Below, one piece after another: positions 1-64,000 of a stretch of DNA of 64,000 bases. The DNA lies in IMG/VR virus record IMGVR_UViG_3300042359_000853, positions 62,001 through 126,000 of that record, one strand, 5' to 3'. Numbering within the stretch: position 1 is the stretch's first letter; every line of letters begins with the position of its first letter. Both the position numbers and the translations under genes were made by a program. Under the pieces are notes generated by a model, which worked only from the letters and a program-made list of their open reading frames with translations, was not told where the DNA came from and did no database searches.

Positions 1-128
1 ATGTTTTGAGAAATATTTTGTTCAAGAATAAATAAATTAATGTTGTTAAAATCACACAACTTTTCAATAAGAGGTAAAGTATATTTATCATATACTGTAT
101 TTCCGACATTTATTAAAAAAATAGTCAT
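1..128 (-). CDS. partial ORF (runs off window), probably the next gene of the glycan cluster
   Basis: Own translation from ATG at 128: MTIFLINVGNTVYDKYTLPLIEKLCDFNNINLFILEQNISQN..., open to the window edge and co-oriented with the cluster. Confidence 0.6.
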   Translation of the reverse strand, partial: MTIFLINVGNTVYDKYTLPLIEKLCDFNNINLFILEQNISQN

Positions 129-141
129 ATTCTTGTTTTTT

Positions 142-447
142 TTATTGAATCTCTTCGATTCTCAAATTTTTATCATCAATAAATATGTCGTAGTATGGTT
201 TATCGACTCTCAAATCGTGGTGCTTAGCTCCCCACTCAACAAGTTGTTTCTTTGTTAGATCATACCAATCTATCCCAGATCTACTGCCTCTAGCAGTCCA
301 ATATACAATCCTATTACCTTTATCATACAGATCGTTTATTTTATTTATGTTTTCTCTAATTGGAGTCGACTGTTCATAAACTCTTGGATTATCAGGGGTT
401 ATACATATTGTTTCATCAATATCGACATAGATTACTTTTTTATTCAT
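142..447 (-). CDS. HAD-superfamily phosphatase (capsule-biosynthesis phosphatase-like)
   Basis: HAD motifs YVDIDETIC, YWTARG, KP.YD.FIDDK. Confidence 0.8.
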   Translation of the reverse strand: MNKKVIYVDIDETICITPDNPRVYEQSTPIRENINKINDLYDKGNRIVYWTARGSRSGIDWYDLTKKQLVEWGAKHHDLRVDKPYYDIFIDDKNLRIEEIQ

Positions 448-450
448 ATT

Positions 451-1065
451 TCAACTAATTAATTTTTTATTAGAGCACATAATATTACAATATCTCCAGT
501 CATCACCAAAGTTTTCCAATTTTTCTTCACCATTTATATGAAAATCATCGAAACCATGATTTACTAGAATTGATGCCAATTCTTCAAGATTGCTTCCTGC
601 TTCTCTCAGACCAATTCCATATTCAAATTGAACATACTTCGTTTTGGATAAAAAATCTCCAAAACCTCTTAAAACTTTGGTTTCAAATCCCTCAACATCT
701 ATTTTTATAAAATCAATGTATTCAATACCTTTCTCGAGGCAGTAATTCAAACCCGTTCTAACTTCGGTTTCTGTTTGAGTTACAATATCTGACATATTTT
801 CTCTTCTATAAAGAGAACCCTCTTTGTAGAGTTTGAGTATACATGGTTTATCGGATAGGGCAAAATTATTCAAGTAATATTCTTTGTTCTTGATATTTCT
901 TCTCATACTGTTAGAATGAGAGATATAGTTAGGTTCAAAGTAGTGGCAAATTATATCTGGTTCTTCAAAGAAAATTGAATCATCTGCCACACCGATATCA
1001 AAAACAATTTTGCAATTATTTTTAATTTTTTGGAAATAAATTTTTTCGTAATCCTCTATTGTCAT
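451..1065 (-). CDS. FkbM-family SAM-dependent methyltransferase
   Basis: VFDIG, FEPN, NFALSD, IDFIKIDVEGFE..VL.G, QFEY motifs. Confidence 0.85.
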   Translation of the reverse strand: MTIEDYEKIYFQKIKNNCKIVFDIGVADDSIFFEEPDIICHYFEPNYISHSNSMRRNIKNKEYYLNNFALSDKPCILKLYKEGSLYRRENMSDIVTQTETEVRTGLNYCLEKGIEYIDFIKIDVEGFETKVLRGFGDFLSKTKYVQFEYGIGLREAGSNLEELASILVNHGFDDFHINGEEKLENFGDDWRYCNIMCSNKKLIS

Positions 1066-1079
1066 AATTTTATCTAATT

Positions 1080-1754
1080 TTATTTTTGTAAGATTTGTCT
1101 GTATTTCTCTTTTTCATCATTTAAGATTTTCTTAACTTCATCTTTGCCTAAAAAACATATATTTTTGTGATCTTCTTTGAATATCATAGCTGATTTTTCA
1201 CAAATTTCTGTTTTCACTAAACATTCCTCAATTGTTTTACCCCAAGTTATTATGCCGTGATTCTTGAGTAAGATTATTTTGGGATCTGTATTATGTATCT
1301 CAACAAACTTATCAAATTCCTTTTCTATTGCTTGACATAATTCATCACCTGGGTGAAAATAATTAACCAAACATGATTTCATTCCATTGAAAACAACTTG
1401 ATCAGGAAAAAATCTATAGTTAGCAAAAGTAGAAGATAAGTTTCTACATAAAATTCGCATAGTATGTGATGGGTGTGTATGTGCCACAAAGTTACATCCT
1501 GTTTTTCTCAAAATTAGAGAATGAAAAGGTGCCTCCATACTAGCTCTTAATTCTGAGTTTCTTGGAATGCAATCCCAGGAGCATTCTACTAAATCTTTAT
1601 CTTTTAATGTCTCCATCCTTCTACCAGAAGCTTTAATCAAAAAAGTTTCATCAGAAAATCTTGCCGATACATTGCCCTCATATCCTACAACAAACGGGCT
1701 ATGACTCTTTGCTAATTTCAAAAGACTAGTTTTAATATTATTTTTATCTACCAT
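1080..1754 (-). CDS. class II aldolase/adducin-family protein
   Basis: EGNVSAR, IKASG, SME.PFH, HTHP, LLKNHG metal-binding motifs. Confidence 0.88.
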   Translation of the reverse strand: MVDKNNIKTSLLKLAKSHSPFVVGYEGNVSARFSDETFLIKASGRRMETLKDKDLVECSWDCIPRNSELRASMEAPFHSLILRKTGCNFVAHTHPSHTMRILCRNLSSTFANYRFFPDQVVFNGMKSCLVNYFHPGDELCQAIEKEFDKFVEIHNTDPKIILLKNHGIITWGKTIEECLVKTEICEKSAMIFKEDHKNICFLGKDEVKKILNDEKEKYRQILQK

Positions 1755-2506
1755 CTTGATAATCTGAAACTTCTATTTGAATTAAATTTAAAATTTTGAC
1801 AAATTCTTAAATATTCATCCTGTAAATAACCTTCTAGACCATTATTACTGAGTGGCAGAAGACCACCTCCGTGTGTTATATGTATAAACTGATAGAAAGG
1901 AAGACATTTGAAATATCCACATTCAACCGGAGTAGGGCAATACATTTTGTATATGGAGAATTTTTGTGAATATACTTGGGTCTCGAATTTTTCGATTGTT
2001 CTATAATTCTCGTTTGGGAAATTTGACATAATATCCATCAACGTCTCAAACTTCCAGATAGAGGGATTCACGTTATAAATAGCATGATTTGGATCATTCT
2101 GTTTTGTAAGATAAAAATCTAAATCATTCCACTTCAGATGATAATCTGATGAGTTCGAATGATAATATTGAAGATCAATTCGATCTAAATTATTATCTCT
2201 TGCAAAATCAAATAGTCCTTTTAACATAGTTACATCTTTAGATACGAGAATATCAATATCGTGAGTTAAAAGAATGTAATCTTCCTGGAATGATGTTTCT
2301 TTAAGGGATAGAATTCTAGAAGCATAGGGAAGTGAATCATCATAAAAAAGTATTTCTTTATAGCCCTCGGTAATATTTTGAGGCAAATTGCTAGTTTTGT
2401 TGATAAATAATTTTTTATCTGATATATCTCGAAGATAATGTGTCTGAATATTTAGAATATCTAAATATTCAGTATGTGAATAAATAATCCAATTCATATT
2501 ATGCAA
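1748..2506 (-). CDS. glycosyltransferase-like protein (GT-A fold); start may be ATG 2497
   Basis: HDID DxD-like motif, YNVNPSIW motif, cluster context. Confidence 0.55.
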   Translation of the reverse strand: MHNMNWIIYSHTEYLDILNIQTHYLRDISDKKLFINKTSNLPQNITEGYKEILFYDDSLPYASRILSLKETSFQEDYILLTHDIDILVSKDVTMLKGLFDFARDNNLDRIDLQYYHSNSSDYHLKWNDLDFYLTKQNDPNHAIYNVNPSIWKFETLMDIMSNFPNENYRTIEKFETQVYSQKFSIYKMYCPTPVECGYFKCLPFYQFIHITHGGGLLPLSNNGLEGYLQDEYLRICQNFKFNSNRSFRLSRW

Positions 2507-3953
2507 TCTTTTTTCCGAGGAAAAGAATTACAATCACTACGTAATCATAATAATTACCAAGATTGAATCTATCATCATCATTTATAGGGTAATATTGTAG
2601 AAAAGTTACCTTATTATGATTTTTATCCGAAGAATCAATTTTGAAAGGTATATTTCTAGCTGAAAAGTAGCTTATGATTTCTAGAAGAGTATATTTTTTG
2701 TGTATAAAAAGATTCAAGATCACATTCGGTAAAATTTCAGGATAGTTCAAATCAATCTGATCCTCAGTAGTAAAATTAATTATTAAATCCGATAAGTCTC
2801 TTTGTGGTAGAACATATTTGTAATAGTCATCTTTTCTAAGTGAGATCTGCTCAAGAACTTTTTCTTTAGTATATCCCCGTTCAAGAACATCTCTTTTGAT
2901 TTTCCAAAGTTGCTTCAATCTTGTATCAGTATCCACAAAAATTTTTAGATCATAAACCCCATCATTTCTACCTAAGAGACTATGTAGACCACAAACAATC
3001 AAGTTATCTGATGTTTCTATTTCTTGTTTTTCTGTAAATTTACCTGTTGAATGATCATAATTTACATGGTAAATACTTTTTCCGATTTTTAGATCAAAAA
3101 TATCATCACTCATTTTTGTAATATAGTTAGCTTCTGGATTGAGATGTGTGAATTTTTTCCAATTATCGTCGCCTCTCTCCCACTTATGATACCTATCACA
3201 TTCTAGCATAAATGAATTTGAAAAATAAGTTTTTAGAATATTTCCCAAAGTTGTTTTACCAGAACCAGAATCACCAGCAATAGCAAAAACATTACAGAGT
3301 GAAAGTATCACATTATACTCCATATCTACCAACTTTTTAGGCATGTTTGATGACATAAAATAGTTGAACAAAATAGTTTCTGGTGTGTATCCGTTTTTCT
3401 GGGTTAGAGAATCTAGATTATGATAAATATCAAAATATTTGTTCATGGATTCTCCATCACCAAAAGCAAAAATATCACAAAGATGGTCGTCACCTGAATT
3501 TTCTAATTTTGACTTATCAATTATACTCTTAGAAGGTATATACACTAAATTATTTTCTATGCTATCAGGAAAAACATCCTCTGATATAATATTCAAGTCG
3601 GGTCTGTATTTTATAATAAGATCATATTTGAATTTTATTTCATTAATTTTTCTTAATTCATTTAATTTATAATATTTTATCCAATGATTATAAAGATTGT
3701 TTTTCTTTTTATTTTTTGAAAAATAGTAGTTATCCTCATAGATGAGAGAAACGGGATTCAAGATTTCTTCGAGCCATTTCAAATCCTCCAACTCATGATT
3801 CAAATTGAAGTATTTATCTTCTGTAGATTCATTTTTTGTAATATGAATGTAAATATCAACTTTGTCAAATTTGTCTAAAATTTTAGTTTTTATATTCGGA
3901 ATATTTATTTTGAAACTTCTTAAATATCCAGAAATCAAAAGAGCTACTCTCAT
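2499..3953 (-). CDS. fusion of an N-terminal glycosyltransferase-like domain and a phosphoribulokinase/uridine kinase-like P-loop kinase
   Basis: N-part RVALLISGYLR...YDLIIKYRPDL...DIFAFG; C-part AGDSGSGKTT, DRYHKWER, HLNPEAN, YDHSTGKF, KIKRD..ERGY. Confidence 0.8.
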   Translation of the reverse strand: MRVALLISGYLRSFKINIPNIKTKILDKFDKVDIYIHITKNESTEDKYFNLNHELEDLKWLEEILNPVSLIYEDNYYFSKNKKKNNLYNHWIKYYKLNELRKINEIKFKYDLIIKYRPDLNIISEDVFPDSIENNLVYIPSKSIIDKSKLENSGDDHLCDIFAFGDGESMNKYFDIYHNLDSLTQKNGYTPETILFNYFMSSNMPKKLVDMEYNVILSLCNVFAIAGDSGSGKTTLGNILKTYFSNSFMLECDRYHKWERGDDNWKKFTHLNPEANYITKMSDDIFDLKIGKSIYHVNYDHSTGKFTEKQEIETSDNLIVCGLHSLLGRNDGVYDLKIFVDTDTRLKQLWKIKRDVLERGYTKEKVLEQISLRKDDYYKYVLPQRDLSDLIINFTTEDQIDLNYPEILPNVILNLFIHKKYTLLEIISYFSARNIPFKIDSSDKNHNKVTFLQYYPINDDDRFNLGNYYDYVVIVILFLGKKIA

Positions 3954-3969
3954 TTGTTGTAAGTTATTT

Positions 3970-4824
3970 TTATCTAAAATTATTTATTATTTTCCAATTG
4001 CTAAGCTCGATGGGTTCTAGTTTATGAAAATTAGAATTGTGTGCTAAAATTAGACCTCCAAAACGGTTAATAAGTGGATGTAGAAATATCGGTTTAGATT
4101 TGAACAAGCTATATTTAGCATCAAGCAAGTAACAAAAAGCCGCCCAAACAGAATCTATAAAATGTATTTCACTTGATTTTTCTAAAATTTTTATTGTGTG
4201 AAAAATATTATCGGCCAGTCCATGTAAATTGACATATTTTTTTGAATTATCAAAGTTATGTATTTGTAAAGGAACACCAAAATTACGGGTTGGATCTGAA
4301 TGTACTAGAATATAATTATCGGTGCCAATTTTGGAAATAAAATCGTTATAGACTTCTTCTTCTTTCTCTAAATCTCTTGTAATATTAAAGCAATTTATTT
4401 TTTCAACAAAATCTATATCATAATGTGTATATAAACCTTTGATTGGATGATCGGTCTGCCATAGTTTTGGATAAATGTCTTTGTATTTATCATCTGGTCT
4501 TCTATACCAATCAGACCAACCGTGGATAAGTAAATCATAATCTTCTTTATCCACACCGTTTTCTTGCCAGATATCATACAAACTTTTTTTACCAGTTTTC
4601 TCCAAATCGTGATCAGATTCAAGAATTTTTAAAATTTCGACATTTTCTAAATCCTTCAGTGCGAACTGAACATTCTCATACATTTTATCGATTACGGTAA
4701 CTTTTACGAGATCATATTTTTTAGCGTAGTATCCCGGTAGAGATAGTAGATTTATTGTATCAGTCCAAGCTTGATGTGAATATATTATACCTTTTTTCAT
4801 TGTATCTATTTTATTATTGTCCAA
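3970..4824 (-). CDS. glycosyltransferase-like protein (GT-B/GT9-like), paralog of 4806-5573
   Basis: HQAWTD, RDLEKE, YILVH, EIHFIDSVWA, shared with the neighbouring ORF. Confidence 0.55.
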   Translation of the reverse strand: MDNNKIDTMKKGIIYSHQAWTDTINLLSLPGYYAKKYDLVKVTVIDKMYENVQFALKDLENVEILKILESDHDLEKTGKKSLYDIWQENGVDKEDYDLLIHGWSDWYRRPDDKYKDIYPKLWQTDHPIKGLYTHYDIDFVEKINCFNITRDLEKEEEVYNDFISKIGTDNYILVHSDPTRNFGVPLQIHNFDNSKKYVNLHGLADNIFHTIKILEKSSEIHFIDSVWAAFCYLLDAKYSLFKSKPIFLHPLINRFGGLILAHNSNFHKLEPIELSNWKIINNFR

Positions 4825-5573
4825 TTTTCAGGATGAATTGGTTCAATAGTTTGATCTGTTTGATAATCTAATAAACCACCTTGTCTTAATTTGAATGGAT
4901 ATATAAATATAGGAATATCAGTAAATAATCTATATTTACAATCTAGATGATAAATTATTGAAGCCCAGACTGAATCAACTAAATGAATTTGTTCGGATTT
5001 CTGTAAAATTTTAATGAAACTAAAAAAATTTGTAGTAATCTTGTTCAAATTTATGCTCTTTTTATTATTGATTACGTGATTTGGAAGTTTTATTCCAGTA
5101 TCACCACCTGGTGTATGATCATCTTCGTGATACAGAATATAGTCACTCCTCTTAGATTCAATAAAATTTTGGTAAGTTGTATTCTCTAACTCTAAATCTC
5201 TTTTTAAAGAGAAGTATTCTATTTTAGCTCTAAAATCAATACCATATGACTGATAAAATTTTTTCACAAAGAAATCTGAACTCGAGTCAAATCTAAACCT
5301 GAATTGATCTGACCTGAATCGATCGTGTTGCCCATGAAAAAGAATATCATATCCAAGCTGGATATTAAAGTGGTAATTATCGAGATCTTTTTTATTTTGA
5401 TATATTGCCGAGACGTTATCAAATTGACTCAGATAGAAATCTATAAATGGTCTCGAATCCTCACGAATTAAAACATCTAAATGGGCGTATCTTTTTGAAT
5501 AATAACCCACTAAACCTAAGCAATTTACGATATCAGTCCAACCTTGATGTGTAAAAAAAATACCTCTCTTCAA
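4806..5573 (-). CDS. glycosyltransferase-like protein (GT-B/GT9-like), paralog of 3970-4824
   Basis: HQGWTD, RDLELE, YILYH, QIHLVDSVWA; TTG start. Confidence 0.55.
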   Translation of the reverse strand: MKRGIFFTHQGWTDIVNCLGLVGYYSKRYAHLDVLIREDSRPFIDFYLSQFDNVSAIYQNKKDLDNYHFNIQLGYDILFHGQHDRFRSDQFRFRFDSSSDFFVKKFYQSYGIDFRAKIEYFSLKRDLELENTTYQNFIESKRSDYILYHEDDHTPGGDTGIKLPNHVINNKKSINLNKITTNFFSFIKILQKSEQIHLVDSVWASIIYHLDCKYRLFTDIPIFIYPFKLRQGGLLDYQTDQTIEPIHPENWTIIK

Positions 5574-6790
5574 ATTAAATTATTGTAAAATTTTATAAAA
5601 TCCTCCAAATCAAAACTCCACTCAGAATTTAGACCTTCGTCTAAGGGTGTAGCATCCTCTTTGAGAACTTTTATTTCTTCAAATGTATCATCGTTGTTCC
5701 ATCCGGATATAGGTGATTTCGAAAAATTAACAACTAAATATTTTTTTTGGACTTCTTTAATCTCACCAATTCTATTACCCCACTTTATTCTCATGTATCT
5801 TTTCCATATGTTAGATTCAGTATTTAAAGAATTCAAGAAATAGTTTGTAGTTCCACCAGAAAAACTAAATATAAATCTAGAATTTATTGATAAAAAATGT
5901 GGAGAACATATGCATATACTTTTACATTCAGAGTTAGCAAACAAAAGGTTACATAATCCACCACCGATGGCGCCTATAACCATTTCAGATCCCATCATCA
6001 TTCCTATTTTGTCGTTGGTAGAAAGTTTTTCGGTAAAAACTTCAGTAAATCCTTCACTTTCTAAAAATTTAACTAGTTCATCCTCAATTATAAGTTTTCT
6101 TCTCTGAGTATAATTTGTTCCAATATTAGAGTAGTCACCGTGAATCCAGCTTCTTCTGGATATGTAAATTTTTTTTGGATAAGAATTTATATCAACTAGA
6201 TTACTAACAACATTTTTTATTTGTTCATATAATTTGAAAATTTCTTGTCTGGGTGGTAAGTTAGAATTGTGTCCATGTGTATAGGAATCTGAAATGTAAA
6301 TTTTTTTGTATAATATACCTCGATCTAGAGAAACTAAATTTTCTTTCTCAATTTCAAGAATTTTCAAAAACTCCCAAAAAAAGGGATAAAAATCACGGCT
6401 ACCGGGAAAACTAACTAATATCTTTTCAACTAAGTTTTCTTTTTTGAGTTGCTTATAAGTTATTAAATAGGGTAGTGTGTCGTAAACAAAATGGTAGTAA
6501 TTATCAGAGTTATAAACAAAATAAAAAACAGGTTCTTCAAATGTCGATATTAATCTAACCTCAGTAGAGATCTCAATAGGTTGTTCCGAATAATCACCAA
6601 GTGACATAACTTTCTCGAAATAAGGATTATATAAATTATCACCAGACCCAAGAATAATACCTGGATAAATACTTGTATCACTAGCTACGAATACATCTTC
6701 TAATAGATAGGCATCTATTTTTCTCCCATTTTCGTCTGTATCAAAAATAGGCATTCTATTTTTGTGGTTTTCTAGTGTTTGTATATTCAT
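5570..6790 (-). CDS. GT61 (DUF563)-family glycosyltransferase
   Basis: NYYHFVYDTLP, KIYISRR, RR.L..E.EL...L...GF..V..E.LS, VIGAIGGGLCNLLF. Confidence 0.8.
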   Translation of the reverse strand: MNIQTLENHKNRMPIFDTDENGRKIDAYLLEDVFVASDTSIYPGIILGSGDNLYNPYFEKVMSLGDYSEQPIEISTEVRLISTFEEPVFYFVYNSDNYYHFVYDTLPYLITYKQLKKENLVEKILVSFPGSRDFYPFFWEFLKILEIEKENLVSLDRGILYKKIYISDSYTHGHNSNLPPRQEIFKLYEQIKNVVSNLVDINSYPKKIYISRRSWIHGDYSNIGTNYTQRRKLIIEDELVKFLESEGFTEVFTEKLSTNDKIGMMMGSEMVIGAIGGGLCNLLFANSECKSICICSPHFLSINSRFIFSFSGGTTNYFLNSLNTESNIWKRYMRIKWGNRIGEIKEVQKKYLVVNFSKSPISGWNNDDTFEEIKVLKEDATPLDEGLNSEWSFDLEDFIKFYNNLI

Positions 6791-6792
6791 GT

Positions 6793-7458
6793 TTAGTATA
6801 AAGTCGAGTTTACTCTATTTAATATACTCTGTGGTATTGGTTGGTGTGGTGCGGCAGAGACCTGGGAATCCCATTTATATTTACACATAATTTTATCTAG
6901 AACGAGTTGTGTTTTTGCTCTGGTTGATGCCTCGGCTATAAAAACAGCGTCTTCTCCCCAACTTATATTTTCAAAGGATATTTGTTTAATAAAATCAGTT
7001 CGCCAAGCACACCACTGCCAAGGCGGTCTATTACACGGCACAGGATTTCCAGAGGTATCTTTTTGAAGCTGATCGAATGGAATAACTTTGTTGTGCTCTA
7101 AATTAGTTCTGACTAACCATTTTTTTCCATCCACTGTCGCTTCTTGATTGTAACAAATTACATCAACGTCGAGATCCGTGGTTATACTATTTCTGAGTGT
7201 TTCTATGAAATCATCTACTACATCATCGTCATCATCAATAACACAAGTATATTGGCCTTGTGCAAGAGAAAATAAAAGATTTTTTTTTCTACCAATAGAC
7301 ATGACTTTATTGTCCATTAAACTGATGACTTCAATATCTTTTGAATCACCTATCTGATCCAGTAATTTTTTATAGAATGGGCTTAGATAGTTATTCATTC
7401 TTTCTGGAATACTTGGTATTCCAATTGTGAGTTTAATGGTTTGTGCTGAATTCATCAT
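6793..7458 (-). CDS. GT2-like glycosyltransferase
   Basis: LTIGIPSIPER, SIG.K.N.L...AQGQY.C.IDDDD, WGED. Confidence 0.8.
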   Translation of the reverse strand: MMNSAQTIKLTIGIPSIPERMNNYLSPFYKKLLDQIGDSKDIEVISLMDNKVMSIGRKKNLLFSLAQGQYTCVIDDDDDVVDDFIETLRNSITTDLDVDVICYNQEATVDGKKWLVRTNLEHNKVIPFDQLQKDTSGNPVPCNRPPWQWCAWRTDFIKQISFENISWGEDAVFIAEASTRAKTQLVLDKIMCKYKWDSQVSAAPHQPIPQSILNRVNSTLY

Positions 7459-8158
7459 AAATCTTCAAATTTATATTTTCTTTTTTTAAGAAATCTTGTA
7501 GAAAAACTTTGCCGTAGTAATTTACATCAAGAATACTACCGTCTCCCCAGTAAGCTTGGCCCACAAAGTGTTCGTCACTTCTTGGACCAGACGAACTTGG
7601 GAAAGGCCTTTTTTCGAAAAACTCATCATGAACCAATGATTCATTTTTGACTAGTGGGTATATTACACTACCAAGAAAGTCTTGGTCTATACCGTGTCTG
7701 TTATCTTTAGGAAACGTCTCAATCAATTTATCTATTTGAGTAAGTATTCCGGATTTAGCACCCCACATACCACCCAGTATAGGAACTGAATGATATCTAT
7801 GATCTCTCATAATATGAAATTGTTCTCTAGAATTTATCCATTCATCTACCGCCAATTTTTCCCTCAATAAAAGTCTGCTATCAACATCACGACTGATCAT
7901 TACTTCTACTTGAGGATCAGACGCAGCTAAAAATCTCCAAAACATACCAGTCCAATCACAAACCTGCGAAATTTCTATGAGTTCTACGTTTTTTCTGATT
8001 GATAGATCTTCTTTTAATCTCGTTGGTGTATTGTGACCTAAATAGTAACGACATATCCAGTCGGGGTAGTAAATTTGTGCTAAATCCGCATTTTGTAGTG
8101 CACCACCGGTATATCGATAGTTATTACCCCACAAACTAAAACATATTACCTTTTTCAC
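7433..8158 (-). CDS. putative glycosyltransferase (GT-A type seen in large DNA viruses)
   Basis: FSLWG..Y..GA..NA, MFWRF, SRDVDSR, HIMRDH..H..PILGGMWG, DQDFL; GTG start. Confidence 0.65.
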   Translation of the reverse strand: MKKVICFSLWGNNYRYTGGALQNADLAQIYYPDWICRYYLGHNTPTRLKEDLSIRKNVELIEISQVCDWTGMFWRFLAASDPQVEVMISRDVDSRLLLREKLAVDEWINSREQFHIMRDHRYHSVPILGGMWGAKSGILTQIDKLIETFPKDNRHGIDQDFLGSVIYPLVKNESLVHDEFFEKRPFPSSSGPRSDEHFVGQAYWGDGSILDVNYYGKVFLQDFLKKENINLKIYDEFSTNH

Positions 8159-8943
8159 TTTATACTATCAAACTTTTTGAAATTGACCTTATTTCTGAAG
8201 AAAAAACTTTCATAGGGATACTGCCTTTCATCAGAAAGAACTCTACGATGTGGCCTACCGTATAGTCCTGAAATTGTAGCTGAAGGATCAAAAGTGTATT
8301 TAGTAATAGTGAACTCTTGGTTAAACTTTGGTTTCTCAGCGTATCCTATTTCAGAATTATTAATTATCATGGTAGGATCTTTTTGACCAGTTTGATGAAC
8401 ATTCACGATAATTGGAAGATTCAGTCCTGGTGGGTAGTTCCCGAACTTATCGATATATCTCCAAACGAAGTCGCCATCTTCTTCACCATGTAGTAGGAAC
8501 CTTTCATCAAAATAATTCATATCATCTAAAAGTTTTTTAGTAATAACAAAATGACTGAATGAGTTATTGATAGTAAAACATTCCTGACCTGGGTTGGATG
8601 ATATAACACCATTCAAGATTTCTACAAAGTTTTTGCCTTCGTCAAAAAGTAGATCATCATTGAGAATAAGATTATATTCGGTAACAGAGTTAATAACGAG
8701 AGTGTTCCACAACTTAGCCAGAGCTCTAAACTCTTGATGAAAAATGGGAAATATGTTGTTATATTCTAAACATAGTTTAAGAACTCCTTTTCTATATTCT
8801 TCACTAAAAGGAGTTTCTATTTCTCCATTAATTGCTAAGTTTATGATTATATCCGGATCACATCTCTTGAGATATTTTATCATTCTAGTGAGTGATTCGA
8901 GACGCCTTTCGAATGTTGTTATTCCTATACTAAAGTTTGTCAT
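8155..8943 (-). CDS. GT2-like glycosyltransferase
   Basis: SIGITTF, LILNDD, YFDERF..GEEDGD. Confidence 0.75.
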   Translation of the reverse strand: MTNFSIGITTFERRLESLTRMIKYLKRCDPDIIINLAINGEIETPFSEEYRKGVLKLCLEYNNIFPIFHQEFRALAKLWNTLVINSVTEYNLILNDDLLFDEGKNFVEILNGVISSNPGQECFTINNSFSHFVITKKLLDDMNYFDERFLLHGEEDGDFVWRYIDKFGNYPPGLNLPIIVNVHQTGQKDPTMIINNSEIGYAEKPKFNQEFTITKYTFDPSATISGLYGRPHRRVLSDERQYPYESFFFRNKVNFKKFDSIK

Positions 8944-9782
8944 TCAAAAATTCGGTAGAGAAACTCTCTAATGGTTTCTATTTTATTCGCGACGGGTGGT
9001 TCGTTATTTACAAAAGGTCTTTCACTAAGAACTTCGAAATACTTTTCCCGGTTACGATCTAGTTCTATAATATATTCTACAGCAGATGAAAAGTTTGGAA
9101 AATTTCTTACATCAATAAAAGATTTCGGGTTAAACTCTTTATTAATATCTGTGTTTCCAAAATAAATCGGAATAGTATGTGATGATAGAGCTTGTGGAAG
9201 TTTTTCTGTAGTATAGTGCTCGTTATAACCTCTATGTGCGTCGTTCTCAAAACAAATATTAAACTTGTAATGTCTGAGAAACTCAAGCTTATCTCCTACG
9301 AGTCTTCCCAGATTGTTCATAAATCTACCACCCGAATCAACCGTCTTGTATTTTGAGAGAAGATTGAAAAACTCGTTTCTCGGACCAGATGCGCCGTTGC
9401 TTACTACAAAAGAACAAAACTTTCTATCAAAAAGAGATTCTTGTGGGTCTGGTCTTTGTGAAAGTTCATAATAACCAGGATACAAAAGATAGTGTGGTAG
9501 TCTATAGTTTCTCGGATCTTCTGAATAATCAAAAGAAAAAGCCCAATCACATCCCCTTAGAGGATCTACATCTCGAAAAATTGGTGATATATTCTCACCG
9601 GTATAAAATATTTTTTTGCAACTATATCGGGTATGGTTACTACCAAAAACCGAATAAAACAAAAAATCTGGATTTGGTGAAATTTCTACCGAAAAACCTT
9701 CACGAAGAAGATTAGTAAAGTAGTTATCGGATTTATCAAACCCAGGCCAAAAATCTATAAAATCTATTTTTAATGACCTCAT
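8940..9782 (-). CDS. GT10-family alpha-1,3-fucosyltransferase-like protein
   Basis: DFWPGF, YTGEN, RLP.Y, FCSFVVSN, VDSGG, YKFNICFEN, YTTEKL, IPIYFG. Confidence 0.88.
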   Translation of the reverse strand: MRSLKIDFIDFWPGFDKSDNYFTNLLREGFSVEISPNPDFLFYSVFGSNHTRYSCKKIFYTGENISPIFRDVDPLRGCDWAFSFDYSEDPRNYRLPHYLLYPGYYELSQRPDPQESLFDRKFCSFVVSNGASGPRNEFFNLLSKYKTVDSGGRFMNNLGRLVGDKLEFLRHYKFNICFENDAHRGYNEHYTTEKLPQALSSHTIPIYFGNTDINKEFNPKSFIDVRNFPNFSSAVEYIIELDRNREKYFEVLSERPFVNNEPPVANKIETIREFLYRIFE

Positions 9783-10474
9783 ACCTTTAATCTTTCCTCA
9801 AGTGGCATTGAGCTTCTTCTAATCCAAGTTTCTTTGTCCCTAGACATATTGTTATAGTAAGATTGATCGTTGGAATCTCCCTGGCGCCTTCCGTTAGACC
9901 AATGATGATGAACAAAGATATAATCTTTGTCCTTTTCTCTATTATCTACTACAAGTCCCATTTCAAAGAGATTTTTATAAAGTTCAGCATCTGAATAAAG
10001 ATGTGTGTATTGTGGATGATAGATAACCAGATTGTTATCTACTAAACACGAATAGGTCATAATCGGTATAGAAAAAACTGGATGTTCCATATTTGAGAAA
10101 TCTAGTTTTTGATATCCATCATTGACCATCAGAGCTCCTTTTTGTGGTAAACTCGCTACTACATACACATCCCAGTTCTCGGGTGGTGTGAAATCATCAG
10201 ATCCGAAAACAACAATATCTTCTGGATCAGCCTTGAGTGTTGAAGACAACTTATATGAAGGTAAGCAAACACCTTTATAGGGTGGTTGATAAACCGTAAG
10301 TGTATATTCTAGACTATTTCTTGTAAAGTAAGCATCTAAAAACTCACGTTCGGCCTCTGTTGAGACCAAAACGTGAGTTTTAACAGATGATTTATTACTG
10401 GCGGCTTTCATCCATATAGAATGGACATTTGGAAAGGAGTTGGTTCTTATAGTGCACCAAAGTAGATGTATCAT
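9779..10474 (-). CDS. GT2-like glycosyltransferase
   Basis: GSDDF.PP.NWD, VNDG, IYHP.Y..LYSD.EL, HHHW. Confidence 0.65.
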   Translation of the reverse strand: MIHLLWCTIRTNSFPNVHSIWMKAASNKSSVKTHVLVSTEAEREFLDAYFTRNSLEYTLTVYQPPYKGVCLPSYKLSSTLKADPEDIVVFGSDDFTPPENWDVYVVASLPQKGALMVNDGYQKLDFSNMEHPVFSIPIMTYSCLVDNNLVIYHPQYTHLYSDAELYKNLFEMGLVVDNREKDKDYIFVHHHWSNGRRQGDSNDQSYYNNMSRDKETWIRRSSMPLEERLKV

Positions 10475-12600
10475 GATTGTGGAGATTCGGGATCGGCTTT
10501 CTGCCTTTTAGATTTTTTTCCATTTTTAATGGTAACCACTGATTTTTCTTCTTCACTGAGATAATCTACAATCAGGGTTGAACCTTTTGCTGGTTCGGTT
10601 TCTAGAATAAACTCAGTGAGTTCATCTTCTATCCAAGTTTGGATTGCTCTTTTCAGAGGTCTAGCTCCAAACTTAGGATCCCATCCAACAACCATAAGAT
10701 GACTCTTCATATCTGGTGAAACTTCGAGAACATACTCGATATCAAGAACCCGAGATGAAACTTTTTCAAGTTCGATTTCGATGATCTTTTCAATTGATTG
10801 TTCATCTAGAGAGTTGAACATTACAATAGAATCAATACGATTGATAAACTCTGGTGGAAACTTCTTCTTGATCTCTCTTTGGATAACAGCATCCTGATCT
10901 TTTTTAGAAGTCTCGGATTTCGCCTTGGTCTCGAAACCAAGACCGGTTCCAAACTCTTTTAGCTGCCTTACTCCGACATTTGAGGTCATAATAATGATGC
11001 AGTTTTTAAGATTCACCTTCCTGCCGTGAGAATCTGTAAGGTGCCCCTCGTCAAAAGCTTGTAAGAAAAGATTAAATACATCGGTATGTGCTTTTTCTAT
11101 TTCATCAAGTAGAATAACCGAGTAAGGTTTTCTTCTAATCTGATCTAGAATAGTCGCATCTTCGTATCCAACATATCCAGCTGATGATCCGATAATCCTA
11201 GTAATGGAAATTTTTTCCATAAACTCACTCATATCGATACGAACAAGATTATCCTCTGACTCGAACATATGTTTAGCAAGTGTTTTCGCAAGGTGTGTTT
11301 TACCAGTTCCCGTATCACCAGCGAATAGGAATACTCCAAGTGGTCGATTGGGATCTTTAAGACCGACACGACCTCTTTGGATACTTTTCACAACTGCTCT
11401 CACCGCTTCTTCTTGACCTACAACGGTTTGAGAAAGAACTTGAGTCATCTGAGAGAGTTTCTTGTTTTCAGATTGAGAAATCTTCTGAACAGGAACCCCA
11501 GACATCATCGAAACAACTTCGGCAACATGTGATTCATCGACAACTTTCTTATTCATAAGTTCGTCTTCTTCCCACTTGCGTCTTTCGATTTCAAGTTGAG
11601 TTTGTAGCTGTTTTTCAAGATCACGAAGTTTTGCGGCCTCTTCATATCTTTGACCTTTTACTACCTCGTTCTTCTTTTCTTTAATTTGCATTATTTTCTC
11701 TTCACAATCTGTGATTTCTTTGGGAACCACAACGTTTGAGATATGAACTTTTGCTCCAGCTTCATCCAAAGCATCTACCGCTTTGTCAGGAAGGTGTTTA
11801 TCAGTGATATAACGGGAAGTTAAATACACACAAGCTTGAATAGCCTCTGGTGTATAGACAACATTATGATAGCTCTCGTATCGAGGAACAATCTTTTCGA
11901 TAATCTGAATAGTTTCATCTTCGGTTGTAGGAAGAACCGTAATCTTCTGAAAACGACGCTCTAAAGCTCCATCTTTTTCGATATGCTTTCGGTATTCTTC
12001 TTGTGTTGTAGCTCCGATGATGCGAAGATCTCCACGAGAAAGTGCTGGTTTGAACATATTCGAAGCATCCATCGAACCAGATGATCCACCAGTTCCTATC
12101 ATCGTATGGATTTCATCGATAAAAAGAATAATGTCGGGATCTTTTTCGATTTCAGCAAGAAGTGATTTGACTCTTTCTTCGAATTGACCTCTGTATTTTG
12201 TTCCCGCGACAAGTGAAGCAAGATCGAGCATCCAAATTCTTTTACTAAAAAGAGCCCGTGGAACTTTTCTGTTGACAATCCTCAGAGCTAGACCATCTAC
12301 TACCGAGGTTTTACCAACACCGGGTTCTCCAAGAAGAATAGGATTATTCTTTTTTCTTCGTGAAAGAATCTGAGACATTCTGATAATCTCTTTTTCACGG
12401 CCGATGATCGGATCAACTTTACCCTCTTCGGCCATACGGGTAATATCTTTCCCGTAGTTTTCGAGCACTGGAGTTTTTGATTTAGAATCATTCTTTTTTA
12501 TCGGGTTTTTTTGTTCTTCATCATCGTCGTCATCTGAAACAGAAGCAACGATTTGACTCTTCCAAAGTTCGTATTCATAATCTGGTGTCATATTTTTCAT
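10471..12600 (-). CDS. clpC: ClpC-type AAA+ ATPase lacking the N-terminal Clp repeat domain
   Basis: GEPGVGKT, LFIDEIH, UVR-like M-domain (QRYEEAAKLRD), GDTGTGKT, LLDEIEKAH, LGF ClpP-binding loop, GARPLKR. Confidence 0.92.
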   Translation of the reverse strand: MKNMTPDYEYELWKSQIVASVSDDDDDEEQKNPIKKNDSKSKTPVLENYGKDITRMAEEGKVDPIIGREKEIIRMSQILSRRKKNNPILLGEPGVGKTSVVDGLALRIVNRKVPRALFSKRIWMLDLASLVAGTKYRGQFEERVKSLLAEIEKDPDIILFIDEIHTMIGTGGSSGSMDASNMFKPALSRGDLRIIGATTQEEYRKHIEKDGALERRFQKITVLPTTEDETIQIIEKIVPRYESYHNVVYTPEAIQACVYLTSRYITDKHLPDKAVDALDEAGAKVHISNVVVPKEITDCEEKIMQIKEKKNEVVKGQRYEEAAKLRDLEKQLQTQLEIERRKWEEDELMNKKVVDESHVAEVVSMMSGVPVQKISQSENKKLSQMTQVLSQTVVGQEEAVRAVVKSIQRGRVGLKDPNRPLGVFLFAGDTGTGKTHLAKTLAKHMFESEDNLVRIDMSEFMEKISITRIIGSSAGYVGYEDATILDQIRRKPYSVILLDEIEKAHTDVFNLFLQAFDEGHLTDSHGRKVNLKNCIIIMTSNVGVRQLKEFGTGLGFETKAKSETSKKDQDAVIQREIKKKFPPEFINRIDSIVMFNSLDEQSIEKIIEIELEKVSSRVLDIEYVLEVSPDMKSHLMVVGWDPKFGARPLKRAIQTWIEDELTEFILETEPAKGSTLIVDYLSEEEKSVVTIKNGKKSKRQKADPESPQS

Positions 12601-12627
12601 ATTTTAGTGATTATAGTTTTTTAGTTA

Positions 12628-13131
12628 TTAAAGTTCAGTAAAGGGTAGTGATAAGTTTCTATTGGAAAATTGTTTCAATCCGGTCACCTCTAGTAGTAAG
12701 ACTTTTTCAATAAAATCTGGTATCTCAAAACGATACCTAGGTGATGGTATTTCGAGTTCAGCTACAATAAGTGAATACCCACTTAAAAACTGATCTACTT
12801 CCCATTTAAGATTATTATGTGAGAAAACATGTCTTCTTTTTTGTATAAATCTACCTTGATTCCCTGGTTTTTTACATTTTTTAATAAAATTAGACCACTC
12901 CTCTTGAGTGAGATCTTTTTCATCCTCGAGGTTTATACCTTTTGAGATACTTTTTTTGATTGTGTGTATCCACCTATCGCCTAGTTTGTCATTATGATAA
13001 GTTCTGGCTCGTTCCCAGACACCATCTTTATTTTTGTAATAATACTGATCGATATCAAAGATATAGTCTGCTTCCCTGGTAGGTAGAGATTTTAGAATAA
13101 ACTTCTTTTCTATTTCGATTACGGGCATCAC
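12628..13131 (-). CDS. CYTH-domain (triphosphate tunnel) protein
   Basis: EIEKKF, KRR, WEVD.F, LIVAELE, EVTG...FSN..L. Confidence 0.8.
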   Translation of the reverse strand: MMPVIEIEKKFILKSLPTREADYIFDIDQYYYKNKDGVWERARTYHNDKLGDRWIHTIKKSISKGINLEDEKDLTQEEWSNFIKKCKKPGNQGRFIQKRRHVFSHNNLKWEVDQFLSGYSLIVAELEIPSPRYRFEIPDFIEKVLLLEVTGLKQFSNRNLSLPFTEL

Positions 13132-13385
13132 TGATCTAGGTTAGAGTTGTTATTAATCAAAAAATCTTGCATGAATACGTAGCTCTTAACTTTTATTTTT
13201 ATTTGATCGATATCTCTCCAGTCAAACCAATCTACTTTCGATTCAACATAAAAAAGAAATTGGTGAAATTTATCTAAATTTTCTAGGTAAAAGCCTGATT
13301 TTAGTTGATCCAAGTTCCATCCACGAGTGAATGTGTCAAAAAGAGTCCAGAGCTCTTCTTCTCTTGATTTTGATAGCCTTGCCAT
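13128..13385 (-). CDS. hypothetical protein
   Basis: 85-aa ORF with overlapping start/stop coupling to neighbours. Confidence 0.6.
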   Translation of the reverse strand: MARLSKSREEELWTLFDTFTRGWNLDQLKSGFYLENLDKFHQFLFYVESKVDWFDWRDIDQIKIKVKSYVFMQDFLINNNSNLDQ

Positions 13386-14095
13386 TAGTATATTTCTATT
13401 ATTTTAATCTTATTTTCTGTGTTTGATTTGATCCGATGGTGACCATCGATTACTTCATAGAGATTACCATTCTTTTTTACTACACCCTTTATTTTACTCT
13501 TTCTACCATCTATTTGTTCTTTGTGTTCAACTTTTATTCTTTTATAATGTTCGATATTCGGAAAAACTAGATCATCAACAGAGATAGTTGAAATACGCCA
13601 CTTCTTGTCTATCAATGATTGAGAAACGAACCCATATTCTTCATTTAATAAAAATGTTGTTCTTTCTTTAACCGTTTTTTGGAAGAAAAGTTCTTCTAAT
13701 ATTTGAACCAGTCGTGTAAAAAGTGGTTCTTTGATAGACACCGACTCAATAACTTGACCGTAGTATCCATCGGTTATATTCACATACCATTTATCAGGTA
13801 GAAAAAGTTTCATAGATGCGCAAATTCTTTCTATGCAATAATAATCAAAATCCCTATCAAACCCATAGACTACTTTATTTATTTTTTCATCCAAACTATA
13901 AACAATCGAATCTGGATGAAGAACTTGGATCGAAATGGAATCTACCACACGGTTAAAGTTTATATCTCGGATTTTTGTATCTCTGATAACTAAACAATTA
14001 CATATTCCGAAATTCTTACAATAGTTATTCGGACAAGGATGATCGATATCTGTAGCGGTATCTATATACCACTTGAAATCATTAATTATTTCCAT
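13385..14095 (-). CDS. protein with a C-terminal ParB/Srx-like motif
   Basis: YEVIDGHHRI near the C-terminus; Cys cluster near the N-terminus. Confidence 0.55.
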   Translation of the reverse strand: MEIINDFKWYIDTATDIDHPCPNNYCKNFGICNCLVIRDTKIRDINFNRVVDSISIQVLHPDSIVYSLDEKINKVVYGFDRDFDYYCIERICASMKLFLPDKWYVNITDGYYGQVIESVSIKEPLFTRLVQILEELFFQKTVKERTTFLLNEEYGFVSQSLIDKKWRISTISVDDLVFPNIEHYKRIKVEHKEQIDGRKSKIKGVVKKNGNLYEVIDGHHRIKSNTENKIKIIEIY

Positions 14096-14381
14096 AGTTT
14101 GATTTAGGTTTTACTTTAATTTTTTGAGTTCCGTATTCTTTGTAAAAATAAATCTTTCTTGATAAAAGTGAAGAAAACATCTTCATAAGTGTACTAGTTC
14201 TAAGAGAAAGTGGTGATACGAAATTTCCATTAGAAAGTTTAGGAATGTGCTTAATTGAAACAACTTCATCAACCGGCTCAGAGAAGAAAACTTCTTCTAC
14301 TCCGGCCATGTTTTGTGCATCCTTGGCAAGGGACATTACCTTCGACCCTACTTTGTATCGCAGTTGATAGTATAAACTCAT
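14082..14381 (-). CDS. hypothetical protein
   Basis: 99-aa ORF directly downstream of a TATATTTG element. Confidence 0.6.
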   Translation of the reverse strand: MSLYYQLRYKVGSKVMSLAKDAQNMAGVEEVFFSEPVDEVVSIKHIPKLSNGNFVSPLSLRTSTLMKMFSSLLSRKIYFYKEYGTQKIKVKPKSNYGNN

Positions 14382-14385
14382 AGAG

Positions 14386-14393
14386 CAAATATA
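14386..14393 (-). promoter_or_regulatory. Bacteroidota sigma-A -7 element (TAnnTTTG)
   Basis: TATATTTG on the minus strand 4 nt before ATG 14381; -33 element poor. Confidence 0.55.
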
Positions 14394-14488
14394 CGGAAAA
14401 AAGTTCGTTTCCAGCGCGTCGGGTGCAACATAATGATATATACAACTTACATACTTTTTTTAATATATACTAAAAATACTTAAAGATT

Positions 14489-14875
14489 ATGAATATAAAA
14501 GCAGATTATACACTACCAGTTACCTTAACAGACGAAAGTTTTGATAGTTTTATTGAAACGGGTGTTCGTGTGGTTTATGTAAAAGCTTCTTGGTGTGGTC
14601 CTTGTCGTATGATGGCTCCTGTCATCGATGATCTAGCCAGAGAGTTTGGTGGAGAGGATAAAGTTATATTTGGTAAAGTTGATGCCGATGATTGTGTGGA
14701 GACTTGCCTGAGTTTGAAGGTTAGGAGTGTTCCTACTATTGTTATCTATAAAGATGGAGAATTGAAAGATAAGAAGACAGGAGTGGTTGCAAAACCTGTT
14801 CTGATTGAAATGTTTAAGAGTTTGATGAATGATAACTCTACGGGTGATATTGATACCGGTTCTGAAGATTTTTAA
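14489..14875 (+). CDS. trxA: thioredoxin
   Basis: WCGPC active site, VRSVPT cis-Pro loop. Confidence 0.92.
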   Translation: MNIKADYTLPVTLTDESFDSFIETGVRVVYVKASWCGPCRMMAPVIDDLAREFGGEDKVIFGKVDADDCVETCLSLKVRSVPTIVIYKDGELKDKKTGVVAKPVLIEMFKSLMNDNSTGDIDTGSEDF

Positions 14876-14893
14876 ATCATTTACCCAAAAAAA

Positions 14894-15343
14894 ATGAAAA
14901 AGTTAGAGGGTGGATTGATAATTAAAAATAAGAAGGCTTATTTTGATTATCATATAGAAGAAGAATATACAGCAGGGATACAACTCTTTGGGTCAGAAGT
15001 TAAATCTATTCGTAATTCGGATATACAAATTCGTGATTCTTTTATAGAGGTAAGAAATGGTGAGTGTTTTCTTGTAAACACTCATATTAAATCTTCTTGT
15101 TCTGGAGGATTTTTTTCACATGAAGTTTCTAGAGTAAGAAAGTTATTGTTGAAAAAAAGGGAGATCATCAAAATTCATAAGTTGACAAGTCTAAAGGGTC
15201 TGACCTGTGTGTTACTTGAGTTGTATTGGCATAATCACATAATTAAGTGTAGAATCGGAGTAGCAAAGGGTAAAAAGAATTATGACAAGAGACAATCTGA
15301 GAAAGATATGGAAATAGATCGATATATGAAATCGTTTCTGTAA
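14894..15343 (+). CDS. smpB: SsrA-binding protein SmpB
   Basis: NKKAYFDY.IEE.Y.AGI.L.GSEVKSIR, RKLLL.KREI, AKGKK.YDKR. Confidence 0.93.
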   Translation: MKKLEGGLIIKNKKAYFDYHIEEEYTAGIQLFGSEVKSIRNSDIQIRDSFIEVRNGECFLVNTHIKSSCSGGFFSHEVSRVRKLLLKKREIIKIHKLTSLKGLTCVLLELYWHNHIIKCRIGVAKGKKNYDKRQSEKDMEIDRYMKSFL

Positions 15344-15371
15344 ACTCGATAAACCCGATAGATTTTTAAAA

Positions 15372-15551
15372 TTAATTGTTGTCTGGTTCCAGGTCATACT
15401 CCGGTTTTTCTATGAATACCCCGTATTCAATGATGTTGATTCTGTAGTATATAACGTCATTTTTGAGAGATATTTCTTCTACTACTCCTCTCAGTGGGTC
15501 AGGACTAAGGGTTTTAACTTTATCACCCAGATTGAATTTTGGCGTATTCAT
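15372..15551 (-). CDS. 59-aa small protein, possibly SH3/KOW-like; absent from the ORF track
   Basis: Own translation MNTPKFNLGDKVKTLSPDPLRGVVEEISLKNDVIYYRINIIEYGVFIEKPEYDLEPDNN; fills the gap between smpB and the LamG ORF. Confidence 0.7.
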   Translation of the reverse strand: MNTPKFNLGDKVKTLSPDPLRGVVEEISLKNDVIYYRINIIEYGVFIEKPEYDLEPDNN

Positions 15552-15556
15552 TTTTT

Positions 15557-16345
15557 TTAAGTTATATTAAATTGTGTTTTCAAAATATTATAATTCGATA
15601 ATACTTCAGCGTCAGTTAGAGTTCTATTGTAAATATGTATTGAGTATAAATTAGTTTCTCCAATAAAACCATCAAAACAGGAACCAGGACCTCTACCTGT
15701 CATTAAATCACTTCCACCTCCCGACGGAGTTGAATTGACAGATACACCGGTTTTTGTTGGTGATTGTAGAACACCATTGATATATGCTTTGGCGTTGTCC
15801 ACACCCGATTTACAACTTCCAACAATATAAAGGTCTTGGCCAATCCAGTTTGTTGATGCCAATCCGAAACCAACACCTCCACCAGCTCCATCAAAGAAAT
15901 CAAGTGCCAAATTTGGCGCCACACTCACATTATTGGAAGTGTTATACATATAAAAACTGAACTTTCTAGTCAGTCCGGTGCAAAAATCCAAATTTATAAG
16001 TGATGACCATCTGAAACCAGCATTTCCGTGTGGGATACTTATTTGTCTTAAGAATATACATACTGTTATTTCACTTGCACTACGTGCTAAAGGAGCACCA
16101 GAACCCCACGTGATGTAAGGTGTGTTTATTGTCGCGTTATTAAATTGTAGTGATTTTGTTGAACCACTATTATAGGTAACATTTCCAGAGTTGATTATTG
16201 TCCCCGTATAAGTATTAGGCGATAAATCAAATACATCAGCACCTGACCCTGGATAACTTGAACTGTTGGATATATTAGTGTAAAGTACCAAACCAGTTTG
16301 GTCTATATCCTGAGTCACAACAGTAGGTGTAATGGTAGGTGTCAT
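15557..16345 (-). CDS. LamG/concanavalin-A-like domain; in frame with, and probably the C-terminus of, 16385-20359
   Basis: GLVLY....SSSYPGSG....DLS, AKAYINGV, IYNRTLTDAEVLSNY; separated from the upstream ORF by one TAA and 13 in-frame repeat codons. Confidence 0.8.
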   Translation of the reverse strand: MTPTITPTVVTQDIDQTGLVLYTNISNSSSYPGSGADVFDLSPNTYTGTIINSGNVTYNSGSTKSLQFNNATINTPYITWGSGAPLARSASEITVCIFLRQISIPHGNAGFRWSSLINLDFCTGLTRKFSFYMYNTSNNVSVAPNLALDFFDGAGGGVGFGLASTNWIGQDLYIVGSCKSGVDNAKAYINGVLQSPTKTGVSVNSTPSGGGSDLMTGRGPGSCFDGFIGETNLYSIHIYNRTLTDAEVLSNYNILKTQFNIT

Positions 16346-17610
16346 CGTAGGAGTTTCGGTTGGTGTTTCGGTATTGGTTGGTGTTTAAGTTGGGGTTTCG
16401 GTAGGAGTATCAGTGTTTGTTGGTGTAGGTGTTTCAGTTGGAGTTTCGGTTGGAGTCCTCGTAGGAGTTTCGGTTGGTGTTTCGGTATTGGTTGGTGTTT
16501 GAGTTGGTGTTTCGGTAGGAGTATCAGTATTTGTTGGTGTAGATGTTTCAGTAGGTGTCTGTGTTGGTGTTTGAGTTGGTGTTTCGGTAGGAGTATCAGT
16601 ATTTGTTGGTGTAGATGTTTCGGTAGGTGTTTCGGTAGGGGTTTCGGTAGGGGTTTCGGTATTGGTTGGTGTTTCGATAGGAGTATCAGTATTTGTTGGT
16701 GTAGGTGTTTCAGTAGGAGTTTCGGTAGGTGTTTCGGTAGGGGTTTCGGTAGGGGTTTCGGTATTGGTTGGTGTTTCGATAGGAGTATCAGTATTTGTTG
16801 GTGTAGGTGTTTCAGTAGGAGTTTCGGTTGGTGTTTCGGTATTGGTTGGTGTTTGAGTTGGTGTTTCTGTAGGAGTATCAGTATTTGTTGGTGTAGGTGT
16901 TTCAGTTGGGGTTTTGGTAGGTGTCTCCGTAGGAGTTTCGGTTGGTGTTTCGGTATTGGTTGGTGTTTGAGTTGGTGTTTCGGTAGGAGTATCGGTATTT
17001 GTTGGTGTAGATGTTTCAGTAGGTGTCTGTGTTGGTGTTTCAGTTGGTGTTTCTGTAGGAGTATCGGTATTTGTCGGTGTAGGTGTTTCGGTAGGTGTTT
17101 CGGTAGGGGTTTCGGTAGGTGTTTCGGTATTGGTTGGTGTTTGAGTTGGTGTTTCGATAGGAGTATCGGTATTTGTCGGTGTAGATGTTTCAGTAGGAGT
17201 TTCGGTTGGTGTTTCGGTATTGGTTGGTGTTTGAGTTGGTGTTTCGGTAGGAGTATCAGTATTTGTTGGTGTAGGTGTTTCAGTTGGGGTTTTGGTTGGT
17301 GTCTCCGTAGTAGTTTCGGTTGGGGTCTGAGTATTCGTTGGTGTGTTAGATGGTGTTTGTGTATTTGTAGGAGTATTTGTAGGTGTTTCAGTTGGAGTCT
17401 GAGTATTTGTAGGAGTATTTGTAGGTGTTTCAGTTGGAGTCTGAGTATTTGTTGGTGTAGGTGTTTCAGTTGGGGTTTCAGGTGGTGACGCACCCGGTGT
17501 TTCGGTATTTGTTGGTGTAGGTGTTTCAGTAGGTGTCTGTGTTGGTGTTTGAGTTGGTGTTTCGGTAGGAGTGTCAGTAATTGTTGGTGTAGGTGTTGAT
17601 GGAATCGTTG
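16320..17610 (-). repeat. coding tandem repeat, 12-nt units ([16 protein letters not shown]) with higher-order units; mucin-like tract of about 400 aa
   Basis: Plus strand shows repeated GTTGGTGTTTCG/GTAGGTGTTTCA-type units. Confidence 0.95.
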
Positions 17611-20359
17611 TGGTCGAAGTAGTAGTAGTAGATAGAGTGAATGGTGTGTATCCGAACACGTTCATGGATGGATAAGTTGTTGTAGTTGTTGTTGTTTGAT
17701 ATTGTCCTATATTATTATCCTGACAGAATTGACAGAAATTCGATGCCAGACTATATGTTTCTCCTATAGTAGTCACACCCAAACAATCAAGTTCTGGTAT
17801 AGTTGGGTTACTATATTGCCAGCAGAAACCACCTTGTGTGAAACCCCATCCAGAGGCACTTATATACCCAGGTATCAGTATACTATAAGTGTTAGTCGAT
17901 GTATTCCCACATATTTCTGCTGTATACCTGTAAGGATATGTGTAATTACAAATATTTGGTATAAGTTCTCCCGAGTATGTGAAATTCTCGGATTTAATCT
18001 CTGATTCTTTTATTATTTTCCAATAGTCAAAATGTCCTTTTATGAAACCATAAGTAGCACTCAGAATATCGGCAGGAACAATATAAGATGGGATCTTAAT
18101 TACTTTTCTAGACTGTTGTGCGAAACAAGGCAAGAGACATTGTTCTACTGTAAAAAATCTGAATTCGGAGCTATCTAGTAATATTGAAAATTTCCAATCA
18201 TCAAAATAATTATCATTTAACAGATTCAAGGTTTGTATTGATTGACCACTCACATCTATTGAATCAACTTTAGAAAGAGCGAATTTGATTCCTTGAAAGA
18301 GGGTAAGATTTGGAATATCACTCCTACCTGTGTTGAATTTAGACCATTTCCTCGATCCCTGAACATTTATTAGATTGAAACTGAACGTTTTTCCGAAAAA
18401 ATCTACAAAATAGTCCGAAGATGAAGAAAAATAGCTTCCAATATCAAAATAAAAATTCCTATCTGAATCCGAGACATGCAAACTATGAAAAGAATATGAA
18501 TGTCCGTCGGCATTTATGGTATAGAAATAATCTAAGTTTCGGTCACTTCTCGTTACGATTGAGTTAAAACTATTAGGACTCCTATTAAACTCATCAGATA
18601 ACAAGGAATTGTTTAGAAGATATGGATAATCGTTTGTGTTTTGAGAGTTCTTCCATCCCCACTTCAAGAAGATTGGATTCTTTCTCCAAATATCGGTGAG
18701 ATCTGCCCCGTCGATCTTAAATGTCTCCAAATTAGATGTGTATTCAGAAGAAGAGGGTAGATAGGTAATTTCGTTTGATAGATTGAACCTCTCAAAATCT
18801 TTCGGGTTCGACTTGTCTTTAAAATCCCTAAGATAGAATTTGGGCTCATCAGTTTTAATATTGAGGGAACTTTCAAATTCGTATTGGTATCTAGAATAGA
18901 CAGTATCTATAACATCGATATCGAAATCCTTTATATCGAGAAATTTGAACTTGTATATTTTGAATATTTTTGGTTTTCCATTTTCATCTAAAAGATCGAT
19001 CTTGGTTATGCCTGACTCTTCTGGAAAATTTATATAATACTCCATTATATCATTTGTGAATCTAAATCCACCATCAGATATAATATAATAGGAACCGCTA
19101 GAATTTTTATGGATTCTATAGAAAGAATCGTCAATACTGATACCCCATATATCGACTGATGAGAAATTATCAATATTAATGTTTTGTTCTGGTAATTGTG
19201 GGTCACATGGATACTCGGTATTTCGTAGTTTCAATTCATTATTTGTGTTAACAGTCCAGATATTCGTATTTAAACTACTTGATGTTAAACCTGAAAAGGA
19301 AGTCGCCGCAATAATTTTCCAGTTCTGAATTTCATTTGAAATAACTCTTTCCACTTTATAAAAATCACCTCGTATTTGAATCCATGTGTAATCTCTTATC
19401 CGCCACTCCTCAAGAAATGGAGATGATGAACTAGTTGAGGTAAGAAAATTATTTTCATCAATTAATATGTTTGGTGACAAATTTTGCGGTTGGTAAAAAC
19501 TTATCCCTTTCACTTCTTCGATGTCTTCAAAATAAAAACCATAATACCGGTTGAGAGTCCATCTACGAAGTGTATTCTTTGTAGCTGGCTCATCATCAAA
19601 CAGAAAACTCAAATTTAGAATGTTAGGATGGATAATTCCTGAGTTGGCCCACCCTTCAAAAACCATTTTCTGAAAATCGAAATATGTTTGCTCATTAGAA
19701 AGAAAACTATTGAGTATAGAAGACTTTGTGGTAAATAAACCAGTTGAAAGATCTATACCAGTCCAATAAGAAAATTCAGAATCTCTGAAATCTATCCAAA
19801 GACTCGACGTTGGAAACTGGTCATTATCTTCATAATTCTTCTTTAACCATTCTGATATAGAATTGTTACCTTTTAGATCAAAACACTTTACAAACTTCAA
19901 TTTATCTAAAATCTGTTCTCGAAAATTATTTCTTGTTATTTCAACTAAACCTGGATCATCGACTCTAAATATAACAAAACACTTTGGGATACCGTTTCTT
20001 TCAATCCATAACGGAGAAAAGAACTCGAATTCTTCTAAGTAATCTTTATTATTACCTATATTTGATGAACCACTAAAATACAAAGAGTCAATTTGATTTT
20101 CAAAGTTTTGAAACATCAAACTTTTATCACCATCAAATTTGATCTTGAAAATTAATTCTTTTGGGAAACTCCTGAAATAAGTTGCGTAAATTTCACCTAT
20201 ATAATCTGATGGTGAAACGGGCCTCTTCTTGAAGCTAGAACTGGAAAGTATCGGATCCGAATCTATCGAATCTAAAGATATCTTTGATTCAGAATCTACG
20301 ACGATTTTAACATTAGCACTAAGACCAACATTTGTTCTTAAAAGGGAGAAACTTTTCAT
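16385..20359 (-). CDS. large predicted virion protein: globular N-terminal region, Cys-containing segment and Thr/Pro mucin-like tract
   Basis: 1324-aa ORF, no signal peptide, ATATATA motif upstream, lies among structural-type genes. Confidence 0.7.
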
Positions 20360-20414
20360 TTTTACCTTCGTTTATATATAAATAGTGAAGGTTGTCATCT
20401 AGGAACGATATCAA

Positions 20415-23400
20415 TTAAATATTCCCACCACCTCTAACAACTACTTTATTTCTGTTCAAATTGAATGTTACTGTAAATACAAAGGGTCTTGTATCTTGAT
20501 TAGTTTCTAAATGAAATTTGATTTTTTTAGTGTGTTTAACTGTTCTTGTAGAATTGTTGAGATTGATCCATTCGTAATTTTCTCCTGTTTTGGTAACATT
20601 ATCTAAAGAATTCAATTTGAAATAAATTGGTAGTGATATATTAATCCAATCAGAACTATTTGAGGTTATTTCTTTGATTTTTTTAGCATTCGATTCAACA
20701 AGGTTTTCTAAACGAGAGATCGAAGGATGACATGTTGTTAAAAGTTTTGTTTCTGAAGCAACTGTCTCTGTTTGATCAATCCATTTTTGTGGATCGAATA
20801 GAGAGTTGTTGTCACCAACAAAGTTAAGTAAAGCATTCTCACTATAACCCAAGTTGAATTCATTTGAACTTAAAACATTTGTTAATGAATTATTTCCAAC
20901 TGTCAAGAAATCATTTCCTATATTATCAGAGAGTTTTGTAGCTTGTAAGTTTTGAGTTAAAGAGTTATAATTTACCGACCATAAATATTGATAATCTAGT
21001 TGTGTATTTGATACCCCTTTCAGGTTGGAAAATAAAAGTTCATCTTGATCATTCACCCAAATGACCTGGGGAACCCTGCTATCGTAGATATCTCCACTCA
21101 GATATTCTTTCGAAGATAAAATACCAAGTGGACTATCGGCTGAAGTATTTTTAAATTGAAGAAGGAAATCTTTGATAACATAAATATTATTAGCGTAGAC
21201 CCTTCCAGTTGGTATAGACGAACTACTTGCTAGACTGGCACCAGTAAATGGTAGTGCATAATCCTCACACTCAATATTGAAAACTAGATCGGAACCATTA
21301 CCTACAATAAATTCTTCGTTATTTCTATATAGAACAACACTTAGTTGGCTTCTAGTTCTACTTATGAGTGACTCTAGATTTTTTATTTTGTTTTCTAAAC
21401 TTTGGAGGTATGAATACAAATCTATTGCTATACCATTATCATCTCTGAATCCAGAAAGAATATTCTCACTTTTGTGTAAGAATGTCTTATCGTTTGCGAC
21501 CACAGTATCCGCTAAGTGTGTGTCGACGCCTCTTGATGAAAATTCATCTAGAATATTTACTTTAAGTTCATCTTTGGTCGCTTCTTTAAGAAGGAAGTCC
21601 GATTCTACTACTAGTGTTGAAAGATCTTCTGGAAAATTTATAGTTAGAGGTTGAGACCATTCAGATTCAACAGGAGATTCGGGCCACCCAACTTCACTTA
21701 TTGATTTTATTCTAAATTCTACTCTTTCGTTGGGTTGTATCGGAATATCCAATTGATTGATATTTGGTGTATCAGCATCGGAAACATCTTCTACCTGCCA
21801 AGTATATTCACCATTTGAAGAATTATAAACTCTTTTACGAACATCGGTTTTGTATTCTGTCCAATTCGAAAAGACTCCTCTGACTGTTCCAACACCTGTT
21901 GAAGATGATGATAATTTGAATAGTTGAACTGGACTTTCGCTACCGTCATTACTAAGATATCTATATTGAACTCTAAATTGAACGACTTCCTGGGGAAGTG
22001 TACCTCTAACAATAACTGGTTGAGGTAGTGGCCAAAAACCCCTTACTCTATACTTAGCACTATCCTTATTTTTAAGAGTATTTGTAATAGTGGTTATTTG
22101 GTCTAAATTGGATCTAAATAATTGAGTTTTTGTTTCTTTCAGGCTTACTAAACGGTCAATCTCATTTTGCCACTGCTCTCTGTCGGATGGTGTAGAAAAT
22201 CTAGTTACTTGTAGTTGTGTTGTTTTCTCTAGAATTGCTTTTGAGAGTTGATCTATTTCAGATTGTAAAGATTTATTCTGGGAATAAATATTTTTTAGTG
22301 CTGCAGAATCAATTTGGTTAGTTAAATGTGTATTTATTTGAACTACTTGAAAATTTCTAGATGAAAGCTCGGGTGGCGAAGGTAGAGCCGCAGAAAACTG
22401 ATTTGGTATTTTTTTAGCAACCAAATCTGTCAATACTTTACCATAGTCATACACCTGACCACTATAAAAGGTTTCAAAAGGAGTTCCGTTAAAATTATCA
22501 CTAGACGAGAGAATAAGATCATTTGTCCAGAAGCCTGAACCTAAAGACCAATTTTTCGATTGTATACCATTTGAACCATTTATAGCTTTAGTGAAAACAA
22601 CACATCTCTCATCATATCCTATACTAACTCTTAATCTCTTTGTATATCTAATAGGTGAGTGTATCTTTAGTGAGTTGAACCCGATTGGAACAGGATCGAA
22701 ACCTTGAGATCTTTCTACCCGAATTCTTGGATTAGATTGTAGAAGAGAAACTTCTAATATTTTGTATTTGGTAGAGGATCCTGCTAAATTTACAATTAAC
22801 TCGTCTCCTATTGAGAGTTGAAGTACCGCAGAAGTTTCAACATTAGTATAATCTAAAGTATTCAGATGATACCAAATTCTTTTATTCAAGACATCCTCCT
22901 CTGCTTTGATTACTGTGAAAATTCCGTCATAAAGAAGAAAATTTGGTTCAAGATCGAAAACTTGTTCATCGTATTCTGGTTTAGTTGGGTTCATCACACC
23001 TGGTGTTGTCAACATCCAATTTAGTAAATTCTCTTGTGTAATATCTGTTTTCTGTCTGAAATTTAGATTAAAAGAATTCAAAGCAAGTTGCCCATTGTTT
23101 GATAGTGTTCCACTAGCTGTCTTTTCAAAAGATATAATATATCTCCTTACAAGACACCTATCGACCACATCATCTATTTTTCCGTCTAGATCGAATGTTA
23201 CAAAAAGTTGTGGGTTCAGTAACCCATCAAAAAACCAATTTTTACTCGATGAAAAGTTAGAAACAGAGTTTAGATTAGTAATATCCACTGGTTCTTTGTT
23301 AATCTCAACCGCTACTATTTTTCTGAAACTAGAATTATTTGATGGTTGAACTAGCGAACCTGAACCATCTAACCCGTATATTGCATTAATATTATTGTTC

Positions 23401-23603
23401 AACCTAGAAATCTCACTAGATAAAAAACTGAAAGATGGCAGTGAATATACTCTCTGAACACCTGCGTTATCTGTTACTTCAACATTCACTGAAGGATCTG
23501 GTGAAGTTGTTAAACTATTCAATTTTGAAAGTAGTTCAACGATATTGTTATTGAACACAACTATTTGTTCAGCTATTGATTGATAAGAACTTTGAAGAGA
23601 CAT
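20415..23603 (-). CDS. large predicted virion structural protein with coiled-coil and FN3-like segments
   Basis: 1062 aa; VVQFRVQYRY...VEFRIKSISEVGWP....SEWS; ATATATA motif upstream. Confidence 0.6.
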   Translation of the reverse strand: MSLQSSYQSIAEQIVVFNNNIVELLSKLNSLTTSPDPSVNVEVTDNAGVQRVYSLPSFSFLSSEISRLNNNINAIYGLDGSGSLVQPSNNSSFRKIVAVEINKEPVDITNLNSVSNFSSSKNWFFDGLLNPQLFVTFDLDGKIDDVVDRCLVRRYIISFEKTASGTLSNNGQLALNSFNLNFRQKTDITQENLLNWMLTTPGVMNPTKPEYDEQVFDLEPNFLLYDGIFTVIKAEEDVLNKRIWYHLNTLDYTNVETSAVLQLSIGDELIVNLAGSSTKYKILEVSLLQSNPRIRVERSQGFDPVPIGFNSLKIHSPIRYTKRLRVSIGYDERCVVFTKAINGSNGIQSKNWSLGSGFWTNDLILSSSDNFNGTPFETFYSGQVYDYGKVLTDLVAKKIPNQFSAALPSPPELSSRNFQVVQINTHLTNQIDSAALKNIYSQNKSLQSEIDQLSKAILEKTTQLQVTRFSTPSDREQWQNEIDRLVSLKETKTQLFRSNLDQITTITNTLKNKDSAKYRVRGFWPLPQPVIVRGTLPQEVVQFRVQYRYLSNDGSESPVQLFKLSSSSTGVGTVRGVFSNWTEYKTDVRKRVYNSSNGEYTWQVEDVSDADTPNINQLDIPIQPNERVEFRIKSISEVGWPESPVESEWSQPLTINFPEDLSTLVVESDFLLKEATKDELKVNILDEFSSRGVDTHLADTVVANDKTFLHKSENILSGFRDDNGIAIDLYSYLQSLENKIKNLESLISRTRSQLSVVLYRNNEEFIVGNGSDLVFNIECEDYALPFTGASLASSSSIPTGRVYANNIYVIKDFLLQFKNTSADSPLGILSSKEYLSGDIYDSRVPQVIWVNDQDELLFSNLKGVSNTQLDYQYLWSVNYNSLTQNLQATKLSDNIGNDFLTVGNNSLTNVLSSNEFNLGYSENALLNFVGDNNSLFDPQKWIDQTETVASETKLLTTCHPSISRLENLVESNAKKIKEITSNSSDWINISLPIYFKLNSLDNVTKTGENYEWINLNNSTRTVKHTKKIKFHLETNQDTRPFVFTVTFNLNRNKVVVRGGGNI

Positions 23604-23695
23604 TAAGGAGACTTTTTTTTGTATATATATTTTATAGTGTTGTCTGGGAATTCTCTATAATTTTGCTAGATTACTCAAAAAAAAATATTAAATAA

Positions 23696-23727
23696 TTTGT
23701 CGATCAAAGAAAAAATCCTTACATTTG
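23696..23727 (+). promoter_or_regulatory. Bacteroidota sigma-A promoter (-33 TTTG / -7 TAnnTTTG)
   Basis: TTTG (23696-23699), 20-nt spacer, TACATTTG (23720-23727): full consensus. Confidence 0.8.
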
Positions 23728-23741
23728 TAAAAAATATCAAG

Positions 23742-23984
23742 ATGACCTTATCAAGAATAGTTATACCTAAAATGTCACTCACCCGGGAACAAAAAGACAA
23801 GTATTTTGTTGGTAGTGGATATGAAGATGAAGAACTCAACTTCATCGATGACAAACCCTGGATTCTTTACCTCGATGACAACGAGACGAGATTATTTTTT
23901 GAGCACGGTGCTACAAAAGAAATGAGACTATCACTTAAAAAACAAATACTACAAAAATTAAACAAAATAAAATGGAACTATTAG
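23742..23984 (+). CDS. hypothetical protein; start reassigned to ATG 23742
   Basis: The ORF-track TTG start lies inside the promoter; ATG 23742 follows an A-rich leader. Confidence 0.6.
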   Translation: MTLSRIVIPKMSLTREQKDKYFVGSGYEDEELNFIDDKPWILYLDDNETRLFFEHGATKEMRLSLKKQILQKLNKIKWNY

Positions 23985-24592
23985 AAGAAATCACAAGCTT
24001 TAACGAACACGAAGAACTATTCAAGGAAAGAACCGGCAATAATTTTTCTTTTTACTACAAAAAGTATTACCCAAAATTGATCTACTACGCTAATAAGATG
24101 TGTAAAGATCAACAAAAAGCAGAAGACATCACTTTCGAGTCTTTTATGACTGCTTTTAAAAAGATTGATAAGTATGAAAGAGAGAAATCACAATTCTCCA
24201 CCTGGCTTTTTACTATTGCTAGAAATATCATACTACAAGATATGAAAAATATCAAAAAAGAAATTTCCATCGACACACAAATCGATGAAGAAGGAACTAC
24301 ACTTAAAGATTTTATCCAATATGAGCACGAAGATCCGATGCTACAAGAAATTCATCAGATGAAAGCTAAGATTATGGTTCAAAAAATTAACTCACTCAAA
24401 GAACCTTACAAAACTGTTATTGAAATGCGTGAAATAAAAAGAATGGCTTACAAAGATATTGCCGACCTTCTTGGCAAAAACCTTAGCACTATTAAATCTC
24501 AGATTAGGAATGGCCGAGCAATACTTATGAAAGAAACAAAGTTTGAATTTGCTAAACTCGAACAAGAAGTAGATACCAAATCGTATTTCTAA
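23972..24592 (+). CDS. sigma-70-family (ECF-like) RNA polymerase sigma factor
   Basis: Region 2 AEDI..ESF..AF..I..Y....SQFSTWLFTIARN; region 4 HTH YKDIADLLGKNLSTIKSQI.NGR. Confidence 0.9.
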   Translation: MELLEEITSFNEHEELFKERTGNNFSFYYKKYYPKLIYYANKMCKDQQKAEDITFESFMTAFKKIDKYEREKSQFSTWLFTIARNIILQDMKNIKKEISIDTQIDEEGTTLKDFIQYEHEDPMLQEIHQMKAKIMVQKINSLKEPYKTVIEMREIKRMAYKDIADLLGKNLSTIKSQIRNGRAILMKETKFEFAKLEQEVDTKSYF

Positions 24593-25146
24593 TTATCTGA
24601 GTTTTTCAACCAATCAATAATTTCCAGAATCGCCGAAGTATTCTCTGGTAGTTCATCAACTAGATTTTGATAAAAGGTGATTCTGGACTTTATGATATCT
24701 TCTTTATAGTGTTCTCTTAGGTATCCTGATTCCCACTTTTTCAACTCTTCAAAATTACCTTTGTGTATATTTGATTTGTATTTTTCAGATATTGATATTA
24801 AATCAAGTAATCCGAAGGGTGTTGTGTGCGATACTAACTTATGAAGTTTTATAAAATTTTCGTTTTTCGTATCTTTACAATATTTCTCAAGAAAAAGGGT
24901 TGAGTTCTCTAAATCTTCTACCTTATGGAGTGGTGTTACTATATTCTCAAATACAAAAAGAGCTGTCAAGAAATCTCTTTTCTCTTCTGAAATACGATCG
25001 GAGAAATAATCCTCATTTATCTGATCGAGATGAAATTTAAGATAGTCTAGTGTGTAGAATTCTCTCGAAGTATCCGACCACCACTCGAGTATTGAGTCTG
25101 TGGATAGAATTATCGAGAATTTTTCTAAGAGTTTTGGGTTTATCAT
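24589..25146 (-). CDS. hypothetical protein
   Basis: 185-aa ORF coupled to the upstream gene. Confidence 0.6.
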   Translation of the reverse strand: MINPKLLEKFSIILSTDSILEWWSDTSREFYTLDYLKFHLDQINEDYFSDRISEEKRDFLTALFVFENIVTPLHKVEDLENSTLFLEKYCKDTKNENFIKLHKLVSHTTPFGLLDLISISEKYKSNIHKGNFEELKKWESGYLREHYKEDIIKSRITFYQNLVDELPENTSAILEIIDWLKNSDN

Positions 25147-25147
25147 A

Positions 25148-25453
25148 TTAAAATAAGTATTTTCTACCGTCTTCGATATAGTTGTTTAAGTATTCTGTTA
25201 CTGAAGTTAGACTAGATTCAACCTCTTCGAGTTTTTTATCAGTAGCATTAAGTTCTATGCTTGATTCGTCTATTTGATCGTTGGATTCTTCAGAATCTGA
25301 GGTAAATTTATCAAGTAAACTATAAAGGTTTTGTATAGTATCTCTCATACCTCCTGTTTTTTCAATGATATCATTAATTTGTGATAGTATATCACGAATC
25401 GTGTCATTATTTATTTCTTCTCTAGTTTCGTAGAACTTTTTTATCCTGGTCAT
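25148..25453 (-). CDS. acidic coiled-coil protein, candidate internal head protein
   Basis: N-terminus MTRIKKFYE; ATATATA motif 7 nt upstream. Confidence 0.55.
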   Translation of the reverse strand: MTRIKKFYETREEINNDTIRDILSQINDIIEKTGGMRDTIQNLYSLLDKFTSDSEESNDQIDESSIELNATDKKLEEVESSLTSVTEYLNNYIEDGRKYLF

Positions 25454-25494
25454 ACGAAAGTATATATAAAAAAAAACTTTTTGTGTTTCTACTC

Positions 25495-26310
25495 TTATTG
25501 AATGTGCGGAAGTACGAACTTAGTGTAGTAATGTGGATGAAATTGTTGAGGATTTTTTCTAAGGTAGTTGTAATATCTCTCGTAATAGGTTTCCAAGACC
25601 TGTCTTCCACATCTGTTGAGTGGTCTGTGTAGAACATCATTCGATGCTAATTTATGTTCTTCAAAATTTGTGGGATTGTCGATATTACCCGATTGCTTAT
25701 GACCAGCCATATCGGCCGGATCGGACCAATTGAAGCAGTAAGATGGAACATAGTTTGGATTATTCTCCCAAAGCTGGCCTTCATCTCTTAATCTGGTGTA
25801 CCAGCTAAGGCCTTCATAACCAGTTTTATCTTCTCTAAAACCTATTTCTTTTATTCTATTCATTTTTACAATGACCGAAGCCTCTAGTGTATTTTGAACT
25901 AGAATTAATTTGTCGGGTAAAGCAAAAAAACTCTGAGCAGGTTTCCAGGCATCTTTTCCTAGAGTTTCAATACCATCGACCGCCTGATCCAGGTGCCAAG
26001 GAAGGTAAATGTCATCATCATCAGCAAGCATGAAATAATCTCCATCTGCGTGACTAACGGCATCTCTACATATCTGGCCTCTGTTTGTGTATTCTAAACC
26101 TGTTTGGTAATCAAACGAATTGTTGATAAGAATAATATCTAATTCTAAACTCAGAACCTCATGATCTAATACTAATGGATTCTCAACATCTGTATTCAAT
26201 ATGATCAGTTGCTTGTTCTGATAAGTTTGTGATATGAATTGTTCTATTATTCTTTCAACACAACGAAACCTTCTATAGGTCGTACATACAAAGCTAACTT
26301 TACCTGGCAT
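25495..26310 (-). CDS. GT2-family glycosyltransferase
   Basis: VSFVCTTYRR, F..QTY.NK.LII.N, ADGDYFMLADDDDIYLPWHL. Confidence 0.85.
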   Translation of the reverse strand: MPGKVSFVCTTYRRFRCVERIIEQFISQTYQNKQLIILNTDVENPLVLDHEVLSLELDIILINNSFDYQTGLEYTNRGQICRDAVSHADGDYFMLADDDDIYLPWHLDQAVDGIETLGKDAWKPAQSFFALPDKLILVQNTLEASVIVKMNRIKEIGFREDKTGYEGLSWYTRLRDEGQLWENNPNYVPSYCFNWSDPADMAGHKQSGNIDNPTNFEEHKLASNDVLHRPLNRCGRQVLETYYERYYNYLRKNPQQFHPHYYTKFVLPHIQ

Positions 26311-26355
26311 ATTTTTTTTATATATACATAAAACAAATAAGTTCTACAACTTAAG

Positions 26356-27042
26356 ATGAAAAAAAGAAGAGATTCTCATTTAATATTAGAGTTCACTGAG
26401 TTCAACCTTCAGAGGTTTAATCCAGAAACTGCTATTTATCCACTTCCAAATGTTGCAAACAAAGAGTTATCGGTAGATGCCTGGGATAGACACCAATCCG
26501 CTATTCAGTCTTCACTTGTCAGGATCAATAACATTATGAGTGGATTGTCTAATTCGTCACAAATAAGTTCTTTGAGAAGCCAAGTAGCTCTTGAAAATCA
26601 AAATCTTCAATCATTGACTATTTTGAGAGTTATCAAGAAAGAGTATAATTATGACGTTTATGTGAAGTTTGTTATAAATGATATAGAGTATTGGGGTGTA
26701 ATCTATGGTCTTCTGGATAAAAATCCTACTTTTGAAAGTGAAGTTTTTGTAGATACTACACTACTACAACCAAAAGAATGGAAAATAAAAACATCCGGAT
26801 TAATTATAAAAGCAGTAAAAAAATTCTTCGAACCAGATTTCGGTAGTTGGAAACTTATAAATGATTATTGTGAAGCTTTATGTAGAGAGTCGGGAAAAAA
26901 GATAACATTGAAAAGTGGTGATGTAGTAAATCTTATCGCTTGGGATAAGGATAGATTAGTTATAGAACATAAACTTAAGACATACGACCTTAGAGGTGAT
27001 AATTATATCTATTTTAATTGGTGGTTCGAGAAACAGAATTAG
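26356..27042 (+). CDS. hypothetical phage protein
   Basis: 228-aa ORF sharing a TATATA element with the divergent GT2 gene. Confidence 0.65.
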   Translation: MKKRRDSHLILEFTEFNLQRFNPETAIYPLPNVANKELSVDAWDRHQSAIQSSLVRINNIMSGLSNSSQISSLRSQVALENQNLQSLTILRVIKKEYNYDVYVKFVINDIEYWGVIYGLLDKNPTFESEVFVDTTLLQPKEWKIKTSGLIIKAVKKFFEPDFGSWKLINDYCEALCRESGKKITLKSGDVVNLIAWDKDRLVIEHKLKTYDLRGDNYIYFNWWFEKQN

Positions 27043-27223
27043 ATTTCATTATCTTCTGACCTAAAAAGTCAATTTTTTCTATCTCGATCTTAAAGTTTTT
27101 ATCCATCAAAAATCCAGGATATAAGACTGAAAAATAATCAATAGCAGATTCTGAACACCTAGAATAAGTCCTGTTTATAACTTGACCATCTTTTTTTAGT
27201 ATGAAGACAATTTCTGAGCTCAT
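27014..27223 (-). CDS. hypothetical protein
   Basis: 69-aa ORF with ATGA coupling to the upstream gene. Confidence 0.45.
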   Translation of the reverse strand: MSSEIVFILKKDGQVINRTYSRCSESAIDYFSVLYPGFLMDKNFKIEIEKIDFLGQKIMKSNSVSRTTN

Positions 27224-27603
27224 TTGACCATTACTCCTATTATTTCACGAAAAGCTTTTTTTGTTGATATGATAATGAAATCATAAATAGAAAAAATATT
27301 ATTCTCAGAAGGTGTTTCATCAAACCACCTCATATCCGATAATAAATCGTCGATATCATCTCGATATTGTAGATAAAACTCATAGATATCCGAATCATTG
27401 ATAAAACCCTCAATTGGATTTTTTTCTTCATCTCTTAGATAAGCAAGAGCTAATTCTTTTCGACTAGTAAAATCAGTTTTTTTTAACTGGTTTTTAATAA
27501 GTCTATTGACACCATCTCTAAGATCATCGTAGGTCTTTTCTTCTGGTTCGTCTTGACCAGTGATTGTTTTTTCAAAAAACTTTTCCCATTTTTTTATGCT
27601 CAT
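27220..27603 (-). CDS. hypothetical protein, candidate internal head protein
   Basis: N-terminus MSIKKWEKFFE; AATATATA 4 nt upstream. Confidence 0.6.
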   Translation of the reverse strand: MSIKKWEKFFEKTITGQDEPEEKTYDDLRDGVNRLIKNQLKKTDFTSRKELALAYLRDEEKNPIEGFINDSDIYEFYLQYRDDIDDLLSDMRWFDETPSENNIFSIYDFIIISTKKAFREIIGVMVK

Positions 27604-27620
27604 AACTTATATATTGTTTT

Positions 27621-30600
27621 TTAAATACCAAAATTTCCATCAAAATATCCATTATACCACATACCACCCTCAAAATTATCACCACGAAATATTCCATTAT
27701 ACCACAGACCACTCTTGAATTGACAGTTTTCAAAATTAGAAACTATACGTAGATCTGTATAAGATCTCCAAGTCGGTGTAAAAGAATAACTACCTGAAAT
27801 TTGTATTAAAGTTTCCCCAGTTTCTAAGACTTCTGAAAATGTTAGAAGATATTTTTTGGGGTTCTCTATTGTTCCGAAAGAAGAATAACCTGATCCGAAC
27901 ATGCTGTAAATCCAAATGTCGTAGGGATATTTGAATCTAAATATACCATTTAGTAGAAACTGCATCTTACCTGATGATTGAGTTAGTCCAATGATTTCAA
28001 TATCATCTACGATACCACCATTAAATATTCCACTTTTGAAGTTCATATTCAAAACTAAACCACCCCAAAAATTTCCAGAAGACCAATCGCCTGACTTGAA
28101 TAAAGACCATCTGTGATTATCACTAACCTGATTATTACCAGAAGAATCTGTTTGTCTTCCAGAGAAAAATTCACCAGAAATCCACTCACCTGTTTCCCAT
28201 ATAGCCTTCGAGTTTCCACTAGCTCTGGTTCCGAATCTAGAAGTCTGAGTATATTCAGAAAATTGACCATCAAACCATCTTCCATTTTCGAAATCACCGC
28301 CTTTGAACTCACCATCTAGCCAATAACAAGGGTTGATATCGGTATTAAACTTACCTGAATTCCAAATACCACTTACCCAGATTCCACCACGAAACTGACC
28401 CCCATTCCAGATACCATCATTCCAAATACCCGAGTTCCAGAAACCTCCGTTCCAGGTGCCTAGATATTTTCTACCACCAAGCCAGGTACCACCATTCCAA
28501 GTGCCATCAAACCATCTACCACTATACCATAGAGATTGTGTATCAACTTGGTTAGAATCTATTAGAACAACACTACCGTTTATTTTTATAGTGTTAGAAT
28601 TCCAATTACCACCATACCAATCTCCAGCAAGCCACTGACCCGAATACCAAGTTCCGTTAAACCATCGACCACATTTCCAAATACCGGAATAAAATACTAA
28701 TCCATTAGAATCTTCACCTACGAGACCGTTGGAAACTTCTGATTCAACTATCCAAGAATATTTTTCTAACATTTTAGATAGTGTGAGACCATCGGTGAAT
28801 CTGAATCTTACCTTATTCATATCTATATTTGTTAATGACGCCGTAGGAGATTCTATCTGATAATTATTTGGTGAGAGTTCAATTAAATCTTTTTGACCTC
28901 TATCCGACCCAACTCTTGATAGATCGACCGGTAATATTTTGAGTAAATCATCACCAAGTGGGTTTATCAGAACATTTGATAGTTTTGATTTCTCATCTTC
29001 ATATATTATTGAGGTTAGATTTGATTTAATATCAGAATCAGAAAGTAATATTCTAGCATAAGAATCAGTTGGGAACTTTTGTGTTACTTCATTTTGGTAA
29101 ATGTCAAAAGTATATGTGGATTGAATCTGTTTTTTATTTAGATTTCTGTTTATGTTATTGAGCTCCTGTAAATCGGAAGAAATTTCCAAGAGAGTGTTTC
29201 TAGAAAGTATATCAATATAGTTTATTGAAGTCGATTGATTATATACTAGAAGATCTCTATTTATTGGCTTGTTGAACTCTATAATATATGAATTTTTCTC
29301 AGGTAAATACTTTTTATTCTCTACTAAACATTTAGTAGTCGAAAAACTACCATAATTGGATGTTTTTACTACTATATCCACAAAACTATTTACCCAAATA
29401 GATTCCCACTCAAACTTTAAGTTTTTCCCAAAAACTAATCTATTTGATAGCTTAGTGTCATCACAAAGTATAATATTTGAAGAAGATGTCCAACTAGAAT
29501 CAAGATCAACATCCAATGCAGGAATATTCTGATATCTGGGCATTGCACCAAAAATCTTACTAGCCGTAAAAGAAATAGGATCTATTCTAGAGAGAAAGTC
29601 GTGAATATTATAAGTTGGTGTGTATCCGAAATTAAAAAAACTCTGCACATAATGGAAACTATAGGTAGAAGAGTTATGAATAATGTTTTGTGCTAAATTA
29701 TAATATGCTGTTTTATTATTTAAGTTACCCGTAATTTGAATTTGACTAGCAGTAATACCAACACGGTAACCAATTGAAAGTGGGTGGAGTGAAAAATTAT
29801 TTATAAATTCCTCAGATGAAGGAAAAACATTCAGATTTGTAACAAAGAAACCAGAATTACGAAGTGAAGAAATAATTTCATTTGAGAAATTATGATAACA
29901 ATACAAGAATATAGGTGTCGGATTACCACTGATATATCTGAATATTTTATTTATCATTAAATTTGCTGAAATTGAATCTGATTTTATGTTCAAAATATCA
30001 CCTTTCTTGAAAAGACTATTATCAAAATCCACATTTACTAATTTAAATACTATAACAAAGTCACCAATCCAACAATTATAACTTGTGGCGAAATTCAAAT
30101 CTATAGGATCAGTTCCTTCTACATAGTATGAATCTCTATCAAACTTGGTGGTTGGAACTAATTTTTTAATATAAATCTGTGATACATCCGGATCAATATT
30201 TTGTTCAGTTAGGCTAGGTGTGGCTGAATCAGCAGTTACAAAAAAAGAATTAGTTGCCGACGAATAATTAAATATAGTTGATATCTCGACAACATTTGAT
30301 TGGCTAAAGGAAGTATAATATTCAAATGTTAAAAGAGTGTTTTTCCAATAATTGACCCAACTTGTTTCCTCTGGTAAGTTCTCGAAAGATACGTCTGAAC
30401 TAGTAAAACCAGAAGTTGAAATCGTTACCGTAATAGGTAGTCTATAATTTCCAAGATAATCATGAAAATTAACTTTTGATGCTAAATCATAATTCAATAT
30501 CAAAAATTTAGAACTGATAGTTTCTGTATATAGCTTCGCAAAATCAGTAACTAATGAAAAACTCGCACTATCATATGATCTACTTATTGAATAATTTGAA

Positions 30601-32360
30601 GCTACCACTAACTCCGAATTATTCCAACTAATAATACGATTAAAATAAGTTGTAGAAACTTCAGCAAATGTAGGACCTCTAAGAACATTTGTATTAGATG
30701 CAGTAATGAAATCATAACCTTTCAGTGAAAAATTATAAAGACTTCTTCCAGCAACATAGATATTCGATCCGATATTTGTAAGTGAATTTGCGCCTATGTT
30801 ATTTACCGAAGATTCTAGAACTAGAAAGGAATAAGTAGAGAAATCATTTTTATTCCAAACAAAAAGATTGTCACTATCAGAAGTAATCAAAAATAGTTCT
30901 TTTTGATCTTTCTTCTGAGATGAAAGTGTCCAACCGCTCACTTCCAAATAAATAAAATCCCTAAGGTGTGGTGTGAGTGTGTATAAGTCTGTTGATGAGT
31001 CCTGGCGAATAATATCTATCTTGGATACTTGCCACCCACTTGGTGACTCAATTAGTGATAAAAAGGTTCCAGAATCTCCTAAAATATAAATTTCAGAAAT
31101 GTTATAGAATAGAACCCGGTTAAGATTAACTTGATTGTTAATACTCTCCAGTTCAAGTTTTGTCCAATCGAGGCCACCATTTCCAGTTATCCAAATTTCA
31201 CCGAACTCCCCAACTAGACAACCATACAGATCAGAGAAAAAAGAAACTGAGGTAAAGTTTTTTACTGAGTCTAATTCTATATAAGTAATCTCAAAGTTGA
31301 CTTTATCAATTTTAAGAAGTGTTGATTCTCTACCACAAACCCAGTAATAGGACTTTGTGTTTTCAATCGATGTTAATTTTGTTGATATTTTGTTATTAAT
31401 CAAACTTGTAGTTCCGGACTGGTAAAGAAGAATTGTCCCAAAATCACCCACAGTCACTACTCTTTCGGGTATTGAATGTGTTCCAATAGTAAGTGAGCCA
31501 TGACGAATAATATCGTTATAATTTACTTCGAAAAGATTATTGTATTCAAATTTATTTTTGATGAGGTATGAGTGTGTTTGTTCGAATTCGGTGTTTTGTG
31601 ATTCTAGTGGATAATATCCATTGGTAAATCTTTTTAGTGAGAAATACTTATCCCTGTTTGTAACACCCGATTTTACATCAATTAAAAGATTTCTAGAAAA
31701 GGTATAACTAGTTACCTGTTGCTTTACTAAAAAACCAGATTCGTATTTGTAAATACCATTTTGTGAATTATAGTAAAACCATTTTTTATTGACTCCCTCA
31801 TCAGAAATAAGATAATAAGTCTCATCGAATGAGTTTGTATCTACGGACGCTGATAATCCTAATTCGGTTTTTTGGTCTTTAATTAAAATTGTCTGACCAT
31901 CTTTTACAAAAATACCATCAATCAATAATGAAGGTTTTTCTAAAAGAAGATTATCAACTTGTGTGGTTGTTGCTAAATCAACTGAAATAGGTTCTATATT
32001 ATCAAAAATAGCCGATTCGGGTGAAAAATATCCTCGATGTGAAAAACCAAGTTCGTAATTGTAGTGTGTATATTGAGTGAAACTATCCGGGTTGATACAT
32101 TCTGAACCGGAACTTGCAGTGAATCCCATAGAATAGGAGCTACTACAAGTTGAAAAGTGCCAAGAACTAGTTTGAGATAAATATTGAAGACTAGGAAATA
32201 AATTATCCAAATCTCTAGAAGTCTGCCAAAGTGCTCCAGAAAAACATTTTGCATAGAGTCTTGTAGCCTCTAAACTTTGGCGAATAGCTTGATAGTTTTC
32301 TATTTCAAGAGTATCTTTACGTAAAGACCAAGAGAGTAAATCTTCGTTATAGTTCCACAT
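27621..32360 (-). CDS. very large predicted virion/tail protein with a BNR/Ycf48-like beta-propeller and Trp-Gly pentapeptide repeats
   Basis: DLATT...IDG...ILIKDQ...NGIY fibre-type motif; VGDFGTI, VGEFGEIWITGNGGLDW; GxWxx repeats near the C-terminus. Confidence 0.7.
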   Translation of the reverse strand: MWNYNEDLLSWSLRKDTLEIENYQAIRQSLEATRLYAKCFSGALWQTSRDLDNLFPSLQYLSQTSSWHFSTCSSSYSMGFTASSGSECINPDSFTQYTHYNYELGFSHRGYFSPESAIFDNIEPISVDLATTTQVDNLLLEKPSLLIDGIFVKDGQTILIKDQKTELGLSASVDTNSFDETYYLISDEGVNKKWFYYNSQNGIYKYESGFLVKQQVTSYTFSRNLLIDVKSGVTNRDKYFSLKRFTNGYYPLESQNTEFEQTHSYLIKNKFEYNNLFEVNYNDIIRHGSLTIGTHSIPERVVTVGDFGTILLYQSGTTSLINNKISTKLTSIENTKSYYWVCGRESTLLKIDKVNFEITYIELDSVKNFTSVSFFSDLYGCLVGEFGEIWITGNGGLDWTKLELESINNQVNLNRVLFYNISEIYILGDSGTFLSLIESPSGWQVSKIDIIRQDSSTDLYTLTPHLRDFIYLEVSGWTLSSQKKDQKELFLITSDSDNLFVWNKNDFSTYSFLVLESSVNNIGANSLTNIGSNIYVAGRSLYNFSLKGYDFITASNTNVLRGPTFAEVSTTYFNRIISWNNSELVVASNYSISRSYDSASFSLVTDFAKLYTETISSKFLILNYDLASKVNFHDYLGNYRLPITVTISTSGFTSSDVSFENLPEETSWVNYWKNTLLTFEYYTSFSQSNVVEISTIFNYSSATNSFFVTADSATPSLTEQNIDPDVSQIYIKKLVPTTKFDRDSYYVEGTDPIDLNFATSYNCWIGDFVIVFKLVNVDFDNSLFKKGDILNIKSDSISANLMINKIFRYISGNPTPIFLYCYHNFSNEIISSLRNSGFFVTNLNVFPSSEEFINNFSLHPLSIGYRVGITASQIQITGNLNNKTAYYNLAQNIIHNSSTYSFHYVQSFFNFGYTPTYNIHDFLSRIDPISFTASKIFGAMPRYQNIPALDVDLDSSWTSSSNIILCDDTKLSNRLVFGKNLKFEWESIWVNSFVDIVVKTSNYGSFSTTKCLVENKKYLPEKNSYIIEFNKPINRDLLVYNQSTSINYIDILSRNTLLEISSDLQELNNINRNLNKKQIQSTYTFDIYQNEVTQKFPTDSYARILLSDSDIKSNLTSIIYEDEKSKLSNVLINPLGDDLLKILPVDLSRVGSDRGQKDLIELSPNNYQIESPTASLTNIDMNKVRFRFTDGLTLSKMLEKYSWIVESEVSNGLVGEDSNGLVFYSGIWKCGRWFNGTWYSGQWLAGDWYGGNWNSNTIKINGSVVLIDSNQVDTQSLWYSGRWFDGTWNGGTWLGGRKYLGTWNGGFWNSGIWNDGIWNGGQFRGGIWVSGIWNSGKFNTDINPCYWLDGEFKGGDFENGRWFDGQFSEYTQTSRFGTRASGNSKAIWETGEWISGEFFSGRQTDSSGNNQVSDNHRWSLFKSGDWSSGNFWGGLVLNMNFKSGIFNGGIVDDIEIIGLTQSSGKMQFLLNGIFRFKYPYDIWIYSMFGSGYSSFGTIENPKKYLLTFSEVLETGETLIQISGSYSFTPTWRSYTDLRIVSNFENCQFKSGLWYNGIFRGDNFEGGMWYNGYFDGNFGI
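28010..28690 (-). repeat. protein-level GxWxx/GxFxx pentapeptide repeat
   Basis: SGIWKCGRWFNGTWYSGQWLAGDWYGGNW...GTWNGGFWNSGIWNDGIWNGGQFRGGIWVSGIWNSG. Confidence 0.85.
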
Positions 32361-32362
32361 TT

Positions 32363-32578
32363 TTATTTTCTTTTAACCCTTAAACTCCAAAGAACATGAT
32401 CTTCTTCTAGATCGACTTTTTCTTTAGCAATAGAAACTTTTGATTTTTTTAAAATATCTTTTATTTCATTTATAAATCTATCGTATTTATAAATGTCCTG
32501 TGTATATTCAGACACTTTAATCTCAAAAGACTCTTCTTCTGAAAAGATGAGTTGGTAGATAAGATCTTCCTTTTTCAA
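32363..32578 (-). CDS. hypothetical protein
   Basis: 71 aa, TTG start, AATATATA 19 nt upstream. Confidence 0.6.
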   Translation of the reverse strand: MKKEDLIYQLIFSEEESFEIKVSEYTQDIYKYDRFINEIKDILKKSKVSIAKEKVDLEEDHVLWSLRVKRK

Positions 32579-32624
32579 GTTAGGTTTTTTTTGTAACTAT
32601 ATATTATTTAAGGTATGTTTGAAC

Positions 32625-33344
32625 TTAAGATCCTTGCTCACTACGAAATTTATCGTATCGGTTGGTAAGTTCAATAAGAAACTTATTTCTCACGATATCT
32701 TCGTTGTTAAATCGGAACTCTACTAGATCTTGCATACCACTGGTCATATCAATAAAATCAAGGTAACCAGAATCTCTTCGCTTTACATCGTATTGAGAAG
32801 TATCTCCCATCATCACGGCTTTTGAGTCTTTACCAAGACGAGTAGCCCAGAGCATTAGAGTTGCTAAGTTAGAGTTTTGACACTCATCTAGTAGCATTAT
32901 ACAATTATCAAAAGTTGTTCCTCTCATATAGGCTAGAGGCTCAAAAATAATCTCTTCGCTTGAAAATAACCCATCTATCATTTTTTGATCTAAGATTTTA
33001 CAAAAGTTAGAGTAGTAAGATTTTACGTAAGGATCGATTTTATCTTTCACATCACCTGGAAGAAGACCAAGTGGATGACCACTTTCAACTGTGGGTTTAG
33101 TGATGATGATTTGTTCTATTTTTTTATCGGCTAAAAGAGATAAAGATGTATAGCAAGTCGAAAAGGTCTTTGATGTTCCAGCAGGACCGTGAACTACCGT
33201 TAGGATATTATTACGAATAGATTTGAATAGTTGTAACTGTTTTGGTGATAGCTCAACGTTGTTTGAGTTTTGAAAAAGTTCTCTTGTGAGTTGACCTTTC
33301 TTTTGTTGTTTGACGGGTTCGGTTACTTTGCTTTGGGTTCTCAA
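32625..33344 (-). CDS. phoH: PhoH-family ATPase
   Basis: GPAGTSKT, LGLLPGD, PLAYMRG.TF, LDECQN, TRLG, GD.SQ.D, DIVRN. Confidence 0.9.
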   Translation of the reverse strand: MRTQSKVTEPVKQQKKGQLTRELFQNSNNVELSPKQLQLFKSIRNNILTVVHGPAGTSKTFSTCYTSLSLLADKKIEQIIITKPTVESGHPLGLLPGDVKDKIDPYVKSYYSNFCKILDQKMIDGLFSSEEIIFEPLAYMRGTTFDNCIMLLDECQNSNLATLMLWATRLGKDSKAVMMGDTSQYDVKRRDSGYLDFIDMTSGMQDLVEFRFNNEDIVRNKFLIELTNRYDKFRSEQGS

Positions 33345-33430
33345 AATTAGGGTTATTTTTTAGATATATATGGATATTAAATCTTTCTAATGTGTAAAAC
33401 AAACGGGAAAAAGAAAATAAAATCAAGATT

Positions 33431-33829
33431 ATGGAAGAAAAAGATTACAATGAGATGTATCACGATATATCCTTTCCGATGGTTAGGAGAGTGTCTGTGA
33501 AAACACTCAGTCAAGAACTGGCGTTCTATTCAGAAGAAGAAATGCAACTTGTGAAGAGTAAAATATTTTCAGAAAATCGAGATAGAAAAATAGATTCACT
33601 TGTGAACGGGTCTGAGTATGTAGAGGCACGTTTAGAAGATGATCCAAAATATAAAGAGCTTGTTTCTAGAGGAGTTAAACCTATGGGCAAACCAAGTGAT
33701 CAACTCTTCTACTTGGATTACAAATATGACAACAACGACACCACAGATTTGAGTAGTATAATATCAACCGCAGAAAAAAACGAGAACATAAATTTCTTAT
33801 CATTTGTAGATATTTTAGATACAAAGTAG
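33431..33829 (+). CDS. small protein resembling a split fragment of the T4-like major capsid protein
   Basis: FPMVRRVSVKTLSQEL, about 50-aa insert, GVKPMGKPSDQLFYLDYKY. Confidence 0.6.
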   Translation: MEEKDYNEMYHDISFPMVRRVSVKTLSQELAFYSEEEMQLVKSKIFSENRDRKIDSLVNGSEYVEARLEDDPKYKELVSRGVKPMGKPSDQLFYLDYKYDNNDTTDLSSIISTAEKNENINFLSFVDILDTK

Positions 33830-33841
33830 ATGAAAGTTACG

Positions 33842-33849
33842 TATCTTTG
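33842..33849 (+). promoter_or_regulatory. Bacteroidota sigma-A -7 element
   Basis: TATCTTTG followed by an A-tract and ATG 33862. Confidence 0.65.
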
Positions 33850-33861
33850 TAAAAAAAACTT

Positions 33862-34032
33862 ATGAAATACTTATTCTTGTTCCTCTTCTTTATTTCTAGT
33901 TTTATGCTTGGTGCCTACACAACTAGTCAGTTTAAGTTCGATACTCCTGTTGAATCTTACAGATGGGCTTTGACCTCTTTTTGGGGTATTTTTTTCTTGG
34001 TGACATTTCTTAAATATAATCAAAAAAAATAA
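33862..34032 (+). CDS. 56-aa small membrane protein with two hydrophobic segments; absent from the ORF track
   Basis: Own translation MKYLFLFLFFISSFMLGAYTTSQFKFDTPVESYRWALTSFWGIFFLVTFLKYNQKK; stop 1 nt before the next ATG. Confidence 0.75.
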   Translation: MKYLFLFLFFISSFMLGAYTTSQFKFDTPVESYRWALTSFWGIFFLVTFLKYNQKK

Positions 34033-34033
34033 C

Positions 34034-34381
34034 ATGAAAACTGGATATTTACTCTGGCTCGATGACATGAGAAATCCCTTTCTAGCAGATTGGGTTCTAC
34101 AATACGCACCTGATTTCGATGATCGTAAAGAGCAGATTGTTTGGTGTAAGAATTTCCATGATTTCTCGGATTGTATTACTCAAAGAGGTCTTCCCGAAGA
34201 GATTTGCTTTGATCACGATCTCGGTGAAGATTTGACTGGATACGACTGCGCAAAGTGGCTTGTAGATTATCTTTTAAATACTGGTGAAGATTTACCACCT
34301 TTTTCTATACAAAGCCAAAACCCAGTCGGTAGGGAAAATATTATTGGATTATTAAGATCTTTTACTCGATCGAGGGGTTAA
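34034..34381 (+). CDS. cyclic-phosphate-processing receiver-like domain protein
   Basis: LWLDDMRNP, FDHDLG, TGYDCAKWL, S.NPVG.ENI. Confidence 0.8.
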   Translation: MKTGYLLWLDDMRNPFLADWVLQYAPDFDDRKEQIVWCKNFHDFSDCITQRGLPEEICFDHDLGEDLTGYDCAKWLVDYLLNTGEDLPPFSIQSQNPVGRENIIGLLRSFTRSRG

Positions 34382-34405
34382 ATATTTTACTAAATACAGA
34401 AATAG

Positions 34406-34951
34406 ATGATATTTTTTGATAGGTTAAATTGGATATTTTATACAAGTTGGGAAGCGTCTTCCCTGGTTGTTGAACTCAAAGATTTACTTCCTAATACTCG
34501 TTTTTTTGATGCTGCTAACTGGACTAAAATTGATAGCGATCAGGGTAAACTATTCTTTGATTATAGAGATGATTTCACTAGAATAATAAGAGCAATAGAA
34601 GGTTCTAAAGATCGTCCAAGTTATACTTTTATTCTAATAAACCGAATAGATCCAGATTTTTTACCAAAACTGGATTTTTTATTCAAAAGAGATGTGTATG
34701 GAAAAGTAAAATGGGTATTTACCCTTAATACAAGAAGGACTTCACTAAAAGATAACTCTCTAAAAACTGAATACGATTGCTTGAAAATCTTACCACGTTT
34801 AGTAAGTGAAGTTGGAATAAAGTCGGGCAAAAAATTCTTTCATTTAGGACGAGATGATGAAAGTTTTCTTCTGTCAGAAGGTCAAGAAAATATTTATATC
34901 AGGGATCTACAGGCACATGTTAGAGATTACAAGATCTCCTTATTAGAATGA
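34406..34951 (+). CDS. hypothetical protein
   Basis: 181-aa ORF ending RDYKISLLE. Confidence 0.6.
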   Translation: MIFFDRLNWIFYTSWEASSLVVELKDLLPNTRFFDAANWTKIDSDQGKLFFDYRDDFTRIIRAIEGSKDRPSYTFILINRIDPDFLPKLDFLFKRDVYGKVKWVFTLNTRRTSLKDNSLKTEYDCLKILPRLVSEVGIKSGKKFFHLGRDDESFLLSEGQENIYIRDLQAHVRDYKISLLE

Positions 34952-35278
34952 GTTAATGAGATCTCGTAGAACGGCAGCCTTTTCGTAGTTTTCTACATCA
35001 ACTTCTTTTTCTAAGATCAAGTTGAAAATTTTGATCTTCTCACCCTGTGGCATCTTCTCAACAAGTGGAGAATCAATATCAAATATTCTTGTAAGAGCAA
35101 AAATAGGAAATACCTTGCTGATCCAGTTTTCTTGAATAAGATTTTTACCATCAACCGTTGTAGTTGACCAAGAACAGGTCATCTGAAAAGATTTTACAAT
35201 CTTCTCAAACTCTTCAACGGTTGTGATTCTTTTTCCGGTCTCCATTTGGGATAAGAGAGTTTTTAGGCGATCAATCAT
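34943..35278 (-). CDS. protein with a C-terminal UVR (UvrB/UvrC) motif
   Basis: LEKEVDVENYEKAAVLRDLI. Confidence 0.7.
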   Translation of the reverse strand: MIDRLKTLLSQMETGKRITTVEEFEKIVKSFQMTCSWSTTTVDGKNLIQENWISKVFPIFALTRIFDIDSPLVEKMPQGEKIKIFNLILEKEVDVENYEKAAVLRDLINSF

Positions 35279-35315
35279 TTTAGTTATATATTATTTTTAA
35301 AATATAGTTTATCAA

Positions 35316-36026
35316 CTATTGTGCCAAACTTTCATTCGTGACAATTTTTCTTCTCAGGACTTTTAGACAAAAAATTGAATCTACAATATCTTCTATTGGG
35401 TTGGGTATCTTCTCTCTATCCATTAGGTCTTTGTGATGAAAAAGAATGTTGTAAATTGGGGCATCTATTTTGCCATCAATAAACGCCTTAAACATTTGTT
35501 GCTTCTTAAAACTACCACCGGCTATGCCTTGATCATTGACCCATTTCAATTTTTTCTTTTTAACACCTAGTTCAATCGGTGGATAGACAAGTTTACAGGA
35601 TTCGAGCTTAAGAGAGAGTGGTGAAATAATAGACATCTCTATGTCCGGTATTCTGGTGAGTAGTTCTGTTTTTACTAAAGTAGAAAGAGATACAATATCC
35701 AAGATTGAACTAGTGTTTCTAGAAAAAGAGTAACCCTCTATACTACAGAAAGTTTTCATAGTAGGATCGAGATACCTAGTCACCGTATCAACAATATTGT
35801 GTGAAAGTTCACTGAAGTCAAGAAGTTTAAGTATTTCATTACTAGAGTAATCTGATGAAGATTTCCGATACAGATGTGTAAAAATAACACCGGATGATTT
35901 TAACTCATTGATCCAAATGTTGTTATCTTTCTTTGAGGTAAAACTAAGAACTATTTTTTTATCCGATGTTTCAATATAAACCGCAGTGCTATTTAAGCTA
36001 ATATCTATTCCTATAAAATTATACAT
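35316..36026 (-). CDS. RuvC-like Holliday junction resolvase
   Basis: RNase H-fold acidic residues: IGIDISLNSTA, IEGYSF, K..M, DIVDS. Confidence 0.75.
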   Translation of the reverse strand: MYNFIGIDISLNSTAVYIETSDKKIVLSFTSKKDNNIWINELKSSGVIFTHLYRKSSSDYSSNEILKLLDFSELSHNIVDTVTRYLDPTMKTFCSIEGYSFSRNTSSILDIVSLSTLVKTELLTRIPDIEMSIISPLSLKLESCKLVYPPIELGVKKKKLKWVNDQGIAGGSFKKQQMFKAFIDGKIDAPIYNILFHHKDLMDREKIPNPIEDIVDSIFCLKVLRRKIVTNESLAQ

Positions 36027-36048
36027 CTAATTTATATATCTAGAAAGG

Positions 36049-38166
36049 TTAGCCTCTGAAAAATCTTCTACTTCTAGTTCTTGGTTGGATTGGTACTTTT
36101 AATCCCATTGGCTTTGAACCGTAAGTGCTTGCGAACTGTTTATTTCCACCTGAGTAAGTGTCGGACGAAGGTTGGTTAGGTGGTAGTGTTGTTATTGGAA
36201 CTACTTGTGTGGTGGTTGAAGTGGTTGTGGTCACTTCGGGTGATGGAGTTGGTGTAGGTGTGGGTGTAGGTGTTGTTGTGGAAGTTGGTGTGGGTGTGTT
36301 TGTTGGTGTTGGCGTAGAAGTAGAATCTGGTGTCTGAGTAACTGTTGCCGATGGTGTCACTGAAGGAGTTATCGTAGAAGTTGGTGTAGAGCTAGGTGTT
36401 GAGCTTGGTGATGGTTCGTATTGGGGGAGTTGGCCAACCGAATATAGTATAGATCTACCAAGCATTTTACACAAAGTGGATGTATTACTAGTAATCGAAC
36501 CAAACCAAGTATTGATACCAATTAGTTTTGAGCAACCAACTTCCTTTATCGCAAGTAACTTTACTCCACTCGGGGTGTAGGATGCGTGAAGAACCGCACC
36601 GCTGGAAAGAGTTGGATCACCGTTTGTGAAAGGTGTTCCACCAAAAGTTGAATTTAACCCATCTGCAATAGATATAGAAGTAGAAAATGTGAAATTACCT
36701 CCTATTGTTGATTGTGTGTTTGTGGCTAGAAATGGTGTGAGTGATGAGTGTGTAAATCCCGAAGGATAAAGATTCCATAAAAATACTCCAGATATAATAT
36801 GACCACCAGAATTCACAAATTCAAGTAGTGAATTGCCAAGACCAGACGCACCTACTTGACTACCATTGGTGTAAATGAACACAACATCATAACCTGAACT
36901 TGTTAAACCACTTCCGCTATATGTTGTGGACATACTCACAGTAGAGTATGTTATCGAAAATCCTTCTGTGTTAATATAAGAATTAATGTTTGATGCAACA
37001 GTATCTACGTTTGCGTCACCTAAGAATAAAACATTGATGGTACCAGACACAGTTCCACAAATCTCACTGGTGTTCGTAGAAGAAGGTGTTATTGTGGGTG
37101 TAGGTGTATTTGTAGGTGTTTCGGTATTTGTTGGTGTGTTTGTTGGTGTCTGAGTAGGTGTTTCACTCGGTGAGACATCTGGTGTTTCGGTATTTGTTGG
37201 TGTGTTTGTTGGTGTTTCAGTATTTGTAGGTGTATTTGTGGATGTTGGTGTTGGTGTTTCGGTATTTGTGGGTGTATTTGTAGGTGTCTCTGTATTTGTA
37301 GGTGTTGGAGTTTCAGTAGGTGTTTCAGTAGGTGTTTCAGTATTTGTCGGTGTAGGGGTTTCAGTAGGTGTTTCAGTATTTGTAGGTGTGTTTGTGGATG
37401 TTGGTGTTTCAGTATTTGTGGGTGTATTTGTGGGTGTCTCTGTATTTGTAGGTGTATTTGTGGATGTTGGTGTTGGTGTTTCGGTATTTGTAGGTGTATT
37501 TGTAGGTGTCTCTGTATTTGTAGGTGTTGGAGTTTCAGTAGGTGTTTCAGTAGGTGTTTCAGTATTTGTCGGTGTAGGTGTTTCAGTAGGTGTTTCAGTA
37601 TTTGTTGGTGTATTTGTAGGTGTCTCTGTATTTGTAGGTGTTGGTGTTGGTGTGGATAATTCGATATTACCCAAACTAATATAAACTGGGACTCCAAATG
37701 AAAAATCTGAAGAACTGGTTTGGACAATAGTAGCTAGTCCGGATGGTGAGTTTGACGGGGGAACTCCTATATTGCTACCGAAAACAAAACCAGTCCCACT
37801 AGCCGTAAAACTCCACGATTTGAATGATTGTGTGTCACCTGAGTAAATGGCAGTATTACTATATTGTGTGAAACTTATAGTCACACCTTGATTCAAAAAA
37901 CTTTGGAAATACGAACTTCTATCCACACCATCTGCGTCAATACTATTAAAATAAAATCCTCTCCCTGTTAAACCCAGTTCGTTGATTTTAGTGATACCCA
38001 TTGTGGCACCACCTGAACCGTTCATTATAGCATTGCCTGAAGAAGGAAATGTATATGGAAGATCTAGTAATATAAATGGATATCCAGAGTTTGTGACTGG
38101 ACTTGGAGTGGGTGTAGATGTTTCTGTTGGGGTTATGGTGGGTGTTTCTGTGGGTGTCTCGGTCAT
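36049..38166 (-). CDS. mucin-like Thr/Pro-rich protein with two globular domains (the second GATase/flavodoxin-like)
   Basis: Three T/P tracts; VLFLGD...YDVVFIY...[11 protein letters not shown]. Confidence 0.7.
37085..37660 (-). repeat. coding Thr/Pro tandem repeat (TPTNTETP units)
   Basis: Same unit family as 16320-17610, with an internal higher-order duplication. Confidence 0.95.
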
Positions 38167-38179
38167 ATAAATTTAGGAA

Positions 38180-38446
38180 TTATTTTTCTGGAAATCTTTT
38201 TATAATTTCTTTTTCCCTCTCTTTTCTTGATAATCCATCACCTTCCCCTTTTTTAATAGGATTATAAGGAAATTCATCTTTTATTCTCTTTGCTCTCTCT
38301 TCTCTGGTTTCAGAAGGTGACAGGGGAACATTCATAGGTTCATATGGAAAATCATGATACTCAATTTCATTAGAGGGATCTACTCCCATCTCATAATCTG
38401 AGTAATCATCCTCTATCATCGATTCGTAAGTCTTTAAATGCTTCAT
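38180..38446 (-). CDS. hypothetical protein, candidate internal head protein
   Basis: N-terminus MKHLKTYES; ATATATA motif upstream. Confidence 0.6.
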   Translation of the reverse strand: MKHLKTYESMIEDDYSDYEMGVDPSNEIEYHDFPYEPMNVPLSPSETREERAKRIKDEFPYNPIKKGEGDGLSRKEREKEIIKRFPEK

Positions 38447-38516
38447 AAACTTGATTTTTATTTTAATCTATATATATTTTTACTAAATCTTTTTTTGAAA
38501 AAATGATAAAACTTGA

Positions 38517-40220
38517 ATGATTATAGAAGAAATTTCAATACGTGGATATAAATCATTTGGAAATACAGAACAAGTTGTAAAGTTTAATACTGAAGCAGGA
38601 GAACTTATTCTTCTTTGTGGATCGAACGGTTCTGGTAAAAGTTCAATACTTGAGTGTGTAGAATACTCACTTTATGGAAAAGTGAAATCCATGAAAAATA
38701 AAAAATGGACTAAATCATCCCTATTACCAAATAGAATAAACGGTGAGCTTTTGAACAAAATAAAATTTAAATCTTCTGGATCTGAAATCGAAGTTATTCG
38801 TGGGATATCTCCGAATGTTTTGAGAGTTCTTGAAAATGGTCTTGAAATCGATAAAGCTGGTAAAGCTTCACTGGATGAAAGAATAGAAAAACTAGTTGGT
38901 ATTGATATTGAAACTTTCAAGAGTTTTATTTCACTATCTATCAACGATTTTAAGAATTTTATTTCACTCTCGTCTGAGGAAAAGAAACTTCTTTTAGATA
39001 AACTTTTTAACCTTGAAGTAATCAATATTCTATCTGATATCTTGAAGGATCTTAATAAGACCAATAAAATAGGACTCGCTAGATTAGATGCTGAAATAGG
39101 ATCCCTTGCTAGCTCTATACGTTCAATTGATATGTCTATTCAAAAAGCGCTCGAAAGAGAAAAAGAAGATCTTGATCAAGAGATCTCAGTTCTCAATGCT
39201 GAAATAGAAAAAAGAAAAGAAGAGTATAAGTTATTGAAGGAAAAAAAGGATAAAATAGCACTTAAAGAAACTGAGATAAACACACACCTTGATAAAGAGA
39301 AAGAGGAACTCTATAAAATCAGAAATAATTTAAATAATGTCGATCGAGAAATATCACTTTACAACTCAGGAAAGTGTCCCACTTGTAAAGTTTCTTTCGA
39401 TGGTCAATTCTTTGCTGATTTAAGAAATGAACTAGATCAGAAAAAACAAGGTATCCAAAAAATATTAGAGCAGATTACACAAAATATAACTTCTTTGGGA
39501 GAAAAGAAAAAGAAACTTGGAGAATTGACCGTTGATGTAACTACAAACTTCAACGATTTAACTTATTTACTTCGTAACTACAAATCACAAATCGATCAAC
39601 TCACACAGAAAAAAAACTCAGGTTCTACTCAAAGTCATACTACACAAGAGTTTGAGAATACCAAATCAGAACTTCTTTCTAAGATGGATGTTGTATCTGG
39701 TGAAAACGTAATTTTACAAGAAAAAGAAGTTTATTACAAAGAACTTTCTAAAATATTGAGTGAAGATGGTGTTAAAAAAAGTATTATTTCTAAAATCATC
39801 GAACCTATCAATCATTTTGTAGCTGAAAATTTACGTAAAATGAGAATACCATTTCAAGTAGTGTTAGATCAAAACTTCAACGCTGAGATTAAAAACCTAA
39901 ATGAAGTAATTGAACAAGATAGTCTATCGACTGGTGAAAATAAAAGAATCAACATTTGTATTATGATAGCTTATCTGAAAATGATACGAACTAAAAGACA
40001 TATCAATATTCTTTTTCTTGATGAAGTTTTCTCATCGATAGATCTCGAAGGTATTGAGTCTATTTTATTATTACTTAAAGATTTTGCTAACAACTATAAG
40101 ATAAGTATATTTGTAGTTCATCACGCCCTGATGAGTGGTGAGTTTTTTGATAGAATTATCAGTGTGAATAAAGATGTTTTTTCACAAATAACCGAAACTT
40201 CTACCCAGGAGATCCAATAA
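38517..40220 (+). CDS. gp46/SbcC/Rad50-like recombination ATPase
   Basis: YKSFGN, GSNGSGKS, coiled coil with CPTC zinc hook, LSTGE signature, LFLDE, H-loop. Confidence 0.9.
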   Translation: MIIEEISIRGYKSFGNTEQVVKFNTEAGELILLCGSNGSGKSSILECVEYSLYGKVKSMKNKKWTKSSLLPNRINGELLNKIKFKSSGSEIEVIRGISPNVLRVLENGLEIDKAGKASLDERIEKLVGIDIETFKSFISLSINDFKNFISLSSEEKKLLLDKLFNLEVINILSDILKDLNKTNKIGLARLDAEIGSLASSIRSIDMSIQKALEREKEDLDQEISVLNAEIEKRKEEYKLLKEKKDKIALKETEINTHLDKEKEELYKIRNNLNNVDREISLYNSGKCPTCKVSFDGQFFADLRNELDQKKQGIQKILEQITQNITSLGEKKKKLGELTVDVTTNFNDLTYLLRNYKSQIDQLTQKKNSGSTQSHTTQEFENTKSELLSKMDVVSGENVILQEKEVYYKELSKILSEDGVKKSIISKIIEPINHFVAENLRKMRIPFQVVLDQNFNAEIKNLNEVIEQDSLSTGENKRINICIMIAYLKMIRTKRHINILFLDEVFSSIDLEGIESILLLLKDFANNYKISIFVVHHALMSGEFFDRIISVNKDVFSQITETSTQEIQ

Positions 40221-40223
40221 AAG

Positions 40224-40230
40224 ATATATA
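40224..40230 (+). promoter_or_regulatory. ATATATA putative phage late promoter (example upstream of bS21; about 20 copies in the window)
   Basis: Recurs before starts at 14489, 20359, 23603, 25453, 26310, 27603, 32578, 33344, 35278, 36026, 38446, 40235, 45658, 48478, 49450, 50643, 54421, 57787, 60659 and 63585. Confidence 0.75.
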
Positions 40231-40234
40231 AGTT

Positions 40235-40426
40235 ATGATTAAAGTAGAACTAGGTAAAGACCCAATAGATAAAGCTCTGAAAATATTCAAGAGAAAATTT
40301 GATAGAGTGGGAGTTATTAAAGAACTCAGAAATAGAAAAGAGTTCAAGAAAAAATCAGTTGTTCGTAGAGAAGAGATCAGAAAAGCTATCTATGTTGAGA
40401 AAAACTTCTTATCACCAAAAGATTAA
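40235..40426 (+). CDS. rpsU: ribosomal protein bS21 (phage-encoded)
   Basis: IDKALK.FKRK....GVIKELR.R.EF.K.SV.RR.E..KAIY. Confidence 0.92.
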   Translation: MIKVELGKDPIDKALKIFKRKFDRVGVIKELRNRKEFKKKSVVRREEIRKAIYVEKNFLSPKD

Positions 40427-40442
40427 TTCGCATAAATAGAGT

Positions 40443-41168
40443 ATGGATTTAGAAAAAAACTATTACCAGATACTTGGTGTGGATAAAGATGCTACGTCTG
40501 ACGAAATTAAAAAAAAATATTATAAACTATCTAAAAAACTACACCCAGATGTTGGTGGAGATAGTAATCTATTCTCACAGATAAACGAAGCCTACGAAAT
40601 TTTCAGTAACGAAAAGCTAAGAAAAGATTGGGATAAAAGAAGTCGTTTTGGTAAAAACTATAAACTTGTAAATGAGTTTAAAAACTATGAACAAACTATA
40701 TTATCAAAAACTTGGGAGAAGGGTAAGTTCGATAAGATCAAATCTGAAACAGATCTACATATACATCTAGAAGTTGAAAAAAATTTTGGAGGTGTTGTAG
40801 AATATCAAAGATGGGTTACTTGTAAATCTTGTAAAGGAACCGGTCTAGATCTCAGAGGAAAAATAGTTATCAAGGATGAAAATGGTAATATACTAAGACA
40901 ATTTGAAAACGAAGATGGTTGTGATTTCTGTGAAGGAACTGGTAAGGATTGGAGAGATGAGGTATGTAGTTTTTGTGAAGGCAAAGGAAAAACTGGATCA
41001 ATCATTTGTGGTGACTGTCAAGGTAAAAGAAGAATCCTAGGTAATCAAAAGTTAGAAAAAATAAAGTTCCCAAAAGGTGAAAAGTTTCTAAAAATTGAAT
41101 CGATGGGTAATATATCTGTTACTTCTCAAGGTAAATCAGGACATCTTTTTCTAATAAAGAAAAGTTAA
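40443..41168 (+). CDS. dnaJ: truncated DnaJ-like co-chaperone (J domain and zinc finger)
   Basis: YYQILGV, HPD motif, four CxxCxGxG-type repeats; no G/F region or full C-terminal domain. Confidence 0.85.
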   Translation: MDLEKNYYQILGVDKDATSDEIKKKYYKLSKKLHPDVGGDSNLFSQINEAYEIFSNEKLRKDWDKRSRFGKNYKLVNEFKNYEQTILSKTWEKGKFDKIKSETDLHIHLEVEKNFGGVVEYQRWVTCKSCKGTGLDLRGKIVIKDENGNILRQFENEDGCDFCEGTGKDWRDEVCSFCEGKGKTGSIICGDCQGKRRILGNQKLEKIKFPKGEKFLKIESMGNISVTSQGKSGHLFLIKKS

Positions 41169-41170
41169 TT

Positions 41171-44100
41171 CTATCTGTAAATCTGAACATTTCCTATGAA
41201 ATCAAAATCTAGACGACTATAATCAATTCTTGGGGCAATAGCTTTAGTAGGTGATTTCATAAACCTATCAATTCTATCAGTTCCTGATGAGTCCAAATAG
41301 TAATTAAAAAACGGAATTCTATCAACTTCATAGAAATTTATTCGAGAAAAATAGATTTGAGAAGAGGGTGAAGACCAACCCGAATCGAAATCCGATCCAC
41401 CCAATATAGAAAAGTCAAGTTTTTCTAAATTGAAGAAGTATTCCCTTTTAACACTCGAAGTATAAGACAGATGATCAACTGGTGTAGATAAAAGATTGGG
41501 TAGATTATCTATAGGCTTATTATTCAGATATATTCTGGGATATTTGTTTGAAGAAGTTCCGAAGTTCATAAAATCCACAACACTTGAACCTGAGTGTGTA
41601 TAAACCTCAAACTCTACAAGAGAATATCTTTCTCTAGATATAGTTGAATTTTTATTTGAAAAGTTCCAAGAAGAAAAACCAGAACCAGAAGCGGACGCCG
41701 ACGTTTCTACAAGTAATAAGTTAGAGAAATCAGGATCCGTGATGTTATAGTTAGATGTAAATGTAGCTGATTGAAGATTGAAAATATTATTCATGGAATA
41801 TGAATATGTCCAGCCCCTTGAGAAAAACTCTAATAAATTAGAGGTGTTTGATAATTGTGGCACCCCATTTTTAATATTTGTTACATAATTAAATTGTCCA
41901 GATTGAGATATTTTAGAAACTACGGGTGAGAATTTTTTTCCTAGACTATAGCTTGATACACTAGTATTTGAAATATTCCTAATATTTGCTGAGATTCTTA
42001 AAATATTATCGGTCGTATAAGAAGTGTGGTTTAAGTATTTAATAGATTTATCGAAAAATTCCGAAAAATAGTTTAGGTTATCGTAGGTATTTGTTCTTTG
42101 AGACTGATTCCATGAAAGATTAATCCATGAGTTATATCTTCTGTTTCTAGCACCAATCATACGCAAAGGCGTTTTGTATAGAGAAGAATAGTTAGGATCG
42201 ATTTTATCGGGTTGTACAAGATATGATCCATCAGAAAACTTCAAACTCTGAATGAGACATTTATCTTGACCAGAATCTGAAATCTGACCACCTTCAAAAA
42301 CACCATCTACAAGATGTGTAGATTCCATAAGTAAATTCTCGGGATATCCATTGATTAGTCCATAGATCATAATTCCCGAAAAATATCCATTTAGGAATGC
42401 TCCACTTAGCCAAACATTTTTGGATACTTTTATCGGATGATCTTGTGAATCTTTTACTATACTACGAAGTGGTGTGTTCGACACAAATTCAACCCTTATG
42501 AATTCTGAACTTTTTTCCAAGATAGTTGCTGAAGATTTAATAAGAGTGAATTCTTGATTAACGTCAATTCCCGCAATATTAGAAATACTCACCTTTTCAC
42601 CTACAGTAAAGTTTTTGCTATTTTCACCTTCTATTCTTAACGTGTATGTGAATTGACTTGTTTGTATAAAGTTTGAACAGCTACTAAAAGTCCACGAATG
42701 TTCATCTCCTCTCCAACCATTATTCCATACTCCATTCTCCCAAATACCTTTTTCAAAAACACCATTACCAAAATTCATTCTCACAACTGAACCATTATCA
42801 GAGGGTGTGTTATAACTTGTGTTTGGTAAATCAGAAAATGCCAGTGTTGGTGCAGTAGATGTAGAAGAATTCGTAAGTTTATTATTATAGACTTGGTTAT
42901 AGTTTGATATAATTTTATGAATTGAGATATTCGTGATTTCAACCCCAGCAAAGAAACCCGGATTGAAATTGTAAGCTTGAATAATTAAATCTTTATCGTC
43001 AGAAATTTTTGGAGAATAATCAAAAATATAATCTGTTAGTGTATTATTCAAATGTATTAAAGGTGTTCCAATACTATAATCGGTAGCTATTGGTGTTGTT
43101 GATAATGGTGAGAAAGCAGGAAAATTCCCTGACCAATATCCAGGTTCACCACTACTTGGTAGTATTTCTGATTGAGTGAAAGAACCAATCTTAGCAAATA
43201 AATAAACATTAGTTGGATCGGTAGGGTTTGTAACACTTCTATAGCATCTAGCTGTTATTGTTATACGGTAGGTGAAACTTGTATCTCTAAAAACATTTCT
43301 AGATATTTGACAAGAAGTGTCATTACATTCCCATACTTGTGGGATAAGATGCTCTGAAAATTGTAGAGGTAAGAATGTTCCGGTTGGTATAAGAGCTGAA
43401 GATGATAAAGTCCAATCAGTTAAAGATGCGTTGGACGTTTGTGTATAGTATTCCGTGGAAGATGGATTAAATCCAAAATTCACTATTTCGGTTGAATTCA
43501 CAGAAAAAGATCCAACGTTCATATAGTGAACCTTATCCCACATACTGGATGTAGAAGATATAAAACTATTCACTCTTTTAAGATAGATGGAAGTTTTTTC
43601 TTCTAGAGCAGGTGACGGACTTGTGAATGGTGTTCCGTTCCAGTTACCGTTTCTCCATCTACCACCTTTCCACAAGATATTGTTAGCGAATCCATATTCC
43701 CAAACACCCGTGTGCCATATTCCCGCTGTCATTGTTCCAGATTGGAACACACCATCTTGCCACTCTGAGATATAGAAGTGACTATCAATGAAATTACCTC
43801 CTTTCCAAATACAACTTTGTGTTAAATTGAAAGATAAAGCGGAAGTTTCATTCTCTACCAGGCCTACGCGATTCACCCATGGGTTAAAGCTAGAGTTTCT
43901 GAAGTTACCTTTAACAAATCTACCTTGTAGCCACAAAGAATTGAAAATAACACCCACATCATGACTGAATGTTCCATCGACCCATAGCATATTTTGAAAA
44001 TTTGCTCTTGATAGGTTTCTAACCTCTGAAGAAATATTTAATGGTGTAAAGATATCTCTATCGGTAGTTCCCATGTTAGAATTATCGATAACTAATCCGT

Positions 44101-45658
44101 TTTTCCATAATCCCCAGTAACTACCTGTAAAATAATTTCTTGCCGCTTGCTCATCTGATAAAACAGATGATGTATAACCACCTATAAAATCGCCGTTGTA
44201 GAACTTTCCACTATTCCAGATCTTACCCTTAAATACACCACCCCAGAACTCTCCATCCCACCAACTAGAGTTTGTTAATCCATCACCTGAACCAAAAACT
44301 CCAGAATTGAAACGGCCTCCCTGCCAACCAAAATGATTTGAAGCAGTCATCGCGGATCCAAGACCCCAAGTTGAGTTGAAAGACCCGTTATTAAAATTTC
44401 CACCTTGCCAAATAACATTCCCGTTTATTCTTCCTGAGTTGAAAATGCCGTTTTTCCAAGTAGTATAAAATCCACTATCACCTCTTACTTCACCTGAGTT
44501 GAAGTTACCACCTAACCACTCAACAAAACTTGAACCACCAATAACACCATTTTTAACAACACCGTTTATCCAAGTTGAAGAAGTTCTCCCGTATCCAGTT
44601 GTGTTTAAAATAGTTCCAAAAGATGTTTGGTTAGCTTTGAGGTTTTCAGAACCGAGCGATCCATCAGAAAAAGTACCACTTAGCCACACAGATTCGTAGA
44701 AGTTACCTGATGAAAATTTCCCATCTATCCAGAGTGATTTTTCGAAATCACCCGAAAGAAAGTTACCATTATACCAAGCTTTCCAAAGATTATTAAAAGA
44801 CAGAGAAGTAGATGAGTAAGTATAACTAGATAAGAATCTACCAGAAAAAGTTCCAGAAACCCAGGTAGAATTGTTAAAAACTCCGGATAGAAATTCGGTG
44901 TTCTTCCAAATAGAACTGTTCACTAACCCACTGATAAAATTACCTGAAGTAACAATAGATTTATGTAATGTTGTTTGAATAAAATTGTTTGTTTTAGAAA
45001 GAATAGTATTTGAAATTCTTAGCTTGGAAATCTTCTCTCTATCATTTATTGGTAAATCCTCTTGTTCAGAATTGAAATCATTTGATTCGAACAGAGCTCT
45101 TTTGTAAAAACCAGAGTAGATTTTTGAATTTTTTATTTGTAATTTATTGAGTGTGAAAATTTCTGGTTGAATAAAGTTATCAAAACTAAAAGTAGATGAG
45201 CTAGTCAGACCAGAAAGAGCACCACTTTGTGTGTAGGGTTGGATATTTATATTCTTTGAAACTGGTAGATTACCAAGTGTTTGTGTTAATAGAGAATTAA
45301 TCTTATAAGTTCCAGAAATATCTTTACTTTGAGTTCCTCCAAATAAAGTTCCTATGAATAATACTCCTTTAGAAAAGTTTTCCAAACCATATGATGAGGT
45401 AACACTCAAAAATTTAGCATTTAATGTAGAATTCGAGTTAAGTGTTATGGTGAATTCAGTCGGATTATTATTATCAATTCTAGCTGATGATTCTTGTATA
45501 TAACTCAAATTTCTAATACGACAACTATCTACAACACCACTTATAGGATTTGACTTACCGATTGTGGATCCTGTGTATAGTATTTTAGCTGTTTGTTGAT
45601 TAATTAAACCATCAGCGTTTGGAAATACCGCATTATTATTGAGAACGAATATAGACAT
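41171..45658 (-). CDS. very large predicted virion protein with long Trp-Gly pentapeptide repeats
   Basis: 1495 aa; GxWxx/GxFxx arrays; AATATATA 6 nt upstream. Confidence 0.7.
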   Translation of the reverse strand: MSIFVLNNNAVFPNADGLINQQTAKILYTGSTIGKSNPISGVVDSCRIRNLSYIQESSARIDNNNPTEFTITLNSNSTLNAKFLSVTSSYGLENFSKGVLFIGTLFGGTQSKDISGTYKINSLLTQTLGNLPVSKNINIQPYTQSGALSGLTSSSTFSFDNFIQPEIFTLNKLQIKNSKIYSGFYKRALFESNDFNSEQEDLPINDREKISKLRISNTILSKTNNFIQTTLHKSIVTSGNFISGLVNSSIWKNTEFLSGVFNNSTWVSGTFSGRFLSSYTYSSTSLSFNNLWKAWYNGNFLSGDFEKSLWIDGKFSSGNFYESVWLSGTFSDGSLGSENLKANQTSFGTILNTTGYGRTSSTWINGVVKNGVIGGSSFVEWLGGNFNSGEVRGDSGFYTTWKNGIFNSGRINGNVIWQGGNFNNGSFNSTWGLGSAMTASNHFGWQGGRFNSGVFGSGDGLTNSSWWDGEFWGGVFKGKIWNSGKFYNGDFIGGYTSSVLSDEQAARNYFTGSYWGLWKNGLVIDNSNMGTTDRDIFTPLNISSEVRNLSRANFQNMLWVDGTFSHDVGVIFNSLWLQGRFVKGNFRNSSFNPWVNRVGLVENETSALSFNLTQSCIWKGGNFIDSHFYISEWQDGVFQSGTMTAGIWHTGVWEYGFANNILWKGGRWRNGNWNGTPFTSPSPALEEKTSIYLKRVNSFISSTSSMWDKVHYMNVGSFSVNSTEIVNFGFNPSSTEYYTQTSNASLTDWTLSSSALIPTGTFLPLQFSEHLIPQVWECNDTSCQISRNVFRDTSFTYRITITARCYRSVTNPTDPTNVYLFAKIGSFTQSEILPSSGEPGYWSGNFPAFSPLSTTPIATDYSIGTPLIHLNNTLTDYIFDYSPKISDDKDLIIQAYNFNPGFFAGVEITNISIHKIISNYNQVYNNKLTNSSTSTAPTLAFSDLPNTSYNTPSDNGSVVRMNFGNGVFEKGIWENGVWNNGWRGDEHSWTFSSCSNFIQTSQFTYTLRIEGENSKNFTVGEKVSISNIAGIDVNQEFTLIKSSATILEKSSEFIRVEFVSNTPLRSIVKDSQDHPIKVSKNVWLSGAFLNGYFSGIMIYGLINGYPENLLMESTHLVDGVFEGGQISDSGQDKCLIQSLKFSDGSYLVQPDKIDPNYSSLYKTPLRMIGARNRRYNSWINLSWNQSQRTNTYDNLNYFSEFFDKSIKYLNHTSYTTDNILRISANIRNISNTSVSSYSLGKKFSPVVSKISQSGQFNYVTNIKNGVPQLSNTSNLLEFFSRGWTYSYSMNNIFNLQSATFTSNYNITDPDFSNLLLVETSASASGSGFSSWNFSNKNSTISRERYSLVEFEVYTHSGSSVVDFMNFGTSSNKYPRIYLNNKPIDNLPNLLSTPVDHLSYTSSVKREYFFNLEKLDFSILGGSDFDSGWSSPSSQIYFSRINFYEVDRIPFFNYYLDSSGTDRIDRFMKSPTKAIAPRIDYSRLDFDFIGNVQIYR
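43630..44960 (-). repeat. protein-level GxWxx/GxFxx pentapeptide repeat
   Basis: e.g. WQDGVFQSGTMTAGIWHTGVWEYG...WKGGRWRNGNWNG. Confidence 0.85.
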
Positions 45659-45696
45659 TTAATCTATATATTAGAATTTTTAGATCTTTAAGAAAT

Positions 45697-46383
45697 TTAA
45701 TAATTTTTTATATCTTCGAATTCGCTCTCTGATAAGCCTAAAAAAGTAGAAATATCCAATTTCGGTTTGATGAACTCTTTCTTTGCGTTCAAAATTCTTC
45801 TTATGACTTTATCTGGATGTTGTAGATTTGAATAATCAAGTAAAACAAGGTGATTATTTGTAAGTGAGGTTGTAAGATGAAACATATGACTAGACTTTCT
45901 AAAATCAAAAATTATTTCATCATCACAAGATTTTTTATGATAGTAACTAATTTTAATAACTTTATTATCTGGTTTGAGGTAGAACCACTGGTCAATTTCT
46001 CTACTTGAATTGAAAACTTCTAATTCTTTTCTTGTTGGCATTTGATATTCATCCTCTCTAAGGCTTAAATCAAGTAGAAGTGAATATTCTGTAAGTGAAA
46101 TATAATTCAATTTATTGAAGTCGTTCTCAACATCATTCCAATCTATATTTGAAATATTTCTTTTTAGTCCAAGATCTAAATCCCATGTTGGAATATCCTT
46201 CCAAATGAAACTTCCATAAAGATAACAGAGTTCATATTTATCTAAAATAGATTTTACAGAAGAATTAGATAAAAAATTTTTAACAGAGCCAAAACTCGGT
46301 CTTAACCAAGGTTTATTTGTTTTTATACTACCAATTTGGTAAAAAAAACTACAATCCTCACTATAATAGAAATCTTTTCCCAT
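45697..46383 (-). CDS. putative Pol-beta-superfamily nucleotidyltransferase
   Basis: YLYGSF...TWDLDL (GS-DxD signature) and a later LLDL acidic residue. Confidence 0.55.
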   Translation of the reverse strand: MGKDFYYSEDCSFFYQIGSIKTNKPWLRPSFGSVKNFLSNSSVKSILDKYELCYLYGSFIWKDIPTWDLDLGLKRNISNIDWNDVENDFNKLNYISLTEYSLLLDLSLREDEYQMPTRKELEVFNSSREIDQWFYLKPDNKVIKISYYHKKSCDDEIIFDFRKSSHMFHLTTSLTNNHLVLLDYSNLQHPDKVIRRILNAKKEFIKPKLDISTFLGLSESEFEDIKNY

Positions 46384-46399
46384 CGGGAATTAAGATTTT

Positions 46400-48478
46400 C
46401 TATAGACTACCTCCTCCACCACCGCCAGATAGAGTAGTAGTAGAAGTAGTAGTCGGCCAAAGACATTGAGTTCCGCTTATTTCAACAAAACTTCTTGTAT
46501 AAGTCCCACAAGTATAAGAAAGTGCAGGAGAACATGCAGGAAAGTAAATACTTCCCGGTGTTGAACACACCGAATAGGTATAAGAACCCGAAATTCTTTG
46601 GATAGGTGGTTGGTTCTGAAGTGGTGTTCTAGCACAAAAATCATACCCCCAAGCTGTTGATTGGCTACTGAAAGTTGGACTCAAGAGAACTTCAAAATAG
46701 GTAAGATTTCTTACCTCAGATGCCCATCTTGGTGTGCTACTTATACTAAATACCGATCCATTATCTATTGTTAGATTTAAGTTTAAAGTTGCATTCGGTA
46801 AACTTGTTGCTTGAAGTCGAACAACCATAAGTAAGTCGCCAACCTCACCTTGATTCAAAGTTTGACTATAGTTCGATTCTGTAAAATTGAAAGACTGGTT
46901 AGAAACATTTGTGTCAAAAGTTTTTTCTTGGTATCCATAGAAGAAGTTTCTGTTTGAAAGTGGAATTACTTGTATAGTGAATTGATCGACCCCACTACTT
47001 GAGGTTATACTGAAGGAACCAGAAATATTCCAACTAAACGTATAACCACCCGAAGATGGAAATGAGTAGGTAGATCCAGACCAATTAGTCTGTGCTGGTG
47101 GATGGCCAAATTTGAGTCTATATCTCTGTGAATAAATTTCTGTGATTGGATCTCCAATATTATAACTTATATCGAAAGAGGTATTATTTTCCGGAGATCC
47201 ACCACTACTAGTTGCATATACTGTTAAAACCTGACCTGATTGACATACCGATGATGAATAGGTGGCTGCTATTAGATTGCTGTTTTTGGATATCTCAACA
47301 TAAACCTTATCGCCTTGGAGAAGTGAATAGGTCGAAAACCCAAGTTGAATACTCATAGTTCCTGTGTAATTTTGAGCATCATTATAATACAAAGTCCAAG
47401 ATGATGAATCAAGTAAAGAAACAACACCTCCACTATTTTTTTGGAGTTTAGCAATCAAAGAATTTGTAGCATTTCCAGCAGCTATATAGGAACTTTCGAT
47501 TTCACTCTGAATATAGTAAACGCCTGCAGTTCCGGCTGTATAGATAGAATTAGTTGAAGACATGAAATTACCAAATGGTCCGGTGTAAAGAATAGATGAA
47601 GCTGAACCACCAACAAAATTATTGACTAATGTTCCTTGAGAAATGTTAAAATTTACTGTTGCCGTGGCAGTAGTAATACCAACTGAACATGTACTTGGCA
47701 TTGCGATAAGTGTTGCTTGTTCATTTACCAAAAAGTTTGTTGGAACAAGCATTTGATCTATTAGAAAACCACTACTACATTCAAGATATCTAAATACATT
47801 TTGTTCGGTGGAAGTTACTCTAATTCGAGTACAACCGATCGATTGAGTAGCGCAGTCACAACTACAACTAGGTCCAGGATTTGTTACGGTCTCACTAAGA
47901 AAGTAATTTGACCATGAACCAGAATTAATCAACTGGGAACCAGTTCCAGAAATTAAATATACATTTTGTATTGGATCTTTCAAGCAAATAACTTTTTGAT
48001 TTCCCCAATATTGAGTTAGTAGTGAAGAAAAGGTAGCAGAATTATCACAACATGAGTTGAATATAACGTTTATTGGATTTTTAGTTGTAGTGGGAGTTCC
48101 AGTAGTAGTTGAGGTTGTTGTAGTAGAACACGATGGGAAAGCTTGCGATCCTTTTGTAACCGTTAGCCATCCGTCATCACCAGGTGTGTAATCGAGCACT
48201 ATAAAAATTTGTCCATCTGAAATTCTTTGAACATAAACAACAGGTTCAAAACCATAAGAAGGTAAGTTTGAAAATGTATAGATAGGATCCGTTCCTGGAT
48301 CCCATCCTGGTGCCCCATCTAATCTTATTGTGGTATTACTCCCACCACAACAGTTAGTATATTGAAGATAGTATTTATAGGTTGACGTAGGATATGTTGT
48401 TAGAATACTTGTTGAAGTATCGATACTATCCCTATATAGTGTTACGTTATAATTATCACACTGAAGAACTAAAGCCAT
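46400..48478 (-). CDS. Cys/Thr-rich predicted virion protein with two C1q-like domains
   Basis: Cys modules; poly-Thr runs; YTAGTAGVYYI...LQGDKVYVE and YSFPSSGGYTF...LNQGE. Confidence 0.6.
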   Translation of the reverse strand: MALVLQCDNYNVTLYRDSIDTSTSILTTYPTSTYKYYLQYTNCCGGSNTTIRLDGAPGWDPGTDPIYTFSNLPSYGFEPVVYVQRISDGQIFIVLDYTPGDDGWLTVTKGSQAFPSCSTTTTSTTTGTPTTTKNPINVIFNSCCDNSATFSSLLTQYWGNQKVICLKDPIQNVYLISGTGSQLINSGSWSNYFLSETVTNPGPSCSCDCATQSIGCTRIRVTSTEQNVFRYLECSSGFLIDQMLVPTNFLVNEQATLIAMPSTCSVGITTATATVNFNISQGTLVNNFVGGSASSILYTGPFGNFMSSTNSIYTAGTAGVYYIQSEIESSYIAAGNATNSLIAKLQKNSGGVVSLLDSSSWTLYYNDAQNYTGTMSIQLGFSTYSLLQGDKVYVEISKNSNLIAATYSSSVCQSGQVLTVYATSSGGSPENNTSFDISYNIGDPITEIYSQRYRLKFGHPPAQTNWSGSTYSFPSSGGYTFSWNISGSFSITSSSGVDQFTIQVIPLSNRNFFYGYQEKTFDTNVSNQSFNFTESNYSQTLNQGEVGDLLMVVRLQATSLPNATLNLNLTIDNGSVFSISSTPRWASEVRNLTYFEVLLSPTFSSQSTAWGYDFCARTPLQNQPPIQRISGSYTYSVCSTPGSIYFPACSPALSYTCGTYTRSFVEISGTQCLWPTTTSTTTLSGGGGGGSL

Positions 48479-48526
48479 TTAATTTTTTTTTTTTCTTTAT
48501 ATATATTTTTTCTTGATTACCAGAAA

Positions 48527-49456
48527 CTAAGAAATAATATAAGTGAAACAATCAAAAGGACAATCTTCGGGTCTAACCGGTGGTTGAGTTGTAGTTCTTA
48601 CTACTGGACTAGGTGCTACCACCGGAACCTGTGATCCTATCACGGTATCCTGGTTAGGATAAGTTTCAACCCAAAACTTTTTATCCCAGGTTGATTTGAA
48701 AATATTAAAATCCCATGTAGTATAACCAAACTCATCAAGTGATGGATATATTGAACGATAACTCGGATTATTTCTAAGTTTTAATAGGTTCGATCTTCGG
48801 TTTACTTTTGATATTATAGTTTGTCTTGTTTTGCCGAAATTAGTAAGTTCTGGTAGAAATCTGTAGTTTTTATTGTCAAAAAGTTCAATCGTATGAAATA
48901 TAGGACTATACTCACCCGAGTGCCTATAAATAGTGTTTGATGTGATATTTTTAACACCAAAATAAGAATCGATTCTGAGTGGTTCATTTCTATTTTGCTT
49001 TATAGTAGTAAAAGTAGGAGTAGATAAGGAGGACCAATTGAGTTGTTTTATACCATCAATCCTATTTGAATTCAATTTTTTTGTTGGAGTGAGAATATTG
49101 GGTGGTAGAAAATTAGCTTCACGTATTAGAGAATTCGATTTCATTTTTAGTTCGTCCGGAAATCCCGCTCTCAAAATATAGGGTAGATTGACTAAATCTT
49201 GACCTGAAAACCTTTGTATAGAACCATCTTCTTCAATAATAACATATTCCAAAGGCTCGGAGAATCCCCAATCTCCTAGTGGATTGTTTATTGCGTTGAT
49301 AAAATTTAGAGCTGTGACATCAGAAAACGAACGATTATACATATCGTCTCGATTGATGTTTTTAACCTCTAAACTCGTATCACTAACTTCAATACGAACT
49401 AAAACATTCTTAAACTTTTTATTGATATAAATCTTTATACCACCTTCCATAGCCAT
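48527..49456 (-). CDS. predicted structural protein, possibly the detached C-terminal part of 16385-20359; start may be ATG 49450
   Basis: 309-aa ORF; the ATATATA motif overlaps the first ATG. Confidence 0.55.
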   Translation of the reverse strand: MAMEGGIKIYINKKFKNVLVRIEVSDTSLEVKNINRDDMYNRSFSDVTALNFINAINNPLGDWGFSEPLEYVIIEEDGSIQRFSGQDLVNLPYILRAGFPDELKMKSNSLIREANFLPPNILTPTKKLNSNRIDGIKQLNWSSLSTPTFTTIKQNRNEPLRIDSYFGVKNITSNTIYRHSGEYSPIFHTIELFDNKNYRFLPELTNFGKTRQTIISKVNRRSNLLKLRNNPSYRSIYPSLDEFGYTTWDFNIFKSTWDKKFWVETYPNQDTVIGSQVPVVAPSPVVRTTTQPPVRPEDCPFDCFTYIIS

Positions 49457-49488
49457 ATATATAAATTATGGCTACAACCAGTTACAAT

Positions 49489-50583
49489 TTAGTTTAAGTA
49501 AAAATTTAGATCGGGTATGAACTCAGAAAGTTCAGTTCTATCAATCTGTTGAGAGATTTCATCGTAAGATTTGAGAACTAAGTTCAATCCATCCCATTTC
49601 ATTTCTGTATATTCAACTTCTATATCACCCAAAAATTTTTTGATAAGTTCCTTCTCTAATGACAATCTTTCTCGGCAAAGTTTTATCGATTGTATTTTTC
49701 CTGAGCTCAAATATTTATCGACTCGAATATCACGACGAAACTTCTTATCCCAAAAATATTTACTTTCTACCAGTTCTTTTTTTGGTGGTAGAAGAGGTGG
49801 TGAATATGAATAGTTGTTGTACCCTGTGTAGGTGTAGGGAAGATAATCATATTTTTTCGGATCTCTATCTACTGGTAGTAGATTAAAGTCAATACGTGAC
49901 AAAGCGTATGCTAGATTTTCTAAGTGAGCTAAATCTTGATATTCAGAAGTAGTGTGTTCGTTTTGATAACCAACTGAAAGGTTTGTACACTCTGGATAGA
50001 TTGATGCAAATTGTAGTGAATCAGTAGAAAATCCGTTCGTATCAATTCTATAATTTAGACCATTTTTATTGAGTTCATCACATAGTGTTTGAGAAAAAAT
50101 ATCACTTGCTGTTCTTTGTCTTGTTTGGTGAGTAATAACAGAGGATGTTCCTCGTCTATCGAGAGAAATTATTTTAGAAAGATTTTCATTTGGTGAATGG
50201 ATATGTTTTTGGGAAAAATATCGTGAACCTTTACATCCAACCTCTTCTCCAACAAAGAAATAGTAATTACCCGGAAAACCTCTATCTATTAACCAGAGCA
50301 TTAGAGACATACCGGCTTTATCGTCTGCTCCGAGTATTGATTTACCGGATGTTTTAACGAGATTTCCTTCAAATACGTGTTCAACATAAACTTTATCACG
50401 GCCGGCAGTGTCTAGGTGTGAAGTGAATGCATAGGTGTTTCTCTCACCTATTTCAAGGGAGTAGTTTCCCATCTCGTCTCTTACGGCTGATTTTGGTAGG
50501 AATTTGATAAGTTCTGACTCGTATCCGTGTGGGTAAGTTTCTCTGGTAAGTTCTATAAAAATGTCTCGTATATTCATAATCAC
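49489..50583 (-). CDS. M20/M28-family zinc peptidase; start probably ATG 50577
   Basis: SHLDT, LGADDKAG, GEEVG, SLDRRG, TDS, NLSVGYQNEH. Confidence 0.85.
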   Translation of the reverse strand: MIMNIRDIFIELTRETYPHGYESELIKFLPKSAVRDEMGNYSLEIGERNTYAFTSHLDTAGRDKVYVEHVFEGNLVKTSGKSILGADDKAGMSLMLWLIDRGFPGNYYFFVGEEVGCKGSRYFSQKHIHSPNENLSKIISLDRRGTSSVITHQTRQRTASDIFSQTLCDELNKNGLNYRIDTNGFSTDSLQFASIYPECTNLSVGYQNEHTTSEYQDLAHLENLAYALSRIDFNLLPVDRDPKKYDYLPYTYTGYNNYSYSPPLLPPKKELVESKYFWDKKFRRDIRVDKYLSSGKIQSIKLCRERLSLEKELIKKFLGDIEVEYTEMKWDGLNLVLKSYDEISQQIDRTELSEFIPDLNFYLN

Positions 50584-50584
50584 A

Positions 50585-50618
50585 CAAAGATAATAAAAAA
50601 AAATGAAATCGGTTCAAA
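50585..50618 (-). promoter_or_regulatory. Bacteroidota sigma-A promoter
   Basis: Minus strand TTTG, 22-nt spacer, TATCTTTG, just before the peptidase start. Confidence 0.65.
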
Positions 50619-50642
50619 CTTTTAAGATTTAATATATAAATC

Positions 50643-52805
50643 GTGTTTAATACAACTTACGACTACACCACGGGTTATCTAACCGTTTTTACAGCTAGTG
50701 TGTGGACTTTTTCTGCTACACAATCTCTAACCTTTACGATTAATAATCTTTACGATGTTGAAAAAATAGCTCAATTTACCTATATTAGTGGATCGAGCTC
50801 AGAATATAGGTATTTCCAGACCGAGTATCGCATATCTCCTGACGGATCGAATTGGTCGTCTTGGCTAGAGCTTAAGAAAAAACCAACTAACTTCCCATCT
50901 TGGGATTCGAAAGATACACTCAATTTTCAAGTTAAGTTCACTAGAACTGGTGAGTCTGAGGCCTATCTACTCTACTTAGAGAGTTTCAATATCAAGTTTA
51001 GTATAGAGAGGAATCTTATATCAGATGATTCAGAGGCTTTTCTAAATAGTTCAAATAATACTGTTATTATCAAACCACCCTATATTTATAAGGTATTCAA
51101 ACTCGATCATTTTGAAACTATAACTTCTGGTGATAGTGATAACCTTTCTGTTAAGTGGAGATATTCACAGGATTATGGTAAATCAACTACCAACTGGGAA
51201 CCACTAACTAGAGAAAATATAAAAACAGCTAGAATAAATCCTATTCGTTTTTTTCAAGTTGAATATCTTTTAGAATATACCGGAACAGACTGGGTAAAAG
51301 TCTGGGATATAAATCTTATCGGAGACTTTCAGAATGTAACAGAAGATTCTAAAAAAACAAATCTTTTAGCCTTAAGACAAGATTGTACTTGCCTTAAACT
51401 GGAACTCGTTGGTGGAAAACCAGCAACGACCGGCCAACTTCAGAGTGAAATGCTCAATAAAACATGTAGTTCGAGTGGTCTTTACAAGCTTACCGATGAA
51501 GACAAGGCGAAACTTTACAAACCTTACGAACTAAATCCACTCCTAAGTTTCTGGCAAAAAATGGCTTCGGACACCAATCAAATTTTTGGGCATGAAATCT
51601 ATTACTTTTTAACAGATCCTGATAAAAATGGAATCGACCACACCTTTCACGAGTATCAACTTTATAACTATGTTTGTGATGGTCTTATCAAAGTTTCAGT
51701 AGAACAGAACAAATTCCCAGAAGACACTATGATGATAAATCAGTTCGATCTATCACTTTTTGATTCATTCGAGATTCACATTATCAAAGAAGACTTCAAA
51801 AAGCTTTTTGGAGTTGAAAAAAGACCAGCCAAAGAAGATTTTATATGGTTTTGTCAAATAAACAAAATGTTTATTGTTGAACATGTTCGTGAATTTAGAC
51901 AAATCAATAATGCCGCTGTATATTGGAAAGTTATGCTTAAGAAATATTCACAAGCCGCAAATGTTACGGCACTCAATCAAGATCTACAAGAAAAAGTTGA
52001 AAGACTCACTAGAAACTCAACTATTGAAGAGTTATTCGGAGTAGAACTCGAAGAAGATAAGAAATCAACTGCTAATCGCCCAGAGTTTAAGACTTTATCT
52101 CAAGATCCAGTCAGACTTGAAGTTAGATCCAGAATTGAAAAAGAACTGATTGAAAATTCTACTTTTATTATCTCTAAATCACACTATCAAATGAATAGTA
52201 TCGTAAGAGGAAGTGACGCAGTTGTTTATAACAATATACAAAATGTGTTCACTAAAGGTCAAAACATTTCTTATTTTGCTTGGTTAAATTTCAATGCGAT
52301 ACCTGGAACTATGTCTAACAACTTATTTACGTATTATAATAGTGCTGCGTCTGAAGGTATAAAAATAGATATAAATTCTTCTAACGCACTAGTTACACTA
52401 AACTCTACTACTTATTCTCTACCTGTTTCTAGTATTACTACTGATGTTTGGTATTGTTATCTAGTAAATATAGATCAGCGCCAGAGAAAAATCCAACAAT
52501 ATCTCTACAAACGAAATGTTGATGTAGAGGATGAAGCTAAATTTTTACCTTCGATTACACTTAAAAAACTATTCTCTAATGAACTAGATTTAACTAGTCA
52601 ATTTATAGAAATAGAATCTGAAAGCGCTCAAATATTAGCCTCAGACATGAAACTTACGAATATACGTTTATTCTCTGATGTTATATCTGAATCTGATCAC
52701 TCAGAACTTCTAACACTTGCTAAAGTTGGAAATGATGCAAGATTCTTGATATTTGCTGATAACGCGAATACTCGAATTACGCTTCCTTACCGACCTTTTC
52801 AATAA
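50643..52805 (+). CDS. extended gp14-like neck protein with N-terminal beta domains and a C-terminal LamG-like domain
   Basis: FGHEIYYF, F.IHI.KE.F......RPAKEDFIWF....KMFIVEHV, WKV.L.KY, NSTIEELF. Confidence 0.6.
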   Translation: MFNTTYDYTTGYLTVFTASVWTFSATQSLTFTINNLYDVEKIAQFTYISGSSSEYRYFQTEYRISPDGSNWSSWLELKKKPTNFPSWDSKDTLNFQVKFTRTGESEAYLLYLESFNIKFSIERNLISDDSEAFLNSSNNTVIIKPPYIYKVFKLDHFETITSGDSDNLSVKWRYSQDYGKSTTNWEPLTRENIKTARINPIRFFQVEYLLEYTGTDWVKVWDINLIGDFQNVTEDSKKTNLLALRQDCTCLKLELVGGKPATTGQLQSEMLNKTCSSSGLYKLTDEDKAKLYKPYELNPLLSFWQKMASDTNQIFGHEIYYFLTDPDKNGIDHTFHEYQLYNYVCDGLIKVSVEQNKFPEDTMMINQFDLSLFDSFEIHIIKEDFKKLFGVEKRPAKEDFIWFCQINKMFIVEHVREFRQINNAAVYWKVMLKKYSQAANVTALNQDLQEKVERLTRNSTIEELFGVELEEDKKSTANRPEFKTLSQDPVRLEVRSRIEKELIENSTFIISKSHYQMNSIVRGSDAVVYNNIQNVFTKGQNISYFAWLNFNAIPGTMSNNLFTYYNSAASEGIKIDINSSNALVTLNSTTYSLPVSSITTDVWYCYLVNIDQRQRKIQQYLYKRNVDVEDEAKFLPSITLKKLFSNELDLTSQFIEIESESAQILASDMKLTNIRLFSDVISESDHSELLTLAKVGNDARFLIFADNANTRITLPYRPFQ

Positions 52806-53031
52806 GATTATCAATAAGTGAAGTGAGATTATAATCTTTATCTGAAATAGTGTTACCCTCGTCATGTGTAGTAGTTCTCACAATAACTCGGTTGTATTTC
52901 AAGATTATATCGGGGTGATGATTAACTTCGTTTGCTATTTTAGCTACCTTGTTTACAAATTTCAAACCTTCTTCATAAGAAGAAAACTCAAATTTTCTGA
53001 TAAGATATCCATTTTTTTTAGTCCAACTCAT
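52777..53031 (-). CDS. phhB: pterin-4-alpha-carbinolamine dehydratase
   Basis: F.F.SY...L.FVN.VA..A...NHHPDI...Y..V....TTHD.G...S.KD..L...ID. Confidence 0.9.
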   Translation of the reverse strand: MSWTKKNGYLIRKFEFSSYEEGLKFVNKVAKIANEVNHHPDIILKYNRVIVRTTTHDEGNTISDKDYNLTSLIDNLIEKVGKEA

Positions 53032-54421
53032 TAGGTTCTTCAGATTTTGATGAATAATCTATCTTTACCGTGGTTCTTTCAAAAGGTTCAAGACCTTCTT
53101 TTTTTCTCCAAAGGTCATAATATTTGAATAGAGTATCACGAAGCTCAGCTTTATCAGAAGGTATAGTTCGGTAGGGAAAACGTGGTTCTTTTTTAATAGT
53201 GAAGCCTATTTTGGGAAGTGTTATTTGTTTCCTATCAGAATCCACAAAATTAAGTATATCTTGTATAGATTTACTATCAAAAACTTCACGCTCTCTACCG
53301 ATGTAGGATATGAAGTAACCACCTCTCATATTTGTTTTGCGAATACTGAATATCTTGGCGAGTTTATCTCTATCATCAGTGAAAAATAATCTATGTTTAT
53401 CATCACCGTCTTGAGAACCCTTCACTGGTACACGAATTGTGCCGTCTGCTAAAATTTCAACTTGTCTTCCCTCAACATTTTTCTGTGAACGAGATTTTAT
53501 ATCTTGTAAGAATTCACTAGTGCCATATTCTATCCACCTGTTTCTTTTATCCATTTCTCTTCTAGTATTATCAAATTCTAGTTCTGTGAGTTGTCTAGCT
53601 GCTTCTGGTGGAGTTATTTTAAGACCTAGACCATAATCTCTATTATCTTTATCGGTTATTACTTGTTTTTGACCTGAAATCTCCCAAATCCATCGACCAG
53701 ATTTAAGTATATCCAATAGATCTGAATAAATAGCTGACCAGTAAGCAATTTGATCTTCTCTGTCACCATAAACCTCGTCGGCTTTGTAAAAACTGATGTA
53801 TGATCGATCAAAAAAATTGTAGAGTTTTTCAAGACCCTGTGTACTAAGTTTAAAACTTCTAGGTTTTCTTTGTTTTTGCCACTTCTCAGTATCACTTATT
53901 TTTGGTTTTGGTGGGTTTTTCAAAGAACTTGTTGTATTTCCGGAAAAAGGAACTTTAGCTCTGAAGGCGTCTGGATCTGATTTCAACTCCTGTCTTTTCA
54001 AATCGTTTGCTTCTAATCTAGTGATTTTTTCATCCGTATATTCCGTATCAAATTCATTTGTTTTTAGATCTCTTTTACGATTTATTTTTTCTACACGAAA
54101 GTTTCTAGCCAACACATCTTCACTTAGAGAAGCAGATCCAGTTTTTTCAAGCCACTCAAGAACATATTGATAAAAATAAAGTTCATCTGCACCTGGTTCA
54201 TAATCAGAAACAGGTTCAGGAATCCTACCAGTTTTCAGACGATTTAGTATTTGAGAAATATGAAAATTAATACAAGTCCTTTCGTTTTTGCCCTTCATCA
54301 CTGAGTAGGCATTAAAGGGTTTGTCTGGTTCTATCAAGCTAGTTATCTTAAATAGATCTACACTATCTTCTGGATTTCTGATAGCTTCTAAAAAAAGTTG
54401 CCAATTTATAACATGATTCAT
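53018..54421 (-). CDS. hypothetical protein, candidate internal head protein
   Basis: 467 aa, charged, N-terminus MNHVINWQLFLE; ATATATA motif 6 nt upstream. Confidence 0.6.
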   Translation of the reverse strand: MNHVINWQLFLEAIRNPEDSVDLFKITSLIEPDKPFNAYSVMKGKNERTCINFHISQILNRLKTGRIPEPVSDYEPGADELYFYQYVLEWLEKTGSASLSEDVLARNFRVEKINRKRDLKTNEFDTEYTDEKITRLEANDLKRQELKSDPDAFRAKVPFSGNTTSSLKNPPKPKISDTEKWQKQRKPRSFKLSTQGLEKLYNFFDRSYISFYKADEVYGDREDQIAYWSAIYSDLLDILKSGRWIWEISGQKQVITDKDNRDYGLGLKITPPEAARQLTELEFDNTRREMDKRNRWIEYGTSEFLQDIKSRSQKNVEGRQVEILADGTIRVPVKGSQDGDDKHRLFFTDDRDKLAKIFSIRKTNMRGGYFISYIGREREVFDSKSIQDILNFVDSDRKQITLPKIGFTIKKEPRFPYRTIPSDKAELRDTLFKYYDLWRKKEGLEPFERTTVKIDYSSKSEEPNELD

Positions 54422-54454
54422 ATGTACTATATATAATTATTTTTTTTTAGATAT

Positions 54455-57400
54455 TTATCCATAAACAATGTGAAGAATATATTGTGTGAAGGATCCCAGT
54501 TGTTGAACTCGGAGTGTATAGTCACCGGATGTTATTGGGTAACTAGATATTAAAAGGTTTTGACCGATTTGTGAAGTTCCAAAATGTTGTTGAGTAATCA
54601 TCAAACCAGGGTTATCACCACTAGACCAGGTAGCACCACTCTGAAGACCCATCCAAGCGACATTGTCTAGTGATACATAGCTATAAAGAACAATTGAAGT
54701 GATTTCTTTGCTACTTTCTACTTCAAATTTGAAGTAATTATTTGTATTTGGTCCAACTTCTGATTCAACAACACAAGTTCCATCAACAAGTGTTAATTGA
54801 GTTGGTAGAGTGGCATCTTCTGATGGACTACCGGAATAAATATAATTGTAAGTAATTTCAAATGTTGGTGTAGGAGTAGGAGTAGGTGTTGAAGTTGATG
54901 TGTAGGTAATAGTAGGTGTTATAGATGGTGTCGGTGTCGGTGTAGAGGTTTGTGATGGTGTGGATGTTACCGTTGATGTGATTGATGGTGTTGGTGTTGT
55001 TGTAGGCGTCTCTGTTGGTGTCGTTGTAGGTGTTATTGTATTTGTTGGTGTTGTGGTCGGTGTCACACTACTTGATGGTGTGATAGTGGGTGTTATGGAT
55101 GGTGTTGGTGTTTGTGTAGAAGTTTGTGTGGGTGTCGGAGTGGGTGTTAGTGTAGAACTTGGTGTAGGTGTAAGAGTTCGAGTTGGAGTTATGGATGGTG
55201 TTATAGATGGTGTTGGTGTTTGTGTTCTTGTTAGTGTTGGTGTTTGTGTATTTGTAGGGGTAATTGATGGTGTAATCGACGGTGTTGGTGTTTGCGAAGG
55301 GGTTTGGGTTGGTGTTTGTGTTTGTGAAGGTGTTTGTGTAGGTGTAGGTGTTATAGTCGTAGTAGAAGTTGTTGTTGTCGTTGGAATACAAAAATCACCC
55401 CACAATGGTAATTTATCATCGGTTAAATTTATAGCATTGGTATTGAAGTTCGTTGGTGTTTTCGTAATATTTTGAACACACCAAGAGGAAATATCATTCG
55501 AAAAAGATTTTGCGGATTCGAACATATAATTCATATTCGTCACACTTGAAACCGTCCAACCGCTGATGTTATTATTGAAGTTTTCGGCCCATCTGAACAT
55601 GGATTCCATATTTGTAGCTATAGTAGTATCCCAAGTAGATACGGTTCCATTGAAGTTTTTGGCGTAATAAAATAGACTTGAGAAATCTTCGATATTTGAA
55701 GTATTTAATTCTTCTAGGTTTTGATTATAATTGATACAGCCAGAAAATAATTCACTTACTGACGTTATAGTTGAAAGTGTCCAACTCTCGAAGTTTTTTA
55801 CTAGTGTTAAAGATTCACAACCTTTAAAAAATCTATCCAGTGTAGTAAGATTTGATAAATCTGGTGTATCAGAGATATTTTGTAGATCCATATTTATACA
55901 ACCCTCAAAACTACCCGGTTCGTTGAGTAGTTGAAGATTTCCCCACTTCAAAACTTCTCGAATTTGAGTTTTTGAACCGCCACTTTCAAAAGACCAACCA
56001 CTTATTGTTCCAACAATAATTATATCATAAATACCCGGAGTATTGTATGTGTGATATCTAGAATAATAGCTAGAAACAGAGGAAGTTTTTCCATCTCCCC
56101 AAATAGCTAAAAAAGAATAAGTACCCCAGCTCAGTAAAGGTAATTCAATTGATAAAGAATCAGAATTAACTCTCCATCTAGTTACAAAAGACCCAGGTAA
56201 AGAAGTTGTAGTGCTAGTCGTAGTAGTAGTTGTTGGGTTAGACAGTGTAGTTGTAGATGTCGTTGTTGTATGTGGTGTTTCGGAGGTGGAGCTTGTTATA
56301 CCTAGTTGAAAGAACTTTTTTGTTCCCAATTCTATATAGGAGCTACCGGCATTAGATTTACTCTGTATAAGTTCCATTTCTGAAAAAAGACCGAATCCAA
56401 CACTAGTTTCACCAAGCCAAGGTCTTATATTGAGTTGGTTTGCTATATCGTCTATTCTACAAGCTATACCCTCTACTAAACAAGAAGTAGGCACACTCGG
56501 ATCACAATTACCAGGACCACAATTACTACCACTACTATTTCTTGGTGGATAGCCTGAAGAATTACAACTTTCTGGCCCAATGATCTCATCACACGGGCTA
56601 GAACAAGAAAGTGTTGAATATCCAGCAAAGACAAGACCAATAATTTTTCTTGTTCCACTAAAATCCGCTATTAACGCAGAGCCTGAGTCACCCGGTGCTA
56701 TGGGAAATGGACACCAATTTACAGTATCTCTGAACGCTTTGAAAACTAATCCTCTTTCAAAATGACAGATAGACGATTGACCTTGTAGTTTAAAATTAAT
56801 ATCAAATTCCTCATCTATTCTAACAATTTTCAATTTCATACTACCTTCACCCTTGGCACCAGTTGTTCTACCAGATGAGAATAAATCACCCGAGCTAGAT
56901 GGTCCGTGTGTAGAAAGTAAATTGTCAATTTCACTAGATGTCGCAAAATCAAGTGCGTAGGTATGAGTTAAACCTATTTGAAGAAAAGATTGAGTTAAAC
57001 TCAAAGCTGACGAGTCAAGTGATAATACAGCAACATCTACTCTATTTTTAATAGTTCCTGTATCATTGTTGAGGTCACCATCCCAACACGAATTAGTTAT
57101 ACCCGGTGCATTTATACACGGGTGTATAGGTTGATATCTTTTAACACCACCAACATTACTGATCGTTCCATAGATATAATATCCCGAAGGTGCGGTCACA
57201 CCACTCCTGTCCCAAGGACTTGGTTGTGAGGTTGCATTTTTGAAAACATTATAAATTTCAGTTGCCGTGAGACCTAAATTAGTAACCACACCATCATTAT
57301 TTTTGTAAATGTTCAAAAATGCATCCTGAACTACAACATGGTTGTTTGTTATACCGACAAGTGTGTTATCCCAACCATCAATTGCAATAAAACCAAGTGT

Positions 57401-57787
57401 TCCAACAGAACTAGTCATCGAGGTTGTATTTGTTAAACTAGTCCCACCTTTGAGTGGTCTTATAGAACCTCGGTTCTCGGGCGTTGTTAGTTGCCACTCG
57501 TAAAAAGAAGGATCGTTCGTGTAACATGGGTTTGTTAGTGGAAAGGGATTCACTCTTTCAATAACATCCGTTTTAATTTCAAAATCATTTATAAATATTA
57601 TAGCTGGGATTATTTGATTTTCAGTAAGTAGTTCCAAGGGTTTCTTCTGAGAAACACTATAGATAATTGATAACTCTTCAGTTGGCTTTTGATTTATTGT
57701 TTTGAAACCAATACCAATCGAATTTACCCCATTAGGTCTAGTTTTTTTAGCCTCTAAGAAGGCTCTTCTCAAAAGATTGTATGACAT
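54455..57787 (-). CDS. multidomain protein: trypsin-like serine protease (Nal1-like), PKD-like domain, BspA/DUF285 repeats, Thr/Pro tract, C-terminal beta domain
   Basis: GTLG, TNNHVV (His), DVAV (Asp), SGRTTG, GDSGS (Ser); WGDG...HTY.TPGIY; W.T....NM..MF..A..FN..IS.W. Confidence 0.8.
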   Translation of the reverse strand: MSYNLLRRAFLEAKKTRPNGVNSIGIGFKTINQKPTEELSIIYSVSQKKPLELLTENQIIPAIIFINDFEIKTDVIERVNPFPLTNPCYTNDPSFYEWQLTTPENRGSIRPLKGGTSLTNTTSMTSSVGTLGFIAIDGWDNTLVGITNNHVVVQDAFLNIYKNNDGVVTNLGLTATEIYNVFKNATSQPSPWDRSGVTAPSGYYIYGTISNVGGVKRYQPIHPCINAPGITNSCWDGDLNNDTGTIKNRVDVAVLSLDSSALSLTQSFLQIGLTHTYALDFATSSEIDNLLSTHGPSSSGDLFSSGRTTGAKGEGSMKLKIVRIDEEFDINFKLQGQSSICHFERGLVFKAFRDTVNWCPFPIAPGDSGSALIADFSGTRKIIGLVFAGYSTLSCSSPCDEIIGPESCNSSGYPPRNSSGSNCGPGNCDPSVPTSCLVEGIACRIDDIANQLNIRPWLGETSVGFGLFSEMELIQSKSNAGSSYIELGTKKFFQLGITSSTSETPHTTTTSTTTLSNPTTTTTTSTTTSLPGSFVTRWRVNSDSLSIELPLLSWGTYSFLAIWGDGKTSSVSSYYSRYHTYNTPGIYDIIIVGTISGWSFESGGSKTQIREVLKWGNLQLLNEPGSFEGCINMDLQNISDTPDLSNLTTLDRFFKGCESLTLVKNFESWTLSTITSVSELFSGCINYNQNLEELNTSNIEDFSSLFYYAKNFNGTVSTWDTTIATNMESMFRWAENFNNNISGWTVSSVTNMNYMFESAKSFSNDISSWCVQNITKTPTNFNTNAINLTDDKLPLWGDFCIPTTTTTSTTTITPTPTQTPSQTQTPTQTPSQTPTPSITPSITPTNTQTPTLTRTQTPTPSITPSITPTRTLTPTPSSTLTPTPTPTQTSTQTPTPSITPTITPSSSVTPTTTPTNTITPTTTPTETPTTTPTPSITSTVTSTPSQTSTPTPTPSITPTITYTSTSTPTPTPTPTFEITYNYIYSGSPSEDATLPTQLTLVDGTCVVESEVGPNTNNYFKFEVESSKEITSIVLYSYVSLDNVAWMGLQSGATWSSGDNPGLMITQQHFGTSQIGQNLLISSYPITSGDYTLRVQQLGSFTQYILHIVYG
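54860..55385 (-). repeat. coding Thr/Pro/Ser tandem repeat (TPTQTPS/ITPS units)
   Basis: Low-complexity GGTGT-rich tract on the plus strand. Confidence 0.9.
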
Positions 57788-57830
57788 ATGAAATATATAT
57801 TCAATATTTCATTCTATCCAAACTATTCTA

Positions 57831-60659
57831 TTACGGAAATGTTGGGAAATTAGGGGGTATTGAATTTTTATTGGATCCTGGTAGATTTATACCTGGAAAT
57901 TTAATCCAACCATCATTGACAGATTCCGATAATGTTTGACCTGTAAAATCAGCGATGTTCGTAGCTTGGTAAAAAGTTGCCGTAGAAGAGGTCATAAAAT
58001 CTAGTCTTGCAGAACTTATAGCAGCAAATGTAAAATTCAGAATTTCAGCTGAACCAAAATTAGCACCGGATGTATTTTGCCAGGCAAATCTTGAAAAACT
58101 ACCACTGACTGCTAATCGACCATCTGTTATTAGAGAATTTTGTGTAACTGATGCTGTGTAAAAAACAAGTTTGTCGTGATTAAAAACTATAGAAAATGAA
58201 CCGACACCATAGAAACCAGTCGCTACAACCCGAACAGAAAAAGATCCAGTGCTCTGTGTTGAACGATTCATAGTAATTTGTGGTAAACTAAGACCCAAAA
58301 TAGTTGCTGGATCTCTATTTGTTTCACAAGGTCTATAATTTACTATATCACCAGATGTTAATGTAACTTTATAGGTTTTGCAGTTACAACAAGGGGGTGC
58401 TGTTGGTGTGAAGTTGTTGTTTGATGGAACTGCTGTTTTATCACTACAAGTTGCTGTTGAAAAAGTAATACTCAGTGAATCAATCAACGGATCTGGCATT
58501 GAGACTGGTGTGTTAAACCCTCTTGACTGATATGGTTGGTATCGGTTGTCTGAAACAATACAACTACAACTTCCTATATTAGAAAAAGTAAAAATACCAA
58601 GACCTATCGAACCAATTGTTGGATCATCAGGGAATACTGTTGATCCATAGTAATCTCTTGATATACAGATTTCAGCTGAGGCAGTCCCACATAATACTGG
58701 AGTTGAAATAGAGAAAGCAGGATCACCTGAGTGGTAAGATATAGTCGCTACACAAGGTGAAGTTATCGGACCCGAAGCTTCTATAAACTCCAATTTTGAA
58801 TTCAAACAATTTACATATTTAAAAGTAGTAGCAGTATTACTAATTAGGGAAAATGTTCTACATGTTCTGACCTGTATGTTCAAGACCGATGAGTGATAAG
58901 ACGGTGGTTGATATCCGGCTTGGTTGAATACCGGATCACAACAATGAACATAATTTAGTGGGGTAAAAGTTCCGACTGCACCAAGTGGTCTAGCCCTTAC
59001 ACTTCTACATCTCTCACACGCACAAATACTGGATGTATTCCCTACGTAAAGATAATCGTATTTGATACTATTTCCTAAGCTATCACATCCTTCATAGGCA
59101 ATATTTGTAAAATTTGGACCAGACGCACCAATAACAGTCGGTCTACAATTTGGGCAAGGTGCTATAGTTGTTGTTGAAGTAGGACAAATAGTATAATTAT
59201 AACACGAACAAGTTCCACCACTACATCCCGATCTAATGTAGTGATTTACACCCCCTAACTGAGTTTCGTCAGTAGTTAATGGGGAATTTTGCCAAGAACT
59301 AAGACCATTATCCCAATAAGATATTGTAGGGCTCGTAAAGCTTGGATCACCGATCGGTTTATCAGTAACACCACAACCACAAATAGAATAGATATGTGTT
59401 TTACGACCAAATGGCACTGCGCCACTTTGTGGTATAGGTGCCCACCATGGTGATGGCACTGGTAATCCAGAAAATGTTATACCAGCAGTTACTGGCCACA
59501 TCGTTTTGGTGAGGTAATAACCTGGAGCTTGCCACCCACCATCTGGTTCATAACAAGATACATACTCCACCATAACGGGTCTTTTATCATTTGACTTAAT
59601 CTCTTCACCTAATTCAATTGCAAAACTACGACATACAGAACAATCTGAAGTTCTCTGATAACAGGTATTACCTGGTGTTGGAATTTGACCTGGTGTAGTT
59701 TGAACACCATTTATACTCGGATTTCCGGATATAACCTCTACACTATTTGAGCAAGCACAAAAAGCAATTGCTTCACTATCATAGAAATAGTAAAATCCAA
59801 AGTTCGGAAACCCACCGTTTTGAATACTTTGTGTGCAGTCTGTCCATCTTAATGAGTCTCCTGAATTGCCCTCAACTTCGTATGCGTTGCAAGTAAATTG
59901 ACCACAATTACAATTATTTATAGTTGGTGGTCCTTGTGGAAAACTTGTTGTAGTGGATGTTGTTGTTGTTGTACAGGGATTTATGCCTGAGATAGACTGT
60001 GCACAGGTATTACAATCTATTTGAAATCCTGATGTGAATGTGGGGTATCTTGGAGCTTGGTAAGGAACTGTATTTATAAGTCTGTAACAGTGATTATCGG
60101 CACCACGATAGACTCTTCCAGGAAAAGGATTATATTGTGCAATATTTATATTTGAAATAGTTGAGGTGAACGGTCTCTCTATACATCCACACAGACGTAA
60201 AGCTCGCCAACTTTGAGTAAATGGTGCTAATGTAGTTGTGGTTGATGTTGATGTAGTAGTTCTGAAAGGTTCTCCACAATCACAAGGACTACCTGGTTGG
60301 CTGAAAGTTCCAAAATTAGTCCAACTACCATTTTCGAGTCTAGGAGCTGTAGCACTACAAATAAAAGCTACTTCCCCTGGTTGATATTGAAGACTATGAG
60401 TAAATGAACTAGGTTGGCCACCAGGAACCGGCCTATAGACCAAACACTGCTCAATAGCCACTCGTGTATTTACAGAATTTGCAACAAATGTATATAAACT
60501 ACAACTAGCCGCATTTACACTACTTCTATAGGGTGGATTATTTGTTTGAACATTAAATGTTGGTGGTCCAACACAAGAAGCGCAGATTGGCGTTTCACAA
60601 GCTGCAAAATAAAAGTCACCAGTTCTAGTGGCTATAAAAGAATAAGTTATACTAATCAT
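57831..60659 (-). CDS. Cys-rich repeat protein with poly-Thr linkers and a C-terminal cohesin-like domain
   Basis: About 7 C-x2-[YF]...[YW]-x2-C...C modules; FSVRV...F.GVGSFSIVF.HDKL.F....FAW.....ILNFTF. Confidence 0.65.
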   Translation of the reverse strand: MISITYSFIATRTGDFYFAACETPICASCVGPPTFNVQTNNPPYRSSVNAASCSLYTFVANSVNTRVAIEQCLVYRPVPGGQPSSFTHSLQYQPGEVAFICSATAPRLENGSWTNFGTFSQPGSPCDCGEPFRTTTSTSTTTTLAPFTQSWRALRLCGCIERPFTSTISNINIAQYNPFPGRVYRGADNHCYRLINTVPYQAPRYPTFTSGFQIDCNTCAQSISGINPCTTTTTSTTTSFPQGPPTINNCNCGQFTCNAYEVEGNSGDSLRWTDCTQSIQNGGFPNFGFYYFYDSEAIAFCACSNSVEVISGNPSINGVQTTPGQIPTPGNTCYQRTSDCSVCRSFAIELGEEIKSNDKRPVMVEYVSCYEPDGGWQAPGYYLTKTMWPVTAGITFSGLPVPSPWWAPIPQSGAVPFGRKTHIYSICGCGVTDKPIGDPSFTSPTISYWDNGLSSWQNSPLTTDETQLGGVNHYIRSGCSGGTCSCYNYTICPTSTTTIAPCPNCRPTVIGASGPNFTNIAYEGCDSLGNSIKYDYLYVGNTSSICACERCRSVRARPLGAVGTFTPLNYVHCCDPVFNQAGYQPPSYHSSVLNIQVRTCRTFSLISNTATTFKYVNCLNSKLEFIEASGPITSPCVATISYHSGDPAFSISTPVLCGTASAEICISRDYYGSTVFPDDPTIGSIGLGIFTFSNIGSCSCIVSDNRYQPYQSRGFNTPVSMPDPLIDSLSITFSTATCSDKTAVPSNNNFTPTAPPCCNCKTYKVTLTSGDIVNYRPCETNRDPATILGLSLPQITMNRSTQSTGSFSVRVVATGFYGVGSFSIVFNHDKLVFYTASVTQNSLITDGRLAVSGSFSRFAWQNTSGANFGSAEILNFTFAAISSARLDFMTSSTATFYQATNIADFTGQTLSESVNDGWIKFPGINLPGSNKNSIPPNFPTFP

Positions 60660-60717
60660 AAGTCTGAATCTACTTTTTATATATAGAGAAAATCTAGCCC
60701 ATCGATAAAAAAAAACA

Positions 60718-61818
60718 ATGATAATAAATTTACGGTCGAACTCGGATCTTTCTGGTTTTTATATAGTTTTTAGAGGTTCTACTAATCTCGAAACAAGTGG
60801 TAATTTTGGAATTTCACATCTTCTAGAACATCTTATATGTAGAAACTTAAAAAAAATACAGGATCAATTTTTCAGAGAAGGTATTACATGGAATGCTTAC
60901 ACATCACTCAATGAAGTAGTATTTTATTTCAGAGGATTAGAGAAAAACTTGTCTAAATTTAGAGAAAAAATTATTGACATAATACTTGACTTGAATATTG
61001 AGAGGGATTCATTCAAAAGAGAAAAAGATATTATTTTAGAAGAGTATTCACAATATTTTTCTAGACCTTCAAGTAATCACTTTTATAATTTTTCTACTAA
61101 ATATTTGAATTCGTATGGGCCGATGGGCCTCAAAGAAGATATTGAGAACATCTCCCAGATAGAAGTTCTGAAATTTTATGAAAAATACTTTCTTGAACCA
61201 TCGTTGGTGATCAACGTATCTAGAAATCTTTTCTTTAATTCAGATATTAAATTTTCCAGTAATGATATTTCAAAAAAATGGATATTAAAAGAAAATAAAA
61301 ATGCTAGTTCTCTACCATCTTCAGTTCCTAAAGACCAAGAGTCTGTAATATTTTATTCTAAACTTTTTGATGAAGACTTTGCTTGGATTAATTTCATCAA
61401 TCTTTTACTTTCAGCTGATCACGGTTCTATTCTACTTGATAGATTGAGATTTTCAAGTGGCCTAGTTTATGATATTGAAGCTAATCAAACACTTTTCGGA
61501 AATCAATCTCTTGTTACAATTTCTACAAGTGTCTCGCAAAAAAACTCAAAAATAGCAATCGATTTGGTTTGGGAATGTCTTGAAGATTTTAACAAAAAAT
61601 TAGATATAGATTCTGTTGAAGACCTTAAAAAGCATTTAATTCAGATATCAAAAATGAAAAAAATAGACCGATATAAAAACATCAATCGGTGGATATTCCC
61701 CAAAAACTGGGATGTTGAATCCATACTAAAAGATATTGATATATCGGTCTTAGAAGAAAAGATAAAGAAGTATTACAACCCAAAGAACTTTGAGGTTTCA
61801 ATACAATCATCCAAATAA
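60718..61818 (+). CDS. M16 (insulinase-like) zinc peptidase
   Basis: GISHLLEH inverted zinc motif, NAYTS, EKDIILEE, LR...GLVYDI. Confidence 0.88.
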   Translation: MIINLRSNSDLSGFYIVFRGSTNLETSGNFGISHLLEHLICRNLKKIQDQFFREGITWNAYTSLNEVVFYFRGLEKNLSKFREKIIDIILDLNIERDSFKREKDIILEEYSQYFSRPSSNHFYNFSTKYLNSYGPMGLKEDIENISQIEVLKFYEKYFLEPSLVINVSRNLFFNSDIKFSSNDISKKWILKENKNASSLPSSVPKDQESVIFYSKLFDEDFAWINFINLLLSADHGSILLDRLRFSSGLVYDIEANQTLFGNQSLVTISTSVSQKNSKIAIDLVWECLEDFNKKLDIDSVEDLKKHLIQISKMKKIDRYKNINRWIFPKNWDVESILKDIDISVLEEKIKKYYNPKNFEVSIQSSK

Positions 61819-63030
61819 CTCATCAGCGTCTGAGATATCACGAAACTCATCCATAGATTCTTCAAGCTGTGCAAACTGCTCTTCAAACTCCTGCATTTCA
61901 TCAAATGACTTATATTTGAAGTATCCATTGACTATCGGTGCCATTCTTTGTAGAACTTCATCAGTGAAAACATTGGGTGAAAAAAGCTGCTTGGTAGTAA
62001 CTGATTTATCTAAGTGACGAACAAACCATCGGTGACCACCAGGTTTAAAAGTGATCTCACCAGTCGATTTATCTACTTCTTCTTTTCCTTGCGCAATACC
62101 AATCTCTTGATAAAACTCTGGTCTACAGAAGGCATCTAGTCCTGTATAGGGATTCATACCGTGAATAAATGAGATCTCAAACTTGATTTTCTTAGGTTTA
62201 GCTAGTCTGTTTTTAGCAGTTTTGAATGTTACAACTATACCAGATGCACCTAGGTCCATCTCGTCTTCTTCTTGAGTTTTCAGCTTTGCTTTACTCATCA
62301 TGCCGATAACAGAACTTGAATAAACGAGTGCCTTTCCACCTTTCAAGATTTCTTGTGGATACATAGAACCCTGCTCTAAATAGACGTGATTGCACACAAC
62401 CATCGGGATACCCAAGTATCCTAGATCAATATTGATGGATCTGAACATTGCAGCAAGTGCTTTAGCCCTGGTCATATCAACTTTGATGTTTCCAGAAATA
62501 AGGTCTTCTTTTTCTTTGTTTGAGCTCATTTGCCCAACTGAATCGAGAACTATTAAGAAAGGCTCGATTTCACCACGCTTCATCTTTTCTTCTTTAAGAG
62601 AATCAAGTAGCTGTGTGAGTAAGATGTTAATCTCTTCAACTTTATTACCGTTGATAAGTTTGAACTTCTCTGGTGAGTTATCGACACCATATTTTGGTAG
62701 ATCGGCAAGTTCAATAGAATATTCAGTATCGATGTAGATAACACCCATACCTGATTTTTGTGCGTGACGAGCAATCGACAGTGCGATAAAAGATTTGCCG
62801 GTTCCAGAATCACCAGCTACGGTGAAAATCTTTCCGTGCTGAATACCACCACCAAGCATATCTGCTGATAGAGCGGCGTTTAGTAAATAGACACCGGTTG
62901 AGATAAACTTTTTTTCACGAATTTCACTCTGAATAATAACAGGAACGCTTTTTGTAATGTTTGATAAAATATCACCGATCTTGGTGAATGAAAATGAATT
63001 TTTTTCTTCTTTTTTTGTAGTTTTAGCCAT
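61807..63030 (-). CDS. uvsX: UvsX/RecA-like recombinase
   Basis: ISTG..LLN.ALS, GDSGTGKS, YIDTE, VLDSVG, DMTRAK, NHVY, GGK...YSSS, KNRL. Confidence 0.9.
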   Translation of the reverse strand: MAKTTKKEEKNSFSFTKIGDILSNITKSVPVIIQSEIREKKFISTGVYLLNAALSADMLGGGIQHGKIFTVAGDSGTGKSFIALSIARHAQKSGMGVIYIDTEYSIELADLPKYGVDNSPEKFKLINGNKVEEINILLTQLLDSLKEEKMKRGEIEPFLIVLDSVGQMSSNKEKEDLISGNIKVDMTRAKALAAMFRSINIDLGYLGIPMVVCNHVYLEQGSMYPQEILKGGKALVYSSSVIGMMSKAKLKTQEEDEMDLGASGIVVTFKTAKNRLAKPKKIKFEISFIHGMNPYTGLDAFCRPEFYQEIGIAQGKEEVDKSTGEITFKPGGHRWFVRHLDKSVTTKQLFSPNVFTDEVLQRMAPIVNGYFKYKSFDEMQEFEEQFAQLEESMDEFRDISDADELFG

Positions 63031-63034
63031 GAAA

Positions 63035-63063
63035 CTTTTTTTTGATATTATATCAAAAAAAAG
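63035..63063. promoter_or_regulatory. perfect 14-bp inverted repeat immediately upstream of uvsX
   Basis: CTTTTTTTTGATAT-T-ATATCAAAAAAAAG. Confidence 0.6.
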
Positions 63064-63072
63064 GCTAAAAGA

Positions 63073-63486
63073 TTAAAATGTAAAGTGCCAATGAAAGTGA
63101 TTCATTACAATCAAAAACTGAGTAGTTGTAACAAATCCAGATCTTAGAAGATCAACAATAAGATTGTAAATACCACCTCTTTTAGTAGATCTCTCTAAGA
63201 AGGTTAGTAGTGCTAGACCAACTAAAGTTGATAAAAAGAACACCCATTGACTAGAGAGAAGACCAACGGTCAAGAAAATAAAATTAAGTGTATTTATTAG
63301 AGTCCAAAAACCAAGTAGATAAAAATCTTGAGGCTCTCTAAAACTTGAAATCTCTGGAAGTTTTTTAGTGACCGTAAAAAATCCTCTGAACCAATCTTTT
63401 ATTTTATAAATTTTTACAAAATGAAAGAGCAGAAAAAAATTAGCCTGTGATAAGAAAAATAGGATAAGATAGAATATACTGGTCAT
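63073..63486 (-). CDS. membrane protein with about four hydrophobic segments
   Basis: Hydrophobic stretches throughout the 137 aa. Confidence 0.65.
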   Translation of the reverse strand: MTSIFYLILFFLSQANFFLLFHFVKIYKIKDWFRGFFTVTKKLPEISSFREPQDFYLLGFWTLINTLNFIFLTVGLLSSQWVFFLSTLVGLALLTFLERSTKRGGIYNLIVDLLRSGFVTTTQFLIVMNHFHWHFTF

Positions 63487-63584
63487 AAAATTTTTAGATT
63501 ATATCTAAAAGTGTTTTTTTGTTCTAAAAATCTATATCTGCCGAGGAGAATAATTTTAATATATAACCTTGATTTTCTAAAAAT

Positions 63585-64000
63585 ATGGCCCATACACCAC
63601 TCTACAAAAGACTTAAAAATCGGGGAACATCATTTTATGCTTTCCCTGGCGCTGCTGAAGATATTTCAGCTTCTTATCAGAATGAAAATTTTAGAATGTA
63701 TTTTTCTAATTATGTTCTATTAAATTTTCCTAAACAAAATCTCTCAGCTGATGGTGCTACTAACAGTATTTATTTCGATTTTGGAACTTTTTCAAAATCA
63801 GAACTTTCTTCACCAGCTGATGATTATAGTGATGGGCTTATAGAATCGTTACGAAACTACGTAGCTAATTTTGAGGTTGTTATGAAGTCTTCGAAGCTTA
63901 ATAATACTGAATTTTATTACGATCATAATGATACAACAACACCCACTGAGAAAATATTCTGGAAATGGTGTAAGAAACTCAATCTATTCGATCTTGAGAT
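63585..64000 (+). CDS. partial large phage protein, probably structural; runs off the window and is absent from the ORF track
   Basis: Own translation MAHTPLYKRLKNRGTSFYAFPGAAEDISASYQNENFRMYFSNYVLLNFPKQ..., open to the edge; AATATATA at 63558-63565. Confidence 0.75.
   Translation, partial: MAHTPLYKRLKNRGTSFYAFPGAAEDISASYQNENFRMYFSNYVLLNFPKQNLSADGATNSIYFDFGTFSKSELSSPADDYSDGLIESLRNYVANFEVVMKSSKLNNTEFYYDHNDTTTPTEKIFWKWCKKLNLFDLE

Follow-up and report, generated by a model that had tools for sequence, protein, structure and literature searches.

A 64,000-nucleotide stretch of viral DNA of low GC content (about 33%), referred to here as the window, carries two open reading frames (ORFs) that read like the beginning and the end of a single protein. 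The locus therefore raises the question of whether one gene has been divided here and, if so, how its parts came to lie so far apart and what became of their products. An initial annotation had placed the halves of a possible split structural gene about 29 kb apart, and the starts of the large ORF (the N-part, P0001) and the small ORF (the C-part, P0005) are indeed 29,097 nt apart, with an intervening gap of 28,168 nt. The IMG/VR contig to which the window belongs is 95 kb long and 17% complete according to CheckV. All window ORFs were read in the standard code; an alternative genetic code was neither used nor needed.

Two distant ORFs match opposite ends of the same single-chain proteins

The features of the two loci are collected in Table 1. 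Neither of the two ORFs matches any Pfam family, the only PHROGs match is to the repeat tail of the large ORF, and family scans gave no Pfam or PHROG match to either core. Taken alone, the 309-aa ORF would pass for an orphan, which makes the locus an annotation pitfall.

Table 1. Features of the N-part and C-part loci, in window coordinates
Feature	Position	Strand	Description
N-part ORF (P0001)	16385..20359	(-)	1324 aa; begins with (M)KSF..LRTN box
N-part core	18161..20359	(-)	Residues 1-733 of the 1324-aa ORF; homologous to residues 1 to ~750 of single-chain relatives
Cys-rich segment after break point	17699..18160	(-)	N-part residues 734-887, 154 aa, 8 Cys
Thr/Pro-rich stalk	16388..17698	(-)	N-part residues 888-1324, 437 aa, 70% T+P, imperfect tandem repeats
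TAA ending N-part ORF	16385..16387	(-)	Within the T/P repeat; repeat and frame go on past the TAA
LamG-like ORF	15557..16345	(-)	262 aa, same frame as N-part, 13 codons past the TAA
Motif TTATATATA (N-part)	20372..20381	(-)	12-21 nt upstream of N-part start
Upstream neighbour 'A' (phrog_29329)	20415..23603	(-)	1062 aa, conserved; always directly before the N end of the family gene
C-part ORF (P0005)	48527..49456	(-)	309 aa; GGIKIYINKK box at start, SIYPSLDEFGY and FKSTWD boxes inside
C-part core	48662..49456	(-)	Residues 1-265 of the 309-aa ORF; homologous to last ~270 residues of single-chain relatives
C-part tail	48530..48661	(-)	Residues 266-309 (44 aa), Pro/Thr-rich with 2 Cys, predicted disordered
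Motif TTATATATA (C-part)	49456..49464	(-)	Abuts C-part ATG

We searched phage records with both ORFs by tblastn. The two fell on the same records, colinear and close together, and in the huge uncultured phages LR745206 (634 kb), LR756502 (642 kb) and LR756501/3 (735 kb) the region forms one ORF of 1331, 1408 and 1341 aa, respectively. BLASTP, the check that the initial annotation had proposed, paired the ORFs with opposite, non-overlapping ends of shared subject proteins, N-terminal for the one and C-terminal for the other: residues 1-733 of the N-part aligned with residues 1-771 of P0002 (40% identity, E 5e-163) and 1-752 of P0003 (40% identity, E 4e-172), and residues 2-264 of the C-part aligned with residues 1026-1300 of P0002 (38% identity, E 4e-52) and 1104-1374 of P0003 (40% identity, E 2e-56). 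The C-part core was 50% identical to P0006. An exhaustive phmmer search with the C-part gave 235 representatives, and about 75 of those of at least 900 aa combine the two parts in a single chain that opens with the N core and closes with the C core; both ends of the junction were defined in 70 of these. Some 70 single-chain relatives span about 1,100-1,900 residues, and a word search with the N-part of a relative returned 410 matches, mostly of 1250-1400 aa and all named 'hypothetical protein'. The ORFs thus neither match unrelated proteins nor are separate genes in all relatives, which are overwhelmingly single genes. At the level of sequence, these searches confirm that the window ORFs are the two halves of one PAU gp265-like protein that is a single chain in its relatives.

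The initial annotation had stated that proteins beginning with MKSF..LRTNVGL normally end in a region running from GI.IYINKK to STWD. This statement was right, since both ORFs match opposite ends of the same single proteins, and the region in question matches the C-terminus of the full-length relatives. The abrupt switch noticed near residue 740 of the large ORF was likewise borne out: homology to the relatives ends at residue 733, where the composition changes to Cys-rich and then to T/P sequence (3 Cys in residues 1-733 versus 8 Cys in residues 734-887). The ATATATA motif and the short Pro/Thr/Cys tail of the small ORF are both present as described. Furthermore, all 19 invariant columns of alignment A3 are present in the N-part core and all 8 invariant columns of alignment A2 in the C-part core, which in the family is marked by the boxes GI.IYINKK, SIYP..DEFGY and F.FKS.WD. 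The N-part keeps the family's position directly downstream of the 'A' gene, whereas the C-part has lost that position, and the two cores that the family carries in one polypeptide lie in two ORFs in the window phage, as they do in the further IMG/VR contigs G001 and G002.

The break lies at a module-insertion loop

Among the 70 fused representatives, the stretch between the two cores is 3-34 aa long in 11 and 198-654 aa long in the remaining 59. According to precomputed Pfam assignments, these inter-core inserts are often CBM_5_12 domains, and when the family profile was compared with the sequences of solved structures only the inter-core stretch matched, namely to chitin-binding domains of chitin oligosaccharide deacetylases (E 8e-4). 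When P0110, a minimal fused relative of 1092 aa, was modelled with AlphaFold, it folded confidently as a single unit (mean pLDDT 83.3, pTM 0.87), with low confidence exactly around the junction. The break thus coincides with the site at which the family usually takes up insertions, a surface loop that carries CBM_5_12-like carbohydrate-binding repeats in most relatives. Such repeats (PF02839-type) were absent from both window ORFs, which had no Pfam matches, and N-part residues 734-890 had no phmmer match to relatives. No mobile element was seen at the break.

Fission preceded dispersal

Relatives with the same break were found in which the two genes are still adjacent. L018/L019, from two samples, have an N-part of 810 aa and a C-part of 293 aa that starts 16 nt past the stop; L026/L027, on a 594-kb contig, have parts of 805 and 293 aa; and L028 has parts of 728 and 284 aa, with a frameshifted Cys domain. 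In L018, L026 and L028 the gene order is 'A', N-part, a T-run with a small Cys domain, stop, a short TATATA-type spacer, C-part and a conserved gene of ~220 aa. L018 and the window are 58% identical in A, 49% in the N-part and 50% in the C-part. The conserved 227-aa downstream gene was not found in G000-G002, and an M28 peptidase gene beside the C-part was rejected as a synteny clue, as it differs from the M28 gene near the cluster in relatives.

A tree of the concatenated cores placed the window, L028, L018 and L026 in one clade (SH-aLRT 100) nested among 66 fused forms, and the N-only and C-only trees agreed on this split clade (support 100 and 99). On the core tree, whose root was not inferred and which has fused forms on both sides of the split clade, the fused state is ancestral and the split derived. 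Because the adjacent-split relatives and the window form one clade inside the fused forms, fission came first and dispersal later. Protein synteny with LR745206 locates the second event: on the side ending in the C core the colinear window stretch is 33431..49456, and on the side beginning with the N core it is 16385..23603, which places a rearrangement breakpoint between the halves. The two genomes are otherwise much rearranged. The simplest history is thus a single fission in the ancestor shared by the split lineages, with later dispersal confined to that of the window.

A further break at the same loop was seen in L029, which belongs to the LR745206 clade (cluster of 12 member sequences). 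Here one in-frame TAA lies just past the N core and an ATG follows ten codons on, giving ORFs of 764 and 576 aa, the second of which comprises the CBM middle and the C core. This single-TAA break is independent of that in the window clade and shows that the loop tolerates breakage; the state of L029 looks like the first step of a fission. A second candidate split, P0034 (L020), was rejected, as its frame is open upstream and it is a contig-end fragment. The states seen thus run from fused, through a TAA with an ATG ten codons on (L029) and adjacent genes with their own motif (L018, L026, L028), to dispersed genes (window).

The freed end of the N-part carries a long appendage

The initial annotation had further proposed that fission freed new termini that were then used to attach mucin stalks. 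This claim held for one of the two ends. The new C-terminus of the N-part does carry a stalk, but the new N-terminus of the C-part is bare and starts at the core, and the Pro/Thr/Cys tail belongs to the old C-terminus, at which variable tails are found in fused relatives too. Nor did fission create a new attachment point, as the site is already occupied by inserts in most fused representatives. The module-insertion site is older than the break; what had been an internal display site therefore became a free end through fission.

The Cys-rich segment that follows the break point (residues 734-887) had no Pfam match, no phmmer match among the family representatives and no paralogue in the window, and no similarity was detected between the appended segments of the window and of L018, nor between either of these and the CBM inserts. 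The stalk is mucin-like in being a long Thr/Pro low-complexity repeat; the O-glycosylation that the label 'mucin' implies is putative here. A GC-skew spike at 16-18 kb coincides with the stalk region.

Nowhere else in the window does a single stop part two open frames of 150 codons or more, as the TAA that ends the N-part ORF does. G001 has the identical stop; unique Logan contigs extend to 16375, which is ten bases away from it. The ORF beyond this stop matched the Pfam family Laminin_G_3 (PF13385) at E 2.9e-4 and 21.5 bits, below the gathering cut-off of 27.6, and also matched the C-terminal ends of phrog_8510 ('virion structural protein') and phrog_24074. Judging from these matches, the 262-aa ORF is probably a LamG/ConA-like lectin-type domain that formerly made up the distal end of the stalk.

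A start, a stop and a putative expression signal at each part

Each part has its own start and stop and is preceded by a TATATATA motif. The 9-mer TTATATATA occurs 8 times in the window versus 2.1 expected, and 0 of 100 shuffles reached 8. TATATA lies within 60 nt upstream of 18 of the 45 ORFs, both halves included, all of them between 14 and 62 kb and none in the first 14 kb, and in L018, L026 and L028 a motif of this kind occupies the spacer that precedes the C-part gene. We regard TTATATATA as a putative late-promoter-like or initiation element common to many genes between 14 and 62 kb; at 0-5 nt from the C-part ATG, it could be either a promoter that yields a leaderless mRNA or an initiation element. 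Translation of the C-part may in fact begin at the second ATG (49450), as it is the second Met to which the L018, L026 and L028 starts align. A scan for sigma-70 promoters and terminators was uninformative, and RNA runs cover only small shares of the locus. Both genes could be expressed independently and late from this motif.

The two parts are predicted to reassemble

Structure prediction of the N-part (residues 1-735) together with the C-part (residues 1-265), the second check that the initial annotation had suggested, gave ipSAE values of 0.90, 0.90 and 0.88, whereas the best of three controls reached 0.00; these scores partly reflect the model's knowledge of the fused fold, and our own alignments served as input. 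For comparison, the ipSAE mark used here is reached by 58 of 80 solved complexes and by 2 of 110 mismatched pairs. The complex runs agreed in at least 88% of contacts, with partner pLDDT of at least 74. The predicted interface comprises ~540 contacts: residues 721-731 of the N-part pair with residues 15-25 of the C-part, and N-terminal residues also touch the C-part. Modelled alone, the C-part reached a pTM of only 0.57 compared to 0.87 for the fused relative. These models suggest that the two products would associate physically.

Alternative explanations

A misjoin in repeat-rich DNA could mimic such a split, the more so as the N-part runs into a 1.3-kb repeat where short-read unitigs break and the three assemblies (G000, G001 and G002) may share one lake series and one assembler. 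However, unique sequence outside the repeat surrounds both break points (about 18160 and 49456), and all three assemblies agree: G001 (227,583 bp) and G002 (110,211 bp) contain the same two pieces at the same spacing, and G001, the only contig compared base by base at the DNA level, matches the window at 100% identity across the 6.5 kb and 5.5 kb that surround the two genes (12 kb). Furthermore, positions 48300-49700, which include the C-part junction, are fully present in 14 lake-water runs from 2020-2025, and the independent relatives from other samples have the same boundaries with stop, spacer and start. We consider an assembly chimera highly improbable. It is also very unlikely, if slightly less so, that the ORFs are decaying pieces of a pseudogene whose function was lost or is supplied by an intact paralogue elsewhere in a genome of which only 17-39% has been sampled. 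The stop codon that cuts the stalk before the LamG-like ORF would fit such decay, but every family-invariant residue is kept in both parts, each part is as similar to the fused orthologues (38-40%) as these are to each other, and the presence of the same split in lineages about 50% diverged needs long purifying selection on both genes. An intact single-chain copy was not found in the 227 kb of G001. From the retained invariant residues and the persistence of the split across these diverged lineages, we conclude that both parts have been kept by selection.

If both genes are maintained, their products might still have parted ways, each with an independent role, the N-part serving, for instance, as an adhesin with a stalk and the C-part in some other capacity. 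At their present distance the genes are no longer one transcription unit, and the appendages vary between lineages, both of which would suit such independence. Nevertheless, we regard it as unlikely in view of the extensive interface predicted in the absence of any signal from the controls, the beta-sheet shared across the break, the less confident folding of the C-part alone and the conservation of the invariant residues that form the interface. Covalent rejoining after expression, by a split intein or by RNA trans-splicing, has a negligible probability. Dispersed halves are typical of split-intein genes, but the C-part begins 2-4 residues before its GGI..IYINKK box, too close to accommodate an IntC, the N-part continues past its core with 590 residues of Cys-rich and T/P sequence before its stop, and no Pfam intein or Hint match was found. 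Split inteins are excluded.

A model for fission, dispersal and reassembly

We consider the following the likely explanation as a whole: gene fission at the insertion loop, later dispersal of the two genes, products that are predicted to reassemble, and a freed end that bears an appendage. The ancestor would have had a single gene for one large PAU gp265-like protein, of a family conserved in huge and jumbo phages. This gene would have broken once, in the common ancestor of a freshwater clade comprising the window phage, L018, L026 and L028, at the surface loop between the N-terminal part of ~735 residues and the C-terminal part of ~265 residues. The first product of the break would have been two adjacent genes, of which that for the C-part gained its own TATATATA-type upstream element, and in the window phage only, a later rearrangement with a breakpoint between the genes would have brought them 28 kb apart. 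Made separately, the two products would come together again without a covalent bond to restore the ancestral fold, in which the N-part's last strand would pair with the first strands of the C-part. The freed C-terminus carries an adhesin-like appendage composed of the Cys-rich segment, the 437-aa Thr/Pro stalk, which may be glycosylated, and, at least formerly, the distal LamG-like lectin domain.

More tentatively, and with rather less probability than not, the loop between the cores could be a recurrent break point at which breakage is favoured, since a freed internal display site can hold long terminal stalk-and-lectin appendages that are impossible in a closed loop. In a bolder variant, a TAA with a nearby ATG, as in L029 and at the junction between stalk and LamG-like ORF here, could be the sign of regulated readthrough or of termination-reinitiation, by which joined as well as separate products would be made.

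Fold and likely role of the family

Foldseek gave no match in the PDB at E <=0.001 for the model of the C-part or of the fused relative (best E 0.02, with TM below 0.1). Clostridial neurotoxin chains, the top Foldseek rows for the large model, were rejected as noise (E at least 0.02, TM 0.04-0.06), and we make no toxin claim. A wide fold search with VIA found no solved fold relative (best Z 3.0 for the C-part and 3.8 for the whole model), an Atlas feature search with the N core scored at most 0.80 and provides a lead only, and a PDB sequence search with the 'A' neighbour found nothing. Among predicted viral structures in BFVD, the fused-relative model matched A0A8D9C9T5, 'Gp265 [uncultured marine phage]', with a TM of 0.84, and it also matched proteins of PTm1, pT24 and PAU (PTm1 and PAU at E 1e-17 to 1e-19), all uncharacterised; the literature searched contained no functional or proteomic data on PAU gp265 or PTm1 ORF-295.

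The PTm1 homologue is encoded between neck-protein and portal genes and the PAU homologue near a baseplate gene. On the basis of this gene neighbourhood and the sugar-binding (lectin-type) inserts, we lean towards an exposed virion protein with an adhesive module as the most likely role. The 'structural' character ascribed to the split gene would likewise follow from context, and the stalk-bearing protein could act at the virion surface or in adhesion. The lectin-type modules at the break site point to a possible host-surface or particle-binding role for a family found in hundreds of uncultivated huge phages.

The locus also provides an unusually complete natural gene-fission series, with single-chain, nonsense-broken, adjacent and 28-kb-dispersed forms of a large protein conserved across huge phages. 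This series marks where the protein tolerates breaks and insertions, and for recombinant work the two halves are a naturally occurring two-piece construct, the 1,300-aa chain of this family being hard to express.

Comparison with known systems

The closest comparison is with the PAU gp265-like proteins themselves (PAU gp265, PTm1 ORF-295 and the proteins of LR745206, LR756502 and LR756501). Both cores are homologous to those of the window and the upstream neighbour is the same, but these proteins are single chains whereas the window has two genes 28 kb apart; for Sphingomonas phage PAU, Tenacibaculum phage PTm1 and Lak, the match at the sequence level is limited to the first ~280-320 residues. 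L018/L019, L026/L027 and L028 share with the window the break point, a T-run plus a Cys domain on the new end of the N-part, the TATATA-type spacer and the clade. They differ from it in that their halves are adjacent, with a spacer of 16-30 nt after the Cys domain, and in lacking both the long T/P stalk and the LamG ORF.

Phage genes in pieces include the T4 topoisomerase genes for gp39 and gp60, which are one gene in T2 and T6, the nrdA gene of Aeromonas phage Aeh1, which is split by a homing endonuclease gene, and gene 43, which is split in some T4-like phages. In these cases, as in the window, an ancestral single gene has become two cistrons whose products reassemble non-covalently, a step that is predicted for the window proteins. 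However, the known examples are enzymes whose gene halves are adjacent or parted by one mobile gene, whereas the window protein is probably structural, its break lies at a module-insertion loop and its halves are 28 kb apart. In the cyanobacterial split-intein gene dnaE the halves are far apart, as they are here, but the window genes have no intein halves and reassembly of their products would be non-covalent. Gene fission with reassembling products is thus already known in phages, and the window is a new and well-resolved instance in an uncharacterised family, distinguished by its dispersed halves and by an internal display loop that has become a free end with a stalk.

Thr/Pro stalks and a recurrent linker peptide

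Long Thr/Pro stalks were present not only in the N-part, the N-terminal half of the split PAU gp265-like protein, but also in two further large proteins of the window, and the GC skew spiked at all three stalk regions. Of these two, the 1110-aa protein also bore DUF285 repeats (E 8e-37), and the 705-aa protein began with a T/P run. A linker peptide of the form T(3-6)-S-TTT occurred 8 times in the window, in at least five different large proteins, and was found too in L018, L026, and L028, relatives in which the split halves are adjacent. The linker copies were encoded by differing codons and, thus, are conserved at the peptide level rather than as a DNA repeat. In L028, a Cys domain followed the T-run in a frame different from that of the N-part; either the frame has shifted or the T-run was misassembled.

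Coordinates of the features discussed
Feature	Genome	Position	Strand	Remark
T(3-6)-S-TTT linker sites	window	17606-17629, 36208-36231, 46433-46453, 48101-48124, 55355-55381, 56204-56269, 59946-59972	-	
Further Thr/Pro-stalk proteins (1110 aa; 705 aa)	window	54455-57787; 36049-38166	-	
692-aa Cys- and Thr-rich ORF	window	46400-48478	-	immediately downstream of C-part (C-terminal half)
LamG-like 262-aa ORF	window	15557-16345	-	
In-frame TAA, N-part end	window	16385-16387	-	
Sigma-70-like gene	window	23972-24592	+	adjoins conserved 'A' gene
Cys domain	L028	8079-8378		
Break by an in-frame TAA	L029 (ENA ERZ27246748 contig)	3760-3795		immediately past N core
SbcC-like, UvsX-like, RuvC-like, PhoH, Lon-like protease	window			replication and repair genes

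Gene neighbourhood and upstream motif

The sigma-70-like gene shared 63% identity with the equivalent gene of LR745206, a 634-kb relative with a fused gene, and in L026 it likewise lay beside 'A'. Comparison of window positions 24589-33344 with LR745206 278-309 kb revealed extensive small-scale rearrangement and inversion, with large repeat-bearing proteins interspersed among the tabulated replication and repair genes. The 692-aa ORF follows the C-part in the window; in that position, all relatives carry a conserved ~220-aa gene, and a search of 227 kb of the window phage did not recover this gene. A TATATATA-type motif, often just 5-27 nt from the start codon, preceded 18 of 45 ORFs in the window. 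All 18 lay between 14.4 and 61.8 kb, and the first 14 kb, with its 15 ORFs, had none; the motif may represent a phage-specific, perhaps late, promoter.

Single-stop junctions

The LamG-like ORF was severed from the N-part end by one in-frame TAA, past which the N-part's Thr/Pro repeat ran on, and an ATG lay 13 codons beyond this stop. Across the whole window, this was the sole single-stop junction joining two long frames. A single in-frame TAA also interrupted the fused-type orthologue of L029, a member of the LR745206 clade, with an ATG 10 codons downstream. The L029 break and the window's stalk/LamG junction have a stop-then-ATG pattern in common.
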